Assembly (NCBI GenBank): GCA_022842585.1
Contig: JALHPI010000001.1
Location: 2,298 to 66,297, forward strand
Length of the DNA stretch: 64,000 bases
From: Minisyncoccota bacterium
GTDB lineage: Bacteria > Patescibacteriota > Minisyncoccia > Phycocordibacterales > Phycocordibacteraceae
Direction: 5' to 3'
How positions within the stretch are numbered: the first letter of the stretch is position 1; the number at the start of each line of letters is the position of its first letter. Below, one piece after another: positions 1 through 64,000 of this stretch. The notes beneath the pieces were generated by a model, which did not search any database, was not told where the DNA came from, and saw only the letters and a list, made by a program, of their open reading frames with translations. The position numbers and the translations under genes are program-made.

Positions 1-838
1 AAAAGCGCGAGAGAACGGCCTGGATTGAGTAATTCTGAAGAGGCCCCAAGCGCAAATACAGGCATATTTTGACTAGTGGAGGCGGTTATACGAGCGTCAA
101 ACGCATTTGCGAGCATGTTTCGAGCTTCTAAGAGGCCATTTTGCCCTTCAGAAGGGTTGGAAATGGAAATAATCGTACCTTTATATAGTGCGAGGCTCGT
201 GTCGGCGAAGCCAAGCATCCGATCACCAAGATGCAGGGTCAATGTGGCCACTTTTGCGGCCGGACCATGCTCGATATCGACGAATTCAGCCAAAGCGCGG
301 GTTCCGATATCGCTAGTGTTTTTAAGGGTATTTATAGAAATTCGGGCACCAGTTTCAACGATTCCAACATGCGCCCCAAAGAGTCCAACGTTGACAACGA
401 AGAGCGCGATAAAGAGCGCTACAAGCTTTTCGCGAAGTTCGGTTGCGGCAAAAAACGGACTTGGAATTGGAGCGGTGTACGTACGCTTTTGCGCGACAAC
501 AGCATCAATGCTGATTGGGGAAGGTAGTGCTTCAGTATCAACGGCGATAGGCGCAGAAGGAGCTGAAATAGGCTGTATATTAGCCGTATTTTGCGACTGT
601 ATCGCCTTATACTCATCTTCGCGCTTCTTCGAAAGAAGCTCTGCATTTATTTTTTTCTGTTGCTCCTGTTCCGCAACGAATTGTAAAAGCGATGCACGAT
701 CAATGACCCAAGAACGACCGACACGGCTTCCAGATATTTTTCCTTCACGACAAAGACGACCGAGATAATCCGAATGATATCCGGACAGTTCCGAAGCCTC
801 GCGGGTCGTGATTATGTTTTGGTTGAGGAGTGAATCCA
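1..838 (-). CDS. Membrane-anchored HTH (HTH_17/excisionase-MerR-like) protein, 5'-complete. The ORF runs off the left edge, so the C-terminal end is missing. N-terminal HTH, ~100-aa linker, one TM helix, then an extracytoplasmic domain. Paralog of 1373..2230.
   Basis: Manual minus-strand translation from the ATG at 838 gives MDSLLNQNIITTREASELSGYHSDYLGRLCREGKISGSRVGRSWVIDRASL. This parallels the N-terminus of the 1373..2230 product (LSGYAKDYVGQLCREGRVESKLVGRSWYV). There is a hydrophobic stretch LVALFIALFVVNVGLFGAHVGIV and no stop codon before position 1. The + strand ORF 76..768 is its shadow. Confidence 0.6.
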
Positions 839-1287
839 TGTCGGATATCCGAAGTAGCTATATTTTATAACCTTATATTCGTTCCATCCTAGAAAAGTGT
901 GGGGATAAAAATATTTTTATTTCAAAAATAAATTCTCTAAATTTTGAGTAACGCGGACTTAAATACCTACATTTTTTAATAAACTTCCCTTTTAAAAGTT
1001 TTAGAGGATCTGAATGACACACGAACATAGGAAAAAAGAGTTTTGAAGAGAAAAATCGCGATAGCACAGCGCTTTGCGTGAAAAAAATTAAAAACATAAG
1101 CCAAAAGAGGCACTTCTCTGCGGAATTTCTTCTTAATCAATAGATTTTCACGTTATGAAAGGGAATAGAGCTGCCACGAGCCATATTTTTCGATTGAGGA
1201 CCACCTAATAAAGCACCATGAAGGGGAATTACTAAGGTTTTTATACGAAAAATCCTTCATTTCTTACCAAATCTTATTAAAGAAAAT

Positions 1288-1322
1288 AAAAACACCCTGT
1301 AGATGTACAGGATGTTTATTAT
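1288..1322 (-). terminator. Weak candidate hairpin terminator. The stem is CCTGTA-N4-TACAGG, with an A-run on one side and a T-rich run on the other.
   Basis: The 6-bp inverted repeat at about 1297-1312 is followed on the minus strand by GTGTTTTTATTTTC. It sits downstream of the 1373..2230 gene. Confidence 0.3.
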
Positions 1323-1372
1323 TCTTTATTTTATTATCTTGTTTATACGAGACGAGATATATAGTAAATACG

Positions 1373-2230
1373 CTATTTATTTACTACGCTTGAACCCTGA
1401 AGATACTGAAGTATGGATGAGTTACTTACTCCAGTGAGATGAAGCTCATCGATGAATCCAGTCGATACGAGCGTGATACTGGCGACTATGACTATTACTC
1501 CGATAAGGAATGCTTTCGTTACCATACTCGGGTCTTTCTTTTGCTTCTGGTGCTTTCGAGTATTTGGTACGTGATACGTTTCTTCTCTTGGAGAGAGCAC
1601 TCTTCCCTGTGTAGCACGCTCTATAGGCTCGAATGCCTGTGGTACAGGCCGCTCTTCAGTCCGGTAAGGATACTGGGGCTTTATAGGCTCTATATCGCTT
1701 ACTATCATGCGTACCGGTACTGATTCTTCCCTTCGTATAGGCTCCGCTACCGGCTTTTCTTCGTATACGGTAGGTTCAGGCTCTTTCCGGTGCTGCGGAT
1801 AGGTCGATCCGACATTCCGTTCAGTAAACCATTCTTGCCACGTGGACTGCATTTCCGATACGGCCTTTGGCGCTTCTGGTTCGTTTTTTTCTACTGGTAC
1901 GACCTCATTTTCAGAAAGAACAGGCAGATTTTCATAGGACTCAGAGGTATAGGCTGGTTGCTGCCAAACGGCCTGAATATTAGTGTTTTCGGATGTTTTT
2001 GCATTAAAAACACTGTCACTTTCGACTCCACCCTTCCCTTTTGAACGCTCGTCATTGAAACGATGCTCCCGTATGGATGGTTCATACACGTACCAGCTTC
2101 TGCCCACAAGCTTCGATTCCACACGCCCCTCTCTACAAAGTTGACCTACATAGTCCTTAGCGTAGCCCGACAATGCGGCGGCTTTTTTTGAGGAAACAAA
2201 TACTTTTCCGTCTATTGTGAGTTCGTCCAT
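1373..2230 (-). CDS. Membrane-anchored HTH (HTH_17-like) protein. N-terminal DNA-binding domain, a long acidic/Pro-rich linker, a C-terminal TM helix and a short tail.
   Basis: 285-aa ORF. The N-terminus has a T-x-EAA-x-L-G-x-S-xx-x-I-x-x-L-x-R-x-G-like pattern (KKAAALSGYAKDYVGQLCREGRVESKLVGRSWYV). The C-terminal hydrophobic segment is AFLIGVIVIVASITLVSTGFI. Tandem paralog of 1..838. Confidence 0.6.
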   Translation of the reverse strand: MDELTIDGKVFVSSKKAAALSGYAKDYVGQLCREGRVESKLVGRSWYVYEPSIREHRFNDERSKGKGGVESDSVFNAKTSENTNIQAVWQQPAYTSESYENLPVLSENEVVPVEKNEPEAPKAVSEMQSTWQEWFTERNVGSTYPQHRKEPEPTVYEEKPVAEPIRREESVPVRMIVSDIEPIKPQYPYRTEERPVPQAFEPIERATQGRVLSPREETYHVPNTRKHQKQKKDPSMVTKAFLIGVIVIVASITLVSTGFIDELHLTGVSNSSILQYLQGSSVVNK

Positions 2231-2409
2231 AGGTTTTTTATAAGAAAATAGGCTTATTGGGTATCGGTTTATAGTAACTCCGCTACTCGTTTAGGCCTGA
2301 TAGGCACTGAATAATATAGTAAGTATATAGCTATCTTGTCTCGAATATAAGTGATTATCAACAGAGAATTTTATATGACTAAATAGGCCGTTCAAGCCTA
2401 CGGTGTCTC

Positions 2410-3837
2410 CTACTTTCTAAGTTCCTCCTCAAGCAGACCCTTGAGTACCCCGGGGTTTCCTGCCCCTTTAGTGGCCTTCATTGCCTGCCCGACCAGGTAC
2501 TGTATGACACTCTCCTTGCCTGCCTTGAACTCCTCGGCGACCGCTGGGTTAAGGGCAATGACCTCAAGTACGGCCGCTCTGAGCGCCTCGGTATCGCTTA
2601 CCTGCAGGAGGCCGTTCTTTTCCGCTAAGTCTTCGGGAGCACCGCCTGAGAGGTACATTTCCGAGAGAATCTCCTTTGCTCCGCGGGACGATATCTTCCC
2701 CTCCTTGATCATCTGCATAAGTGAGAAGAAGTAGTCTGCGCGCAGGTGCTCGACGTTTCCCTTCGTATCACTGTCGCGCAGGAGCCTCACTACGTCGGAA
2801 AGAATGTAGTTGCCGGTCAGACGGACAATCTCGCTATCACCGTTGGTGTGCGCCACTACCCCCTCGAACAATGCAGTGAGGGATTCGTCTTGCAGGAATA
2901 TTTCTGTGTCTTCTTCTTTCAGTCCGAGTGCCGTATAACGCGCGCGTCGTTCCCAAGGCAACTCAGGGAGCGAGGCTGCAAGCACTTCGGAAGAAAGCTC
3001 CGCAAGCTCTGAGCGCACGAGCTTCGGAAGGTCCGGCTCTGGGAAATAGCGGTAATCAGCGCTCCCTTCCTTGAAGCGTTGGTGGAAGGTCTCTTGGGTG
3101 CCTTCGTTCCAACCACGGGTCTCCTGAACCACTTTGCCTCCGGAATCTATGAGGGTTGACTGACGCTCGACTTCATACGCAATCGCGCGTTCGACCGACC
3201 GAAACGAGTTCAGGTTTTTCACTTCGACTTTCGTTCCAAAAGTCTCGTCTTTCGAAACGGAAATGTTCGCTTCAATACGCATCTCACCCTTTTCAAGATT
3301 GGCATCGGAGACGCCGAGCGTACGTAGGAGGAGCTGGAGCTCACGTGCAAAGCGTCCGGCGGTCTCCGCATCATGTATCACTGGTTCAGTGACGAGCTCC
3401 ATGAGGGGTACGCCCGCGCGATTGAAATCGATGAGACTCTTGCCGCCTTCGTGCGTTGAGCGCGCCGTATCTTCTTCGAGATGCACACGGGTTATCGCAA
3501 CGTCGTTCAATGCTCCTCCAGATACGAGCGGGTACTCGTACTGGCTGATCTGGTATCCCTTCGGGATATCCGGATAAAAATAACTCTTGCGGTCAAACTC
3601 AGTGTACTCGGCGAGCGTGCTGTTGAGTGCGGTTCCGACGCGAAGCACCTGCTTCACCGCTTCGCGATTGATGACCGGGAGTGTGCCGGGGTGCGCAAGG
3701 CAGACCGGGCACGTATGTGCGTTCGGGCTTGAGCCCTCAGGCTCGTTTTTGGAAGCACAAAACATCTTCGTGCGGGTCTTCAATTCCGCATGGATTTCAA
3801 GCCCTATGGTCGGTCGGTAGGATGATGGGGCTGCCAT
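2410..3837 (-). CDS. gatB: Asp-tRNA(Asn)/Glu-tRNA(Gln) amidotransferase subunit B
   Basis: 475-aa ORF with the GatB N-terminal signature TIGLEIHAELKT...CPVCLAHPGTLPVINREAV and a C-terminal GatB/YqeY-like tail. Confidence 0.9.
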   Translation of the reverse strand: MAAPSSYRPTIGLEIHAELKTRTKMFCASKNEPEGSSPNAHTCPVCLAHPGTLPVINREAVKQVLRVGTALNSTLAEYTEFDRKSYFYPDIPKGYQISQYEYPLVSGGALNDVAITRVHLEEDTARSTHEGGKSLIDFNRAGVPLMELVTEPVIHDAETAGRFARELQLLLRTLGVSDANLEKGEMRIEANISVSKDETFGTKVEVKNLNSFRSVERAIAYEVERQSTLIDSGGKVVQETRGWNEGTQETFHQRFKEGSADYRYFPEPDLPKLVRSELAELSSEVLAASLPELPWERRARYTALGLKEEDTEIFLQDESLTALFEGVVAHTNGDSEIVRLTGNYILSDVVRLLRDSDTKGNVEHLRADYFFSLMQMIKEGKISSRGAKEILSEMYLSGGAPEDLAEKNGLLQVSDTEALRAAVLEVIALNPAVAEEFKAGKESVIQYLVGQAMKATKGAGNPGVLKGLLEEELRK

Positions 3838-3852
3838 TACCCGTATCGTGTC

Positions 3853-4833
3853 TCAGACTTTGGATTTGAGCAAGCTCGCCAGGCGGTCGCCGAAGGCTTT
3901 TACGAGGTCATCATCGAGTATGGAAATGGTGAGAACTTCCCGCTCCCCTACCGCCTCCTTGAGGGTGGCAAGGCATTTTTTAAGCCCTGATTCATCGAGC
4001 ATGTCGGCTTTTGAGAGCACGACGAGCTCCGGTTTCTCTGCGAGACCACGTCCGAACGCTTCAAGCTCCTTCCGTATGGCCCTATAGGATGCGGCGATGT
4101 CTTCTTGTTCAGCCGAGACAAGATGGACAAGCAGACCGGTTCTTTCTACGTGTCGTAGGAACTTTGAACCGAGACCTCGTCCTGACGAGGCGCCCTCTAT
4201 AAGCCCTGGGATGTCCGCAATGAGGTGACCGTAGAAGTCTCCGAGGTGCGGATCAAGTGTAGTAAACGGGTAGGCACCTACCTTGGACTGGGCACGGGTG
4301 AGCGCATTTAGAAGAGAAGACTTTCCTGCGTTCGGGAACCCGATAAGACCGACGTCCGCGATGAGTTTAAGGGTGATTTCGATATCCCCAACCCCTCCTG
4401 ATTTTCCCGTCGTTACCACCACCGGATTCTGGTTTGTGGAGCTTTTGAAGTGCGCATTGCCACGTCCTCCAGGACCACCCTTGAAGACGACCTCGCGCTG
4501 TCCATGTTCGATTATTTCAAATACTTCGCCCGTGGTCGTAACCTTAAGCACGGTCCCGACCGGCACTTGAAGCACTATCGATTCGCCGTCGGCGCCATGT
4601 TTGTTGTTATTGCCTCCCGGCTTCCCGTTCTCTGCGCGGAATTTTTTTGTAAACCGGAACGTTGCGAGCGCGGAAAGGTCGCGCACTCCCTCAAATATAA
4701 TGTCACCGCCACGGCCGCCGTCGCCCCCTGCAGGCCCGCCCTTATCCTTACCTTTCATATGAAGCCAGCGGGTTACCCCCGGACCTCCGTGTCCTGCTTG
4801 TGCGTGTATGCGAACTTCGTCGACGAGTGCCAT
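3853..4833 (-). CDS. obg: GTPase Obg/CgtA
   Basis: 326 aa. Gly-rich Obg fold N-terminus (GGPGGDGGRGGDIIF, GKPGG). G-domain motifs GFPNAGKSSLL and DIPGLIEGAS. Confidence 0.9.
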   Translation of the reverse strand: MALVDEVRIHAQAGHGGPGVTRWLHMKGKDKGGPAGGDGGRGGDIIFEGVRDLSALATFRFTKKFRAENGKPGGNNNKHGADGESIVLQVPVGTVLKVTTTGEVFEIIEHGQREVVFKGGPGGRGNAHFKSSTNQNPVVVTTGKSGGVGDIEITLKLIADVGLIGFPNAGKSSLLNALTRAQSKVGAYPFTTLDPHLGDFYGHLIADIPGLIEGASSGRGLGSKFLRHVERTGLLVHLVSAEQEDIAASYRAIRKELEAFGRGLAEKPELVVLSKADMLDESGLKKCLATLKEAVGEREVLTISILDDDLVKAFGDRLASLLKSKV

Positions 4834-4839
4834 GGTGAA

Positions 4840-7350
4840 TTAGACTAGTTCCCAACCCTCCGCGAGAAATGGTTCTGCTTTCTTGTATTTCATCGTTTGC
4901 GTCCGCTCGCCGTTTCGTATCGTCACCGTATCGTTTCGACCGGGTGTTTCGCCTTTTTGTACCGGTATTCCGGAGGACTCGGAAGCGCCTGCGGCAAGGA
5001 CTGTTTTCCGGACTTTCGCTTCCTCTGCCTTGATGCGCGAATCATCCGCCGGACGGATGCGCGGGAGCGCTTCCGCAAGTGAGGTATTGATTGCCGACTC
5101 CATCGTATGGAATCGCATGAGACCTTCGCGTCGATACTCGATAAGAGGGTCACGTTGTCCGTATGCGCGCAGCGATACGGAGCGACGCAGGTACTCCATC
5201 GTTTCAAGATGCTCGAGCCAGAATGCATCTACGACCTGGAGAAGAAGTCTACGCAACACGTTTGGAAATGCTTCGCCAAATTCTACACGCTTCGATTCAA
5301 ACGCCGCTTCAGCCGCAGCATCTCCTACGATAAGAGACTTGATGTTCGCTTCCACCTCTTCATTCGTGCCAAGGAGTGCGGTTCGGCGCTTCTGGTATAT
5401 GGAAAGACGCTGGGAGTTCAATACATCGTCATATGCGAGTACCTGTTTTCGGGAATCAAAGTTGAATCCCTCGATACGCTTCTGCGCTGTTTCAAGCGAC
5501 TTCGAAATCATCCCGCTCTGAATAGGCTCATCTTCCGGTATTTTGAACGTGCCCATGACATTCTTCACCATGTCGGAAGCAAACACGCGCATAAGCTTGT
5601 CCTCAAGCGATACATAGAACTGGGTCGCGCCTGGGTCGCCCTGGCGGCCGGAACGGCCTCGCAGCTGGTCGTCTATGCGGCGCGCCTCGTGACGCTCGGT
5701 ACCGATGACGATGAGTCCGCCAAGCGCCATGACCTCGTCGCGCTCAGCCTCGTTTACCGGCACGCCGCCAAGCTTGATGTCGACGCCGCGACCGGCAAGG
5801 TTCGTCGCAACCGTCACTTTCCCCTTTGCGCCCGCGCCTGCGATGATTTCCCCTTCGCGTTCATGGTTCTTTGCATTCAACACTTCGTGCGGTATGCCGG
5901 CATCTTTCAGCGCCTGGCTTACCGTCTCATTGTCTTCAATGGACACCGTACCTACCAACACCGGCTGTCCTTTTTCGTTAAGCTCTTTTACTTGGCGCGC
6001 AAGAGCTTTGTACTTCCCGGTATTGGTTTGGAAGATGAGGTCATCGTGGTCGATGCGCTGTACGGCGCGATTGGTCGGGACTGCGACCACCTCAAGCTTA
6101 TATACGGTATAAAATTCTTCCTCGGAGGAGAGCGCCGTACCGGTCATACCCGAGAGACCGTCGTACATGCGGAAGTAGTTCTGGAACGTGACGGAAGCGT
6201 AGGTTCGGGTCTCCGCCTTAACTTTTACACCCTCCTTTGCTTCCACAGCCTGATGGAGACCTTCAGACCATCTCCGGCCCGCCTGAAGCCGTCCAGTAAA
6301 CTCATCCACAATGACGATTTCCCCGTCTTTTATGACGTACTCCTTATCCTTAAGAAAGAGCGCTTTTGCGCGCACCGCCGTCTCAAGTTGGTGCGCAAAC
6401 TTCATTCCCCCCTCCGTGTAGAGGTTATCTATTCCAAGCGCTTTCTCTGCCTTCGTGATGCCTTCTTCGGTTATCTGCACGGCACGCTGTTTCTCATCAA
6501 TCGTATAATCAGTGCCTTCGGCAAAGCTCCGAACAATCTTCGCGAACTGTTCGTACAGCCCTTCTGCGTCTGCGGCGGGACCAGAAATGATAAGCGGTGT
6601 GCGCGCTTCATCGATAAGGATGGAGTCGATTTCGTCTACGATTGCGTAGTGATGCCCGCGCTGGTTTATCTGAGCCGCATCATAGGCCGTGTTATCCCGC
6701 AGGTAATCGAACCCGAGTTCGTTGTTCGTCGCATAGGTGATGTCGGCGGCGTACGCGTCTTTTTTCGATGCGGGACGTAGGTAATCGTAAAACACGCGGA
6801 ATGATCCTTCTTCGTCCCGTTTCGCATCTTCATCTGCTTCCGTATGGGATGGATCATACAGGTACGCGCCCGCAGACGTGACCACGCCTACCGAAAGTCC
6901 GAGGTATCGATACACCTGCCCCATCCAGGCCGCGTCACGGCGGGCGAGGTAGTCGTTTACGGTCACCAGATGCACTCCCCGTCCTTCTAGGGAACGTATC
7001 GTTGCGGCGAGAGTCGCAACGAGGGTCTTTCCTTCACCGGTACGCATTTCCGCGATTTTTCCCTTAGAGAGCGCAAGACCGCCGATGAGCTGTACGTCGT
7101 AGTGACGCTCCTTAAGGGTGCGGCGCGACGCTTCGCGCACAAGCGCGAAGACCTCAGCCACATCATTGTTCTCCGTAGGCTTTCCTCCGGTACGTTGTTT
7201 GACCTCCAAAAGCCGTGCCTTAAGCTCCTCTTCAGTGAGGGGTAGCAATTCCGCCTCAAGAGCTGCGGCGCGTACGACTACCGGTTCCGCCTCCTTTACA
7301 AAGGACGCGGATTCATTCTTGGTAAACAGTCGCCCGAGGAAGCCCGCCAT
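4840..7350 (-). CDS. secA: Preprotein translocase ATPase SecA
   Basis: 836 aa. DEAD-motor motifs (MRTGEGKTLVATLAA, ILIDEARTPLIISG), a preprotein cross-linking domain and a helical scaffold. The long + strand ORF 5107..6780 is an antisense shadow. Confidence 0.92.
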   Translation of the reverse strand: MAGFLGRLFTKNESASFVKEAEPVVVRAAALEAELLPLTEEELKARLLEVKQRTGGKPTENNDVAEVFALVREASRRTLKERHYDVQLIGGLALSKGKIAEMRTGEGKTLVATLAATIRSLEGRGVHLVTVNDYLARRDAAWMGQVYRYLGLSVGVVTSAGAYLYDPSHTEADEDAKRDEEGSFRVFYDYLRPASKKDAYAADITYATNNELGFDYLRDNTAYDAAQINQRGHHYAIVDEIDSILIDEARTPLIISGPAADAEGLYEQFAKIVRSFAEGTDYTIDEKQRAVQITEEGITKAEKALGIDNLYTEGGMKFAHQLETAVRAKALFLKDKEYVIKDGEIVIVDEFTGRLQAGRRWSEGLHQAVEAKEGVKVKAETRTYASVTFQNYFRMYDGLSGMTGTALSSEEEFYTVYKLEVVAVPTNRAVQRIDHDDLIFQTNTGKYKALARQVKELNEKGQPVLVGTVSIEDNETVSQALKDAGIPHEVLNAKNHEREGEIIAGAGAKGKVTVATNLAGRGVDIKLGGVPVNEAERDEVMALGGLIVIGTERHEARRIDDQLRGRSGRQGDPGATQFYVSLEDKLMRVFASDMVKNVMGTFKIPEDEPIQSGMISKSLETAQKRIEGFNFDSRKQVLAYDDVLNSQRLSIYQKRRTALLGTNEEVEANIKSLIVGDAAAEAAFESKRVEFGEAFPNVLRRLLLQVVDAFWLEHLETMEYLRRSVSLRAYGQRDPLIEYRREGLMRFHTMESAINTSLAEALPRIRPADDSRIKAEEAKVRKTVLAAGASESSGIPVQKGETPGRNDTVTIRNGERTQTMKYKKAEPFLAEGWELV

Positions 7351-7537
7351 AATGATGCACTATAACACTTTTTTATAATTTTTGCTTGCGTGCCTATATC
7401 GACCAGCTATTGAGACATCTTTAAAAGATTCATATGCAAGGCGCGGGAAAACCGACGAGTGAGCCGTACAGAAGTACGGTGAACGAATCGGTCGGGACCC
7501 GTAACGCAGCAGATGAATTTTTTAACAGGTCTCAAAA

Positions 7538-7570
7538 CAAAAAAGCCCCGCGGAGGCGGGGCTTTTTTGA
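7538..7570. terminator. Bidirectional intrinsic terminator. GCCCCGC-GGAG-GCGGGGC, flanked by an A6 run and a T6 run.
   Basis: Perfect 7-bp GC stem at 7545-7562 with AAAAAA upstream and TTTTTT downstream. It lies immediately 3' of the small basic ORF on the minus strand. Confidence 0.7.
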
Positions 7571-7577
7571 GCTAGCG

Positions 7578-7667
7578 CTATTTGCGCTTTGCAGTCTTGC
7601 GGCGCTTGGTGGTCTTCTTTGCGACCTTCTTCTTTGCGGCCTTCTTAGCCTTTTTCTTTGCAGCCAT
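7578..7667 (-). CDS. 29-aa Lys/Ala-rich highly basic peptide (MAAKKKAKKAAKKKVAKKTTKRRKTAKRK). Histone-H1/HU-tail-like or ribosome-associated; function unknown.
   Basis: ATG at 7667, TAG at 7578-7580. A strong terminator lies 10 nt downstream and another at 7790-7830 upstream. It is embedded in the longer listed ORF 7578..7784. Confidence 0.45.
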   Translation of the reverse strand: MAAKKKAKKAAKKKVAKKTTKRRKTAKRK

Positions 7668-7789
7668 GGTGCAGAAATTAGAGTGTCTGGTAATCGACCC
7701 ACTTCCGCAAAAATTAATTCCGAAGAATTTTTTTGTGCGTAGTGTTCTATTAGCTATTATTGCGCGCAAAAAATAAAAAAGCATAAAAA

Positions 7790-7832
7790 AAACGCGAGCT
7801 GTGGATAACTCGCGCGTTTTTTATTTTATTTT
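7790..7832 (-). terminator. Intrinsic terminator downstream of murB (CGCGAG-N10-CTCGCG, then a T-run on both strands).
   Basis: Hairpin at 7793-7814. The plus strand follows with TTTTTTATTTTATTTTTTT; the minus strand follows with TTTTTTTTATGC. Confidence 0.55.
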
Positions 7833-7842
7833 TTTATAAAAA

Positions 7843-8862
7843 TTATTTCTTTGGCAGTGAACGCACTTCGCGTTCTATTGAAATATTTGTTTTTTCTTTA
7901 ACGAGCGTTTCGACATGTTGCGCGAGCGCTTCTATCTCGCGCGCAGTGCCGCCTGCATCAAGTACAAGTACGAGCGGCTGCGCGCCAAACAGTGATGCGT
8001 TTCCGAGACGGAATCCCCGAAGCGCGAGTATGCGGTCAAGTATGAATGCGAGCGGCACCTTTATGCCGTGCGGGTGCGGAAAACGAGGTACCGCACCGTA
8101 CTCTCGTTCGAGCGCCGCATACGCTTCGGGAGAGAGTACGGGATTTTTGAAAAACGAACCTGCGGTGCCGGATACAGATAGGTCGGGAAACTTTTTATTT
8201 CGTATGGCACGCACCACATTCCCTATCGCTTCAGGCGTGGTCAGGTCTGTTCCCTGTTCTTTCGCAGCGAGCAAATCCCCGTATTCGATACGCGGAGACG
8301 GAACGCGGGTAAGCACGAAATGCACACGCACGATGATGAGGTTCGGTTCGTGCTTGAAGCGGCTATCCCTATACCCGAGCTGGCAGTCTTCCTTAGAGAA
8401 CGTATGCACCGTATCTGTTCCTGCGTCATACGCTTCGACCGATTCAAGTGTTTGCGCGATGTCCGCGCCGTATGCACCTATGTTCTGCACTGGGGCCGCA
8501 CCTACCGTTCCCGGTATGCCTGCGAGGTTTTCAAAGCCCCAGAGACCGCGTGCTGCGACCTCCCGTACAAGCGCATCCCAGTTTTCGCCCGCAGCCACAT
8601 GCACTCGTACCGTATCCTGCTCCGCTTCGTCATACGTAACTCCGCGCATGCCCATACGTATGATGAGACCGTCGTAGCCGTCGTCATGCGCAAGCACGTT
8701 ACTTCCCTCACCAAGCACATAAAACGAGAGCGCGTTTGCGCGCGCGAACTCGAGCGCTTCGCGAAGTTCCGCTTCGTTTGACACCTGCGCGACCGCGCGC
8801 GCGTTCCCGCCGACCTTGAGCGTAGTGAGTGAAGCGAGTGGTACGTATTCCTGTATCGTCAT
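7843..8862 (-). CDS. murB: UDP-N-acetylenolpyruvoylglucosamine reductase
   Basis: 339 aa. FAD-binding MurB N-terminus (TLKVGGNARAVAQVSNEAEL...FYVLGEGSNVL) and a MurB C-terminal domain. Confidence 0.85.
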   Translation of the reverse strand: MTIQEYVPLASLTTLKVGGNARAVAQVSNEAELREALEFARANALSFYVLGEGSNVLAHDDGYDGLIIRMGMRGVTYDEAEQDTVRVHVAAGENWDALVREVAARGLWGFENLAGIPGTVGAAPVQNIGAYGADIAQTLESVEAYDAGTDTVHTFSKEDCQLGYRDSRFKHEPNLIIVRVHFVLTRVPSPRIEYGDLLAAKEQGTDLTTPEAIGNVVRAIRNKKFPDLSVSGTAGSFFKNPVLSPEAYAALEREYGAVPRFPHPHGIKVPLAFILDRILALRGFRLGNASLFGAQPLVLVLDAGGTAREIEALAQHVETLVKEKTNISIEREVRSLPKK

Positions 8863-11027
8863 CAGAGACCGAGTTGCTTTGCAAGCTGCGCGGCGACGTC
8901 TTTCACTTGCGGATACGCAGCAACCGTTTCGGTAAGCTCGGTGCGTGCTTCAGCAACACGTCCAGCAAACATATACGCTTGTACGAGGATAAACCGCGCC
9001 TGCGGATCTTGCGGTGCGTTTTGTATACGTGCTTTTGCGGATTCAATCAGCTCGGAGAACATTTTCGCTTCGAAATACGCAAAGCGGAGCACGTCGTCAT
9101 CGATTGCGGTTGTGCCGTGCTTTTCCATAAGCAGCGCGCGTCCACCATCCGTATCTCCCGTAATGATGCGTCCGACGGCCGCGTACGTTGCCGTATTCTT
9201 AAATGACGTATCGAGCTCGTACGCAGACTGGAAGAGTGTTGCCGCTCCCGCTTTATCACCCGACTGCCATAGTGCAATACCCTTCTGGATATAGAGATTC
9301 TGCTTTTTGGGAGAGAGCGCGATTGCGGCATCTATTTCCCTAATGAATCCCGCAAAGTCCCCTGCGGAGCGGAGTCCGCCCGCATAGATAAGCCGCGTAC
9401 GCGCATCATTTGGAGCGCGCTGTATCTCTTTCTGCATTTCGGAAAGCGCAAGCGTAAAGGCTGCCTGGCGGATATCCATAGGTACCGTAGGCTGTCCCCC
9501 TATCGTATTTGCATACGCAAGGAGCTGTTCATTGATTTCCTGGGTCGCAAACGAGCCGCGTCCGACTGCCTGCGTATAGCTTGCAAGCGCATTGGTAGGA
9601 TTCTGGGCTTGTTGGGCGGCACGTATGAGGTCTCCGGCCGCTTGCATGCCTGGCGCGTTCACCATCCATACGACTGCAATGGTGGCAACGAGTACCACCG
9701 GAGCAACAACCGTTCCGAGCGTATCCCCTTTTATTTCCGCAAGTTCTTCAAACCGTTTTATCGGACGAGCGCTTGCGTCATGCGCCATAGCAAGTACCGC
9801 AGCGAGCAGTAGGTAGCTGAAGAGGTTATCAAAGGCGGTAACTGATTGAAGCGCATATGCCGCAAGTGCGCCCAAGAGGAGTAGTTTTTGCGCTTTCGGT
9901 ACCGAGCTTCGATAGAGCGCGAACAGGCCGGAACCAAGAAGTCCAATAAAGAGGAGAAATGCGGGGAACCCTCCGGCAATAAGCCAGTCGAGATACATAT
10001 TGTGTGCGCGGTCAAACCACGGCTCTTGTGCATAGAGGGATGGATGGTAGTACTTGTTGAACACATAGTTGTAGCCTTCCTGTCCCCAGCCCGTAATAGG
10101 TCGCTCACCGGCACCCTTGAGTGCCATACCCCAGAGCGTGGAGCGGACCTCGAGCTCGGATGCGTTGAATACGCTTGCAAGACGGGTAAGCGTCGGTTCG
10201 TTCTGTACAAATGCGCTGTCGCGCGCAAGGAAGAACCCGCCGGCGATAAGGACAAGACCTGCAACTACTCCCACCGCTACCTTCCGTCCGTTCCCTTTTG
10301 AAGAAGCAGCCCACAAGAGCGCGACAAGTCCTGCTGCTGCAAAGAGACCAAGCATTACGCCGCGTGTCGCTGAGAAGAAGATGAGTATGACTTGAAGTAC
10401 GGCAAGCGCAATCAGCGAGTACCTGAGCCAGCCTTTCGACTCAATCGCCTGCCATATCGCAACGAACACTGTAAACATCAGGTAGACGGCAAAATAGATT
10501 GCGTTCCCGAAATTAGCATCGAGACGCGCGCCGCCCTGATGTATGGGGAAATTCTGTGCGCACGCATTTCCTGCGCACAATAACTGCAACACGCCATGTC
10601 CTGCGACCAAGACAGATGCGCCAAGTACGGTCATCCACCACCGTTTCCAGAGCTTATCTGCAGACAAGACCGAAGTCGCAACGATAAAGAATACGAAGAC
10701 ATGCACGATGGTAATCCATCCGTCCATGCGCTCGAAGTTGCTCCAGAACGCCTTATGCGCATTCACCGCAAATAGGTTCGCTATGAACATCCACGCGATA
10801 AGTCCCGCATAGAGTCCGAGCGTCCAGGAGAACTTCGGACGATATTTCTTATCCGAGAGCGCTAGTAGGAGCCACGCACCGGCCGCTATCCCAATGAGGA
10901 TTCGGAACAGGAACCCTTTGCTTGTGATGAACGGGAAAAAGGTGTCATTAAATACTACGAGCGGGAGGAACGGAATAGCGAATAATGCCCCCCACGCGAC
11001 CCACTGCGCCATAGATTTCAGTGCCAT
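8862..11027 (-). CDS. O-antigen ligase (Wzy_C) family polytopic membrane protein fused to C-terminal TPR repeats
   Basis: 721 aa. About 12 predicted TM helices with a large external loop, then about 250 aa of TPR-like helical repeats (AGDFAGFIREIDAAIALSPKKQNLYIQKGIALWQSGDKAGAATLFQSAYELD...). Confidence 0.6.
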   Translation of the reverse strand: MALKSMAQWVAWGALFAIPFLPLVVFNDTFFPFITSKGFLFRILIGIAAGAWLLLALSDKKYRPKFSWTLGLYAGLIAWMFIANLFAVNAHKAFWSNFERMDGWITIVHVFVFFIVATSVLSADKLWKRWWMTVLGASVLVAGHGVLQLLCAGNACAQNFPIHQGGARLDANFGNAIYFAVYLMFTVFVAIWQAIESKGWLRYSLIALAVLQVILIFFSATRGVMLGLFAAAGLVALLWAASSKGNGRKVAVGVVAGLVLIAGGFFLARDSAFVQNEPTLTRLASVFNASELEVRSTLWGMALKGAGERPITGWGQEGYNYVFNKYYHPSLYAQEPWFDRAHNMYLDWLIAGGFPAFLLFIGLLGSGLFALYRSSVPKAQKLLLLGALAAYALQSVTAFDNLFSYLLLAAVLAMAHDASARPIKRFEELAEIKGDTLGTVVAPVVLVATIAVVWMVNAPGMQAAGDLIRAAQQAQNPTNALASYTQAVGRGSFATQEINEQLLAYANTIGGQPTVPMDIRQAAFTLALSEMQKEIQRAPNDARTRLIYAGGLRSAGDFAGFIREIDAAIALSPKKQNLYIQKGIALWQSGDKAGAATLFQSAYELDTSFKNTATYAAVGRIITGDTDGGRALLMEKHGTTAIDDDVLRFAYFEAKMFSELIESAKARIQNAPQDPQARFILVQAYMFAGRVAEARTELTETVAAYPQVKDVAAQLAKQLGL

Positions 11028-11054
11028 ATAGCAGAGACTATACCATTGGTTCCC

Positions 11055-12665
11055 TTAGGGGAACCCGGCGCACCCCTCTCGTAGGTCGTAGATATATACA
11101 TTCTTGCCAAGTTGGTGGAGCCCGTAGTAAGACGGCATGAGCATACGACCTAGATTGATGTCGATATCGAACACATCGGTCTGACCGTTCCCGAATCGCG
11201 CCACATACGAACACGAGGGTATCTCACGTTCAACCACCACTACCTCAGCGTCTGGTAGCTGTTTGAGCGCTTCCTGGTCAGATTCTTTGGTAACGACAAT
11301 CGGTGTAAAGTCGATATCTTTTTTAATCGATTTCATATGCTGACAGGTGGAACCACAGGACGAGGTGGCAAAGAGTTCGTAGGATGCTTTATTCATCGGA
11401 AGCGTCAGTTCGAAAATAGACTCATCGATGCGTATGGATTGTTCGGCATATTCTTTTTGAATGAAGTCATGGGCGTTGTTGTAGGTCGTCGGAACCGACA
11501 ACAGTATGAGAGTGTAGGCATATATCACACCGCCAATCACAAAAAGAGTGCGCGATACGAGGCGCGCCGGCTCTTTACACGCCACCAGCATGAAAAGAAG
11601 GAAGAACCCGATTGGGGCGATGTGCCGCACATTGAGCGCAAGCCCGTCATCGGAGCGAAATACCACCGAAACTGCAATCATGTAGAGTGCGCCATACAAC
11701 GCTGCGAGAAAGAAGAGGGTTCTGTTGCGTATCCCCGCATACAAGACAGGTATGAGCGCTAGCAAAAGTAAGGGAAACGATTCAATCGCGTGACGGGCAT
11801 TCACCATGAATGACTCGAAAACGGTGAGGGCGGGCTCGACACCCATAGGTGAACCGAGAAGTTGCATCACAAATCCTGATGCTTGCAGAACGATATTTCC
11901 TGCGTTTAGCGCAAAGAATCCTAAGAACACTGCCCCGCCCACCATCACCATGAACGTAAGACGCTTCAAGACTTCCTTCGTGCGCCAAAAGACGAAAAGA
12001 AGTATCGGAATATTGACGAGAAAGAGTCCCGCAAAGAGAAAGTTCGCGCTTGCAAGAAATGCAGTGAGTATGGAGGTGAATGAGAACCACCCTACCTGTC
12101 CCTTTTCTCGCTCTTTCGTTACGGCAAGATAGAGGAACATAAAAGACACCACCATAAGAAGGAGCGAGAGCATCCACATCTTCCCTGAGCGCACGAGAAG
12201 CGTTATGAGTACGCTCCCGAACGTAAGCATGAGGAGTGTGAGTCGCCACTCCATGCTCTGCACGTGTGTTTTGAGAAAGCGATACACTACCACCAAGAGA
12301 ACAATGGAAGTGAGTATGGAGACGATGCGCGGAATCCATAGGCTGAGCGAGGGATTCAATATAAGGAGGGTCTTAAGCGCTTCAGCATCAAACCCAACGG
12401 CGATATAGCCGACAGCAAGCGCACCGAGCATGGCCACATAATTCTGATAGAACGAGAGGGTGCCGTATGCGACCCCGTAGCCGGGCAAAAGCGTATGCGC
12501 CTCAATAGCGCGCAAGACCCCGCCCCCAAACGCCCACACGTCCGTAATGGTATTCACCATCGGGAACGCGTACCACACCCCCACAAAGAAGCTAAGGCCG
12601 AAGAAAGAGACTGCCCAGTCTTCACGGGTCATTCTACGCACAGCCTCACGCATAGCGGTAAACAT
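11055..12665 (-). CDS. Polytopic membrane protein; possible GT-C-type glycosyltransferase or polymerase (function unknown)
   Basis: 536 aa. About 12 hydrophobic helices in the N-terminal 390 aa and a soluble C-terminal domain of about 140 aa. Located in the glycan locus. Confidence 0.5.
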   Translation of the reverse strand: MFTAMREAVRRMTREDWAVSFFGLSFFVGVWYAFPMVNTITDVWAFGGGVLRAIEAHTLLPGYGVAYGTLSFYQNYVAMLGALAVGYIAVGFDAEALKTLLILNPSLSLWIPRIVSILTSIVLLVVVYRFLKTHVQSMEWRLTLLMLTFGSVLITLLVRSGKMWMLSLLLMVVSFMFLYLAVTKEREKGQVGWFSFTSILTAFLASANFLFAGLFLVNIPILLFVFWRTKEVLKRLTFMVMVGGAVFLGFFALNAGNIVLQASGFVMQLLGSPMGVEPALTVFESFMVNARHAIESFPLLLLALIPVLYAGIRNRTLFFLAALYGALYMIAVSVVFRSDDGLALNVRHIAPIGFFLLFMLVACKEPARLVSRTLFVIGGVIYAYTLILLSVPTTYNNAHDFIQKEYAEQSIRIDESIFELTLPMNKASYELFATSSCGSTCQHMKSIKKDIDFTPIVVTKESDQEALKQLPDAEVVVVEREIPSCSYVARFGNGQTDVFDIDINLGRMLMPSYYGLHQLGKNVYIYDLREGCAGFP

Positions 12666-12685
12666 ATAAAGGTGTGAATAGTATA

Positions 12686-12763
12686 CGCCCCTTTCCCGAA
12701 GGGATTGGAAGTACTCTTGGGGTGCGCCCCTTCGCCGAAGGCGTTGGAGGTACTCTTGGGGTG
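12686..12763. repeat. Two tandem 39-bp direct repeats (34 of 39 positions identical) in the divergent promoter region
   Basis: Unit A (12686-12724) is CGCCCCTTTCCCGAAGGGATTGGAAGTACTCTTGGGGTG. Unit B (12725-12763) is CGCCCCTTCGCCGAAGGCGTTGGAGGTACTCTTGGGGTG. Each unit contains a CCCGAAGGG/GCCGAAGGC mini-palindrome. Confidence 0.8.
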
Positions 12764-12793
12764 CCGTGCACGCGGGCGCGCTATACTGCCCCC

Positions 12794-13243
12794 ATGCCCG
12801 ATTATCTCCTCAAGTGGAATGCCCGCATTGAAGCCCTGTTAGGGGCTGGCACCTATCGTCTTCTCCGGTATCTCATTTCCGGCGGGACTGCTGCGGCGAG
12901 CAACGTTCTCTTCCTGTTCCTGCTCGTGCATTTCGCCGTTATCCACTATCTCCTTGCTTCGGTCATCGCCTTTCTCATGTCGGCCGTCGTGTCGTTCACC
13001 ATGCAAAAGTTCTGGACGTTCCAAGATACGGTCATGAAGAATCTGCGTACGCAATTTGGCCGATACCTCATAGCGCTCCTTACTAATCTCTGCGTGAATA
13101 CCCTGCTTATGTATCTCTTCGTCGAGAAGATGGGCATGTGGTATGTGTACGCACAGATACTCACTACCGCCATAGTCGCGGTCATTGGCTACTTCATCTA
13201 TAAATATTTCGTATTCCGCGCGAGGCCCATCGCGTTGCCATGA
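12794..13243 (+). CDS. gtrA: GtrA-family membrane protein (polysaccharide synthesis, flippase-associated)
   Basis: 149 aa with four TM helices and the GtrA-like pattern YLISGGTAAASNVLFLFLLV...FTMQKFWTF. The listed ORF starts at 12674, but that N-terminal extension is just the tandem-repeat DNA read as protein. Confidence 0.65.
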   Translation: MPDYLLKWNARIEALLGAGTYRLLRYLISGGTAAASNVLFLFLLVHFAVIHYLLASVIAFLMSAVVSFTMQKFWTFQDTVMKNLRTQFGRYLIALLTNLCVNTLLMYLFVEKMGMWYVYAQILTTAIVAVIGYFIYKYFVFRARPIALP

Positions 13244-14535
13244 TTCAGTTACGCACGTACAAAATCGAGATTGCGCTTTTTATACTTGCGCTTGTCGCGC
13301 ACCTCGCCTGCTTCTGGCTCGTAACAAACGCAAGCGGAAGCATTCTCGACGCGGTGCGCGCCGATGATGGCTTCTATGAGCTTGCGCAGAACATCCGCGC
13401 GGGAAACGGGTTCTCGTGGAGCGCTGAGGCACCGTATCTACCAAATCCACTTCGCACCCCCGGCTATCCCTTCGTGCTTGCTGGACTTATAAGCGTCTTC
13501 GGCGTGGCCGGTGCCGCACTCATCCAAGTCGTTCTCGCTTCCCTTCTGCCGGTGCTCGGGTATATGATTGCGCGCACTATCGCCCGCTCACGTGCTATCG
13601 CTATTGGTACGGGCGTCATACTCGCTCTTGATCCAACCCTCGCACTCCTTTCGTTCCAGTTCTATACCGAGACACTGTTCCTTCTCCTGTTTTTCCTCTG
13701 GATAATCCTGTCCCTCCGCTATTTGGAGAAGCGTGACCTTGTATCGCTTATCGTGGGTGCCGTCTTGCTCGGTACTGCGATACTGGTGCGAGCAAGCGCC
13801 CAGTATCTTCCCCTCCTCTTCGCGCTCTTCATCCTGTGGCAATGGAGGAGCAAAGACGTTAAGCAAGGTGCGCTCCATGCAGGCATCTACGTGCTTATAG
13901 TCGGGGCGATACTCGCGCCCTGGATACTGCGCAATGTAGAGATTTACGAGACCCCTGGTCTCTCCGCGCAAACCCCGTTCGTGCTCTATACAAATCTCGC
14001 ACCCGCGGTGATAAGCGTCGCCGAAGGAAGGGTCTTTGCTGAAGTAGTGGATACCTTTTTAACCGAGGAAGAATTCAAGGGAAATGCCATCACCCTTGCA
14101 AACGGTACCGAGTACACGGCGCAAGCGCTCGATGTCGTGCATACCTATCCTGCCGCTACCCTCGTTGTTGCCGCAAAGTCACTCTTCACTTTCTTCACGA
14201 ATGATGGCGTGTATACCTTGCTGGTGCGCATCGGTCTTAATCCGGACGACTTCTTCTCTACACTCGTCATCGCACGGCTCGTATGGATTGCCATCACGCT
14301 TGCAGCATTCTTAGGTGCGCTTGTATATCTCTATAAAGAGCGCTCGTCGCGCGCCGTATTCCTCATCCTTCTCATCGGCTACTTCGCGCTCACGAGTACT
14401 ATCGCCGCGTTTGGCACCAACCCGCGCTACCGACTTCCCGTTGACCCCATCATCCTCGCGTTTGCGGGACTTGGTGGCATGTATCTTTTTGCGTATGGTA
14501 AAAAGATTCTAAAATTCACACGCCAACAGCCATGA
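13240..14535 (+). CDS. GT39/ArnT-like (PMT_2) polyprenyl-phosphate-sugar-dependent glycosyltransferase, polytopic membrane protein
   Basis: 431 aa. Multiple TM helices with an early luminal loop (DAVRADDGFYELAQNIRAGNGF) typical of ArnT/PMT-family GT-C enzymes. Overlaps gtrA by 4 nt (ATGA). Confidence 0.6.
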   Translation: MIQLRTYKIEIALFILALVAHLACFWLVTNASGSILDAVRADDGFYELAQNIRAGNGFSWSAEAPYLPNPLRTPGYPFVLAGLISVFGVAGAALIQVVLASLLPVLGYMIARTIARSRAIAIGTGVILALDPTLALLSFQFYTETLFLLLFFLWIILSLRYLEKRDLVSLIVGAVLLGTAILVRASAQYLPLLFALFILWQWRSKDVKQGALHAGIYVLIVGAILAPWILRNVEIYETPGLSAQTPFVLYTNLAPAVISVAEGRVFAEVVDTFLTEEEFKGNAITLANGTEYTAQALDVVHTYPAATLVVAAKSLFTFFTNDGVYTLLVRIGLNPDDFFSTLVIARLVWIAITLAAFLGALVYLYKERSSRAVFLILLIGYFALTSTIAAFGTNPRYRLPVDPIILAFAGLGGMYLFAYGKKILKFTRQQP

Positions 14536-15179
14536 AATCCTACGGATTACTCCATACCCTGAAAAAGTTGTACGCCGGACAGACCTTGTGCCGCATACGG
14601 ATGAACACCGGGCTTGCCCGAGAAACCATACGCGGCACGGTCGTCGACATCGGCGGAGGCCGTTCGCCCGATTATTTCTCGTATCTGAAATGTGAAGACG
14701 GAACGACCATTGAAGCATCTGACCTCTCGATTAGCCCCATCGACTTCGAGAAAGACGCGCTCCCGTATGCGTCGGGTTCAGTAGACACGGCGCTTATGTG
14801 CAATATCTTGGAACATATCTATCACCATCAGCATCTGCTCGGCGAGGCGCGCCGCATCCTCCGCTCCGATGGAACCCTCATTGGTTTTGTCCCTTTCTGG
14901 GTGGGCTACCACCCAGACCCCCACGACTACTTCCGCTACACGCATGAAGCCCTACAAAAGATGCTCGCCGAGGCAGGGTTTGAGGACGTGAAGATAACGC
15001 GCGTCGGCGGCGGCCCGTTCGCGGCCAATTTCAATACCATCGTCTTGTCGTTCCCGCGTATCCTCCGTCCCCTCCTCTTCATCCCCTATATCGCGCTCGA
15101 CCGTCTATTTTTAGCGTTGCGTCCCGCTTCAGCAGTGCGATTTCCGCTTGGGTATATCTTTACGGCAAAAGCGTCCTAG
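14532..15179 (+). CDS. Class I SAM-dependent methyltransferase
   Basis: 215 aa. Motif I VVDIGGGRS and a methyltransferase-11-like core. Overlaps the upstream gene by 4 nt. Confidence 0.65.
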   Translation: MKSYGLLHTLKKLYAGQTLCRIRMNTGLARETIRGTVVDIGGGRSPDYFSYLKCEDGTTIEASDLSISPIDFEKDALPYASGSVDTALMCNILEHIYHHQHLLGEARRILRSDGTLIGFVPFWVGYHPDPHDYFRYTHEALQKMLAEAGFEDVKITRVGGGPFAANFNTIVLSFPRILRPLLFIPYIALDRLFLALRPASAVRFPLGYIFTAKAS

Positions 15180-15282
15180 AACACGGGGCGCGTAGGTACT
15201 AAGTCTCATCGTATCTTGACATATTATAAATTTATATATATTGTAATTTACGAAAGCACCTTAGCAACTGGAGGTTACTACC

Positions 15283-15660
15283 ATGGTTAACGCCATTAAG
15301 CTTTCGCTCTACGTCGTGTCCGCAGCGCTCATGCTGTTGATCGCCGTGTTCCTCGGGTACTTCTTTGAATTCCCGATGGAGTGGTTACCGTTCAGCTTCG
15401 CTGCTGTCCTACAAGCTCTAGGCGTCGTCTGCGTGCTAGCAGCGCTCGCAGAGATCTTCGGGGGGAAGGTGCTGGCACAATGGTTCATCGTACGACCATT
15501 GCTCGCATTTTTCTTCGGCTATCTCGCCTACGTGCTGCTGACGGCAACACGACTCCCTCTGGAATATCCTCAAGACCAGACGGCGCAATTCTTCCTCGCG
15601 TTCCTGACGGTCATGCTCTCTCTCGGCGCACTGCACCTGCAGTATCAGCCGAGAAAATGA
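15283..15660 (+). CDS. Small integral membrane protein (four TM helices), unknown function
   Basis: 125 aa. A GGAGG RBS sits 7 nt upstream of the ATG, and a terminator follows. Confidence 0.5.
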   Translation: MVNAIKLSLYVVSAALMLLIAVFLGYFFEFPMEWLPFSFAAVLQALGVVCVLAALAEIFGGKVLAQWFIVRPLLAFFFGYLAYVLLTATRLPLEYPQDQTAQFFLAFLTVMLSLGALHLQYQPRK

Positions 15661-15680
15661 GGGACTGGAGTAGGGGTGAG

Positions 15681-15714
15681 GGGGCGGCTATCGCAAGATA
15701 GCCGCCCCTTTTCG
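15681..15714 (+). terminator. Intrinsic terminator (GGGGCGGCTATC-GCAA-GATAGCCGCCCC-TTTTCG)
   Basis: Perfect 12-bp stem followed by a T-run. Confidence 0.7.
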
Positions 15715-15741
15715 CACTCTTTAATTTACCGAATTCACGAG

Positions 15742-17490
15742 CTAGAGTTCACGTTCCTGCATCCAGAGTTCGAGTGCGAAAAGCATCCAGAGCTTGTACC
15801 CCAGAGAAGTGTTGCCTCGGTAAAAATCCTCACTGTAGGAGCGCATGACATCTACGTTTAAATATGCGGCAGAGCGCGGGTCTTTCAACATCTCCTGAAG
15901 CTTGCTTCGAATCGGCTCTGCTTTGAGCCACTCTTTTACAGGTGCACCAAATCCCTGTTTCTTTCGGGAGAACACGGTACTCGGAAGCAAATCGCTAAAC
16001 GCCTTTTCCAAAATTATCTTGCCGTGCGTGTGTGAAGTTTTATAGTCGTCCGGAAGATTGAACGCAAACTGCGCGAGCTCGTGATTCAAGAAAGGACTGC
16101 GCACTTCAAGTGAGTGCATCATGGAAGAGCGGTCTACTTTGGTGAGCATGTCGCCGGGAAGTTTCAGATAGTAATCCAAAAGATTCAGCCGCTGGAGCGG
16201 GGTCTCGGCCTCGCTCAAATCTAGGTGCGTCGTGGGGTCGTGCTCGATGGCTCCCTGTTCTTTCCAGAGTCGCTGTCGCTCCCCTACCGAGAACATATTG
16301 AGATGACTGCGCTTAAAGAGCCGGTCGGGCGTATAGCCGAGTGCCTCGGCAATAAGCCTTTTGTGAATCGGCAGGTTCCAATGCGCACGGTAGTGGCCGT
16401 AACCGAAGAAGAGCTCATCACCCCCGTCTCCTGAGAGCGCAACCGTCACTTTCTCACGCGCGAGCTCTGAGATAAGTGCGGTCGGCACATTTGAGGAGTC
16501 GCCAAGCGGCTCGTCATAGTAGCGCGTCACTGCTTCAATCGCTTCAAGCGAAACGGGAATATTGCGCTCATGGTGGTCAGTGCCAAGATGCTCCGCTACT
16601 TCACGCGCATACGGCAATTCGTTTCGGTACTCATCGAATCCCGCTGAGAATGATTTCAACGTATGGGAAGCGTGGCTTCGCGCAAGCGCCGTCACGATAC
16701 TTGAATCGATACCGCCTGAGAGAAATACCCCTACCTCCACGTCCGCAATCATGCGGCTTTTCACTGATGCCGATAGCATCGCGCGCACCTGTGCGGCGGC
16801 GTCTTCGTACGAAAGAGTGACGGGAGAACGCGTGAGCGACCAGTACTTCTCCACCGTTAGCGTTCCGTTTTCAAACACCGCACGATGCGCAGGTGGAAGC
16901 GGCGTCATCCCGCTATATATACTCCGCCAAGGTGGGATGAAGTAGAGCGCGAGATAGTTATCAAGGGACGTACGGTCAAGCTCCGTTTTTACGAGCCCCG
17001 TCGCAATCAGGGCTTTGATTTCTGAACCAAATATAAACACCCCATCCTTTTGGCTATAAAAGAAGGGCTTCTCGCCAAATCGGTCGCGCGCCATAAAGAG
17101 ACGCTTGCGCTTGCTGTCCCAAATCGCAAACGCAAATTGCCCGTCCAAATATTCCGGACACCTGTCGCCGTACTCCTTATACGCTTTCAGAATAACTTCT
17201 GTGTCCGAGCTGGTAGAAAAATGGTGACCCTTTTTCTCTAATTCTCTCCGCAGTTCCTTATAGTTGAATATTTCGCCGTTAAACGTAATGGTAGCGTGTT
17301 CGTCCACCATCGGCTGTGCGCCGGTGGCGAGGTCAATTATCGAAAGACGGGTGTGGCCGAGCACGGCGCCGTCGAGTACCACGTGCGCCTGACTATCGGG
17401 TCCGCGCTTCCCTAGAGTCGGCACTGCTCGGACGAGAGCGCCTTCATGCGCCTGCGCATTTCTCCCCGCTATGCCAATTATCCCGCACAT
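15742..17490 (-). CDS. asnB: Asparagine synthase (glutamine-hydrolysing) family amidotransferase, likely a glycan/sugar amidotransferase
   Basis: 582 aa. Ntn-type N-terminus MCGIIGIAG, an SGGIDSS PP-loop and a glycan-locus context. Confidence 0.8.
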   Translation of the reverse strand: MCGIIGIAGRNAQAHEGALVRAVPTLGKRGPDSQAHVVLDGAVLGHTRLSIIDLATGAQPMVDEHATITFNGEIFNYKELRRELEKKGHHFSTSSDTEVILKAYKEYGDRCPEYLDGQFAFAIWDSKRKRLFMARDRFGEKPFFYSQKDGVFIFGSEIKALIATGLVKTELDRTSLDNYLALYFIPPWRSIYSGMTPLPPAHRAVFENGTLTVEKYWSLTRSPVTLSYEDAAAQVRAMLSASVKSRMIADVEVGVFLSGGIDSSIVTALARSHASHTLKSFSAGFDEYRNELPYAREVAEHLGTDHHERNIPVSLEAIEAVTRYYDEPLGDSSNVPTALISELAREKVTVALSGDGGDELFFGYGHYRAHWNLPIHKRLIAEALGYTPDRLFKRSHLNMFSVGERQRLWKEQGAIEHDPTTHLDLSEAETPLQRLNLLDYYLKLPGDMLTKVDRSSMMHSLEVRSPFLNHELAQFAFNLPDDYKTSHTHGKIILEKAFSDLLPSTVFSRKKQGFGAPVKEWLKAEPIRSKLQEMLKDPRSAAYLNVDVMRSYSEDFYRGNTSLGYKLWMLFALELWMQEREL

Positions 17491-17511
17491 ACGACGAGTA
17501 TAGCAGTCGCC

Positions 17512-18621
17512 CTATTTTAGAGCGCTCTTTATGGCATCGCTTGCCACTGCCGTAGCTTTCTGCCAGCTGAAACGCTCTGCATACGCGCGTGCGTCCTTTC
17601 CCCACTTCTTCCGTTCCTCTACATTCATACCCGCAACGCGCATAAGCGCATCTCTAAGATGCATCGTAATATCTTCCGTTGGTATCACTATCGTGTGCTC
17701 GCCAAGCTCAGGCGAAAGCTCAGGCACCGGCCCCACATCGGTCAAGATGACGGGAATACCCATCGCAAGCGCTTCAGGTAGTTTTGAAGGAAACCCGTAC
17801 ACCGACTCAAGCGCACTCGTGCGTGGGATAACAATCGTAGAAACCTTGAGCATCTCCTGCTTCGCTTCCTCATGCGAGACATTCCGAACAATAGTCGTGA
17901 CTGAAGAAAGATTGAGCGCCTCTATGCGTGCGCGCACCTTCGTATCGTCCCCTGTAAGCACAAGATGAAGACGGGCATCGAGTCCGCGCTCGCGCACCGC
18001 TGCCGTCGCTTCTACCAGATGTATCAGTCCTTGGTAGGCGTCGGTGTTCCCTGCGTATCCGGCGATAAGCGGAGGCACTACTTTGGGTTCCTCGACATAC
18101 GGCACGGTCTCAAGATCGATTCCGGGAAATATGATTTTCACATTCTTCGTAAACGGATAGAGGTTCGCGGTTCGTTTCGTGAAAGCGATAACCGAATCAA
18201 ACAACGGCAAGAGGAGGAGTGATTTGTACTTCCATACATAGTACTGGAAGCGATTAATATGCCCCATCGCGTACTTTTCTATGTATTCCACTCCCTGCAG
18301 TTCAACGACGATAGGGACGTTGCGTAAAAACTTAAGCAGTACCGGCCCCACGAGTCCGGTCTGCCCAATCGTGAATATGACATCGGGACGGTGCTCGTCC
18401 GTAATACGAAGCAGTGCGCGCAACTTACTAAGCCCTCCTCCGCGCGGGTACTGCACAAACACATCCTTTAAATCGTCTGGTACCGACGCTGCGCATACGG
18501 TCATAGCATATTCGCGCCGCAATTCCTGCAATAATCGCGCGACATGAATGGGCGTGCCTCGCTTGGGATTTGCAAGCTCAATATCACAGAGGAAGAGTAC
18601 GTTACTCATATAGGGAACCAA
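17512..18621 (-). CDS. Glycosyltransferase family 4 (GT-B)
   Basis: 369 aa. GT4 C-terminal domain with the E-x7-E-like region (EALAMGIPVILTDVGPVPEL). Confidence 0.7.
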   Translation of the reverse strand: MVPYMSNVLFLCDIELANPKRGTPIHVARLLQELRREYAMTVCAASVPDDLKDVFVQYPRGGGLSKLRALLRITDEHRPDVIFTIGQTGLVGPVLLKFLRNVPIVVELQGVEYIEKYAMGHINRFQYYVWKYKSLLLLPLFDSVIAFTKRTANLYPFTKNVKIIFPGIDLETVPYVEEPKVVPPLIAGYAGNTDAYQGLIHLVEATAAVRERGLDARLHLVLTGDDTKVRARIEALNLSSVTTIVRNVSHEEAKQEMLKVSTIVIPRTSALESVYGFPSKLPEALAMGIPVILTDVGPVPELSPELGEHTIVIPTEDITMHLRDALMRVAGMNVEERKKWGKDARAYAERFSWQKATAVASDAIKSALK

Positions 18622-18679
18622 CTATACCTTTTCTTTACGTCGTCTGTCCGATTGCACTTCGAGGCAGTAGCGGTGATGC

Positions 18680-19846
18680 TTACTCATACTCCATCCATAC
18701 CCGACGGCGGACGTAATCAGTATAGCCAAGGATGATACGAGCAACTTTCTTGGAAACATTAGGCATAGAATAATCACTCACTAACCGGAACGGGCGCTCT
18801 GGGTTGGCGTGTCTCATCGCGAGCGCGACTGACTGCACGATTCGTTCCGGTGAGACGCTCGCCATAATAACGCTTGCCTCGTCGGACGCTTCTGGGCGCT
18901 CGTGTGCTTCACGTATCATCACGGCCGGTAAGTTCAAGATTGATGCCTCCTCACTAATAGTCCCGCTATCTGAAATAACGCACGCCGCATTCAATTGGAG
19001 TTTCTGATAGTCATGAAAACCGAGTGGTTTAATAAACCGAAGCTTTTCAGATGTATCAATGCCGCGCTCGTCAATGCGTTTTTTCGTTCGCGGATGGGTC
19101 GAAATGATAACGGGCATACCGTATTCGTCGGCTACACGCGTCAAACCTTCGATAATTCCATCAAGTGCACGATTGTTTGTAATATTCTCTTCACGATGGA
19201 AGCTTGCAACGAAGTATTTACCCATCTCGACGTTAAGGGTCAAAAGAATGGACGACGCGTCGATGGCGTCCTTATTCACTGCAAGTACCTCGAAAAGCGG
19301 TGAACCGGTCTTAATGACGCAGTCCGGTGGCATATTTTCACGAAGAAGGTAGTCGCGTGCGCGGTCGCTATATACCAGATTGATATCACTCATATGGTCG
19401 ACGATGCGTCGATTGATCTCTTCAGGCACTCTTTGGTCAAAGCAACGGTTCCCTGCCTCCATATGAAACGTGGGTATTTTGCGACGCTTCGCGGCGTAGA
19501 GCGCTAAAGCGCTGTTTGTATCCCCTAAGACGAGCACTGCATCCGGCTTCTCTTTTTCAAGTACCTCATCTGCTTTTGCGATAACTTGCGCGACGGTCTG
19601 CGCGGCTGTCTCGCCTGCTGCGGCGAGAAAGTAATCAGGTTTGCGAAGACCGAGGTCTTGGAAAAAGATCTCGTTCAACTCGTAGTCATAGTTCTGTCCC
19701 GTATGGACAAGTACGTGGGTTGTCGTCGCATCAAGCTCCTTAATCACTTCCGAGAGGCGAATGATTTCTGGCCGTGTGCCAAGAATCGTTACTACTTTTA
19801 TGCTCTTAGACGGGTTCATAGTACGTGTCAGGGTCGTTCGAATCAT
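18680..19846 (-). CDS. UDP-N-acetylglucosamine 2-epimerase (non-hydrolysing), WecB/FnlC-like
   Basis: 388 aa. Classic signature VVTILGTRPEIIRL...HTGQNYD...VLGDTNS. Confidence 0.85.
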   Translation of the reverse strand: MIRTTLTRTMNPSKSIKVVTILGTRPEIIRLSEVIKELDATTTHVLVHTGQNYDYELNEIFFQDLGLRKPDYFLAAAGETAAQTVAQVIAKADEVLEKEKPDAVLVLGDTNSALALYAAKRRKIPTFHMEAGNRCFDQRVPEEINRRIVDHMSDINLVYSDRARDYLLRENMPPDCVIKTGSPLFEVLAVNKDAIDASSILLTLNVEMGKYFVASFHREENITNNRALDGIIEGLTRVADEYGMPVIISTHPRTKKRIDERGIDTSEKLRFIKPLGFHDYQKLQLNAACVISDSGTISEEASILNLPAVMIREAHERPEASDEASVIMASVSPERIVQSVALAMRHANPERPFRLVSDYSMPNVSKKVARIILGYTDYVRRRVWMEYE

Positions 19847-20903
19847 ATTGCTCGCTTATCCAAAATACTGCAAGCATCTCATCACTTCCTGTGTTCGTAA
19901 TGTTGTGGGTCCAATATGACGGCATATCAATAACGACCGGTTGTTCGCCTGAGACATCATATACTCGAGTTTCATTTGTAAGGAGCTTACGCAAAGTGAT
20001 CTGAGCATTCCCTCGTATCACGCAGAAGCGTTCAAACTTATGAGTATGGTAGTGGTTTCCGCGCGTCGCGCCAGGGATAGTCGTTGAGAAGAATACTTGA
20101 TCTGGTTTATTGCTTCTCACAATTTCAAATAAGTTTCCTTGCTCACTCGGTTTTATCTCAAGTTTCCGAGGAAACATAACAGGAAACAAGTGTGAGTGAA
20201 GCGTCATGAATAATGCCCGCTCAAAAGAATTGTTCAATGTTGGCATGACGCCGTTTTGGTACTGATCTGCCTGTGACCTCAACATCTCATACACGGTTGC
20301 AAGTCCAATTGAACGCCCTTCAATTCGTGTAAGACCGCCCTCTTTGTTCAACAGGTCGATGACATGACGAGCGACGTCTCGTGCGTGGATAAGCTCAACC
20401 TGTGCGTCGGGATTAATTTCTGACGGAAGGTTATGTGCAATCTGGTGACAGAGTGTTGCAACGGCAGAGTTATAGAACGGCTTTGCAAATTCACCAAAGA
20501 TATGGGGCAGGACCATAATAGAAACTCGTGCGTCATTTTCCTTACCCCATGCCTCAAGAATATCTCCCGCCTCTTTTTTTGATGTACCGTACATGGTGTC
20601 GCGCTCAATATGAGTCGATGATGCGAAAACGATGTGCGGCTTTACTCCTTCGCACGCCAAGACAAGCGTGCGTGCAAGCCCGATATTTGTCTTGTACATT
20701 TCAGCATCATCTCCCCGATTCATGCCGGCAAGGTGAATTATTGCATCGCAAGACTCGAGACGCGCACGAAGATCTTCTACCTGCTCAAATGCGTCTTTGG
20801 GAACTACGACAACCGTGTGTTCACCTCGTTCCTGATACGGCAAGAGATAAAACCGGATGTGCTGACCAAGAAACCCTTCTGCGCCTGTTATAGCAATCTT
20901 CAT
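19806..20903 (-). CDS. CapF/FnlB/WbjC-like bifunctional reductase. N-terminal SDR and C-terminal cupin. UDP-L-FucNAc pathway step 2.
   Basis: 365 aa. MKIAITGAEGFLGQ Rossmann N-terminus and a C-terminal cupin-like domain (NHYHTHKFERFCVIRGNAQI). Located between the FnlA-like and WecB-like genes. Confidence 0.65.
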   Translation of the reverse strand: MKIAITGAEGFLGQHIRFYLLPYQERGEHTVVVVPKDAFEQVEDLRARLESCDAIIHLAGMNRGDDAEMYKTNIGLARTLVLACEGVKPHIVFASSTHIERDTMYGTSKKEAGDILEAWGKENDARVSIMVLPHIFGEFAKPFYNSAVATLCHQIAHNLPSEINPDAQVELIHARDVARHVIDLLNKEGGLTRIEGRSIGLATVYEMLRSQADQYQNGVMPTLNNSFERALFMTLHSHLFPVMFPRKLEIKPSEQGNLFEIVRSNKPDQVFFSTTIPGATRGNHYHTHKFERFCVIRGNAQITLRKLLTNETRVYDVSGEQPVVIDMPSYWTHNITNTGSDEMLAVFWISEQYDSNDPDTYYEPV

Positions 20904-21904
20904 GCACGCAATCGTAGCTCTTCCTGGATGTACGGAAGCGTGAGCAGAAATTCCTTAACCTCTGGCACCGTAAGCTGTTGCGTTGTGTTTGATGCGTAGT
21001 GCTCCTTTTCCGGTAAGTCTGTACCTCCTTCCTCAAAGTACTTTTGATAATCAAACGTTCTATCGGTACGAACACGGTAATACCCACCGAGATCTTCAGA
21101 ATTCATTACTTCGAGATTATGCGCGAGTATCTCATGAATCTTCTCACCCTCTCTGATACCAACGGTCGTAATCGGCTCTGACGATCCAAAGAGTTCTTTG
21201 ATTGCCGTAGCAAGATCCTGGATGGTTGCTGCAGGAGATTTCTTGATGAAGATATTGCCCTGTTCACCTTTATCAACCGCAAGTTCAACTAGGTCTACCG
21301 CATCATCAAGTGACAATAAAAAACGAGTCATATATGGAACAGTTATTGGAAGCGATTTACCCGCCTTAATGCATTCGACAAAAAGAGGAATGACGGACCC
21401 GCGCGAGGCTGCGACATTACCATAGCGCACTGCAGAAAACACGGTATTGCGTGCAATACGCGAGAATGCCGTCATCGTCTTCTCTGCAAGTGCCTTTGAC
21501 ATACCCATGGCATTCACAGGATGCACTGCTTTGTCGGTACTTAAGAAGATAACGCGTCCAACTCCCACATTCTCCGCTACATCGGCAATATTATGTGACC
21601 CAAGGATATTAGTCTTTACCATCTCCCACGGGAAAAACTCACCCGTTGGCACCTGCTTAAGTGCCGCCGCATGAAATACGACATCAATTCCACGAAAGTG
21701 GTGCCAGAGAACATCGCGTTCGCGTATATCACCAACAACAAAGGTTAGTTTTGTATTGTCGCGAAACGCATTTCGCATATCGTGTTGTTTTTTTTCATCA
21801 CGACTGAAGACAATTACTTGTTCTACATCGGTTCGGCTGAGAAAACGTTCGACCGCTGCGTGGCCGAACGAACCTGTACCACCTGTGACAAGAATACGTG
21901 TCAT
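20900..21904 (-). CDS. UDP-GlcNAc 4,6-dehydratase/5-epimerase (FnlA/CapE/WbjB-like; CapD polysaccharide biosynthesis family)
   Basis: 334 aa. ILVTGGTGSFG...FSRDEKKQHDM...STDKAVHPVNAMGMSKALAEK (inverting dehydratase family motifs). Confidence 0.75.
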   Translation of the reverse strand: MTRILVTGGTGSFGHAAVERFLSRTDVEQVIVFSRDEKKQHDMRNAFRDNTKLTFVVGDIRERDVLWHHFRGIDVVFHAAALKQVPTGEFFPWEMVKTNILGSHNIADVAENVGVGRVIFLSTDKAVHPVNAMGMSKALAEKTMTAFSRIARNTVFSAVRYGNVAASRGSVIPLFVECIKAGKSLPITVPYMTRFLLSLDDAVDLVELAVDKGEQGNIFIKKSPAATIQDLATAIKELFGSSEPITTVGIREGEKIHEILAHNLEVMNSEDLGGYYRVRTDRTFDYQKYFEEGGTDLPEKEHYASNTTQQLTVPEVKEFLLTLPYIQEELRLRA

Positions 21905-21915
21905 ACGATTGGCGA

Positions 21916-22506
21916 CTATGATTCCAGGAATTTGATCGCGTCTATCATCTGAACGTGCGGATCAATGTCGGTAATAGTCGTGTGACGCTGTTTATTGCTC
22001 ATAGTGTAGTCACGAACCAAGACCTTGTAGCCGAGTTTCTCGAATTCCTCTGGCTCCCATGCCGAACGGTGCGTCTGCCAATGATCTCCGCCATACCCAA
22101 GTATGTCTATGTCCTGAGGGATATGTCCACGCGGGTTCTCAGATATGACCGCTTTGCGGGCTATCTCCTCACACTGACGCAAAAGTTCGAAGCCTTCGTC
22201 CTTCTCAAGGTGCTCGATGATATCGCAGCCGATGACGAGATCGAAGCTTTTCGGCATGAAAATCTCGTTCAATTTAGGCACATCGTACTTCACGGTGACG
22301 TACGGCACGTCCGACTCGATATGCTTGAAATATTCATCATAGATGTCGACGCCGACGCGTATTTGCGCAGGAATGTACTTTGATTTAAGTGAGAGGCCGC
22401 ATGCAACGTCAAGCACGGAGACTATCTCTCCTTCCTTCCACGGCCATAGGTTAGCGCGCGTGAAAATATTCTGGATGCTGTTTTCCTTCCAATCCTCTTT
22501 TGACAT
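21916..22506 (-). CDS. Class I SAM-dependent methyltransferase
   Basis: 196 aa. Motif I VLDVACG and an acidic post-I motif. Confidence 0.55.
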   Translation of the reverse strand: MSKEDWKENSIQNIFTRANLWPWKEGEIVSVLDVACGLSLKSKYIPAQIRVGVDIYDEYFKHIESDVPYVTVKYDVPKLNEIFMPKSFDLVIGCDIIEHLEKDEGFELLRQCEEIARKAVISENPRGHIPQDIDILGYGGDHWQTHRSAWEPEEFEKLGYKVLVRDYTMSNKQRHTTITDIDPHVQMIDAIKFLES

Positions 22507-22636
22507 TACCTCAGTCTATCAGACCCTTTGGAAAACAGAAGTAACGCGTATGAAACGTTCCTCATTGCTTTGCCTTAAAGAGAAGGACACATTATTTGTA
22601 TTGCACAAGTTCCTTGTTTTCAGGCATACTTAGGGG

Positions 22637-22939
22637 ATGAAAAGCATAAGTGAGTGGCAAAAAGCCCTGAAAGAAGCTGCAAATCATAAATTTCCGCAGA
22701 GCGCTTGGGGCGAGGCGGAGCGTGTTGCTTCAATACAAGAACAACTGAACGATGTGAAAGCCGCGCTTGCGGTTGAGCAAGGAACGCTCCAAAGCGACGA
22801 CCATGCGCATCAGGACCCCGACCATCGCATCGGTGCCCTTATTGCAGACATCCTTATCCTTGCCGAGGAACGCGATGCTGACGTGGAGCGCGAGCTAGAG
22901 AAGGTGCTTGCGTGGTTCCAGATGCGGGAACAGGAATAA
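22637..22939 (+). CDS. MazG-like all-alpha nucleotide pyrophosphohydrolase (small)
   Basis: 100 aa. Helical, with an EE/D-rich metal-binding-like pattern (ILAEERDADVERELEKV). Confidence 0.4.
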   Translation: MKSISEWQKALKEAANHKFPQSAWGEAERVASIQEQLNDVKAALAVEQGTLQSDDHAHQDPDHRIGALIADILILAEERDADVERELEKVLAWFQMREQE

Positions 22940-22942
22940 CAA

Positions 22943-22972
22943 AAGAGGCGGAACGTGTCCGCCTCTTTCCTC
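22943..22972. terminator. Bidirectional hairpin terminator between convergent genes (GAGGCGGA-ACGTG-TCCGCCTC)
   Basis: 8-bp stem. The plus strand follows with a T-rich run; the minus strand follows with TTTTGTTATT. Confidence 0.5.
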
Positions 22973-22988
22973 GCTCCTCGCTTTCCTG

Positions 22989-23516
22989 CTAGCTGCCGTG
23001 AATCGTGCGCAGGTGCTCCACGCTCGGCGCCTGATGGCGCACGAACGCGTCGGGAAGCTGATCGAGCGGACAGAACATCCGTTCGACGCCATCCACCAGC
23101 ACCGCAGGATCATCGAGCCTGAGAACGTGCTGGAACAGACGATAGGCCTCTTGGCCACGCGGGCTCGAATCGCGCCCGGCAGGACCCATGAGGATATCGC
23201 GCGCCAGCAGGAACTCCGGCTCGCCCGTGAGACTCACACCCACGTCGGGCTTCAGCACACGCTTCTCTAAGGTCGAGAGCGCGGTTTCTCCGGGGAGGAT
23301 GATGGCCCCGGGGATGTGCCACAGCCCCGCGAAGAACGGGTCCGAGCGAGGCCGCTTGGTGAGCAGCACCTCGGCACGGCCTCCGCCCTTCTGGATGATT
23401 GCTAGGTCGACGCTCGGCAGGACGGTCTTCCGCGCGAGCGCATAGAAGATGTCCGGAGGCACTGGCCACTCGAGCTTGCCGAGAAGAGCGAGGAACGCTT
23501 CATTATTAAAGGACAA
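22989..23516 (-). CDS. Hypothetical protein with a Nudix-like fold and a degenerate Nudix box. Gene of elevated GC (about 63%).
   Basis: 175 aa. Nudix-like pattern GAIILPGETALSTLEKRVLKPDVGV, with EE replaced by KP. GC is clearly higher than in neighbours, producing overlapping shadow ORFs on both strands. Confidence 0.4.
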   Translation of the reverse strand: MSFNNEAFLALLGKLEWPVPPDIFYALARKTVLPSVDLAIIQKGGGRAEVLLTKRPRSDPFFAGLWHIPGAIILPGETALSTLEKRVLKPDVGVSLTGEPEFLLARDILMGPAGRDSSPRGQEAYRLFQHVLRLDDPAVLVDGVERMFCPLDQLPDAFVRHQAPSVEHLRTIHGS

Positions 23517-23590
23517 GATACTACCCTTTTCTCACCAGCCGCGTATCGACTGGAGGGTGTCTTTATAACACTATTTTTACTTTAATCAAA

Positions 23591-24607
23591 CTAAAGCGTT
23601 TCTGCGCGTCCCTCGAGGAGAACACGCCTTCCCTCTCTGGCCGATACACGCATCGCTTCCAAGACCTTTGCTTGGCGCAGAATGCGTTCATACATATCTG
23701 AGAACTTCTTTTCGTCTCGCTTTGCAACGGCATTAGTAAAGTATTCAAAACTCAGAGCAAACTGGTTTGCGGCGGGCACCGCAACTGTTTCAAGCATATC
23801 TTTCGTACCATCATTCGTTACCAACTCCACCGTAGGTACAAAGGTCGGCGGGAGCGCAAACGCACGATTCGTGCGCACGATACCTTTAGAGCCCCATACC
23901 GAGTATTGGTTCTGATAGAGGTGATTGAAGCCAAAGGACATATGCGCCGTTCCCTTCGGAAACTCAAACAGTGCAGAGCCTGCAATATCAACCTCGTGCC
24001 CGTCATTGGAAAGCGTACAGGTTACAGCCACGGGTTCTTGCTGCAGTATTTTCCGCGCCATAAAGGCGGTATAGCAGCCGGCGTCATTTAATGCTCCGCC
24101 CTTCAAATCTCTACGGTAGCGGATGTCACCATCCGGAAAGGGCGGAAAGCCGTATACGCCATGCCACACCTGCGGCACCCCGATCTTTCCATTCTCAATG
24201 AGAGAGAGGATTTCTTGATGCTGGGGATGGAATTCTGGAACGAAATTCTCATAGAGCGCCACACCATTTTCTTTACATGCATCCACCATACGCTTCGCAG
24301 ACTCGAGACTATACGTAATCGATTTCTCACAAATGACATGCTTGCCAGCCGCTGCGGCTTTCAGAGCCCACTCTTCCTGCAATCCGACGGGAAGCGGGCT
24401 GTAGAGGACATCGATGTCGTCACGTCGGATGAGCGAATCGTAGGTTTCGGCTTCAAGACTGTGGCGTTCCGCGGCAGCGCGCGCCTTTTCCTCGCTCCGG
24501 CTCGCAATAGCGACGAGCTCGACTCCCGAGAGCGACTTGAACGCGGGGATGCCATAGCGCTCCGCTATCTGAGATACCCCGAGGATGCCGACGCGGACCT
24601 TGTTCAT
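23591..24607 (-). CDS. Gfo/Idh/MocA-family NAD(P)-dependent oxidoreductase, candidate NDP-sugar 3-ketoreductase (KijD10/TylC1-like role)
   Basis: 338 aa. N-terminal Rossmann VGILGVSQIAERYGIPAF and an EKS-like catalytic region (ICEKSITYS). Confidence 0.6.
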   Translation of the reverse strand: MNKVRVGILGVSQIAERYGIPAFKSLSGVELVAIASRSEEKARAAAERHSLEAETYDSLIRRDDIDVLYSPLPVGLQEEWALKAAAAGKHVICEKSITYSLESAKRMVDACKENGVALYENFVPEFHPQHQEILSLIENGKIGVPQVWHGVYGFPPFPDGDIRYRRDLKGGALNDAGCYTAFMARKILQQEPVAVTCTLSNDGHEVDIAGSALFEFPKGTAHMSFGFNHLYQNQYSVWGSKGIVRTNRAFALPPTFVPTVELVTNDGTKDMLETVAVPAANQFALSFEYFTNAVAKRDEKKFSDMYERILRQAKVLEAMRVSAREGRRVLLEGRAETL

Positions 24608-25242
24608 AGGAGTGCGCAGACGTTCCGGGCAAGCGAGTTCATCGCGAGGTCGACGCGCAGGAGCGCCTGTATCTGCGGAAGCGTGAGCCAGATATAATCC
24701 TCCGTAATAGGTACCTCTTCCGTCTCATCCACCTCCACGAGCACGGAGCGGTTCACCTTGTGATAGAAGCGACCGCCATCCTCGACGCCCTCAACAGACT
24801 CGACGAGCGTGCCCTTCGTCCCGTCGAAATATTCCGCGAGTCGCGGACGCTTCCCCTTATGCGCGAGCGAGAGATTCCCTTCGGACGCCTGGCATGCAGG
24901 CGAGATCTGAAGCATGCCCTTGTTTCCCGGCTCGAACTTCGCATAGAAGAGGTAATGCATGACGCCGGCGCGCTTCTGCATGAGTACGCCCGAAATGCCT
25001 ATTTCCTCTTGTTTCAGCATCGGCTGACTCCAGGAGGCCACCTCGCGGTCTTCGGCACCGGTAACCTTCACACCTATGACCGAGAAGAACTTCCCGGATT
25101 CATGCACGATGTTCCCGGTAGCGGGTTCCGTCTTCCATCCTTGCGCCTCGTTGACCCCCACCTCCTCGACCGTCACCGGATAGAGGGCTCGGCGCTCCTC
25201 GAGCCACGTCAGTATCGGCTGTATATCGACGTGTTCGTTCAT
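24604..25242 (-). CDS. Single-domain NDP-hexose 2,3-dehydratase-like protein (EvaA/TylX3 family, half-size)
   Basis: 212 aa. Motifs recalled from the EvaA family: GKFFSVIGVKV, WSQPMLKQEEIGISGVL, YAKFEPGN..LQISPACQASEGN, GRFYHKVNRSVLVEV. Canonical enzymes carry two such domains (about 470 aa). Confidence 0.45.
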   Translation of the reverse strand: MNEHVDIQPILTWLEERRALYPVTVEEVGVNEAQGWKTEPATGNIVHESGKFFSVIGVKVTGAEDREVASWSQPMLKQEEIGISGVLMQKRAGVMHYLFYAKFEPGNKGMLQISPACQASEGNLSLAHKGKRPRLAEYFDGTKGTLVESVEGVEDGGRFYHKVNRSVLVEVDETEEVPITEDYIWLTLPQIQALLRVDLAMNSLARNVCALL

Positions 25243-26468
25243 ACGATTTCAACGTTAGGGATAGGGATGATGAACTTCGCCCCTCTATCGCGGAGTTCCT
25301 GTTCTTTGGTAAGGATGAAGTCTCGATAGTTCCATGCCAGTAATAAAAGATAATCAGGCGTTTCTGTTTTGAGTATGTCGGGAGACCGTACTGGTATGTG
25401 GCTTCCAGGCGTAAGCTTCCCCACCTTATAAGGCGTCGTATCAGTTACGTACGCAATATCTTCTGCGGTGAAGCCACAGAAGTTAAGGAGGGTGTTCCCT
25501 TTTGCAGGAGCGCCATAGGCGGTCACCACCTTGCCTTCTTTTCGGAACCCACGCACAAGCGAGACAAGCTTGTCCTTAATCGCTTCGGCCTCGTTCTGGA
25601 AATCAGCAAACCGCGCGAGACTATGAAGCCCTGCCTGCTCTTCAAGAAGGAGCAGTGCTTGCACGCTCTCTGTGACCTGCTCCCCTGTCTTCCGGCGCGC
25701 ATACACTCGTATGGAACCACCATGAACGGTAACGCGACGTACATCACATACCTCCATGTCAAAGCGCGCAAAAAGATGTTGAAGTGGCTTCACGCTGTAA
25801 TAGCAGAGGTGCTCGTGGTAGACGGTATCAAACTCCATATGCTCTACAAGATCCAGAAGGTAGTGTGATTCGGTGACGAACACGCCGTCGTCTGCGAGAA
25901 GTTCTTTCACTCCAAGAATTATTTCATCAACGTTATCGATATGCGCAAAGACATTGTTTGCTGAAATGACCTTTGCTTTTCCGTGCGAAGCGACGATCTG
26001 ACGCGCCATCTCAACCGTGAAGAACCCATCAAGGGTTTCCACTCCTTTTTTGCGCGCTTCTTCAGCCACATTCGCCGACGGCTCAATACCAAGCACGCGA
26101 TACTTCTCCACGAAGTTCTGCAGGAGGATGCCGTCGTTGCTGCCGATATCAACGACTAAATCGCCTTCGGTAAGCTGTTCTTTCTTGAGGTCGTCGGCAT
26201 AGGAACGGAAGTGATCAACGAGCGGTTTTGAAGCCGAAGAGAAATACGCATAGTCTCCATGAAAAAGCTCTTCTTCAGCAACCACATCAAGAAGCTGCAC
26301 GAGGTTGCAAGTACCACAAAAATACACCTCAAGCGGGTAGCGCTTTTCGTCTTTGATATGTTCTGCGTCAGTAAAGTTATCTACCGGCGGATGTTCCCCA
26401 AGCGAGAGGATACGCGTGAGGTCGGTACCTTTGCAAACGCGACAAGTTGTCTTATGGACGTGGCTCAT
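25239..26468 (-). CDS. NDP-hexose C-methyltransferase (TylC3/KijD1-like; N-terminal Zn-ribbon plus a SAM-MTase)
   Basis: Cys4 ribbon CRVCKG...CGTC, then VVDIGSNDG motif I. The start is chosen at the MSHVHK ATG (26468) because the longer listed ORF (to 26612) would overlap the upstream gene by 122 nt. Confidence 0.65.
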   Translation of the reverse strand: MSHVHKTTCRVCKGTDLTRILSLGEHPPVDNFTDAEHIKDEKRYPLEVYFCGTCNLVQLLDVVAEEELFHGDYAYFSSASKPLVDHFRSYADDLKKEQLTEGDLVVDIGSNDGILLQNFVEKYRVLGIEPSANVAEEARKKGVETLDGFFTVEMARQIVASHGKAKVISANNVFAHIDNVDEIILGVKELLADDGVFVTESHYLLDLVEHMEFDTVYHEHLCYYSVKPLQHLFARFDMEVCDVRRVTVHGGSIRVYARRKTGEQVTESVQALLLLEEQAGLHSLARFADFQNEAEAIKDKLVSLVRGFRKEGKVVTAYGAPAKGNTLLNFCGFTAEDIAYVTDTTPYKVGKLTPGSHIPVRSPDILKTETPDYLLLLAWNYRDFILTKEQELRDRGAKFIIPIPNVEIV

Positions 26469-26490
26469 GGAATATAAAGGAGTATACCAA

Positions 26491-27312
26491 TTACGCCCAC
26501 TCGGTAGCGAGATACTCCGAAAGCGCCTCTTTCCACGGACGAAGGTGTATCTTCTCTGACACCACCGCTTCATTTGCGGGCAAAGTGACGCCTGCGAAGT
26601 GACTTCTATCAACTGCGCGCACTGGTGTGTTTACCCCAAGCTCTTTAGCGAGCGCTTCGGCGAGCTCAAATCGTGACGCCGAGCCTGCGTTTGTGATATG
26701 AAAAATGCCTTCCTTGCCTGTGGTAAGCAGGTCCTTTATTGCTTCAACATAGTCTTTGGCGTAGGTAGGTGAACCCTGTACATCGTTCAAGGCGACAATG
26801 TCGGAGTCCCCCGCCCGCAGCTTCCCGAGCATTTTTCCATAGAACTTGGTGTCGCGTAGAGGACCACCGCCAAACACCCACGCCGTGCGAGCGATGATGG
26901 CGCGTGGGGCGGTAGCGGCTACGACTTCTCCCAGATATTTTGTCAGACCATACTTCGTTGTCGGTTCCGGTATATCGCTCTCGGTGTACGGACCTTCCTT
27001 ATCTCCTTTAAACACACGAGAGGTGGAAGCATATACGAGTGTCGCTCCCGTCACGCGCGCCGCACGCACCGCGTTATACACGCCGCGCACGTTTAATTCA
27101 TACGCATATAACGGATCGCTCTCGCATGTTTGTGTGTCGGTGGCTCCGGCGAGATAGATGATTGCGCTTGGTTGACACTCCTCGACATACCGCATAACCG
27201 CGTCTTCATCCAACACATCCAATTCTTCGTGCGTTGGTCGCATGCCAAAATCAACATACCTCCCAATCATTCCGCCCGCGCCAAGCGTGAGTACGCGATC
27301 AAGCGAGATCAT
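26491..27312 (-). CDS. dTDP-4-dehydrorhamnose reductase-like NDP-sugar 4-ketoreductase (RmlD family)
   Basis: 273 aa. VLTLGAGGMIGRYV Rossmann and a Y-x3-K catalytic dyad region (TKYGLTKYLGE). Confidence 0.7.
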   Translation of the reverse strand: MISLDRVLTLGAGGMIGRYVDFGMRPTHEELDVLDEDAVMRYVEECQPSAIIYLAGATDTQTCESDPLYAYELNVRGVYNAVRAARVTGATLVYASTSRVFKGDKEGPYTESDIPEPTTKYGLTKYLGEVVAATAPRAIIARTAWVFGGGPLRDTKFYGKMLGKLRAGDSDIVALNDVQGSPTYAKDYVEAIKDLLTTGKEGIFHITNAGSASRFELAEALAKELGVNTPVRAVDRSHFAGVTLPANEAVVSEKIHLRPWKEALSEYLATEWA

Positions 27313-28055
27313 AGTCCTCTCTTTGCAATTTCAATGGAGACTTTATGGAGCGAATCAAACGTGCCAGCGTCAGACCAGAGCCCTTTGATAATCCCGTGCG
27401 AAAGTTTGCCTTTATCGAGATACGCGTTATTCGCATCCGTGATTTCAAGCTCCCCGCGCCCTGATGGCTTCAATGTTTTGATAATGGTGAATATCTCATT
27501 GTCATAGACATAGAAGCCGGTCTGAGCGAACTTAGACTTCGGCTTCTTCGGCTTCTCTTCAATGCGCACAATCTTCTTCCCCGACTTATCAAAAACGGGC
27601 ACTCCGAATCGATGCGGATTCTCCATGCGCTTGAAGAACACCTTGGCGCCCTCCGTGAAAGAAGCGATGTCTTTGCTAAAATCCTGTTCAAAGATATTGT
27701 CACCGAGAATAACGGCAACCGGTAACCCTTGGGAGAAATCTTCCGCATGACTGAGCGCGTCTGCGATACCGCCGTTGTTCGTGTTTTGGATGGCATACGA
27801 ACATTTGACGCCGTACTCGTGCCCTGAGCCCAAAAACTGCATGAAGTGCCCCGCATGTTCGCGGCCGGTGACGACCATAATGTCGGTAATACCTGCCTTT
27901 TTGAGCGTCTCGAGAGGATACAGAATCATCGGCTTGTTATAGACCGGAAGGAGGTGCTTGTTCGTGATGAGCGTCAGAGGGCGCAGGCGGGTACCAAACC
28001 CCCCTGCGAGGATAACCCCCTTCATCGCTACTTTTTTATCTGATGTTTTCGCCAT
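27309..28055 (-). CDS. rmlA: Glucose-1-phosphate thymidylyltransferase (short form)
   Basis: 248 aa. GVILAGGFGTRLRPLT signature. Confidence 0.8.
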   Translation of the reverse strand: MAKTSDKKVAMKGVILAGGFGTRLRPLTLITNKHLLPVYNKPMILYPLETLKKAGITDIMVVTGREHAGHFMQFLGSGHEYGVKCSYAIQNTNNGGIADALSHAEDFSQGLPVAVILGDNIFEQDFSKDIASFTEGAKVFFKRMENPHRFGVPVFDKSGKKIVRIEEKPKKPKSKFAQTGFYVYDNEIFTIIKTLKPSGRGELEITDANNAYLDKGKLSHGIIKGLWSDAGTFDSLHKVSIEIAKRGL

Positions 28056-29119
28056 AAGTCTATATGCGGATTAAAGACACCCGTCTTCCGACGCACTTTC
28101 TCCACCCACGCCGGATTATCAATATACCACTGCACGGTTTCCGTGAACGCCTCCTCAAAGTTATGAGTTGGCGCCCAGCCAAGCTCTTTCTTTATGAACG
28201 AAGCGTCTATCGCGTACCGGCGGTCGTGCCCCGGGCGGTCGGAGACAAATTCAAGCATGTTCTTTCCCTTACCAAAGTAGCCAAGGATGCGGTGGGCAAT
28301 CTCACGGTTATTAAGCTCATTATCAGCACCTATGTTGTACACGGCACCAGGGGTGCCTTTAAGGAGACAGAGCTCGAGCGCTTTACAGTGGTCGAGTACA
28401 TAAATCCAATCGCGCACGTGGTTGCCGTCGCCGTAGAGAGGAAGCGTTTTTCCTTCAAGCATGCGGAGCACAAAGAACGGAATGAGCTTCTCTGGGTACT
28501 GGCGGGGGCCATAATTATTGGAGCAGTGCGTCACCACCACCGGTACCCCCCACGTATTGTGATACGCGCGACACAGCATATCGCCCCCAGCTTTGGTCGC
28601 GGCATACGGCACGTTCGGTGCAAATGCGGTGTCTTCGGAGAAGAGAGCCTTTGACTTCAAATCAAGCGAACCGTACACCTCGTCGGTTGAGACTTGTACG
28701 AACGATTGCACGTTCCCGGACGCTTTCACCGCCTCAAGGATATTGAACACGCCGGTGACATTCGTATTGATGAACTCGAGCGCGCCCACGTGAATACTGC
28801 GGTCGACATGCGTCTCTGCTGCAAAGTTAATAACGTAGTCAGGTTGATATTTCTTAAATGCGGCAGTGATTGTTTTTTGGTTTGCGATGTCACCTTTTAT
28901 AAACGTGTAACGCGCATCCTTTGCATAGTCGCGTAGATTGTCCTGATTGCCCGAATACGTGAGCTTATCGAGATTCACGACACTCACCTTGGGGTACTTT
29001 CCGAGGATGTGGCGTATGAAGTTGGAGCCGATGAATCCGGAGCCGCCGCACACGAGTATTGTCTTCTTGTTAAGCGAAGCCTCCGACGGGGTCCGTGCTC
29101 GCGTCGCTTTTTTTGCCAT
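28028..29119 (-). CDS. rmlB: dTDP-glucose 4,6-dehydratase
   Basis: 363 aa. ILVCGGSGFIGSNF, a FAAETHVDRS-like segment and YAATKAGGDML (YxxxK). Confidence 0.85.
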   Translation of the reverse strand: MAKKATRARTPSEASLNKKTILVCGGSGFIGSNFIRHILGKYPKVSVVNLDKLTYSGNQDNLRDYAKDARYTFIKGDIANQKTITAAFKKYQPDYVINFAAETHVDRSIHVGALEFINTNVTGVFNILEAVKASGNVQSFVQVSTDEVYGSLDLKSKALFSEDTAFAPNVPYAATKAGGDMLCRAYHNTWGVPVVVTHCSNNYGPRQYPEKLIPFFVLRMLEGKTLPLYGDGNHVRDWIYVLDHCKALELCLLKGTPGAVYNIGADNELNNREIAHRILGYFGKGKNMLEFVSDRPGHDRRYAIDASFIKKELGWAPTHNFEEAFTETVQWYIDNPAWVEKVRRKTGVFNPHIDLWRKHQIKK

Positions 29120-29131
29120 AGTGAGCTGATT

Positions 29132-30061
29132 CTATACTTCCTCCTGCACGATGTAAATCGGGCGTTTTTTGACCTCCTCAAACGTCTTGCCGAGATACAG
29201 CGCTACCACGCCAAGCATGGTGGAAAGAAAGCCAAAAATAAGCCAGAGCGAAGCGAGTAGGAACGCAAACGGACTCACTGCAATTCCCATAAATCCTTGT
29301 ATGAGAAGATATGCGGCATATAGGACGGCAAGAAACGTAACGACGATTCCTAATTTCACAATGAGCCGTAGAGGTCCTTCCGAGTATGCAAGGATGATAT
29401 CGGTCGCAAGCGAGAAGAGTTTCGCGAGCGAATACCCTGACTTCCCTCCTTTGCGCGGCGCGTGTTCTACCGGTACCTGCGCGGTGCGAAACCCTACCCA
29501 ACGCACCATGACGGAGAAATACCGCATGTGATCTCGCAGTGAGAGGACCGCATCGATAACCTTCCGATGATAGATGCCGAAGTTCGCCACCGTGCGATCC
29601 TGGTACCTTCCCGACAAATAACTGAGCGTCGCATAAAACGCGCGCGAGACGAAGGAGCGCACCAAGCCGTCATGACGCTTCTGACGGGAACCGACGACGA
29701 CGAAGTACCCTTCCTGCGCTTTCGTATACATCTGTTCTATTTCTTCCGGCTGGTCCTGCAAATCACAATCCATCACCACTACCCATTCGCCCCTGCTTGC
29801 CGCAAGCCCTGCGGTCAACGCTGGATACTGGCCGAAGTTGCGGGAGAGATTGATACCGCGGACGCGGGAATCTTTTTGTGCGAGTTTCTGTATCACCTGC
29901 CACGCGTTATCGGGACTCGCATCATTCACGAGGATGAGTTCGAATTCGGACGTTATCTTCTCTACGGTCGCTACCACTCGCAGGTGGAGCTCGTTGAGAG
30001 CATCGTCAGAACCATACACGGGAACAACCACCGATATCTTTGGCTTCCCCGCTTGTTGCAT
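29132..30061 (-). CDS. GT2 polyprenyl-phosphate sugar synthase (GtrB/DPM1-like) with C-terminal TM helices
   Basis: 309 aa. ISVVVPVYGSDDAL...LILVNDASPD...VVMDCDLQD, plus two C-terminal TM helices. Confidence 0.75.
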   Translation of the reverse strand: MQQAGKPKISVVVPVYGSDDALNELHLRVVATVEKITSEFELILVNDASPDNAWQVIQKLAQKDSRVRGINLSRNFGQYPALTAGLAASRGEWVVVMDCDLQDQPEEIEQMYTKAQEGYFVVVGSRQKRHDGLVRSFVSRAFYATLSYLSGRYQDRTVANFGIYHRKVIDAVLSLRDHMRYFSVMVRWVGFRTAQVPVEHAPRKGGKSGYSLAKLFSLATDIILAYSEGPLRLIVKLGIVVTFLAVLYAAYLLIQGFMGIAVSPFAFLLASLWLIFGFLSTMLGVVALYLGKTFEEVKKRPIYIVQEEV

Positions 30062-30152
30062 ATACCGGCATCATATACAGCTTGCTTCCCTTTGGAAAGC
30101 AGGGGCAAATGACGCTCTAGCTCAAACCGTACATACCCGCTACCATGCATGT

Positions 30153-31418
30153 ATGGTGCGCACCCTTAAAGACACGTTAGTTACTACATTGCGTTGGAGC
30201 CAAGCGTACACCAAGACCGACATGGTATACCTCGCTTCCGGCGGGTTTTGGCTCGTGCTCGGACAGGCGGTCTCTTCCCTGTCGGCGCTCGCTTTGGCGG
30301 TAGCGTTTGCAAACCTCGCCCCTCCTGAGACCTACGGTACCTATAAGTACCTCCTGTCGCTTGCAGGACTATTTGCAATCTTTTCGCTCCCCGGGATAAA
30401 CACCGCGCTCGCACGTGCTACGGCGCAAGGGCAAGAAGCCACCATTCACGCAACGACGCGTTCGCGCATCATATACGCGTCTCTCGGTAGCGTATGTGCA
30501 GTAGTCGGGAGTGCGTATTATTTCTTTAATGGGAACATGGAGCTCTCGATTGCACTCCTTATTATTGCGGCTACCCTGCCATTTTTTGATACCTTTACTT
30601 CCTATCTGTTCTATTTCGTCGGGAAGCGCCGATTTGATTTGCGAACGAAGTATTATGCGCTCACCCAAGTACTGAGTACTGCGGTCCTTATAGCGACACT
30701 CGCCTTCACCGACAATCTCTTGATACTGCTCACGGCATATTTCCTACCTCTGATAGGTATCCGCACAGCACTGTATTGGCACATAGCGCGAGCCATTCCA
30801 CAGACCGCACCTAAAGAGCAAGAGACGGAGGTGAAGCAATACGGCATGCACCTGACGGCAATGCAAATTCTGAGCACCATCGCAAACGAAGTGGACAAGA
30901 TTCTCATATGGAAATTCTTAGGGCCGGTACAAGTGGCCATCTACACGTTTGCGCTCGCCATTCCGGAACAAATTAAAGGCCCTCTGAAGGGAGTCGGCGA
31001 GCTTGCCTTCCCAAAGTTTGCAGAACAAACATCAGAAGAAATACGGCAGAACCGCCCCGCACTCTTCCGCAAACTCGCCCTCTATGCGCTCGCACTACTT
31101 GGCGTTTCCCTTCTCTATGCGCTTGCGGCTCCCTATGTCTTCCAGTTCTTATTCCCTCAGTATATGGAAAGCGTCGTCTATTCCCAGTGGTTTGCACTTT
31201 CCATAGTGACCGGGATAGCAACTATTCCTAATGCGCTACTGGCAGCCCAAAAGAAAACAAAGACGCAATATATTATTTCCGTCGTCCAACCACTGCTCAC
31301 CATCGGCCTTCTCGTGATACTCATTCCGCTCTATGGGATTATGGGCGCCATTGTCGCCCTTCTACTCAGCAGATTCGCGACCGTCGTGACGTATATCGCT
31401 ATGGTGCGCGCACTCTAG
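30153..31418 (+). CDS. wzx: Wzx-like oligosaccharide flippase (MOP/polysaccharide biosynthesis family)
   Basis: About 422 aa with 12-14 TM helices. The start is chosen at MVRTLKD (30153) because the listed ORF start (29838) overlaps the convergent gtrB-like gene. Confidence 0.65.
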   Translation: MVRTLKDTLVTTLRWSQAYTKTDMVYLASGGFWLVLGQAVSSLSALALAVAFANLAPPETYGTYKYLLSLAGLFAIFSLPGINTALARATAQGQEATIHATTRSRIIYASLGSVCAVVGSAYYFFNGNMELSIALLIIAATLPFFDTFTSYLFYFVGKRRFDLRTKYYALTQVLSTAVLIATLAFTDNLLILLTAYFLPLIGIRTALYWHIARAIPQTAPKEQETEVKQYGMHLTAMQILSTIANEVDKILIWKFLGPVQVAIYTFALAIPEQIKGPLKGVGELAFPKFAEQTSEEIRQNRPALFRKLALYALALLGVSLLYALAAPYVFQFLFPQYMESVVYSQWFALSIVTGIATIPNALLAAQKKTKTQYIISVVQPLLTIGLLVILIPLYGIMGAIVALLLSRFATVVTYIAMVRAL

Positions 31419-31429
31419 CGGGCACCCTG

Positions 31430-32500
31430 TTACGCCATAATGCGCTCCACCCGACGCTTCCATGAATATTCGACAACGCGGGTACGCGCCTCTTCCGCAC
31501 GCGCGTTGCCACCAGCAATCGCTTTTTGAATGCCATCAGCGAGTGCGTGTGCATCATCCGGCGGTACCAGATACGCGGCCGTATCATCTACCACTTCGCG
31601 AATACTCGGCAAATCACTTGCAACGATGGGAATGCCGCTTGTCATATAGGCAAACAGCTTCAACGGCGAAGTAAAGGATACCGATATCTCATCCTTGCCG
31701 GTGTTCGGAAGTACGAGCACATCGGCCGCCGCCATATTATTGGCAAGCGCTCGATAAGGGTGCGCGCCAAGAAAGCGCACCTGCGGGTATCGACGAGACA
31801 GCTCTTCTACCTGATGCGGCTCACCCCCGATAATTACGCACTGTATATCCTTCATATGCGCTGATGCTTCAAGAAACGTGTCTATGCCCTTCCACCCATC
31901 AAGCCGTCCGATATACATGGCTATGGAAGCATCCTGCGGAAGTCCTAATCGGGTACGCGCCACTTCTTTTGACTCTGGGTGGGCAAACGCCTCAAGATCA
32001 ACGCCGTCGTGGGCAACGCATATCTTTTCAGCTGATACACCGCGTGCGATATAAAAGTCTTTCAATCCTTGGCTTATCACTATCATCCGTTTTGCTCGCT
32101 CTGCAACAACGCGCGCCACGCTACTCCACGCACCGGTGTGCGACTCCCATACATAGGGCGGGGTCTGGAAGCGCAGCACCAGTTCATCTCGGCTATACAG
32201 CAGGTCGAAAGAAGCCGAACCCAGATACTTTCTCACTGCCCACGAAAATGAAAGGGTCTCAGCATAAAAGCCAACCGTTCCGAACGAAACGGTATCCATA
32301 ACTTGCAACCGTCGTATCGAAAAAGTCTGTGATACGCCGTAGTACGAGAATGCATCTTCTGGTATGGACGTTTTTCGGTCAGGGACAAGCAGTTCCACCT
32401 CATACCCACATGCAACGAGCGCCTCACAGGTTTTCATTATTTGAATACCATGCGCTTTTTCAGTTGGCATGCGCACATTGGCACAATAGATAATCTTCAT
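31430..32500 (-). CDS. Glycosyltransferase family 4
   Basis: 356 aa. GT-B fold with a GT4 C-terminal domain (SVSFTSPLKLFAYMTSGIPIVASDLPSIREVV). Confidence 0.7.
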   Translation of the reverse strand: MKIIYCANVRMPTEKAHGIQIMKTCEALVACGYEVELLVPDRKTSIPEDAFSYYGVSQTFSIRRLQVMDTVSFGTVGFYAETLSFSWAVRKYLGSASFDLLYSRDELVLRFQTPPYVWESHTGAWSSVARVVAERAKRMIVISQGLKDFYIARGVSAEKICVAHDGVDLEAFAHPESKEVARTRLGLPQDASIAMYIGRLDGWKGIDTFLEASAHMKDIQCVIIGGEPHQVEELSRRYPQVRFLGAHPYRALANNMAAADVLVLPNTGKDEISVSFTSPLKLFAYMTSGIPIVASDLPSIREVVDDTAAYLVPPDDAHALADGIQKAIAGGNARAEEARTRVVEYSWKRRVERIMA

Positions 32501-33429
32501 AGAGACTCGTACGCTTGCTTGATACGCGGAATGAGCGAGGCGAGTGAGTGATGCGTGCGAACATACTCTCTTGTAAGCGGGAGTGCGCTAATAGCCGGAT
32601 CAGTAGAGTCAACCAGACACCCGCATGAAGCAGCCTCTAGTACCACCTTGTCTAACGAACCGGTCTCAGAGCGATGTACGAGGCGGGCCGCACGGCGATA
32701 CTCCTCACGAAGCGTCTCTTCAGTGCAAGGACCGAGAAACACCACTGACGCCTGAAGCTCCTGCGCGAGCGCCTCTAATCGCTCACGCTCAGGTCCTTCC
32801 CCTGCAATACGAAGCGACACCCCCTCCTCGTGCGCGAGTCGTATCGCGAGATCGTGGCGTTTGGTCGGCATGAGGCGCCCTACCGAGAGCAGATCAGAGG
32901 CACGCATGGAGTGTTCGTCCGGTGTCCAGTAATCAGTATCGATACCATGCCCCATCACGCGCACTTTCTTTGACGCGAGACGGAAGCTTTCTTTGGAAGC
33001 GGTGAATACTATGTCTGCAAACCATTCCGCAATACGCAACTTCATATCAACCGATTTGTGCGTATACCAGAGCGCGATTTTCTTCCGCATGAGACGCCAA
33101 TCAAGGCCGGTAAGTGCTAGGTACTCAGGATTCATGTGGACGAATACCGCATCGTATTCTTTGCGCAGGCCGTAGACGAGCTTCAAAAACCGCCATGCGT
33201 ACTGCACACGATAAATGATATGATATATCATATCATTTATCGTTGAAGGGGTTTTTTCTTTACCAAGGGAATGAACGATGACGTTTGGCGGTAACCGGTA
33301 CTCCCCTTTCTTCAAGCAAATGACCTGTATGGAGTCGAAGTGCTTTGAAAATTCCTCGAGCCAGTGGTGGAAGAACCCGAGCACGGGATCATTCTTGTCT
33401 ACGACCTGCGTGACGATGAGGAGTTTCAT
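32497..33429 (-). CDS. Glycosyltransferase (GT-B, GT4-like, compact)
   Basis: 310 aa. C-terminal GT4-like domain (GSLDKVVLEAASCGCLVDSTDP). Confidence 0.55.
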   Translation of the reverse strand: MKLLIVTQVVDKNDPVLGFFHHWLEEFSKHFDSIQVICLKKGEYRLPPNVIVHSLGKEKTPSTINDMIYHIIYRVQYAWRFLKLVYGLRKEYDAVFVHMNPEYLALTGLDWRLMRKKIALWYTHKSVDMKLRIAEWFADIVFTASKESFRLASKKVRVMGHGIDTDYWTPDEHSMRASDLLSVGRLMPTKRHDLAIRLAHEEGVSLRIAGEGPERERLEALAQELQASVVFLGPCTEETLREEYRRAARLVHRSETGSLDKVVLEAASCGCLVDSTDPAISALPLTREYVRTHHSLASLIPRIKQAYESL

Positions 33430-33947
33430 GGAAGCTCAGAGAGCGAACGGACAACGGGCCAGCGGCCATCCCCTTCCTTCCCGTCACGGCGCATTTCATG
33501 GACTTTCATGTTTGGGAAAGCAACACTCATAAGTTCAAGCTCATGAATTCTATCGTCTGCAAATACTGCTTCTTGCCCATAGTATCCTGGCCAATCTTTA
33601 AGGAATTCTGCTTTGAACTTTTCTCCGGTATACAAAGCGGTAACCCGAACAACATCGGCGAGAGCGCTTTCCACTTTTATTTTTTGCAGCGCCTCATTCC
33701 CGAACGTGATAATAACCGCCTCATTGCCAAGCATCCGCAAGAACTCTGCGACATCGGCATAGAGGAATTGCGCAAGCTCGCCAGAGGCAAATGCTATCTC
33801 TCCTGATTGAGCGCGCTCATTCAATGACGCTGCGACATCCACTTCAGGCTCACCGGTGATACTCGCATCACCATCGCGTTCTGCAAGATACTCTTTGAAA
33901 GTATCCGTATCAAAAAGCGTCCGGTCGAAATCAAGAAAGTACATCAT
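33426..33947 (-). CDS. HAD-superfamily hydrolase/phosphatase
   Basis: 173 aa. Motif I FLDFDRTLFDT (DxD-type). Confidence 0.6.
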   Translation of the reverse strand: MMYFLDFDRTLFDTDTFKEYLAERDGDASITGEPEVDVAASLNERAQSGEIAFASGELAQFLYADVAEFLRMLGNEAVIITFGNEALQKIKVESALADVVRVTALYTGEKFKAEFLKDWPGYYGQEAVFADDRIHELELMSVAFPNMKVHEMRRDGKEGDGRWPVVRSLSELP

Positions 33948-34803
33948 GGTCGTTTCCGTACACTCTTTCTAATAGTTCTACATCTTTTTCGGACTGAGTG
34001 AGTAATGCATTATTTTTACGCACCAGTGCACTAAGCAACGCGTCTCCCTCCGTATCCTCAGTCTTCTTATACAACTGGCGAAACGCCTCCATGTCCTTTA
34101 TGAAACAATCGCCGCCGGCTCCTCTTCCTTTCTTATCGGTATGCCCGCTTGCGTCCACCGGGAATAAGTGGGAGGCACCGATGCGTGGGTCGGAAGCAAG
34201 CGCCTCGCGCACTGTCTCGTAGTCGACACCAAGCGTATGCGCAAGATCGTAGAAAAGATTGGCGAGCACCACTTTATTCGCGAGAAACACGTTGCCCGCA
34301 TACTTCGTGAGCTCAGCCGCACGCGACGGCATGATGTTTGTATACGGCGCTTTTGCGCAAACCGAGAGTACGAGCTCTGCGGCGTCTTGATGGAGCGCAT
34401 CCTCTTCGGGTATACCGATAAGCGTACGGGTAGGGTGCGACGCGTCATGTGCCGCATGCTTTTCGCGCAAGAACTCGGGGGAACATAGCACGATGCGGTC
34501 ATGGAATTCTTTCTGGAGCGACTCGGTAGTGCCCGGAAGAAGCGTTGATTTCACCACCGCAATCTTTCCCGTGCCAACCAATGGAATGACGGCACGCACG
34601 ATAGAGGCATCGAAGCCGTCTTTGGTCGTAGGAGTGGGTACGGCGACGAATACGATGTCGCAGGTTGCTATCGCCTCTTTGTTTTGCGCGTACGGTGCCT
34701 CAAGGGCATAGCGCACGACCGTATATCCGCGCGCCTCGAAATCATTGGCGTAGTTCTTCCCTATCCAGCCCTGTCCGATGAATCCTATGGTCGGCTTTTT
34801 CAT
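33931..34803 (-). CDS. Nucleotide-sugar dehydrogenase (UDP-glucose/GDP-mannose dehydrogenase family). Short form lacking the C-terminal UDP-binding domain.
   Basis: 290 aa. GFIGQGWIG, VFVAVPTP, VVKSTLLPGTT, CSPEFLREK, KYAGNVFLANKV and the catalytic GGDCFIKD. Ends about 100 aa before a canonical enzyme would. Confidence 0.65.
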   Translation of the reverse strand: MKKPTIGFIGQGWIGKNYANDFEARGYTVVRYALEAPYAQNKEAIATCDIVFVAVPTPTTKDGFDASIVRAVIPLVGTGKIAVVKSTLLPGTTESLQKEFHDRIVLCSPEFLREKHAAHDASHPTRTLIGIPEEDALHQDAAELVLSVCAKAPYTNIMPSRAAELTKYAGNVFLANKVVLANLFYDLAHTLGVDYETVREALASDPRIGASHLFPVDASGHTDKKGRGAGGDCFIKDMEAFRQLYKKTEDTEGDALLSALVRKNNALLTQSEKDVELLERVYGNDHDVLS

Positions 34804-35768
34804 GAGAGCAGCGGCGCAAGCGCTTCGGCAAGTTTCTCCGGATCATGGCGCGCAAGCGAACGAGGCACGGGGTCTTCAGGCACGGGAGGCACCGCATGCA
34901 CGGAAGCAATAGCGGTACGAATAACGCGCACGTCGTCTCCTAAGTCATCCTCCACCGGTGCCTCCCCTTCCTGCTGGTACTTCTCAAGCACATCTTCATT
35001 AAACCCTCCATTCTTATGAACCAATATGACTTCGGGTTTTTTGCCTGCGTAGCGGGCAATTTCTGCAATATAGTCGGACGCATGCATGCCTCCGGTCTGT
35101 CCTGACTTCGTAAAGAGATTCATGATGTATATAAGCTTTGCATTGCTTTGCGCTATTGCTTCTTTGAAGCCATCGGCGATAAGAGGAGCGATGGATGATG
35201 CATAGAGGTCACCTGGACCAAGAATGATGACATCTGCTTCCGCTATCGCTTCTAGCACTGCAGAAGAAGCGGGTGTCGCTACCTCATACGAAATAGTATC
35301 GATACGCGCACGCTCTGGCGCATGCTCGTCAAGCCGGTTCTCTCCGCGAATAATCGACCCGTCCGCAAGCGTTGCAAGAAGCGTGGTAGGTACGTCCGTT
35401 GCCGGAATAACTCTTCCCGAGACGCGCAGAATCTTTGACGCTTCCTCAAGCGCTTTGGCGTCGGAGCCGAGCAAGTCAGTGAGCGCGGTAAGGAAAAGAT
35501 TGCCGAGGTTATGGCCTTTTATGTCACCTTTTGCGAATCGGTATGCGAATAAATCGCGAAGTACGGGACCATCCTCAGCGAGCGCGACGAGCGCTTGGCG
35601 TGCGTCGCCAAGCGGGAGGAATCCATACGCGTCCCGCAAACGACCGGTTGAACCGCCATCGTCCGCCGACGATACGATGGCGGAAAGCGAAAGGCCAGGG
35701 AGCCTGCGAAGTGCGGAGAGCACTACGAATGTGCCAGTTCCGCCCCCGATAGTGACAATCTTTTTCAT
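34800..35768 (-). CDS. YvcK/CofD-family protein (gluconeogenesis factor / 2-phospho-L-lactate-transferase-like, UPF0052)
   Basis: 322 aa. IVTIGGGTG and DDGGSTGRLR signatures. Confidence 0.7.
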   Translation of the reverse strand: MKKIVTIGGGTGTFVVLSALRRLPGLSLSAIVSSADDGGSTGRLRDAYGFLPLGDARQALVALAEDGPVLRDLFAYRFAKGDIKGHNLGNLFLTALTDLLGSDAKALEEASKILRVSGRVIPATDVPTTLLATLADGSIIRGENRLDEHAPERARIDTISYEVATPASSAVLEAIAEADVIILGPGDLYASSIAPLIADGFKEAIAQSNAKLIYIMNLFTKSGQTGGMHASDYIAEIARYAGKKPEVILVHKNGGFNEDVLEKYQQEGEAPVEDDLGDDVRVIRTAIASVHAVPPVPEDPVPRSLARHDPEKLAEALAPLLS

Positions 35769-35791
35769 ACCGTATTACGCGGAGAGTATCA

Positions 35792-36958
35792 CTAGTATGC
35801 CTTATCCGCACCTTGCGACAGAACGCGCGCAAGATCTTCAGCTATGAGGCGCGGCAAATCTTCGTACTTCGCCAGATGCTCGAGTACTGCCTGTTCTGCA
35901 TTCATGGAGAGGGTACGGCGCAGTTGATGGTCACCGATAATCGCATGCATATGCGCGGCCATGTTTGCCGTATCCCCAGGCGGGGTCGAAAGCACGTGTT
36001 CATAACCCTTCAAAACCTCGCCGACGATGCCCACGTCTGTAGTGATGATGGGGAGCCGCGCGAGTGCCGCTTCAACGAGCGTTCTTCCGTATCCTTCATA
36101 CGCGCTTGCTTGTATGTAGGCATGTGCACTTCGCATAAGACCCCAAGCGTCCTTACCCTGCTCTCCCATAAAGAGTACCCGGGAAGTCAGGTTCAGCTTT
36201 GCCGTAAGCTTCTCAAGCTTGGCGCGCTCGCTCCCCTCTCCGACGATGACCAGTCCCACGGAAGGATAGGTGAACGAGATTTTTCCAAGAGACATGAGGA
36301 TATCTTCGATGCGCTTCTCCGGTTCAAGTCGTCCTGACGTCATGAATGCAAAAGAAAAATCATGTAGCGGAAGCGGGACGGCGGAAGGAACGTTCCTACC
36401 CACTGAAATAGGTAGGACGCTCGGTTCGTGGATTTCATTCTTATATACCGAAAGGAGTGAGGTACGTATGCGTTCAGACACCACGCGAATGCCGTCTGCG
36501 CGCGGAAGGACTTTTCGCGCGATTTTTAGCCGTAGTCCGTTTAAGAACGGTGCATGAATTTTCATCGAGCGAAACACACCGCTCCTGATAAACCACGGGG
36601 AAAGGAAGTCGGTATGCACCTGAATATGCAGTTTTGCCGAGGTTCCCTGTACCGCCTTCTTCGCGCACCATCCGTATTCAAACGGGTCCTGCGCGGAGAC
36701 AATGGCAATCTCCTCGCGAAGGATGAGCTCATGTGCGAGCTTTGGAAGTCGCATAAGCGTGCTAAGCGCCCCGCCCTCTAAAGGATGAAGCACGAGCGGG
36801 CCGTCTATTTCCTCGACTGCGCCGCGTGCCGCGCGGGACATGATATGGAGCGTACCGCCCGAAACACTGATAGCATCCGCGTATGCGCGCATGCGCTCGC
36901 GGGTCGCGCTCCCGCGTACGAATATGCCCGGATCGTTCGAGATGAAGAGTACGTTCAT
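35792..36958 (-). CDS. Glycosyltransferase family 4
   Basis: 388 aa. GT4 C-domain with YEGYGRTLVEAALARLPIITTDVG. Confidence 0.7.
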   Translation of the reverse strand: MNVLFISNDPGIFVRGSATRERMRAYADAISVSGGTLHIMSRAARGAVEEIDGPLVLHPLEGGALSTLMRLPKLAHELILREEIAIVSAQDPFEYGWCAKKAVQGTSAKLHIQVHTDFLSPWFIRSGVFRSMKIHAPFLNGLRLKIARKVLPRADGIRVVSERIRTSLLSVYKNEIHEPSVLPISVGRNVPSAVPLPLHDFSFAFMTSGRLEPEKRIEDILMSLGKISFTYPSVGLVIVGEGSERAKLEKLTAKLNLTSRVLFMGEQGKDAWGLMRSAHAYIQASAYEGYGRTLVEAALARLPIITTDVGIVGEVLKGYEHVLSTPPGDTANMAAHMHAIIGDHQLRRTLSMNAEQAVLEHLAKYEDLPRLIAEDLARVLSQGADKAY

Positions 36959-38052
36959 AGGGATGACTTTAAAATCTGAGCCGTAGTATCTGAAAGGGTG
37001 TCTATGGAGAAACGCTTCGATGAGCTGCGTGCAGCCTCTGACAGGCGTTCTTGCAAGGGTGTATCGATGAGAATCGCTCGTAGCGCTTCAGTAAGTTCCT
37101 TGCATTCATTCGGACGCACCAGCATGCCATTACTGCCGTGCGTGATAAGTTCGGTGTTCCCACCTACGCTTGTGGTCACGATTGGTTTCCCAAGCGTAAG
37201 CGCTTCAATAAGCAAATGGGAGAGTCCTTCATACGACGTATTGAGCGCAAACACATCTCCCGCCTCCATGACTGCAAGCGTATCCTCATGAGATAGCTGT
37301 CCCGTGAGCACGCAGGCGGTACCGAGCTTTTGTTTCGCATATGCATGGAGTGCCTCTGACTGCGGCCCGCTCCCGACAATCGCAAGCGATGCGGGAATCG
37401 TCTCGCGTATTTTCACGAGCGCGTCGATGAGGCCGTGCATGCCTTTCCAGGGGACGAGTCGTCCGACTGAGACCACAAGCGGATGCGGGAGCGCTTGTAC
37501 CGCTTCTGGGACCGTACCTAGGTGTTCAATAGAGACTGCGTTATGAACAACCGTAATCCGGTCTTCCGGAACAGGCCAGGACGATACTATTTTTTTTAAA
37601 TACAAACTCGGTACCAGTATCTTTTTTGCATGGAGCGCTACGTATCGCTCCACTTGCTTTAATCGCTGTACGAAAAACGGGTGCGTGCGACGCTTCACGA
37701 ACTCATCAAGCGTATCGCGCACCCCAAAGCGTTGCGTCCCCTGCTCCCATGCGTAGTCCCCCACTATTTTTACGAAAAACGGCTTGCCGAGAATGCGCGC
37801 GGCAAGAAGTGCGGGAAGTCCGGTCGAAACGGGATCAAGCGCAAGTATAGCGTCCGCACGTCTCCCACGCGCATAAACCGCGAAAAAATATGCAAGATGA
37901 CGCACAAGCTTCGGGTATGCGCGGACATCCGAAAATTTCACGAGCAGTACCTCAATGCCACGTGCAGGCAGTTCGCGCTCGAGAATCGCGGCATAGGTGG
38001 CCGGCCCGCCTGACTCGGGCGGATACAGCGGCGTTGCGATGAGTAATTTCAT
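36955..38052 (-). CDS. Glycosyltransferase family 4
   Basis: Start set at the MKLLIATPLYPPESGG ATG (38052). The listed ORF extends 24 codons further. GT4 motifs YEGLSHLLIEALTLGKPIVTTSVGG. Contains an A8 tract in the mRNA sense at about 37590. Confidence 0.7.
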   Translation of the reverse strand: MKLLIATPLYPPESGGPATYAAILERELPARGIEVLLVKFSDVRAYPKLVRHLAYFFAVYARGRRADAILALDPVSTGLPALLAARILGKPFFVKIVGDYAWEQGTQRFGVRDTLDEFVKRRTHPFFVQRLKQVERYVALHAKKILVPSLYLKKIVSSWPVPEDRITVVHNAVSIEHLGTVPEAVQALPHPLVVSVGRLVPWKGMHGLIDALVKIRETIPASLAIVGSGPQSEALHAYAKQKLGTACVLTGQLSHEDTLAVMEAGDVFALNTSYEGLSHLLIEALTLGKPIVTTSVGGNTELITHGSNGMLVRPNECKELTEALRAILIDTPLQERLSEAARSSSKRFSIDTLSDTTAQILKSSL

Positions 38053-38057
38053 CGAAT

Positions 38058-39275
38058 CTATTCTACCGCGCCCGAAAAGAGCCTCGTGAAGACGCAGTCC
38101 ATGTCGCGAGCAATAAGATTCCAATCGTATTTTTCAAACGCGAGTTTTTTCGCGGTTTGAACGACACGAGCCGTCTCTTCCGGATGCGCGAGTATGCGTT
38201 CTACCGCTTCCGCAATCTGTACTGGCGAATCCGCATCAACCGCAAAGCCGGTCGTCGGCATGTCGGGATTGCGGTGGGAGTCGAATAGGAAATCCGCAAT
38301 GCCTCCTTCTTGGGTTGCGATTACCGGTAGGCCCGCAGCCATAGCCTCGACAAACGAATTACCCATTCCTTCCGAGCGCGACGGACGGATGAAGATATCG
38401 CAAGCAGCAAGCATGAGCGGCATCGCGTCATGTCCTATCTCTCCCATGAAGCGTGCCCGACTTTCAAGGCCGAGTGCGGTTACTTGCGCTTTGAGCTTTT
38501 CTTCGTCTGGTCCGATGCCATATATAAGGAACGATACGCGCTCCGGAAGATGGGTAAGCGCCATGATGACGTCATCGACGGCGTTCTTATGCACCAGCCT
38601 AGAAGTCGTCACCATATACACGTCCTCTTCTTTCTTTCCAAGCGATTGTTTCATCGCTTCTATTTCCTCTGCGGTATAGGCATGTGAAAATTTCTTCGTA
38701 TTCACGGCGTTTGGTATCACTACCTCTTTCCCCTGAAAGCCCATGCGCTTACCCCAAGCAAGCAAGAACGTAGATATCGCTTGAAGCTCGTCTGCGGTAG
38801 TGAATGCCTGTTTGAACAACGGGGCGACCGGCTTCATAAGGCGTTCAATGGCTTCGGGTGGGTCTCCTTCCTGGAGGGTGAGCAGGTACTTCACGTCAGG
38901 GTGACGGGACTTGAATATGCCGGCGGGTATGCCGCACGAGTGCGCCATCATCGCCCAGACGCCGTCATACCGATACTTCTTGTGCAATGCTTCCGCCTTC
39001 CCTGCCGCAGCAAGCTGGTACCAGTGCTTGTTGAGATGGAGCGGAAACTTCCGTAAATCGGCGATAGTCGCTCCCTGCTTTGCAAAGCCAATACGATGCA
39101 CCAAGACATTCCCTATGCGCTCCACTTCGGGCAAGGTTGAATCAAACCGAAGGGTCACCATATGGAACTCAATATCCTTCGGGTCTATGCGATCCGTTAT
39201 TTCTTTTATTGCCACCTCAGCACCCCCGATGAAGCGTGGGTAGTAGTTCAGGGAAAAAATGAGAATCTTCTTCAT
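38058..39275 (-). CDS. Glycosyltransferase family 4
   Basis: Start set at MKKILIFSLNYYPRFIGGAEV (39275), giving an ATGA overlap with the upstream gene. The listed 508-aa ORF has a Cys/Arg-rich 103-aa extension that overlaps the upstream gene. C-domain SEGMGNSFVEAMAAGLPVIAT. Confidence 0.7.
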   Translation of the reverse strand: MKKILIFSLNYYPRFIGGAEVAIKEITDRIDPKDIEFHMVTLRFDSTLPEVERIGNVLVHRIGFAKQGATIADLRKFPLHLNKHWYQLAAAGKAEALHKKYRYDGVWAMMAHSCGIPAGIFKSRHPDVKYLLTLQEGDPPEAIERLMKPVAPLFKQAFTTADELQAISTFLLAWGKRMGFQGKEVVIPNAVNTKKFSHAYTAEEIEAMKQSLGKKEEDVYMVTTSRLVHKNAVDDVIMALTHLPERVSFLIYGIGPDEEKLKAQVTALGLESRARFMGEIGHDAMPLMLAACDIFIRPSRSEGMGNSFVEAMAAGLPVIATQEGGIADFLFDSHRNPDMPTTGFAVDADSPVQIAEAVERILAHPEETARVVQTAKKLAFEKYDWNLIARDMDCVFTRLFSGAVE

Positions 39276-40726
39276 ATTTTTTGTTTCAGTAAATCTTTCA
39301 GAATTGATGCATACGCAAACCGTATCTGGTTGGCAAATGCGTCTCCGTCCCCTATAGACTGACGGAGAGTCGCTTTGCGCGCAAGGCGCGCCGCAGCACG
39401 GTCGTCTGAAGATGCCATGCCGTACACTTGGTCTGCTTCGGAGAGCGCGGTTTTGAGGAACGTCTGTTTTATCCCGCCAGCGCGCGCAAGGTCCTGATCC
39501 GCAAGCGTAATCAGGAGGGGGATATGAGCGATGCGTTTTAAGAGTGCCGCCGCAAGTGCCGCATAGCTGGCAAAAATAGCCCACGCGAACAGGTACGTAT
39601 GGCTCTTGATGAGCGTTCTTGCTTTCATAAAGCCGAGGAGCGGAAAGAAGTATTTATCAAACGGCCTTCCCCAGCCTACTCGGTGTATGGTCGCATTTTG
39701 CACCGGAGACGGGGTGCGCTCTGCTCCTTCGGTAAAACGGGTAGTAATGACATCAAAGGAAATATCCGGCAACGCACGCATAAGCCCCACGAGCGCATCT
39801 TCCGCCGGACCCGATACCGGATGAAATGTGGTGGAAAATACGAGCACGCGGTCATCAAGCGGTGCGGTGCGCGTATGCGTGCTAAGAAACTCTTCCAAAT
39901 AGTCCTCAAGCCGGCGCTCAGTATCCCACCCGAGTGCGCGTGACTTTGAGGTATCAAGCGCGGAGGTCATGCGGTTGCCCGCGCGCTCGGGAAGCATCAG
40001 TATCTCGGTGCCGAAGAGTCGTGCGATATCAAGTATGGAAAACACTTTTTCATTCCCGAGTCCGTACTCGTCTCCCATACCCTTCTCACCCACCAGCATG
40101 AGTCCGTCGACGATATCCTGTACATGCGTAAAATTGCGCACCTGGGTACCCGGAGAAGTCACGGTAAGCGGGGCTCCGCGCAGGTACATCTGCTTGAATA
40201 TCTCAATGACGGTGCCGTAGGTGCCCGCGCGTTCGCGCGGGCCGTATACATTGTAGAAGTACGTAATCGCGTACGGAAGCTTGAGCGCGTCACCCGTCTT
40301 CTTCACCAGTTCCGTATTATCCGCCTTCGTAGAGGCGTACGGCGTTGCCGTGCGCGCCATACCGCCGTCGCCAAACTTAGTGGAAGAGCCGGCATAGACG
40401 AGTTTGCACTTCCTTTTTTTCCAATACTCCACCACTCCTTGCGTGCCTACCACGTTTAGGTCGTGGACGATTTCCGGCTCAAATACACTCTGCTCCACGC
40501 GCGAATACTCGCCCAGATGAAATATGAGGTCAGGAGTCTCAGGCACTAATGTTTCGATGTCCTTCGTATGACCTTCCCGATACTCGACACCTGTCACGTG
40601 ATTTTGTTTCGTGCCGGCGAAATAGTTATCGAGCGAAATGACGGTATGTCCTTCACGCGCGAGACGCTCGCATACGTGAGAGCCTATGAGGCCGGCTCCG
40701 CCGGTAACAAGTACGAGTTTGCCCAT
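39272..40726 (-). CDS. Fusion protein: N-terminal NAD-dependent epimerase/dehydratase (SDR, about 290 aa) plus a C-terminal domain of about 190 aa of unknown function
   Basis: LVLVTGGAGLIGSHV Rossmann and YASTKADNE (YxxxK). A distinct C-terminal region follows (DDRVLVFSTTFHPVSGPAEDALVGLMRALPDISFDVITTRF...). The start is chosen at the MGKLV ATG (40726). Confidence 0.6.
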   Translation of the reverse strand: MGKLVLVTGGAGLIGSHVCERLAREGHTVISLDNYFAGTKQNHVTGVEYREGHTKDIETLVPETPDLIFHLGEYSRVEQSVFEPEIVHDLNVVGTQGVVEYWKKRKCKLVYAGSSTKFGDGGMARTATPYASTKADNTELVKKTGDALKLPYAITYFYNVYGPRERAGTYGTVIEIFKQMYLRGAPLTVTSPGTQVRNFTHVQDIVDGLMLVGEKGMGDEYGLGNEKVFSILDIARLFGTEILMLPERAGNRMTSALDTSKSRALGWDTERRLEDYLEEFLSTHTRTAPLDDRVLVFSTTFHPVSGPAEDALVGLMRALPDISFDVITTRFTEGAERTPSPVQNATIHRVGWGRPFDKYFFPLLGFMKARTLIKSHTYLFAWAIFASYAALAAALLKRIAHIPLLITLADQDLARAGGIKQTFLKTALSEADQVYGMASSDDRAAARLARKATLRQSIGDGDAFANQIRFAYASILKDLLKQKI

Positions 40727-40768
40727 AGTCTCACTAGAATAGGCTAGAACGCCCACTTCCCGCAACTC

Positions 40769-42406
40769 TTAGGCGTCTCCCTTGAAAATCGCTTCGAGAT
40801 TCTCCTGCGGCACCTCGAATCCCGGTTTCTTTCCTTGGGGTGCGGGTGGCGCGTCGCTTTGCGGCAGTTTCGGGGCAACTTGTGCGATAGTCTCCTTCAG
40901 TGCTTCTTGCTTTCCTTCGACGGCTTTTATCTGCGTTTCTTCGACTTTTTTAGATATCGCTTGTATGGCCGCTTTCAAGTCAGCGGAAGTTGTAGACGCG
41001 CTTGGCGGATTCTGCGGGGGCGCTTTCTTTTCAAGAGGGCGGTTCTTATTCTTTTTCTTTTGTCCCTGCCCATTTCCGTTTCCCTGCGGAGGTGCTTTCT
41101 GGGGTACTTCTTCGGTGACAAGACTCAATTCCTGCAGAATCGCCTCTTCTATATCCGTACGCTTCGCTGCAAATGAGTCCCTAGAAGCATGAAGTACCTC
41201 CTTGCGGAATGAACGGGCGGGCGGCTCGATAGGCGGAATGGTAACGGCAGAAAACGGCCTCGAGCCGATGCCATCAATCATCAACGTTAGGTAAATCTGC
41301 GCGAACCCGAGATTTACAAGGTCTTCTTGCACGAACTCCGGCGTAAAGATGGTTTCGAGCGTCTCTGCATCAAACGGCCCCACCCGGAACGTAACCGTGG
41401 TTCCCACGTTTCCGAACACGGCGTCACGCACTTCTTCCTCCATCTGTTCTATGTACTGGTGCGCAATGATGAGGTTTAGTTTGTACTTGCGAGCCTCGGA
41501 AAGAATTTCGGCAAACGTTTCATTCGCAAAGTTCTGGAACTCGTCTACGTAGAAGTAGAAGTTCGGCAAGAGGGCGAGCTCGCGGGCGGACGCGTTCGCG
41601 CGGCTCATTGCCGCAAGGAATATGCGCGTCGTGAGCATAGAGCCGAGAAGTTGGGTGTTGGTATCACCCACAAGTCCCTTTGAGAGGTTGATGATGAGTA
41701 TCTTCCGCTCGTCCATCAGGGTGCGGATATCAAAGGAAGACTTCGGCTGACCGATGATGTTGCGGATAAGCGGATTGCTGGTGAACTGCCCAATCTTGTT
41801 TTGGATGGCCGGTGTCGCTTCTTGGGTGTAACGGTCTGTGTAGGTCGCGAACTCCTTTACCCAGAAATCCTTCACGACGGGGTCCTTGATATTCTCCACC
41901 ACCTTTTTACGGTAGTTCTTGTCCGTATACATGCGGTTCACTCCGAGCAGGGTCGCGTCCGGATACTCAAGAAGCGCCAAGAGCGTATTCGTGAGGATGT
42001 ACTCCATGCGGGCCGACCACGCGTCCACCCATATTTTCTTGAATGCGGCCATGAGGCCGGAAACGACGAGATGACGTTTGTCGTACCCCACGTCTTCCAT
42101 GATGTTGAACGCTATCGGATGCTCTAAATCAAACGGCGCGAAATATACCACGTCTTTGAGGCGGTTTTCGGGAATGTAGTCGAGGAGCTTATCGACCGTG
42201 CCGCCGTGCGGGTCGATGAACGCAAGCCCTTCCCCGTTGCGGATATCCTGAATCGCCATATTCTCAAGCAAGGTCGATTTACCCATGCCTGTCTTGCCGA
42301 TGACGTACATATGACGTGCGCGGTCCTTCTGCTTGATGCCAAAGGGTATGCGCTTCCCGCGCGTATCGGTAGCTGCAAAGTACGTTACCCGTTCTGGGTT
42401 ATCCAT
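40769..42406 (-). CDS. Soluble VirD4/TraD/TraG-like type-IV-secretion coupling-protein-family P-loop ATPase (TrwB_AAD_bind plus TraM-recognition-like C-domain). No TM helices. Low-complexity Pro/Lys/Gln-rich C-terminal tail.
   Basis: RHMYVIGKTGMGKSTLL (Walker A), FYVDEFQNF (Walker B) and KYKLNLIIAHQ. The start is chosen at MDNPERV (42406). The listed ORF begins 40 codons earlier and would run through the upstream terminator. Confidence 0.6.
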   Translation of the reverse strand: MDNPERVTYFAATDTRGKRIPFGIKQKDRARHMYVIGKTGMGKSTLLENMAIQDIRNGEGLAFIDPHGGTVDKLLDYIPENRLKDVVYFAPFDLEHPIAFNIMEDVGYDKRHLVVSGLMAAFKKIWVDAWSARMEYILTNTLLALLEYPDATLLGVNRMYTDKNYRKKVVENIKDPVVKDFWVKEFATYTDRYTQEATPAIQNKIGQFTSNPLIRNIIGQPKSSFDIRTLMDERKILIINLSKGLVGDTNTQLLGSMLTTRIFLAAMSRANASARELALLPNFYFYVDEFQNFANETFAEILSEARKYKLNLIIAHQYIEQMEEEVRDAVFGNVGTTVTFRVGPFDAETLETIFTPEFVQEDLVNLGFAQIYLTLMIDGIGSRPFSAVTIPPIEPPARSFRKEVLHASRDSFAAKRTDIEEAILQELSLVTEEVPQKAPPQGNGNGQGQKKKNKNRPLEKKAPPQNPPSASTTSADLKAAIQAISKKVEETQIKAVEGKQEALKETIAQVAPKLPQSDAPPAPQGKKPGFEVPQENLEAIFKGDA

Positions 42407-42423
42407 GTCTCTAGTATACGACA

Positions 42424-42461
42424 GAGCAAAAGAAAACACGGCGAGCTTTTGGCTCGCCGTG
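42424..42461 (-). terminator. Intrinsic terminator for the 42490..42747 gene (CACGGCGAGC-TTTT-GGCTCGCCGTG, then a T-run on the minus strand)
   Basis: 10-bp stem. The minus strand follows with TTTTCTTTTGCTC. Confidence 0.6.
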
Positions 42462-42489
42462 TCCTCAGGCAAGTAGAGATTTCTTAGGT

Positions 42490-42747
42490 CTATGCGTGAG
42501 GTGCCCTGTCGGCGGCAATCACGCATGCAGCATGCCGCGTAAGGTAGAAGGCATCCGAGTCGTTCTGTTCGATTTGCGTAAGCTGACCGCGCGCGACGCG
42601 GTCGAACTCGCCTGCGGCGCAGTTCCGAAACAGCTCTTCGACATACGGATAGCCTTGTTCATCGATTCTTTTCAGCATCTCTGGATTTTGTATCTCCAGA
42701 TATGCTGCCGCAGTCGTAGGGTTAAATGGAAGGACGGTGGTAGCCAT
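42490..42747 (-). CDS. Hypothetical small protein (85 aa)
   Basis: ORF with its own downstream terminator; no recognisable motif. Confidence 0.4.
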   Translation of the reverse strand: MATTVLPFNPTTAAAYLEIQNPEMLKRIDEQGYPYVEELFRNCAAGEFDRVARGQLTQIEQNDSDAFYLTRHAACVIAADRAPHA

Positions 42748-42824
42748 GATAGCCTATCCCCTTTCTGCGAACGCGAGAGTACGTCCGTCTCTATCCAACA
42801 CCACCCTGGCGCACACGTCAAACG

Positions 42825-43949
42825 TTACTGATACTGAATAAACGAAGGTGAGGGAGTCAGTTCCAGTACCTCTGCTGGAGTGAGGAGGCGCGTTGAGGGC
42901 GGTTTCAAATCATTCTTATAGAAAATCTTGAATCCGGTGAATTGGACAGGTTCTGGGTAGATGACATGCCTGTAGGTGTTTATCTTCTTTGCGCCAAAGC
43001 CCCAGCCGTCCATCACCATCACCATCTGTACTTCAGGAAGCGGCTTCATGTCTTCGTATCCGGTGACCATATTTTCCGTAAAGCGGTGAATGACGAGGAT
43101 TTTTGGCGGCAAGTTGTGCGTGCGCACGAGGTTTGCAAGGTACTCTGCGGCATAGTTCACATCAGCCGCGTTCACCGTACCAATCACATCCCCCGGAACA
43201 TCTCCTGTCTTCATTGAAAACTCTGGGTCAATAGCCAGATGTACGTTCGGGAGCGAAAGATATTTCTCAAGAAGCGGGATTTCTTTCTGGAACGTAGACA
43301 GTCCTATCTGCATCTCAAGGATAACGATGCCATCAATTTCGTTTGCCATATCTATGGCTCGCTGAATATGTTCGTCCGGCATACGAAGCCGGTACATCCC
43401 GTCTTTTTGCGGAGTTCCCTGTGCAGTGATGGCAATGTAATCAATGCCCATCACGACCGGTGTGGTTGGGTCGGCCGCTTCCCACGCCGCTTTCTCTTCC
43501 TTTAGCTTTGCGATAACCGTATCTTTATCAAACTCTCCGAGTATACCCATCCTTGTGGAGTAAAAGTTTCCGTAGTACGCGACAATACGGTTAAACGGAA
43601 GTAGGGCTCCGGGGAGTGGGTATGGCGCATCGGTGACCGGCCAGAGGCTTTTTGAGCTTGAAGTGGCGGTAGTGGTCGCTTCTTCTACATGGGCAAGGAA
43701 GCGCATCTTCTTGTCGTATGCTTCCGTATCGAGCTTTGGCGGCTCTTCAATATGCTTCTGTATATCTTTAACGATATTAGAAAGCGGTTTGTCGCGATCA
43801 AACCTCGTAGCGGCCGCATGCGGAACGACCACAGCACCTATAAAAATTGCGAGCGCGGCGCTCCCTATAATCCACGCATGCGTATTATTAGATGCTTTGG
43901 ATTTCTTCATGCGGTTCCTTCGGGGCTTCTGTGTTTTCGAGACGTTCAC
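42825..43949 (-). CDS. Hypothetical exported/membrane-anchored protein with an N-terminal signal-anchor (AWIIGSAALAIFIGAVVV)
   Basis: 374 aa. Basic N-terminus plus one hydrophobic helix, then a large, presumably extracytoplasmic domain. The real start may be the internal MKKSKAS. Confidence 0.5.
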   Translation of the reverse strand: MNVSKTQKPRRNRMKKSKASNNTHAWIIGSAALAIFIGAVVVPHAAATRFDRDKPLSNIVKDIQKHIEEPPKLDTEAYDKKMRFLAHVEEATTTATSSSKSLWPVTDAPYPLPGALLPFNRIVAYYGNFYSTRMGILGEFDKDTVIAKLKEEKAAWEAADPTTPVVMGIDYIAITAQGTPQKDGMYRLRMPDEHIQRAIDMANEIDGIVILEMQIGLSTFQKEIPLLEKYLSLPNVHLAIDPEFSMKTGDVPGDVIGTVNAADVNYAAEYLANLVRTHNLPPKILVIHRFTENMVTGYEDMKPLPEVQMVMVMDGWGFGAKKINTYRHVIYPEPVQFTGFKIFYKNDLKPPSTRLLTPAEVLELTPSPSFIQYQ

Positions 43950-44106
43950 GAGCGGTGCGGTGCTTACGCAAAAGAGTGAACGCGGTCACAAACGAAACGA
44001 TACCGAGTATCGGCAGTATCCACATAAGCCATGCGTACGGAAGACCAAGATAGGGTGAGAGTGCCGTGAGGAGGCCGAGAGCCATGAGTGCTTGAAGTCG
44101 GTGCAT
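43888..44106 (-). CDS. Possible small two-TM membrane protein (72 aa)
   Basis: Hydrophobic ORF overlapping the 5' end of the downstream gene. Coding status uncertain. Confidence 0.3.
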   Translation of the reverse strand: MHRLQALMALGLLTALSPYLGLPYAWLMWILPILGIVSFVTAFTLLRKHRTARERLENTEAPKEPHEEIQSI

Positions 44107-44115
44107 AGGGGAAGT

Positions 44116-44799
44116 TTAGCAGGGCGAAACAATGACCACAAACTCGCCCCGTACCTCTTCGGTATGTTTGGAAAAGTATTCTGCTACTTCTTTGGCTTGG
44201 CCTTGTACAAGCGATTCATGAATCTTCGTAAGCTCTCGGGCGACAGTCACTATGCGGTCTTCCGGCAAGACTTCTGCAAGGGACGCGAGCGCTTTCTCTA
44301 TGCGGTGCGGCGATTCGTAAAACACCACCGTTCGTTCGCTCTCTGCGATTTCTTTGAACAACGTCTGACGTCCTTTCTTGTGCGGAAGAAATCCGAGGAA
44401 CGTGAAAGCATCAGAATGGACACCGGCAATGGAGAGCGCTGCCGCAACTGCCGAAGGACCCGGTATCGCTTCGATGCGCACATCCTCCCCGAGGCGTTCG
44501 CGCACGATTTTTACGAGTTCGTTCCCAGGGTCGGAAATCCCAGGCGTACCAGCATCAGTCACGAGCGCGACCCGCTTCCCTTCCGCAAGGGCCGTAAGTA
44601 TTCGATCGGAAGCAAGCTTCCCTGAACGAGCATGAAAAATGAGAAGTGGTTTCTGGATGTCATAGCGAGCCAAGAGCCTTGAGGTGACACGCGTATCTTC
44701 GCAAGCAATCACATCCGCCTCACGCAATGTCTCAAGCGCTCGGAGCGTTATATCTCCAAGGTTTCCGATAGGCGTACCGACGATTGAGAGTGTTCCCAT
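44116..44799 (-). CDS. rsmI: 16S rRNA (cytidine1402-2'-O)-methyltransferase
   Basis: 227 aa. LSIVGTPIGNLGDITLRALETL...CEDTR tetrapyrrole-methylase-fold signature. Confidence 0.85.
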   Translation of the reverse strand: MGTLSIVGTPIGNLGDITLRALETLREADVIACEDTRVTSRLLARYDIQKPLLIFHARSGKLASDRILTALAEGKRVALVTDAGTPGISDPGNELVKIVRERLGEDVRIEAIPGPSAVAAALSIAGVHSDAFTFLGFLPHKKGRQTLFKEIAESERTVVFYESPHRIEKALASLAEVLPEDRIVTVARELTKIHESLVQGQAKEVAEYFSKHTEEVRGEFVVIVSPC

Positions 44800-44914
44800 A
44801 CCTGCACACTACTGGGAATACACGAAAAAATCCATCGATTGAGCCTTCTGGCTACTTGTGGTATCACGAACTACAGACCCTGAACATTAACCCCTTACTG
44901 AAAGGAGGTGTCCT

Positions 44915-45424
44915 TTGGATACCTGGGTGCTGGTCGTTGCCGCGGACCTAAAACGCGACAAAGGTACGGTGGTAGTGGGCCCTGAAACGGCTCGGGTAGT
45001 ACGAAGGGCAGTAAAGGAACTGGAAACGTTTCCTGATGCTCGTCTATGCGTACCTGCGCCATTTAATCCACGGTATGGAGTACATGTGGGGAGTGGCCCG
45101 ATACGGAAGTATCTGGAAGAAATGTATGATTTTTCGTGGAAGCGGATAACTACGCCCACTAGACCTCATGCTTCCTGCTCCACCAATGGCGAAATGCTCG
45201 TGTTCGCGACTCTGCTTCACAAAGGGACTAATCGACATCCGCGAATTCGAATCGTGGTGCGATGGTGGCATGCACCAAGAGCAAAAGCACTGCTTGCTGC
45301 ACGATTGCGTGAAAACGCGATACGTCCAGAAAGCGTGACGGTTGTTCCTGTGTGGTCGCTCGACTTATGGGGCATGGCACTTGAACCCTTGAAGTGGCTC
45401 TATAATCTACCGAATCTAAGATAA
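44915..45424 (+). CDS. Hypothetical Arg/Trp-rich protein (169 aa), TTG start
   Basis: GGAGG RBS at 44903-44907, 7 nt before the TTG at 44915. Followed by a strong hairpin terminator. Confidence 0.5.
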   Translation: MDTWVLVVAADLKRDKGTVVVGPETARVVRRAVKELETFPDARLCVPAPFNPRYGVHVGSGPIRKYLEEMYDFSWKRITTPTRPHASCSTNGEMLVFATLLHKGTNRHPRIRIVVRWWHAPRAKALLAARLRENAIRPESVTVVPVWSLDLWGMALEPLKWLYNLPNLR

Positions 45425-45429
45425 CTGTG

Positions 45430-45468
45430 CGGCTGGACCCTTTTAGGGGTCCAGCCGCATCTTTTTAT
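45430..45468 (+). terminator. Intrinsic terminator (GCGGCTGGACCC-TTTTA-GGGGTCCAGCCGC, then ATCTTTTTAT)
   Basis: 12-bp stem with a plus-strand T-run. Sits in the convergent gap with murC. Confidence 0.65.
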
Positions 45469-46754
45469 GCGACGAGCTCGTCCGCGACCTTATATATGTC
45501 GCCGGCGCCCATGGTCATGACGATATCGCCCCCGCTTGGTTCCGTTTCAAAGTACCGGCGGATTTCCATAAAGTCCGCAGGTTTTGCCTCTACCCCGTTT
45601 TTTTCTATCGCTTCTGCAAGTGTTGCGTTTGAAACCGTTCCATCGTCTACTTCCCGCGCGGCATAGATAGGCGCAATCAGGACACGGTCAGCGTCCGAAA
45701 ATGCGTGAGCGAATCCTTCAAAGAGGTCGCGGGTACGACTATAGAGATGCGGATGAAACGCAACATATATCTTCCCGTTAGATGACCTCTCGCGGGATTT
45801 CTTCTTCAGTTCTGCAAGGGTCTTTGCGATTGCGGTTGGATGATGTGCGTAGTCGTCGTACACATCCGCACCACGCTTCGTCTTCCCCTTATATTCAAAA
45901 CGGCGCCACGTGCCGGTAAAGCTTTTAAGGCTTTCCGTAATGGTTGATTCCGACACTTCGGGATACATGGCGCGCGCCGCGGCCGCGGCCGCGCGCGCAT
46001 TATCCGCATTAAACTCACCCGGAAGAGAGAGCTCATATAAGCCTTCGCTCCGGTAGTCCACAATCCGCGCGGAAAGTCCGACCAAGAGCGGTGCGATATT
46101 TTCGTGCGTCGCGTCCGTGACTATAGTCTCGGCCTTTTCCATAAGCGTACGAAATGCGCTCTGCACGTCAGCGAGGTCTTTATAGTAGTCGGTATGATCA
46201 AACTCTATATTCGTCACGACGAGAATCTCCGGCGCAAGCGTGAGAAAGTCGCGCTTATACTCACACGCCTCAACGACAAAAATATCGGACTCCCCTCCAA
46301 GATAGTTGCTTTCAAAATCACGCACAATCGAGCCGACGACCGCTGATGGGGATGCGCCTGCGTCTTTAAGGATGCGCGCGGTCATCGCCGTCGTCGTCGT
46401 TTTGCCATGCGTGCCGGCGACCGCAATAGTCCGTTTTCCTGCCGAAACGTCGCCGAGCGCTTCAAAGTAAGACGACTGCGGGAGACCGAGTTCTGTAGCA
46501 CGCACGCGCTCCGGATTGTCTTTCCACGCGGCTTCCGTATATATGACGAGCGTCGCGTCCGTAGGTACATTCTCCGCCTTTTGTCCTATCGTTACGGTAA
46601 TGCCTTTTTTTGCGAGCAGTTCGGTCGTAGGGCTTTCCTCCCTGTCGCTCCCCGATACGTGCCATCCAGCATCCTGCAAGAGCTGCGCAAGCGCGCTCAT
46701 GCCAATACCGCCAATGCCGATACAGTAGGCCTTTTTTCCACTCATTCCGTTCAC
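45465..46754 (-). CDS. murC: UDP-N-acetylmuramate--L-alanine ligase
   Basis: 429 aa. CIGIGGIGMSALAQLL and GTHGKTTTT Mur-ligase motifs. Confidence 0.9.
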   Translation of the reverse strand: MNGMSGKKAYCIGIGGIGMSALAQLLQDAGWHVSGSDREESPTTELLAKKGITVTIGQKAENVPTDATLVIYTEAAWKDNPERVRATELGLPQSSYFEALGDVSAGKRTIAVAGTHGKTTTTAMTARILKDAGASPSAVVGSIVRDFESNYLGGESDIFVVEACEYKRDFLTLAPEILVVTNIEFDHTDYYKDLADVQSAFRTLMEKAETIVTDATHENIAPLLVGLSARIVDYRSEGLYELSLPGEFNADNARAAAAAARAMYPEVSESTITESLKSFTGTWRRFEYKGKTKRGADVYDDYAHHPTAIAKTLAELKKKSRERSSNGKIYVAFHPHLYSRTRDLFEGFAHAFSDADRVLIAPIYAAREVDDGTVSNATLAEAIEKNGVEAKPADFMEIRRYFETEPSGGDIVMTMGAGDIYKVADELVA

Positions 46755-47512
46755 TCTAGCACTTCGATGCGTACGGCGGTATCCGGAAAGAATCGCGCTA
46801 CCGTCTCTCGAAATATCGGTGAGTCTTCACTTATGAGAAAGCGCATCTCTCCGTTCCCGGTCTCGCGCGGCCACCACTGCCGCTCCACGCGGAGCGCTAC
46901 CGCTTCTGCAGGGTCGTACACCGACAGAGATGACCCGAGTACATCCTTAAACACATCCTGTACGAGCGGATAGTGGGTGCAGGCGAGTACGACGGTGTCA
47001 TAGGCGTTCGTATCGATTCCCTCAAAGCCGCTTCGTATGATTGATTCAATTTCTTCACGCGATACACCCCGTTCTATCGCACCTGCAAGCGCTGGAAGTG
47101 CGAGCATGTGTACCTCCTTCCCTATCATTCGAAAGGCATTCTGGTACACCTCGGAGCGTATGGTCGCTTCAGTCGCACACAGAAGCACGCGCTCGGACGA
47201 TTCGCGAAAATGTGCGACCGTAGGTCCGACCATTTCTATAAGCCGTTCGGGTGGGAGTGCCATCGCATCAAAGAGTGAGACTGCAAGAGATGCGGACACG
47301 CTATTGCACGCAGAAAGGATGCTGGTGGCTTTTTCTCGCGCAAGGATTCGTATGGCTTCGATGGTGAGTGTGGTGAGTTCTTCGCGCGACTTTCCGCCAT
47401 AGGGCGCATGCTTCGTGTCCCCAAAGTACACGACGTCGACTGAAGGCAACCGTTTCTTGAGTGCGGAAAGAACCGTAAGTCCGCCCACTCCGGAATCGAA
47501 TATGCCTATCAT
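46751..47512 (-). CDS. murI: Glutamate racemase
   Basis: 253 aa. IGIFDSGVGGLTV, catalytic-Cys region SACNSVS and VLACTHYPL. Confidence 0.88.
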   Translation of the reverse strand: MIGIFDSGVGGLTVLSALKKRLPSVDVVYFGDTKHAPYGGKSREELTTLTIEAIRILAREKATSILSACNSVSASLAVSLFDAMALPPERLIEMVGPTVAHFRESSERVLLCATEATIRSEVYQNAFRMIGKEVHMLALPALAGAIERGVSREEIESIIRSGFEGIDTNAYDTVVLACTHYPLVQDVFKDVLGSSLSVYDPAEAVALRVERQWWPRETGNGEMRFLISEDSPIFRETVARFFPDTAVRIEVLE

Positions 47513-47515
47513 GAC

Positions 47516-48847
47516 TTAGAGAGCTTGTACGAGTGCATTGAACTGATCTCCCCGTTCGTATTCGTTTTTAAACATCCCAAAGGACGCGAACGCAGGAGAC
47601 AGGAGGACGATGTCTCCAGAGGATGCGCTTTTGACTGCTTCTGTAAATGCCGCAGGGAGCGAGTCATACACTGACGCTCCCTCTAAGTATTGCAGTACGC
47701 GAGCGGTACCGGTACCTGAAAGCATAATGATGCGTTTCGTACGCTTCTGTACTTCAACGAGAAGACGATTCATATCAAGCCCTTTGTCGGACCCGCCCAT
47801 GATAAGGACAATATTTTTGGTGCCGGTATCAAGCGCCTCAAGGGCGGCAAGCGCTGCTTCAGGGGTGGTTGAGGTAGTGTCATTATAAAATTTCACCCCA
47901 TCCTTTTCGCGCACAAGCTCGAGACGCCCCGGAACCCCGAGAAATGTTGCAAGCGCGCGGAGCGCTTCTTCCCGCTCTACGCCAAACGCAAGGACGGCCT
48001 CAAGCGCGCACGCTGCGTCCATGCGGTTATGGGTGCCTGGGATGATGAGCGTTCCTTCTGGTACTACCTCAGGCGAAGCCACTACTACCGCAGATACTAT
48101 CGCTTTTCGATAGAGCGGTTCAAGCAACGGTACGACCTGTTCACCAAGCACCAGCGTATCGTCCGGGCCTTGATGCAGGAATATCTCTGCCTTGTCGGCA
48201 AGATACGTATCCATATCCGGATAGTAGTCCTGATGGTCGGGGAAAAAAGTCGTAAACACGGCGATATGCGGAGAAAGCTCTTCGGCACGAAATCCTTGCA
48301 GCTGCCATGAATCAAGCTCTAAGACCGCAACGGTTCCTGGAGTGACGTCTGGAAGGAGTGCGAGCGTTGAGACCCCTCGAGTATTTCCCCCAAGCAGGAC
48401 CTTCTTCCCCGTCGTCTTTAGGATATGCTCAATCATTTGAGTCGTCGTGGTCTTGCCGCGCGTACCGGTAATGCCGATAATCGCCGCACCGTGTTCACGG
48501 GCAAAGCGTGCAAAGAGCGCCGTGGACATAGTGACCGGAATACCGTGTGTTTCCGCTTCTGCTACATAGACGGAGTCAAGCGGAGTGTTCGGGGCTTTCA
48601 GTATCAAATCGCGGTCGCGAAAGTCTTCGAGCCGATGCTCCCCGAGCACGAAGCGAATATTCGAAAACTCCTTAAGCGCTTCAAGCGAAGGGGCGAGTGC
48701 CTCTGCGCTCTTTAAATCAGTAACAATAAGCTCGGCACCCTGTGACGCGAGAAAACGCACGTCCCCCACCCCGCGTCCAAGCAGGCCTAGGCCCATAACG
48801 GTTATCTTCTTTCCTGCAAAATATCCTGATACATCCATTCGATGCAT
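47516..48847 (-). CDS. murD: UDP-N-acetylmuramoylalanine--D-glutamate ligase
   Basis: 443 aa. GITGTRGKTTTT and a Mur-ligase C-domain. Confidence 0.88.
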   Translation of the reverse strand: MHRMDVSGYFAGKKITVMGLGLLGRGVGDVRFLASQGAELIVTDLKSAEALAPSLEALKEFSNIRFVLGEHRLEDFRDRDLILKAPNTPLDSVYVAEAETHGIPVTMSTALFARFAREHGAAIIGITGTRGKTTTTQMIEHILKTTGKKVLLGGNTRGVSTLALLPDVTPGTVAVLELDSWQLQGFRAEELSPHIAVFTTFFPDHQDYYPDMDTYLADKAEIFLHQGPDDTLVLGEQVVPLLEPLYRKAIVSAVVVASPEVVPEGTLIIPGTHNRMDAACALEAVLAFGVEREEALRALATFLGVPGRLELVREKDGVKFYNDTTSTTPEAALAALEALDTGTKNIVLIMGGSDKGLDMNRLLVEVQKRTKRIIMLSGTGTARVLQYLEGASVYDSLPAAFTEAVKSASSGDIVLLSPAFASFGMFKNEYERGDQFNALVQAL

Positions 48848-48880
48848 CGTAACGTACGAATCAAAAAATACGAACTTCTC

Positions 48881-49381
48881 TTAGGTACACTCCTCTACGA
48901 CCGTCTTCTCCTCGCGCGTAAGGGGGAGACTTGATTTTTCTACCACCACGATTTGGAATGGGCTCGTAATAGCGTTAGTCGTCATGCAAGTTTCCCCGGG
49001 TTCAGTACGTACGAGCGAGACTGTACGAGCGCCTCCTTTCACATCAACCACTGAAACGATGGAAACGCCGTACCCTCCCGTAACGTGAGTACCGTCAAAT
49101 ACGGCGATGACTTCCTTGGTGTTGAAATCAACGGTCGTAGGCGCGCCAGTGCCGTGTACTAACTTCCATAACTCCTCAAGTTGTTCCTGTGTCTTGATAC
49201 GATAATTCTTACGCTCGGTAATGGCACCTGAGTTTGCGCCTTGGTCGAGCACACTCATCGACACCACTCCGTTCTGTGTTTTCTCCGGAAATACGCTATC
49301 TCCGGAAAAATACAGCCATGCACCAAGAAGCATCGCCGCGGCACAGGCAACACCGATGATTAGGATGTCTTTCATTACCAA
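48881..49381 (-). CDS. Hypothetical exported protein with an N-terminal signal-anchor
   Basis: 166 aa. N-terminal hydrophobic helix ILIIGVACAAAMLLGAWLYF, then a soluble beta-rich domain. Confidence 0.5.
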   Translation of the reverse strand: MVMKDILIIGVACAAAMLLGAWLYFSGDSVFPEKTQNGVVSMSVLDQGANSGAITERKNYRIKTQEQLEELWKLVHGTGAPTTVDFNTKEVIAVFDGTHVTGGYGVSIVSVVDVKGGARTVSLVRTEPGETCMTTNAITSPFQIVVVEKSSLPLTREEKTVVEECT

Positions 49382-49564
49382 CCAGTATAGCGCCCTTTAG
49401 AGGCGCTATACTTCTATCCTGTATACAATCCTCTGCCTCGCGAGTATCAGTCGAGGTGTAGCCTTTGGCCTGCGTGTTTTGTGTGCTGTGTGCACGCTCT
49501 AGGATATCGATACCTTGAACGATCGTTATCCGAGGCGACCCATTCTCCCGCTACAAAACGTATA

Positions 49565-49640
49565 TGGTGCACGCTCTAGGATTCGAACCTAGGACCGCTC
49601 GAGTATCAGTCGAGTGCTCTACCAACTGAGCTAAGCGTGC
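49565..49640 (-). tRNA. tRNA-Ile (anticodon GAU), CCA encoded
   Basis: Minus-strand sequence GCACGCUUAGCUCAGUUGGUAGAGCACUCGACUGAUACUCGAGCGGUCCUAGGUUCGAAUCCUAGAGCGUGCACCA folds as a cloverleaf. 7-bp acceptor, GCUC/GAGC D-stem, CUCGA/UCGAG anticodon stem with loop CUGAUAC, and T-arm CUAGG-UUCGAAU-CCUAG. Confidence 0.85.
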
Positions 49641-50011
49641 AATTTTCGCATCCTACTATCAATCGAGCCGAGGGACAAGCGTATGCATACGCTTGTCCGA
49701 GGCGAATGCAGATAGGAAGCTCTGCTTACCAGAAATCCCCACCCACTTCCACCCCTCGGACGTGAGGCTGATATAGTGCAGGAAGTGAAGGTCCACCGCG
49801 GAAGATCGCGTGAATCAAAAACCAGGAGAGCGTGGGTAGTTCAAGAATCTACCCCCGAAGAGAAATATCGTCGACATAAGAACAAAAAACGCATCTGGAG
49901 AAGATGCGTTTTGCGTTTATCACAACAGATGCAAGCTGCACCAACGACTCTTGTGCTTAGCGTATAGCAAAAGCCCCCATACGGGGGCTTTTGTTTATCT
50001 GTACCAAAATA

Positions 50012-51650
<1,639 letters not shown>

Positions 51651-51651
<1 letters not shown>

Positions 51652-51669
51652 AATAGGCGGAACACAAGA
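51651..51669. repeat. 5' arm of a 19-bp perfect leader/trailer complementarity flanking the 16S gene. The partner is at 50030-50048. Candidate RNase III processing stem.
   Basis: The plus strand at 51651-51669 (GAATAGGCGGAACACAAGA) is the exact reverse complement of the plus strand at 50030-50048. Confidence 0.7.
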
Positions 51670-51879
51670 ATTCACTTGCTTTCCTACCTTTATTTTTGGT
51701 CTCTATTTTATTGTCAAAGAGCGAACAAAATGCCCACCCCCACATGGGGGCGATAGGAAGATACTACCCTTCTGAAGGAAGTGCGTCAAGTCCTTATTTG
51801 ACGGCCTATATACAGTCCCGTATGGTGACCCTACGGTCGGATAAAGACCGGGAATCTAGCACAGAAAGGAGGCAGGTCT

Positions 51880-52206
51880 ATGGGAGGCCATGCACTCTAT
51901 CCCTTCTTTGAAACTGAGACTGATTTGGAGGCGACGAGGTTGCAAGTAGGCGATATCATCGCCTACGACCCGCAACAAGGGTTCCGTATCGAGCGAAACG
52001 GCAAACCGCTTTGGTTTGAAATCCCGCGCACAGAAGAGCGGCTTCAATGCTTCAAGCCGCCTTGGATGTACTCGACTATGGATGCTGCGGCAAACATTAT
52101 CGCCCGGCACGACGGATTATGGTCGCGCTGCATCCTACAAGGGTATACCCCGCCTGCGGGGTTCACCGGAACTGATGCGTGGGGCGTCGTCGCTCCTCCG
52201 GACTAG
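51880..52206 (+). CDS. Hypothetical protein (108 aa), divergent from the 16S gene
   Basis: AAAGGAGG RBS at 51866-51873, 6-7 nt before the ATG. A candidate terminator hairpin lies at about 52240-52275 (GCGGCAAGCC-AAT-GGCTTGCCGC). Confidence 0.45.
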   Translation: MGGHALYPFFETETDLEATRLQVGDIIAYDPQQGFRIERNGKPLWFEIPRTEERLQCFKPPWMYSTMDAAANIIARHDGLWSRCILQGYTPPAGFTGTDAWGVVAPPD

Positions 52207-52355
52207 AGGCAGGTTTCAAGGAAGTTCGCATCAATGTGCGGCAAGCCAATGGCTTGCCGCACACTTTTGTATCTTGCAAGACATATTTCGCATTTGGCAA
52301 AGTTGCACGAGGGGCGCGAAACGATATAGTAGGAGGAGCCGTCAAACCTTTGCCT

Positions 52356-53051
52356 ATGTTACGCCCCAAGCGTGAGTATGTGGTCGTGTCCGTCGGAGGG
52401 TCTTTAATAGTCCCTGACGAAATCGATACGCAATTTCTACGAAACCTGCGTACGCTGGTAACTAAAAAAGTTGGCGAAGGCTTTGGATTCTACATTATCG
52501 CGGGCGGAGGAAAGCTCGCTCGCCGCTACCAAGACGCCGCGAAGGAAGCACGTGGCGATTTAACGAATGATGACGCCGACTGGCTTGGTATCCACTCGAC
52601 GCGCCTGAACGCGCATCTCTTGCGCACGCTCTTCCTCGAAGAAGCACAGGATCGAATCGTAAAAAACCCGACGCGCGCCGTAAACACCAAATATCCGGTC
52701 ATCGTCGGGAGCGGCTGGAAGCCAGGCAACTCCACCGACTACTGCGCGGTGATGGCTGCAAAGAAGCTTGGCGCGAAGAAGCTCGTAAATCTTTCAAATA
52801 TTGATTACGTCTATACCGCAGACCCGAGAAAAGACGAGTCTGCGACAAGGATTGAGAAGACGACATGGGCTGAGTTTCGAAAGCTCATCCCGAAAGAATG
52901 GGATCCTGGACTCTCTTCCCCGTTTGACCCTGTCGCCGCAAAAGAAGCGGACGCTATGGGACTTGAAGTAGCGGTCATAAACGGCGCAAAGCTCGAAGAG
53001 TTGGAGAACTACATTTCCGGGAAGCCTTTTGTAGGAACAGTCATTAAATAA
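52356..53051 (+). CDS. pyrH: UMP kinase (amino-acid-kinase family)
   Basis: About 232 aa from the MLRPKREYVVVSVGGSLIV start. GFYIIAGGGKLARRY, DWLGIHSTRLNA. The listed ORF (52179) has a non-conserved 59-aa extension. Confidence 0.6.
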   Translation: MLRPKREYVVVSVGGSLIVPDEIDTQFLRNLRTLVTKKVGEGFGFYIIAGGGKLARRYQDAAKEARGDLTNDDADWLGIHSTRLNAHLLRTLFLEEAQDRIVKNPTRAVNTKYPVIVGSGWKPGNSTDYCAVMAAKKLGAKKLVNLSNIDYVYTADPRKDESATRIEKTTWAEFRKLIPKEWDPGLSSPFDPVAAKEADAMGLEVAVINGAKLEELENYISGKPFVGTVIK

Positions 53052-53059
53052 TTACAGTA

Positions 53060-53090
53060 AAAACCGGCAACGCGCATGCGTCGCCGGTCT
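53060..53090. terminator. Bidirectional hairpin (ACCGGCAACGCGC-ATG-CGTCGCCGGT) between convergent pyrH and the Zn-ribbon gene
   Basis: The minus strand follows with TTTTTACTG; the plus-strand T-run is weaker. Confidence 0.55.
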
Positions 53091-53109
53091 TTCCTCCCCT
53101 TCTCGTCCG

Positions 53110-53310
53110 TTAGAACGTGAAGCGATGCTCGTGCCCACACAAAACACAGATGTATTGCCCGTTCGGGTTCTCATCTATGGATGGTTCGGAACATCCACTA
53201 CAAGGTCGAGTTATAGGAATCTCCCATGTATTTGAGAATCGGCGGATTGTTTTACCACCAACCTCTCGTTGCATGCTTAATTCCGGAACCCGTGCTCGTG
53301 CCTGCTCCAT
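53110..53310 (-). CDS. Small Zn-ribbon protein (66 aa; CSGC...CVLCGHEH)
   Basis: Two CxxC pairs 22 aa apart. A downstream terminator on the same strand. Confidence 0.45.
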   Translation of the reverse strand: MEQARARVPELSMQREVGGKTIRRFSNTWEIPITRPCSGCSEPSIDENPNGQYICVLCGHEHRFTF

Positions 53311-53603
53311 ATCTCTATCTCCGTTATAGGGCAGCTAATGAACTACTTGGTTTTGTCAGGATCTCGCGCCTGAGACGTGGCGCGGGAAATACCCGCCATG
53401 TCTCATGCGTAAGTGTCCGCAAAACTATGCGTCGCATAGTTTTGCTTCCCTTAAACGCAAAACCCCTCCGCATGGAGGGGGTTGGCTTGATGGGGTGGGC
53501 TAGCTAGCGCGCATCAAAACAATCCTCTCCTGCCGAGGGGCGTGTAAACCAATACCAGAACGCGCTGAACTGCTTTTGCATGTAGGAGGAGTATATCAGC
53601 GGC

Positions 53604-54068
53604 TTAGGAGTCTGCAAGTTCGTTCAGCGCCTCCATCGCATACCGGCGCACTCGTGGCCATACTTGAAAGGTTGGGTCGTTAAGTTCTTTTTTGGTAAAC
53701 CAACGAATTTCTACCTCTTTTTCTCCTGCGTCTGGTGTGATACTGCGTGTGTTTGAACGTGCAAAATAGGCACAAGAGACGTGCTCGTGTGTTTCATTTA
53801 TACGATGACGATTAATGAACCTTGGCGGGAGTACTTCTTTGTCACCATCATGTAAGTCGGTAAGTCGATTGCCTACAAGCGTAATGTCGATTCCTACTTC
53901 TTCTTTTGCTTCGCGGATAGCTGCCTCTTCCATGTCTTCATCAAGTTCAACATGCCCTCCTGGGGGAAGCCAGGTATCGTACTTATCATGAAAACGGAGC
54001 AGAACTGCATCCCCATTCACAATGTATGCATCGGCGCAGAAATCAATCTTCTCGTGAATATGTGGCAT
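53604..54068 (-). CDS. NUDIX hydrolase
   Basis: 154 aa. Canonical Nudix box GGHVELDEDMEEAAIREAKEEVGI. A hairpin terminator (CCCCTCC-GCAT-GGAGGGG) lies at about 53466-53485 downstream. Confidence 0.8.
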   Translation of the reverse strand: MPHIHEKIDFCADAYIVNGDAVLLRFHDKYDTWLPPGGHVELDEDMEEAAIREAKEEVGIDITLVGNRLTDLHDGDKEVLPPRFINRHRINETHEHVSCAYFARSNTRSITPDAGEKEVEIRWFTKKELNDPTFQVWPRVRRYAMEALNELADS

Positions 54069-54070
54069 AG

Positions 54071-54418
54071 CTAGTCTCCGTACATTTCGGACCGAACTTT
54101 GACGAGTTCGGAAATTACGCTTGGGTCAGTAATTTTCTGAAACCGTTTAAAGGTCTTCCCTTCCTTGGTAACGTCTTCCATCCACATAGCAAGCGGGCGT
54201 ACGTCAAACATCCTTCCGTTCTTATACACGAACGCCTCATAGAGCGGACGATAGACCGCAAACAGTGCGTCCTCAGGTCGGCAGTCGTCCTCCGTATGAT
54301 GCCCTACCCCGATAAACTCGTACGCGTAATTATTCACGCTGCCCGAAGGATCGTGTTTGTAGTGGTAGTAGAAGCCCTTTTCCGGTACATCGTTTGGAAC
54401 AGAGTCTTCGTACGCCAT
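54071..54418 (-). CDS. DUF1653-family protein
   Basis: 115 aa. GFYYHYKH...YEFIGVGHHTED...LFAVYRPLY...VRPLAMWMEDV matches the DUF1653 pattern (YRHYKG...Y.VLGVA.HSET...VVY..LY...RPL..F). Confidence 0.55.
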   Translation of the reverse strand: MAYEDSVPNDVPEKGFYYHYKHDPSGSVNNYAYEFIGVGHHTEDDCRPEDALFAVYRPLYEAFVYKNGRMFDVRPLAMWMEDVTKEGKTFKRFQKITDPSVISELVKVRSEMYGD

Positions 54419-54420
54419 GG

Positions 54421-54975
54421 TTATTCTTTCGGAAGATTTGCGAGCGCCTCGTCTATCTGCTGATGCAACTCTTCAACGGTGCCGTTGTTCTGTAGCACCA
54501 CCGTGGACTCACGAAGTGCACCGAAGATATCTTGCTTAGTTGGGTCATCCGGATTGGACTCTGCCTGCTCTTGCGCAAGCCATTTTTCATACGATACCTG
54601 GTCCGTCTCTTGTCCGCGCTTCACGACACGCTCATAGCGCAAATGCGGTTCTGCATCAACACCTATCACGATACCGCCGAGCTCCTTCATCTTCCTAACT
54701 TCCGCAACGGCACGCAGACTCTCAATGATGATGTTTCCTCCCTGCGATTCCGCTTTCTTGTAAAGCGCTTCCACGAGGTACGCGGGGCCGTTTTTTGCGC
54801 GTAAATCATTTGCGACTTCTATCATGGAGTCGCGATTCACCGGCATGCCGCGTCGCTGTATTTCCTCTACTAAGAAGCTTCGTACCGAGTAGTTGGAGAA
54901 CCCCTTAGTCGCTATGAGGTAGTCGGCTACTGCCCCCTTTCCAGCTCCGAACGAACCGGTAAGTCCGACTATCAT
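54421..54975 (-). CDS. P-loop nucleoside/nucleotide kinase (CoaE/dNMP-kinase-like)
   Basis: Start at MIVGLTGSFGAGKG (P-loop). About 184 aa. Confidence 0.55.
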   Translation of the reverse strand: MIVGLTGSFGAGKGAVADYLIATKGFSNYSVRSFLVEEIQRRGMPVNRDSMIEVANDLRAKNGPAYLVEALYKKAESQGGNIIIESLRAVAEVRKMKELGGIVIGVDAEPHLRYERVVKRGQETDQVSYEKWLAQEQAESNPDDPTKQDIFGALRESTVVLQNNGTVEELHQQIDEALANLPKE

Positions 54976-54976
54976 G

Positions 54977-55888
54977 TTATTCCCCCTTCTTGGCGAAGGC
55001 GTGCGCAATCGGAATCAAGATTGGCGCGGAGCGGCAGATGGAGGAGAAGGTTCCTATTATGACACCTACGAGCATCACGAGTGCAAAATCACGCGTCGTT
55101 TCGGGACCGAAGATAATAACCGCAAGTAAGGCGAGTGCGGTCGTCACGGAGGTGTTTATAGAGCGTGCGAGCGTCTGATCAATTGAGATACCTACCGTGG
55201 TTTCAAAATCTTCTTCAAATTTCTTTTCCATATTCAGCTTCAGGCGTTCGCGTATCCGGTCAAAAATGACAATGACATCGTTCACGCAATACCCAAGAAG
55301 CGCCAAGAGCGCTACGACAAAGAGCGCATCTGCCTGCGCACCAGTGAAATACGCATAGGCCGCAAAGAACCCTGCAGGAACGATGATGTCTATCGCAAGC
55401 ATCGCAACGACGACCACGCCATATCCCCAGCTTGGCACCGGCTTTGAAACCTTCCGGAATGCAAACGCGATATAGAGCACAATAGTGAGCATGACCACGC
55501 CAATCGCATAGAGCGCCTTTATCGCAAGCTCACTCCCGAGCGATGGGCCAATGGAACTAAAGCGTGTCTCCGTAAGGGCGTCAGTGCCACCACCTGAAAG
55601 TGCAGTAAGCAGTGCTTCGTGCTCCGTAGGCGTAAGGGTATGAGCGCGAACTACCACACCCGTTTCCCCGCTCTCACGCACCGATGCGTCTCCAAACCCC
55701 GCACTCGTAACGCGGTCCTTAAGCGTCGGAACGTCTGGCCGTGTTTCCTGATAGGCAACTTCGACAAGCGAACCGCCGGTAAAATCTATCGAGAGCGGGA
55801 GACCCAAGAACGTAAGAGCGCCAATAGCCCCTACGAGAATGATGCCCGTAAGCCAGAAGAAGAACGCGCGATATTTGATGATAAGCAT
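54977..55888 (-). CDS. secF: Protein-export membrane protein SecF
   Basis: 303 aa. SecF topology and the SecD/SecF C-terminal TM bundle (IDFTGGSLVEV; LLGYCVNDVIVIFDRIRE). Confidence 0.85.
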   Translation of the reverse strand: MLIIKYRAFFFWLTGIILVGAIGALTFLGLPLSIDFTGGSLVEVAYQETRPDVPTLKDRVTSAGFGDASVRESGETGVVVRAHTLTPTEHEALLTALSGGGTDALTETRFSSIGPSLGSELAIKALYAIGVVMLTIVLYIAFAFRKVSKPVPSWGYGVVVVAMLAIDIIVPAGFFAAYAYFTGAQADALFVVALLALLGYCVNDVIVIFDRIRERLKLNMEKKFEEDFETTVGISIDQTLARSINTSVTTALALLAVIIFGPETTRDFALVMLVGVIIGTFSSICRSAPILIPIAHAFAKKGE

Positions 55889-55891
55889 AGG

Positions 55892-57193
55892 TTATTTCGT
55901 GTGAAAGCCACTTGAGAGTAGGAAGCTCCATACCCTGCTTTGCTTTTCTGGAAGGATGGTCTTGAGGAGCATCTGCGTTATCGTGATTGCGGTAAAGAGG
56001 GACACGATAACGCCGAGACCGAACACGAGCGCAAAGCCCTGTACCAAGGACGTGCCCATCCAGAAGAGGATGATGGAAGAGATAATCATGGTGAAGTGAC
56101 CATCACGTATCGCACTCCATGCGCGCGAGAATCCTATGGTTGCTGCTTCATGAGGATCTTTACCTGCGTGCAATTCTTCCTTCATACGCTCAAAGATAAG
56201 CACGTTCGCGTCAACCGCCATACCGATAGAGAGAATCAGTGCCGCGATGCCTGAAGCGGTAAGTGTCACCGGAAGGAATTTAATAATCGCTATGGTGATG
56301 ATGACGTAGACAACGAGAGCAAGAGTCGCAATAAGGCCTGGAAGGCGATACCAGAAAATCATGAAGAGCGCGACAAGGGCAAAGCCCCAAATGGACGCGA
56401 GTATGCCCGCCTCTACAGCGCTTGCGCCAAGAGTTGACCCGACCGCACCGCTTGAAACGAGTTCGATAGGCACGGGAAGCGCACCGAAATTCAGGTTGCG
56501 TACCACATCGCGACCTTCGGTAGGAGTAAATGAGCCGGTAATCGTGGCGGTGCCTCCCGGAATCGCTTCTTGGATAACCGGGGAGGAGATTACTTCCCCA
56601 TCAAGAAATATGGCAAGTTGCTTCCCCACATGCTCAGACGTAATCTTCTCAAAAAGTTTCCCCCCTTCATCCGTAAAGGTAAGTACGACGACTGGCTGGT
56701 TTGCAAGTGAGCTTCCCTGGCCGTTCCCAAACTGGAGTTCGGCGTTCTTCAAATAACGACCGGTAAGTTCAGTTGGTTGATATATAGGATTTCCCTCTCC
56801 CGTCGTGCCTTCGATAAGCTTAAATTCAAGGAGCGGGGTCTTACCGAGCGCATCTACCGCAGCCTGCACGTCGGTTACGCCCGGAAGCTCCACGATAAGG
56901 CGGTCCTGTACCTCACCTGCGACTGCGCTCGACTTTTCAAGCTGTACCAAGGGTTCAGCAACGCCGAATACGTTTACGCGCTTATCAATGACTTCACGAA
57001 GTGAGTTCAACGCGCCCTGCTTGTCGGTAGTGATATTTGAGGTATCCGCCTGATACACGAGCTCGGTACCACCGGCCAAATCAAGACCAAGCTTTATGCG
57101 ATGCGGGTCGGTCGGACCATTGGTCGTGACGACAAGAAAGCTCAGTGCGGACGCAGCAATAAGTATGCCAAGCGCAGGTATGATACGCATCAT
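55892..57193 (-). CDS. secD: Protein-export membrane protein SecD
   Basis: 433 aa. LGLDLAGGTELVYQ, LGKTPLLEFK and a C-terminal six-TM bundle (GIAALILSIGMAVDANVLIFERMKEE). Confidence 0.85.
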   Translation of the reverse strand: MMRIIPALGILIAASALSFLVVTTNGPTDPHRIKLGLDLAGGTELVYQADTSNITTDKQGALNSLREVIDKRVNVFGVAEPLVQLEKSSAVAGEVQDRLIVELPGVTDVQAAVDALGKTPLLEFKLIEGTTGEGNPIYQPTELTGRYLKNAELQFGNGQGSSLANQPVVVLTFTDEGGKLFEKITSEHVGKQLAIFLDGEVISSPVIQEAIPGGTATITGSFTPTEGRDVVRNLNFGALPVPIELVSSGAVGSTLGASAVEAGILASIWGFALVALFMIFWYRLPGLIATLALVVYVIITIAIIKFLPVTLTASGIAALILSIGMAVDANVLIFERMKEELHAGKDPHEAATIGFSRAWSAIRDGHFTMIISSIILFWMGTSLVQGFALVFGLGVIVSLFTAITITQMLLKTILPEKQSRVWSFLLSSGFHTK

Positions 57194-57221
57194 AATGGCA
57201 AAGTTTACGCCTTTCTCTTCG

Positions 57222-58040
57222 TTATGCCAAACCCTTGCTTTTACCCACTAATCGGGCTGTATTGCTGAACAGACAAGAAACCGCTACCGGCCCCACCCCG
57301 CCTGGTACCGGAGTGAACACGGACGCCTTTTCTGCGCATGCGGGGTCTATGTCTCCGGACACTGCGCCGTTTGCTCCGCTCGTACCTGCATCGATAAGCA
57401 CGACTCCTTCTTTGATTAGGTCAGGGGTAATGAGGTAGGACTTCCCTACTCCGGACACGATGATGTCTGCTTCTTTATAAAAAGCTTCTGGATGTTCCGT
57501 ATCACGGTGGACTACCGTGACTAGTGCGCCTAAACGCGCAAGCGCGATAGCGCACGGTTTGCCGACAAGTTGGCCACGTCCGACGACGACCGTCTTCTTC
57601 CCGCGCACCTCGACACCGGAACGAGCGAGTATTTCAAGCACTCCTGCGGCAACCGGCGGTATGAGCGCATCTTCCTCCCCGTTTTCAAATCGAGCATACG
57701 CCGCATCGGAGAGCACGTCCGCGTCCTTATCAAGCGGAATCGCGTTCAATACCTTCTGTAGATCAAGCGATTCAGGAATGGGTAATTGCACGATCACCGC
57801 ATCGGCTCCAGGCGCTTGTATTGCGGAAATAATAGCGTCCTCGTTTGCGTCGTCAGGAAGCGTTACTACCTCAAGCCGCATACCTCCTTCCTCTGCTCGC
57901 TGCATCTTGATACGCAAGTACGACTCGGTCGCGGGAGACGGGCGCACGGTTATCGCGCGCACTACCGGTACCTGCGGCGCGATACCCTGCTGTACTTCAG
58001 CGAGAATGACAGAAGCAATCTTTCGTCCGTCGGCAATCAT
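57222..58040 (-). CDS. folD: Bifunctional methylenetetrahydrofolate dehydrogenase / methenyl-THF cyclohydrolase
   Basis: 272 aa. YLRIKMQRAEEGG, VVVGRGQLVGKPCA and PVPGGVGPVAVSCL. Confidence 0.85.
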   Translation of the reverse strand: MIADGRKIASVILAEVQQGIAPQVPVVRAITVRPSPATESYLRIKMQRAEEGGMRLEVVTLPDDANEDAIISAIQAPGADAVIVQLPIPESLDLQKVLNAIPLDKDADVLSDAAYARFENGEEDALIPPVAAGVLEILARSGVEVRGKKTVVVGRGQLVGKPCAIALARLGALVTVVHRDTEHPEAFYKEADIIVSGVGKSYLITPDLIKEGVVLIDAGTSGANGAVSGDIDPACAEKASVFTPVPGGVGPVAVSCLFSNTARLVGKSKGLA

Positions 58041-58945
58041 ACTATCCCGTATTCTTTTTTAAGCTCTGCTATACCGTCTTCAAGGGTAATTTCCGGAGAC
58101 CATCCCAAGAGCTCTTTTGCTTTCGCGTTGCTGCCATACGTATCCTGCACGTCGCCGGGACGAGACGGCAAATATTCCTTCTCGCCGCCAATAAGGTCTG
58201 CAAGCGCGTTCACCGACACGTTTCGTCCGGCCGCCACATTCAACACCTCTCCCTTCCCTACCGCAGGCGACTCGGACGCAAGGAGACAGGCGCGTACCAC
58301 GTCGCGCACGTTTGTGAAGTCGCGGGTATGCGAGCCGTCTCCCGTGATAGGAAGCGGCTTCCCTGCCGCGCGACATGAGAGGAACTTTGGGATGGCGAGT
58401 GCATACGCGCCGTCCGGGCGCATGTTCGAACCGTATACCGTGAAAAACCGAAGTGAAACCGTCGAAAGACCGTACAGTTCCGAAAACAACCGCGCAAGCT
58501 CTTCGCCAGCGTACTTCTGAAACGCATAGAGCGACTTCGGCGCAGGACGCATCGTCTCCACAAACGGCATGCTCGCCTGTTCGCCATATGCTGACGAAGA
58601 GGCGCCGTACACGACACGTCCTACTTTTGCGTCGCGTGCCGCCAAAAGCATCGACATGGTGCCGTCTATGTTTGCTCGGTGCGACTCCGCGGGATAGTCG
58701 TACGAATAGGTGACGCGCGGAAGTGCGGCAAGATGAAATACGACCGCGGCACCTTCGAACACTGATCGGAGTTTATCGGTCTCGAGTATATCGAACTCAT
58801 GGAAGACGGCGCCTTCCGGCACGTCTTCTTTGTGTCCGGCCGCAAGATTGTCCACCACGTGCGTCTCGTATCCCTGCGCAACAAGCGCCGCAGCGATATG
58901 CGAACCGATGAATCCCGCACCTCCGGTGACGACTGCTTTTTTCAT
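58037..58945 (-). CDS. NAD-dependent epimerase/dehydratase (UDP-hexose 4-epimerase-like SDR)
   Basis: Start at MKKAVVTGGAGFIGSHI (58945). The listed ORF has a 42-aa non-conserved extension. Catalytic motif YAFQKYAGE (YxxxK). Confidence 0.7.
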   Translation of the reverse strand: MKKAVVTGGAGFIGSHIAAALVAQGYETHVVDNLAAGHKEDVPEGAVFHEFDILETDKLRSVFEGAAVVFHLAALPRVTYSYDYPAESHRANIDGTMSMLLAARDAKVGRVVYGASSSAYGEQASMPFVETMRPAPKSLYAFQKYAGEELARLFSELYGLSTVSLRFFTVYGSNMRPDGAYALAIPKFLSCRAAGKPLPITGDGSHTRDFTNVRDVVRACLLASESPAVGKGEVLNVAAGRNVSVNALADLIGGEKEYLPSRPGDVQDTYGSNAKAKELLGWSPEITLEDGIAELKKEYGIV

Positions 58946-58946
58946 A

Positions 58947-60017
58947 TTAGTCTTTGTGGCGACGGAACTTCTCCGGAACTTCCGATTCGTAGAGACCGTT
59001 TGTATAATAGAACGCGTCGAAACTTGAAGCGGAGTAGTTGAATCCCAAGAGACGCGTCGCTTTTGAACCATCTACGTTGATAGGATAGGAATATCCTTTC
59101 CAGCTTCCCTGCGCCGTCGGAATCTTCCCGCGTGACAAGTGCCAGGCAAAGTAGAACCCGACGCGCAGGAATTGTGGGGACACATGCCAGAGGCGCTTCC
59201 CTACTGCCTTTGCCATATCTTCCCCGTATACCGCCTTCCCCGGAGGAGCGATGTTGAACGCTTCGTATTTGACCGGCACTTCGTCAAACGCGAGCCGGAG
59301 CGTGACTGCGACGATATCGTCTTCGTGCACGAACTGGCGAAGCCATTTGGGCGTCACCGGCACCCAGGACACCAGGAGCGAAACGAGATTATAGAAGAAA
59401 GATTTTTCACTCTTGAGCGTTCCGGACAATGCTGCCTGGAGTCCGAAGCGAATACGCATGAAGCGGCCGCGTGGACCGGTAATCGCCGCAGGACGGATGA
59501 TGGCGACCGTCGCCGCGTTCGTACGCTTTTTGTACGCCGCTTCGAGCCGTTCTTCGGCCACACGCTTTTCTTCAGCATACAGATAGTCAGTCACGCGGAA
59601 TGGTTCGCTCTCCACATACCGATGCTCGGTCGTGTTTTCAGGAAATGCTCCGTAGGAAGCGACGGTGGAGTAATGAATGAGCCGCTTCACCTGACGCTCG
59701 TTCAGTGCGAAATTAAACACCTTTTCAGAACCATCGATGTTCCATTTCCATGAGAGCGGTCGGTTGCCGTAGATTTCGCGTATCTGCCATGCGGTATGAA
59801 TGACGATATCCGGAGAATACTTCCGCACTTCTTCTTCCCACTCATCCGCCGTATTTATGTGGAGATACGTCAGATTCGGCACATCCTTTATGAAATCCGG
59901 AAGGGGTTCCTTATCGAGTCCGATGATGCGCTCCACGTCGTCCCGTTTCGCGATAGCGCGCACGAGCATGCCCCCCACGTATCCCGCTGCCCCTGTTATG
60001 AGTACCGTGTGCGCCAT
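58947..60017 (-). CDS. NAD-dependent epimerase/dehydratase family protein (extended SDR)
   Basis: 356 aa. VLITGAAGYVGGML and YAEEKRVAE (YxxxK). Confidence 0.65.
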   Translation of the reverse strand: MAHTVLITGAAGYVGGMLVRAIAKRDDVERIIGLDKEPLPDFIKDVPNLTYLHINTADEWEEEVRKYSPDIVIHTAWQIREIYGNRPLSWKWNIDGSEKVFNFALNERQVKRLIHYSTVASYGAFPENTTEHRYVESEPFRVTDYLYAEEKRVAEERLEAAYKKRTNAATVAIIRPAAITGPRGRFMRIRFGLQAALSGTLKSEKSFFYNLVSLLVSWVPVTPKWLRQFVHEDDIVAVTLRLAFDEVPVKYEAFNIAPPGKAVYGEDMAKAVGKRLWHVSPQFLRVGFYFAWHLSRGKIPTAQGSWKGYSYPINVDGSKATRLLGFNYSASSFDAFYYTNGLYESEVPEKFRRHKD

Positions 60018-60037
60018 AGTCTCCTTAGAATACGCTA

Positions 60038-61408
60038 CTACCCCGCAACACGGAATAACATGCGCTTTACGGTCTTAAGCGCAATGACGATATCAAGCGC
60101 GAGCGAGCGATTCTTGATGTAGTAAAAATCGTACGCAAGCCGCACCTTAGTCTCCTCAATAGACTGGGGACTTATATGCCCCGGCTCATACTTCTGATTT
60201 ATCTGGGCCCAGCCGGTAATTCCTGGCTTCACGATGTAGCGCATGTTGTAGTACGGAATTGCTTCGCCGAGCCGCTTCCCCAACCCTTCGACATCATTTC
60301 GCGGACCCACAAGAGACAGCTCTCCTTTGAGGACGTTTATGAATTGCGGGAATTCATCAAGAGACGTAAGGCGCAAGAAACTTCCGACCTTCGTGACTGG
60401 ATTGTCTTTCTTTTCCTCGATCGTCCATTCGCTTGAAGCGGCCTTATTCTGGCGCATGCTGCGAAACTTGTACGCGCGTATGCGCGTGCCGTACTGACCA
60501 ATGCGCTCCTGCGTAATGAATACTGGTCCTGGCCCCTCAAGACGCATGAGGAACCACAGTATCGGGGTGACCACTACCGTAATGAACCCCATGACAAGAC
60601 CGCCGACTATATCTATCATCCGCTTTGCGGCAAGGTAAAAACTCTCGTCAGTCCCGGAGAGATTCTTCAAAAACCAATCGTATTCTAGAAGCGAGAGCGG
60701 TACGCGATCGAATACTTCTTCATAGACTTCATGAAAATCAAGGACGGCATAGCCGGGACGAACGAACGCAAGCTCGTAGAGGTTTGGCAACAGCGGACGT
60801 ATCGTATCGCGTTCGGCGTCAATAACGAGGAGCGCCACCCGCTCATCCTTCAACCTTCTCGAAAACGCGTCGAAATCCGCTTTCATTTCTTCTGCTGAAG
60901 CGGTCAACACAAACGAGAGGTGGTAGTGAGGATTCCCATTCACTTCCGCAGCCAGTTCATGCATTTCAGCTCCTGACCCGATGAGTGCAGCTCGCTCACG
61001 GGCAAGAGGACGGGTAATGCGTGGGAAGAATGCGAGACGCCACATCAGTATGAGCGCGAGCGAGACGACGAGATAGAGGAGCAAGTTTGTCTTTGGCGCG
61101 ATGCCAATGTTGGGTAGGAAGAAAAAGAAGAGTGCGGCAAGAATAATGTTCGCGATTTGGGTGCGTAAAATGATGCCGAACAATGCGGATTTGAAAAGGA
61201 CGACGCGCTTGCTGTAGAGACCGGCCATATAGAAAACCAGAATCCAGAGCACGAACAAGAGACTGAAGGATACAAGGTGGTCACCAAGTAGCTCTTTGGT
61301 CGGAAGGGTCCCGTAGCGGATAAGGAGCGTAATCCACAGGGAGGCGAAGAATATGACAATATCCCCTAGAAAGAGAAGAGTGGCACTATGTCGTCCGCTG
61401 GAGGTCAT
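60038..61408 (-). CDS. Polyprenyl-phosphate hexose-1-phosphate transferase (WbaP/CpsE-like initiating sugar transferase, Bac_transf family)
   Basis: N-terminal TM region and a C-terminal Bac_transf domain (KRMIDIVGGLV...GPGPVFITQERIG...KFRSM...DEFPQFINVLKGELSLVGPR). The start is uncertain: ATGs at 61408 and 61456 are both possible. Confidence 0.75.
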   Translation of the reverse strand: MTSSGRHSATLLFLGDIVIFFASLWITLLIRYGTLPTKELLGDHLVSFSLLFVLWILVFYMAGLYSKRVVLFKSALFGIILRTQIANIILAALFFFFLPNIGIAPKTNLLLYLVVSLALILMWRLAFFPRITRPLARERAALIGSGAEMHELAAEVNGNPHYHLSFVLTASAEEMKADFDAFSRRLKDERVALLVIDAERDTIRPLLPNLYELAFVRPGYAVLDFHEVYEEVFDRVPLSLLEYDWFLKNLSGTDESFYLAAKRMIDIVGGLVMGFITVVVTPILWFLMRLEGPGPVFITQERIGQYGTRIRAYKFRSMRQNKAASSEWTIEEKKDNPVTKVGSFLRLTSLDEFPQFINVLKGELSLVGPRNDVEGLGKRLGEAIPYYNMRYIVKPGITGWAQINQKYEPGHISPQSIEETKVRLAYDFYYIKNRSLALDIVIALKTVKRMLFRVAG

Positions 61409-61454
61409 GGAGGAGTGGGTCAAAGATGTTATATCATAGGAAAGATAGATTTTC

Positions 61455-62618
61455 ATGACTGAGCCTTTAAACGCGCACCCTATGCGCAGCGACCCCCTTT
61501 CTCCCCGCCTTCCTAAGCGGATTCTTTTCGTCATAACCAAAGCAGTGTGGGGTGGCGCACAACGCTACGTATATGACCTCGCTACCTCTGCGAAAGAGAA
61601 GGGATATGAGGTGGCGGTCGCCTACGGCACCGAAGGACTCTTGCGCACCAAGCTTGAGGAAGCAGGCATTCGCACCATCCCGCTACCTACCCTTACCCGA
61701 GACATACAGCCAAGAGCGGAATGGGAATCATTCAAGCTCGTGCGCGCACTTATTAAGGAGGAGCGTCCGGACATAATTCATGTGAACAGCTCAAAAGCGG
61801 GTCTCGCCTTGCTTGCCGCCAGGCTTGAACGTGTTCCTCGCATCATCTTTACCGCCCACGGGTGGGCCTTTAATGAGAAGCGTCCGTGGTGGCAGAAGCT
61901 TATCCTCCATGCTGTCTATGCAGTGACCGTTCACCTCGCACACCTCACCATCTGCGTCTCGGATGCCATACGTCGTGATATCGGCTGGCTCCCCTTCGGA
62001 CGGCTCGTCACGGTAAAGCACGGAATTGATACGCCGAAGTTTATGGAAAAAGACGAGGCACGCAAACAACTGCACCTTGGAACAACCGAGGGCATGTGGC
62101 TCGGTATGATAGCGGAGCTACACCCAACGAAACGGGTGCAAGACGCCATTGATGCGGTGGCGGAACTATCCGCAACCCATCCAGAACTCCATCTCGTAGT
62201 TATGGGTGGCGGCGAATTGAAAGAATGGCTTCAGGAGCGCGTACGCCACTACAAACTTGAGGACCGCATCCACCTACCGGGCTTCGTCATAGACGCTCCG
62301 GAATACCTGAAAGCCTTCGACTACTTCCTGATGTTAAGCCGCACTGAAGCACTCGGGCTCGCATTAATTGAGGCGGGGTATGCGGGACTTCCGGTACTGG
62401 CAACGCGCGCAGGAGGTATCCCGGAAATCGTACGCCACAAGAAGTCCGGTGTCCTCGTTCCTGCAGAAAACCCGCACGCGCTCTCCCGCGCACTTCGCAT
62501 CCTGCTTGAAAATCCTGAACTAGCCAAACAATACGCGACCGAACTTGAAACCCAAACCCGCGCCAAGTTCTCTAAGGAACGTATGCTCCAAGAAACCTTT
62601 TCCATCTACGAGGCATAA
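61455..62618 (+). CDS. Glycosyltransferase family 4
   Basis: 387 aa. ILFVITKAVWGGAQRYVYDLA N-terminus and the GT4 C-domain TEALGLALIEAGYAGLPVLATRAGGIPEIV. The real start may be the internal MRSDP. Confidence 0.7.
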   Translation: MTEPLNAHPMRSDPLSPRLPKRILFVITKAVWGGAQRYVYDLATSAKEKGYEVAVAYGTEGLLRTKLEEAGIRTIPLPTLTRDIQPRAEWESFKLVRALIKEERPDIIHVNSSKAGLALLAARLERVPRIIFTAHGWAFNEKRPWWQKLILHAVYAVTVHLAHLTICVSDAIRRDIGWLPFGRLVTVKHGIDTPKFMEKDEARKQLHLGTTEGMWLGMIAELHPTKRVQDAIDAVAELSATHPELHLVVMGGGELKEWLQERVRHYKLEDRIHLPGFVIDAPEYLKAFDYFLMLSRTEALGLALIEAGYAGLPVLATRAGGIPEIVRHKKSGVLVPAENPHALSRALRILLENPELAKQYATELETQTRAKFSKERMLQETFSIYEA

Positions 62619-62642
62619 TCACCACTACCACACACGGAGTGA

Positions 62643-62740
62643 GGGTATCCGAAAGAAAAGGCTCTGCGCAGGTCGTGCGGCCGAGGAGGTGCGAAAATTT
62701 TCCAGCAGGAAAATATTCCGTACTTTTCTTTCGGATACCC
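62643..62740. repeat. Perfect 18-bp inverted repeat (GGGTATCCGAAAGAAAAG ... CTTTTCTTTCGGATACCC) enclosing a 62-nt loop, between convergent genes
   Basis: Arms at 62643-62660 and 62723-62740. The loop contains GAAAATTTTCC / GGAAAATATTCC sub-repeats. Confidence 0.75.
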
Positions 62741-62749
62741 GAACGGAAT

Positions 62750-63886
62750 TTATCCTTCGTACTCCTGCCCCGCCATCTCTCTCGGGGCACTCCTCCCATG
62801 GCGCGCAAGCGACGCCACGATGCCGAGCGCCGCGAATTCCATCACGATGTGCGACCCGCCGTAGCTCATGAACGGTATCGTCGTGCCGGTCACCGGCAAT
62901 AAACCGAGATTGATGCCGGCATGGATAAATACGTGCGCCAAGAAGAGGAGCATGATGCCAATAGTGAAAAACGCGTCGAAATTCGTCGCGGCCCGGCGTG
63001 CGATAGAAAGGAGATTAAACAAGAGAAGCCCGTACAACAGAAGTACGAGTGATACGCCGACGAATCCCCACTCTTCGGCGAACGCAGCGAATATAAAGTC
63101 GGTTTCGTATTCCGGCAGGAATCTGAGCTTCGATTGCGTACCGTAGCCTATTCCCTTTCCAAACAATTCCCCTGAGCCTGCGGCGACCACCGCTTGGTAC
63201 GCGTTGTAGCCTGCACCACGGATATCCGCAGCGGGATTGAGGAACGCGACTATGCGTGTGCGCTGGTAGTCATGGAGCCCAAAGAACCATAGGCCTGCGG
63301 CCGCGATGGCGCCCAGCACGAATACGATTGCCAGATGCTTTTTTGAAATACCGGACACCAGTACCATCCCGAACCACACGCCCGCCAATATCGCAGCGGT
63401 ACCCAAGTCCGGCTGTATGAGAATAAGACCAATGATGATAGCCGCGTAGATACCTGAAAGAATGAGATGGCGTATCTGTTGCATTTCCACGTGTCTGCGC
63501 GAAAAGTATTTTGCAAGGAATGCGATGAGCACAAGCTTGGCGAGGTCGGCCGGTTGGAATGAAAATGCGCCAAACGAGAACCACGCCTTTGCTCCTTGTA
63601 CCGGGTGTGCAAAAAGCAATAGGAGTACGAGGAGTCCGAGCGCAAGTGCGTACCCAGCCACAATGACCGTGGTACGCCGGATGATATGCATGTCCGAGAG
63701 CACGCACCCGATAAATACCGCGACACCCACCCCTATCCAGATAAGCTGTCTTGGGGCAAGCGACGATTCTCCGCCAAACGGATGCATAGTAAGGACGCCA
63801 AGGAATGCAAGCGCAAGCGCCGGCAAAAGAAGTGGCCAGGAGTTAAACAGTGCTTTTACTGCGTCTGCCCGCACAAGCCCACTCAT
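62750..63886 (-). CDS. SEDS-family peptidoglycan glycosyltransferase (FtsW/RodA)
   Basis: 378 aa with 10 TM helices. Conserved SEDS segments FQPADLAKL, GYGTQSKLRFLPEYETDFIFAAFAEEWGFVG and PFMSYGGSH. Confidence 0.85.
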   Translation of the reverse strand: MSGLVRADAVKALFNSWPLLLPALALAFLGVLTMHPFGGESSLAPRQLIWIGVGVAVFIGCVLSDMHIIRRTTVIVAGYALALGLLVLLLLFAHPVQGAKAWFSFGAFSFQPADLAKLVLIAFLAKYFSRRHVEMQQIRHLILSGIYAAIIIGLILIQPDLGTAAILAGVWFGMVLVSGISKKHLAIVFVLGAIAAAGLWFFGLHDYQRTRIVAFLNPAADIRGAGYNAYQAVVAAGSGELFGKGIGYGTQSKLRFLPEYETDFIFAAFAEEWGFVGVSLVLLLYGLLLFNLLSIARRAATNFDAFFTIGIMLLFLAHVFIHAGINLGLLPVTGTTIPFMSYGGSHIVMEFAALGIVASLARHGRSAPREMAGQEYEG

Positions 63887-64000
63887 GGAATGGGAAGAAC
63901 GATAATCGGACGCACATCAATGCGAGATACCGCGTCCGTAAACGGTGCGTTCCAAGTGAACACCGCTTCTGCTGAAGCTTGCGGTGCAAGCTCGGCGACT
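63883..64000 (-). CDS. 3' end of an upstream gene (partial; product unidentified). Stop overlaps the SEDS start (ATGA).
   Basis: Open frame to the window edge ending ...VRPIIVLPIP*, with TGA at 63883-63885. Confidence 0.35.
   Translation of the reverse strand, partial: VAELAPQASAEAVFTWNAPFTDAVSRIDVRPIIVLPIP

Follow-up and report, generated by a model that had tools for sequence, protein, structure and literature searches.

A conserved one-domain member of the EvaA 2,3-dehydratase family in a putative branched 2,6-dideoxysugar operon of a CPR/Patescibacteria bacterium

The homologues of EvaA, among them TylX3, OleV, Gra-orf27, SpnO and MtmV, are NDP-hexose 2,3-dehydratases (Pfam PF03559), and to our knowledge the characterised 2,3-dehydratases are all two-domain fusions of about 470 residues; the structures of EvaA itself (Amycolatopsis orientalis) are PDB 4J7G and 4J7H. 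The TDP-D-mycarose branch of the mithramycin pathway draws on MtmD, MtmE, MtmV, MtmC and others, and the TDP-L-mycarose pathway of tylosin on TylX3, TylC1, TylC3, TylK and TylC2. The Nudix pyrophosphatases NUDT5, E. coli ADPRase and the GDP-mannose hydrolase YffH are one-domain homodimers with their sites at the subunit interface.

We analysed a 64-kb stretch of DNA (the window) from a CPR/Patescibacteria bacterium, on the minus strand of which six genes overlap or abut between positions 23591 and 29119, exactly where an earlier note on this DNA had placed them, and with the functions that it had assigned upheld for all six by Pfam and NCBIfam profiles and by solved relatives (Table 1). The note had described a six-gene unit; all six are present, but the conserved unit comprises seven genes, with an ArnC/GtrB-like GT2 added, and spans 23591-30061. 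The order GT2-RmlB-RmlA-RmlD-like-C-methyltransferase-dehydratase-ketoreductase is kept in about 14 species; a GT2 of 69-77% identity immediately precedes RmlB in about 14 relatives at the species level, and in a distant subfamily a GT2 relative of 29-38% identity adjoins the half-size dehydratase gene.

Table 1. Features of the window, with predicted functions and supporting matches
Feature	Coordinates	Strand	Support
KijD10/TylC1-type NDP-sugar 3-ketoreductase (Gfo/Idh/MocA), 338 aa	23591..24607	-	PF01408 + PF22725
Single-domain (half-size) NDP-hexose 2,3-dehydratase, 212 aa	24604..25242	-	PF03559, EvaA match, AF2/Foldseek
Sugar 3-C-methyltransferase (MtmC/TylC3/KijD1/TcaB9 type), 409 aa, ATG at 26468	25239..26468	-	PF08421 + PF13489 + PF08484
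RmlD-fold NAD(P)H reductase, putative 4-ketoreductase, 273 aa	26491..27312	-	PF04321 (RmlD_sub_bind)
Short glucose-1-phosphate nucleotidylyltransferase, RmlA-like, 248 aa	27309..28055	-	PF00483 (NTP_transferase)
dTDP-glucose 4,6-dehydratase RmlB, 363 aa	28028..29119	-	TIGR01181, PF16363
GT2 polyprenyl-phosphate glycosyltransferase (ArnC/PgfS/GtrB-like), 309 aa	29132..30061	-	PF00535, NCBIfam
GtrA-family small membrane protein, candidate flippase partner of GT2	12674..13243	+	PF04138 E 9.3e-22
PMT_2 (GT-C fold) glycosyltransferase, candidate extracytoplasmic transferase	13240..14535	+	PF13231 E 1.2e-8

RmlB scores 440.8 bits against TIGR01181, above the cutoff of 365.1 (PF16363 E 1e-77). The RmlA-like protein covers the full PF00483 profile (E 1.2e-56) and reaches 241.6 bits against TIGR01207 rmlA, below the cutoff of 360.65; a preference for dTTP is suggested by its RmlB partner. 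The putative 4-ketoreductase (PF04321 E 5.1e-52) has dTDP-4-dehydrorhamnose reductases as its best solved relatives (E 1e-32), and scores 162.6 bits against TIGR01214, below the cutoff of 224. Because the RmlA-like and RmlD-like proteins both fall below their NCBIfam equivalog cutoffs, the nucleotide carrier and the stereochemistry at C4 are not fixed by these assignments. The C-methyltransferase, which was called as the same 409-aa gene in an independent assembly, combines a Zn-ribbon (PF08421), a SAM methyltransferase domain (PF13489) and PF08484, with CxxC...CxxC visible in the translation, and aligns end to end with MtmC (4rv9; 340 bits), the D-mycarose 3-C-methyltransferase and its best solved relative, followed by TcaB9 (293) and KijD1 (292). 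The oxidoreductase has KijD10 (3rbv) as its best solved relative (E 2.1e-58, 201 bits, residues 2-325 against 26-346), with the next solved match about 100 bits lower (97 bits, E 1e-26), and it groups with KijD10, as the note had proposed, and not with sugar 3-dehydrogenases. As elsewhere in the EvaA family, a Gfo/Idh/MocA 3-ketoreductase is thus the genomic partner of the dehydratase: in most of the single-domain, split and non-actinomycete fused loci examined, the flanking sequence retrieved contains such a relative, which usually comes immediately after the dehydratase gene.

The cassette shares with the mithramycin and tylosin pathways the logic of 4,6-dehydratase, 2,3-dehydratase, 3-ketoreductase, 3-C-methyltransferase and 4-ketoreductase, and with the mithramycin D-mycarose branch it also shares, besides the MtmC relationship, the absence of an epimerase: in keeping with the earlier note, no RmlC-type 3,5-epimerase (PF00908) was found among the scanned window ORFs, and no aminotransferase either. 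It differs in that its 4-ketoreductase has the RmlD fold, and in that it comes without polyketide or aglycone genes and is instead joined to a polyprenyl-phosphate GT2 amid Wzx/Wzy/GT4 genes. Assigning the pathway steps by family membership, we propose that the RmlA-like protein and RmlB would supply dTDP-4-keto-6-deoxy-D-glucose, from which the 212-aa protein would remove the C2 hydroxyl by 2,3-dehydration to give an unstable 3,4-diketo-2,6-dideoxy intermediate, to be reduced immediately at C3 by the translationally coupled KijD10-type reductase. The MtmC-type methyltransferase would then or beforehand add the C3 methyl branch, its order relative to the reduction being a proposal, as are the configurations at C3 and at C4, where the RmlD-fold reductase would act. 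Since no epimerase acts, the sugar would stay in the D series, and the product is probably a dTDP-D-mycarose-like sugar.

The 212-aa protein holds one copy of PF03559, matched end to end (profile positions 3-203 of 203, E 6.5e-57), and the family membership claimed for it in the earlier note is borne out by this profile and by structural modelling alike. EvaA is its sole solved sequence relative (33-34% identity), with 136 bits to the N-domain and 75.6 bits to the C-domain, and it is also the top structural match in Foldseek, where the AF2 model (pLDDT 92.8) superposes on one Nudix-like EvaA domain with TMq 0.86 and an rmsd of 2.1-3.1 Å. The structural matches that follow are NUDT5, ADP-ribose pyrophosphatases and GDP-mannose hydrolase; these Nudix pyrophosphatases (TMq ~0.5) form homodimers of the kind that we propose below for the half-size protein, but they share only 9-17% identity with it, possess a canonical Nudix box and catalyse hydrolysis, not dehydration. 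We regard the protein as a genuine EvaA-family member, of one 212-aa domain where the fused enzymes have two, for which catalysis is predicted from sequence.

Glu139 and Glu190 of EvaA are essential by mutagenesis, activity being abolished when they are mutated (PMC8987622), and they align with E104 and E154 of the 212-aa protein. The conservation of the catalytic residues that the earlier note had anticipated is therefore real, but the residues are this glutamate pair and not the His/Glu that it had named. E104, E154, W36, H47, K102, H128, K162 and R165 are invariant across 46 aligned single-domain and fused sequences, and an N-type set (H47, Q78, E80, K102, Q112, N123, H128, G130, K162) is kept in half-size proteins and degraded in C-domains. 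Conversely, R66-E67-V68, conserved at 100/100/95% in 21 half-size proteins, corresponds to an Arg-Glu-Val motif found at 99/99/89% in 148 C-domains of fused enzymes (R315/E316 in EvaA, counted from the alignment) and deleted or variable in the 148 N-domains. A single half-size chain hence unites motifs that the fused enzymes divide between their domains, and the family scores almost equally against the profile HMMs that we built from these 148 N-domains and 148 C-domains (means 223 and 198, respectively). In loci where two half genes are encoded separately, the six halves that score as N-like (L037a/b, L039b, L046a/b, L052b) also keep the Arg-Glu; an exception, L050a, has HE at this position, as in fused N-domains.

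It is because the N-type catalytic set and the C-type Arg-Glu(-Val) motif occur in the same chain that we propose a composite site. The 212-aa dehydratase would act as a homo-oligomer, either a homodimer or a homotetramer, reproducing the pseudo-dimer of the fused enzymes without a second domain, fused or separate, and each active site would probably take its catalytic residues from one subunit and its Arg-Glu motif from the other. Such an assembly would have two equivalent sites in place of the active pocket and the remnant pocket of EvaA.

The half-size family comprises at least 335 database clusters, the best 120 of which are all 210-237 aa long, and half-length versions, which the earlier note had thought worth seeking in related genomes, recur in 27 GTDB species representatives, each with one single-domain gene and no further one within ±8 kb. 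The carriers are Parcubacteria/Kaiserbacteria-like bacteria and DPANN archaea, in which the genes lie in cell-surface glycan loci, not in natural-product clusters. The description of this gene logic as a hallmark of actinomycete antibiotic clusters was overstated, as fused 2,3-dehydratases paired with KijD10-like genes are found in Bacteroidota, Verrucomicrobia, Spirochaetia, Lachnospiraceae and Cloacimonadota genomes.

Given that characterised enzymes have about 470 residues and that metagenome assemblies can break genes, the half-size gene might be taken for what is left of a normal two-domain gene after truncation, decay to a pseudogene or misassembly. We consider this refuted: the identical protein, with the same neighbours, occurs in four independent assemblies (SRR28154521-24), its length recurs across the 27 species and more than 120 clusters, and full-length genes overlap it at both ends. 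The half-size gene is under strong purifying selection (dN/dS ~0.06, with dN 0.10-0.19 and dS saturated), and the family is monophyletic in 100/100 bootstraps. Nor is there a frameshift hiding a second domain, a possibility that the earlier note had raised: the stop-to-stop frame has just 214 codons, both junctions are ATGA start/stop overlaps, and a six-frame scan of the window with the N- and C-domain HMMs turned up nothing else that resembles PF03559. A separate partner is a different matter, since split two-gene systems occur in Omnitrophota and Uhrbacteria, arranged as half, KijD10-like gene, half (L039, L046, L052) or with adjacent halves (L037, L050), and the diverged C-like partner without the catalytic set in L039 and L052 makes heterodimers a real natural solution in other lineages. 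The half-size protein could accordingly be one half of a heterodimer, whose other, diverged Nudix-type half would be the product either of a gene at another site in the genome or of the 175-aa Nudix-domain ORF at 22989-23516 (PF00293 E 3.5e-5), directly downstream of the KijD10-like gene. We judge this unlikely. Neither BLASTP nor hhalign relates the Nudix ORF to the half-size family, and the relatives examined lack it alongside the cassette; searches of the window here and of ±8-10 kb around the locus in other genomes yielded no second PF03559-like sequence; and standalone C-like halves are rare, at 27 proteins in a database of 5.8 billion sequences, against at least 335 half-size clusters, with most of the 27 carrying no source name and none a name from this lineage. 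Moreover, as the half-size protein carries the C-type Arg-Glu itself, a C-like partner is not needed to supply it.

We assign a still smaller chance to a drifted activity, in which the 212-aa protein would hydrolyse NDP-sugars, carry out a 3,4-ketoisomerase-like reaction or enol/keto tautomerisation, or serve as a non-catalytic binding subunit, and the cassette product would be a 3-C-methyl-6-deoxyhexose with its 2-OH retained. Such drift would suit the Nudix-like fold, as Nudix enzymes vary widely in function, and a relative (L005, 15703-18374) has a second C-methyltransferase cassette without a dehydratase, which shows that this lineage makes C-methyl-6-deoxyhexoses. Both catalytic glutamates of EvaA are nonetheless invariant in half-size proteins, as is practically the entire set that is invariant in N-domains, and the conserved residues are not the canonical Nudix hydrolase box. 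Translational coupling to a KijD10-type reductase, in a pairing that recurs as described above, points the same way, as this reductase would have no substrate unless a 3-keto group were created.

The placement of the operon in a surface-glycan locus, likewise proposed earlier, agrees with the GT4s, Wzx, Wzy_C-like protein, FnlA/B/C-like genes, GtrA and PMT_2 GT-C of the window. The GT2 (PF00535 E 2.7e-29) has two C-terminal TM helices and, over its full length, scores 214.6 bits against NCBIfam PgfS and 183.8 bits against ArnC, both below the equivalog cutoffs, and would probably transfer the sugar to polyprenyl phosphate. The GtrA/GT-C pair (12674-14535) would flip the lipid-linked sugar and attach it outside the membrane. 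This combination of GT2, GtrA-family protein and GT-C resembles GtrA/GtrB/GtrC, ArnC/ArnT and S. mutans Pgf, although it would use a dTDP-linked branched 2,6-dideoxy sugar as donor and not UDP-Glc, UDP-GlcNAc or UDP-Ara4FN. About 15 kb separates GtrA and PMT_2 from the GT2 in the window, and their proposed membership of the system follows from synteny only: all three adjoin the cassette in eight relatives, with a GtrA orthologue (52-54%) next to it in L005/L006, L012, L013, L016, L017, L018 and L025 and, in eight relatives, a PMT_2 orthologue (54-63%) that follows the KijD10-like gene at a distance of 0.3-2.2 kb. In an archaeal relative, the cassette adjoins AglB/STT3. Other glycosyltransferases of the locus could also use the sugar directly.

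Taken as a whole, we think it rather probable that the operon makes an NDP-linked (most likely dTDP-linked) 3-C-methyl-2,6-dideoxy-D-hexose with a one-domain, homo-oligomeric dehydratase, and that this sugar is passed to a lipid carrier to glycosylate the cell surface. The one-domain architecture is new for an already known enzyme, whose activity here is predicted. A CPR/Patescibacteria bacterium would thus encode, in one complete and compact operon, the synthesis of a branched 2,6-dideoxy sugar of a kind known from antibiotics, and the 2-deoxygenation enzyme of this tiny-genome organism would be a conserved one-domain form of an enzyme whose characterised representatives are all two-domain fusions.

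The 212-aa protein matches the PF03559 profile at 192.6 bits (gathering cutoff 25) over positions 3–203 of 203, and its sole solved sequence match is the two-domain reference enzyme EvaA (E 1.9e-62; PDB 4J7G/4J7H), which agrees with its assignment to the 2,3-dehydratase family in the earlier note. It comprises one such domain, not the two in tandem (about 470 aa) of EvaA-type enzymes. A frameshift concealing a second domain, the danger named in that note, is excluded by the structure of the locus: the gene overlaps its neighbors through ATGA at both ends (its start with the methyltransferase stop, its stop with the reductase start), its open frame spans 214 codons from stop to stop, and profile HMMs derived from fused enzymes (148 N-domains and 148 C-domains) detect no second PF03559-like region in the six frames of the 64-kb window. 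Both neighboring proteins also align end to end with solved homologues, and thus no second domain is hidden between them by a frameshift.

A database search with this protein returned at least 335 clusters, the best 120 of which are 74–100% identical, all 210–237 aa long, and carry the source names Kaiserbacteria, Parcubacteria, Paceibacterota, or Patescibacteria. When related genomes were searched for full- and half-length versions, as had been proposed, 27 species-level genomes were found to hold one single-domain gene (214–313 codons stop to stop), with no second PF03559 copy within 8 kb of it in any of the 27. Four sequencing runs, assembled independently, give the identical 212-aa protein with the same neighbors, and comparison with relatives gives dN values of 0.10–0.19 with saturated dS, and dN/dS of about 0.06 where it is computable. 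Taken together, recurrence, length conservation, selection, and the four assemblies argue at the sequence level that the half-size gene is a real, conserved, and selected one-domain family, neither an artifact nor a pseudogene.

The six minus-strand open reading frames that the earlier note placed at 23591–29119 are all present, with exactly the ends it gave, and are collected with the other features discussed here in the table below. The 248-aa RmlA-like nucleotidyltransferase is shorter than full RmlA (about 290 aa) and scores 241.6 bits against TIGR01207 (cutoff 360.65), matching profile positions 1–234 of 286. As the RmlD-fold reductase falls short of the RmlD equivalog cutoff (TIGR01214, 162.6 vs 224.05 bits), we treat it as a putative RmlD-fold 4-ketoreductase with a substrate other than that of RmlD. 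The C-methyltransferase has a three-part architecture, with a four-Cys Zn-ribbon (CRVC...CGTC in translation), a class I SAM domain, and C-terminal PF08484; its closest solved relative is MtmC, the mithramycin D-mycarose 3-C-methyltransferase (340 bits, end to end), followed by TcaB9 and KijD1 at about 292 bits each. For the Gfo/Idh/MocA oxidoreductase, KijD10 is the top solved relative (E 2e-58, 201 bits), the next lying about 100 bits lower at 97 bits; no WbpB-type entry ranks above KijD10, and the NCBIfam UDP-GlcNAc 3-dehydrogenase model gives 59 bits, so that the 3-ketoreductase role proposed for this protein is upheld against a WbpB-type 3-dehydrogenase.

Coordinates of the features discussed in the window and at loci of relatives (L numbers)
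Feature	Locus	Coordinates	Strand	Remarks
GT2, 309 aa, PgfS/ArnC/GtrB-like	window	29132–30061	-	always first in the cassette; ends in two hydrophobic helices
RmlB, dTDP-glucose 4,6-dehydratase	window	28028–29119	-	TIGR01181 440.8 bits, above NCBIfam equivalog cutoff 365.1
RmlA-like nucleotidyltransferase, 248 aa	window	27309–28055	-	complete PF00483 NTP_transferase domain
RmlD-fold reductase	window	26491–27312	-	PF04321
Sugar C-methyltransferase	window	25239–26468	-	PF08421 71.7 bits, PF13489 58.6 bits, PF08484 190.9 bits
Half-size PF03559 protein, 212 aa	window	24604–25242	-	one copy of PF03559, E 6.5e-57
Gfo/Idh/MocA oxidoreductase, KijD10/TylC1-type	window	23591–24607	-	PF01408, PF22725
Nudix-domain ORF, 175 aa	window	22989–23516	-	directly downstream of the cassette; weak PF00293 match, E 3.5e-5
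Small methyltransferase	window	21916–22506		near FnlA/B/C-like trio
FnlA/FnlB/FnlC-like trio	window	18680–21904	-	Polysacc_synt_2; SDR with Polysacc_synt_C; UDP-GlcNAc 2-epimerase; resembles UDP-L-FucNAc route
Asparagine synthase	window	15742–17490		near FnlA/B/C-like trio
PMT_2 and GtrA orthologues	window	12674–14535		52–63%
CofD/YvcK-family gene	window	34800–35768	-	among glycosyltransferases
VirD4/TrwB-like coupling ATPase	window	40769–42526	-	at border of glycan locus
Split halves around KijD10-like reductase	L039; L046; L052	6189–8642; 5026–8618; 6225–8624
Split halves adjoining each other	L037; L050	9–1324; 8001–9272		Planctomycetia MAG and one other MAG
Archaeal cassette	L023	3331–13025
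Free-standing GIY-YIG-like ORF	L024	8621–8931		between half-size and KijD10-like genes; by eye
Inserted ORF, 255–364 aa	L012; L016; L022; L009	5924–6721; 5913–6767; 2966–3733; 4080–5174		varying cassette positions
Second C-methyltransferase with SDR epimerase/dehydratase	L005/L006; L017; L011	15703–18374; 13889–15958; 511–2781

This gene set follows the logic of TDP-mycarose synthesis, with a 4,6-dehydratase, 2,3-dehydratase, 3-ketoreductase, 3-C-methyltransferase, and 4-ketoreductase. Whereas the tylosin-type TDP-L-mycarose pathway includes a 3,5- or 5-epimerase (a TylK/RmlC-like cupin, PF00908), neither an epimerase of this type nor an aminotransferase was found in the cassette or among the scanned ORFs of the window, as the earlier note had observed for the 3,5-epimerase, and, the inserted ORFs described below apart, no 3,5- or 5-epimerase lies between the cassette genes of the relatives. 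Since no epimerase was found, and since MtmC is the closest solved methyltransferase, the predicted product is most likely a D-mycarose-like 3-C-methyl-2,6-dideoxy-D-hexose. Several relatives carry a second sugar C-methyltransferase (34–39% identical) together with an SDR epimerase/dehydratase, joined in L005 by a small cupin but by no 2,3-dehydratase; these genes probably make up a C-methyl-6-deoxyhexose pathway of their own within the same glycan locus.

The single-gene family has two branches. The Kaiserbacteria-type branch, which includes the protein in the window, is accompanied by the seven-gene cassette (GT2, RmlB, RmlA, RmlD-like, C-methyltransferase, half-size dehydratase, 3-ketoreductase). 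The second branch, 52–59% identical and found in Jorgensenbacteria and archaeal MAGs, usually lacks the methyltransferase and has at its N-terminus a conserved stretch of about 35 extra aa (MxxKEELLxFxxxxGY...; representative proteins P0124 and P0129, loci L021, L023, and L026–L034) that is absent from both the Kaiserbacteria-type half-size proteins and the fused enzymes. At L023 the half-size dehydratase (66% identical to that in the window), C-methyltransferase, and KijD10-like genes adjoin rmlA, rmlD, rmlB, and, unlike in the cassette of the window, a gene for an RmlC-like epimerase. Beside this cassette lie genes for an STT3/AglB oligosaccharyltransferase and a GTPase of the NOG1 type and, judged by this gene content, the contig is truly archaeal, which suggests transfer between domains and a possible use of the sugar in N-glycans. 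Inserted ORFs of 255–364 aa interrupt the cassettes of four further relatives and are absent from the window. In the family representative P0174 (351 aa), a half-size dehydratase is interrupted in frame by about 100 aa that look GIY-YIG-like by eye, and a free-standing ORF of similar appearance occurs at L024; it looks like GIY-YIG-type nuclease sequences target the half-size dehydratase locus, an assignment made by eye only.

Among the best 150 of 1469 PF03559 representatives, 148 are two-domain proteins and two are single-domain relatives, a ranking that favors two-domain proteins as whole-protein scores sum over domains. The fused form was found in genomes of actinomycetes, Bacteroidota, Verrucomicrobia, Spirochaetia, Lachnospiraceae, and Cloacimonadota. 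In non-actinomycete loci a KijD10-like gene usually comes next after the fused dehydratase, and for many actinomycete fused loci a search of the fetched flank gave none. The 2-deoxygenation pair is therefore not confined to actinomycete antibiotic clusters, and calling this gene logic their hallmark is an overstatement. In a third architecture the two halves are separately encoded, either adjoining each other or, in Omnitrophota and Uhrbacteria, flanking the KijD10-like reductase. Both halves are N-like at L046 and L037, and at L039 and L052 one of the two has diverged, is C-like, and lacks W36 and H47 (numbering of the 212-aa protein throughout).

In EvaA, the active site is pocket A of the N-domain, where Glu139 and Glu190 are essential by mutagenesis, and mutations in pocket B leave activity intact, and pocket B is seen as a gene-duplication remnant (PMC8987622). 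The 212-aa protein aligns better with the N-domain than with the C-domain (136 vs 76 bits), and its E104 (FEPG) and E154 (VEDGG) align with Glu139 and Glu190. These two residues are invariant in 46 aligned single-domain and fused sequences, as are W36, H47, K102, H128, K162, and R165, among others. An AF2 model built on this 46-sequence alignment (pLDDT 92.8, pTM 0.87) predicts a Nudix-like fold, and an EvaA domain superposes on it: the top Foldseek matches are the four EvaA chains of 4j7g/4j7h (E 1e-16 to 4e-18, TMq 0.86, rmsd 2.1–3.1 Å). The next matches, at TMq of about 0.5, are one-domain Nudix pyrophosphatases (NUDT5, ADP-ribose pyrophosphatases, and GDP-mannose hydrolase), which are homodimers with sites at the interface.

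A column-by-column comparison of 21 half-size proteins, 148 N-domains, and 148 C-domains reveals a composite pattern. The half-size family keeps nearly all of the residues that are invariant in N-domains and degraded in C-domains (H47, F52, Q78, E80, K102, P105, Q112, N123, H128, G130, F139, and K162), and it also keeps R66-E67-V68, the most conserved motif of the C-domains (99/99/89%), in place of which fused N-domains have a shorter, variable segment. The Arg-Glu pair is kept in the six halves of the two-half loci that score N-like on cross-profiles (L037a/b, L039b, L046a/b, and L052b) and is absent from the three fused N-domains examined and from the N-like half L050a. The half-size family shows the least differentiation when scored on both profiles, with means of 223 (N profile) and 198 (C profile), compared to 282 and 184 for fused N-domains and 140 and 224 for fused C-domains.

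Sequence, predicted fold, and synteny are what is established here, and beyond these we infer. We read the pattern as putative subfunctionalization after fusion, in which the N-domain would have retained the catalytic set and the C-domain the Arg-Glu motif. Each chain of the one-domain enzyme would then hold both residue sets, and the simplest mechanistic reading is an active site built across the subunit interface, with the catalytic residues contributed by one subunit and the Arg-Glu motif by the other. In fused enzymes, the "remnant" C-domain may have been retained because it still supplies Arg-Glu to the single surviving site. Tentatively, and as a possibility that we would back at clearly less than even chances, the half-size protein may thus be the undifferentiated pre-fusion form, a symmetric homo-oligomer with two composite sites of which EvaA-type enzymes are the subfunctionalized derivative, making a branched 2,6-dideoxy sugar for CPR and DPANN surfaces by a lipid-linked or AglB route; to our knowledge, such a sugar has so far been known only from antibiotics.

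In a neighbor-joining tree the half-size family is monophyletic in 100/100 bootstraps and groups with N-like domains in 88/100, and it branches outside the fused N-domains in 29/100, such that it may be either ancestral or secondarily reduced. The 212-aa protein could, moreover, be one half of a heterodimer, with a diverged half elsewhere in the genome or the 175-aa Nudix ORF as its partner. Two-half systems do exist, and two of them (L039 and L052) include a diverged C-like half, yet we consider a heterodimer here improbable. The only Nudix-type neighbor of the gene is that 175-aa ORF, which by eye has a degenerate Nudix box (G-x5-E-x7-KRVLKPDVGV, without the REx2EE glutamates); as it lacks similarity to the half-size family by BLASTP or hhalign and is not syntenic with the cassette in relatives, it is excluded as a missing half. 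Stand-alone C-like halves are themselves rare: a profile finds only 27 in a database of 5.8 billion sequences, most without any source name and none with one placing it in the lineage of the window, and this is not enough to provide partners for the half-size family, with its 335 or more clusters.

The surrounding 35 kb form a glycan locus, as the earlier note held, with several GT4s, a Wzx-type flippase, a Wzy_C/TPR protein, FnlA/B/C-like genes, an asparagine synthase, and a UDP-sugar dehydrogenase fragment; a CofD/YvcK-family gene and, at the border, a VirD4/TrwB-like coupling ATPase also occur here. In eight relatives, PMT_2 (GT-C) and GtrA genes follow the reductase. All members of a candidate Gtr/Arn-type trio occur in the window, but about 15 kb separate its GtrA and PMT_2 genes from the GT2 gene. 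This gene content suggests that the sugar would be transferred to polyprenyl phosphate by the GT2, flipped, and attached on the extracytoplasmic side.

Automated pipelines already name the half-size proteins "NDP-hexose 2,3-dehydratase family protein" or "oxidase EvaA", and family membership is therefore not new. We found no description of a one-domain 2,3-dehydratase, or of 2,3-dehydratases in CPR bacteria, in the searchable literature, whose scope excludes most subscription journals and which is thus weak evidence of novelty. The half-size form is an architectural variant of a known enzyme, in an otherwise recognizable pathway with an unusual host and context. A 2022 review lists EvaA as the only well-characterized 2,3-dehydratase; it is also the only one studied structurally, with its second domain read as an inactive leftover of duplication (PMC8987622). 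A widespread, conserved one-domain form provides a direct handle on this hypothesis, bearing on stand-alone activity, on two sites per dimer, and on the contribution of the fused C-domain, and the composite pattern yields the testable prediction that the Arg-Glu motif acts across the interface. Being small and, by prediction, robustly folded, the enzyme could also be considered for glycodiversification toolkits. Uncultivated CPR bacteria and DPANN archaea live attached to host cells, and we know of no account of their envelope chemistry. The cassette offers a first hint, pointing to mycarose-like branched 2,6-dideoxy sugars on their surfaces, and the presence of a near-identical cassette in bacteria and archaea alike suggests that these episymbiont lineages have exchanged surface-glycan genes.
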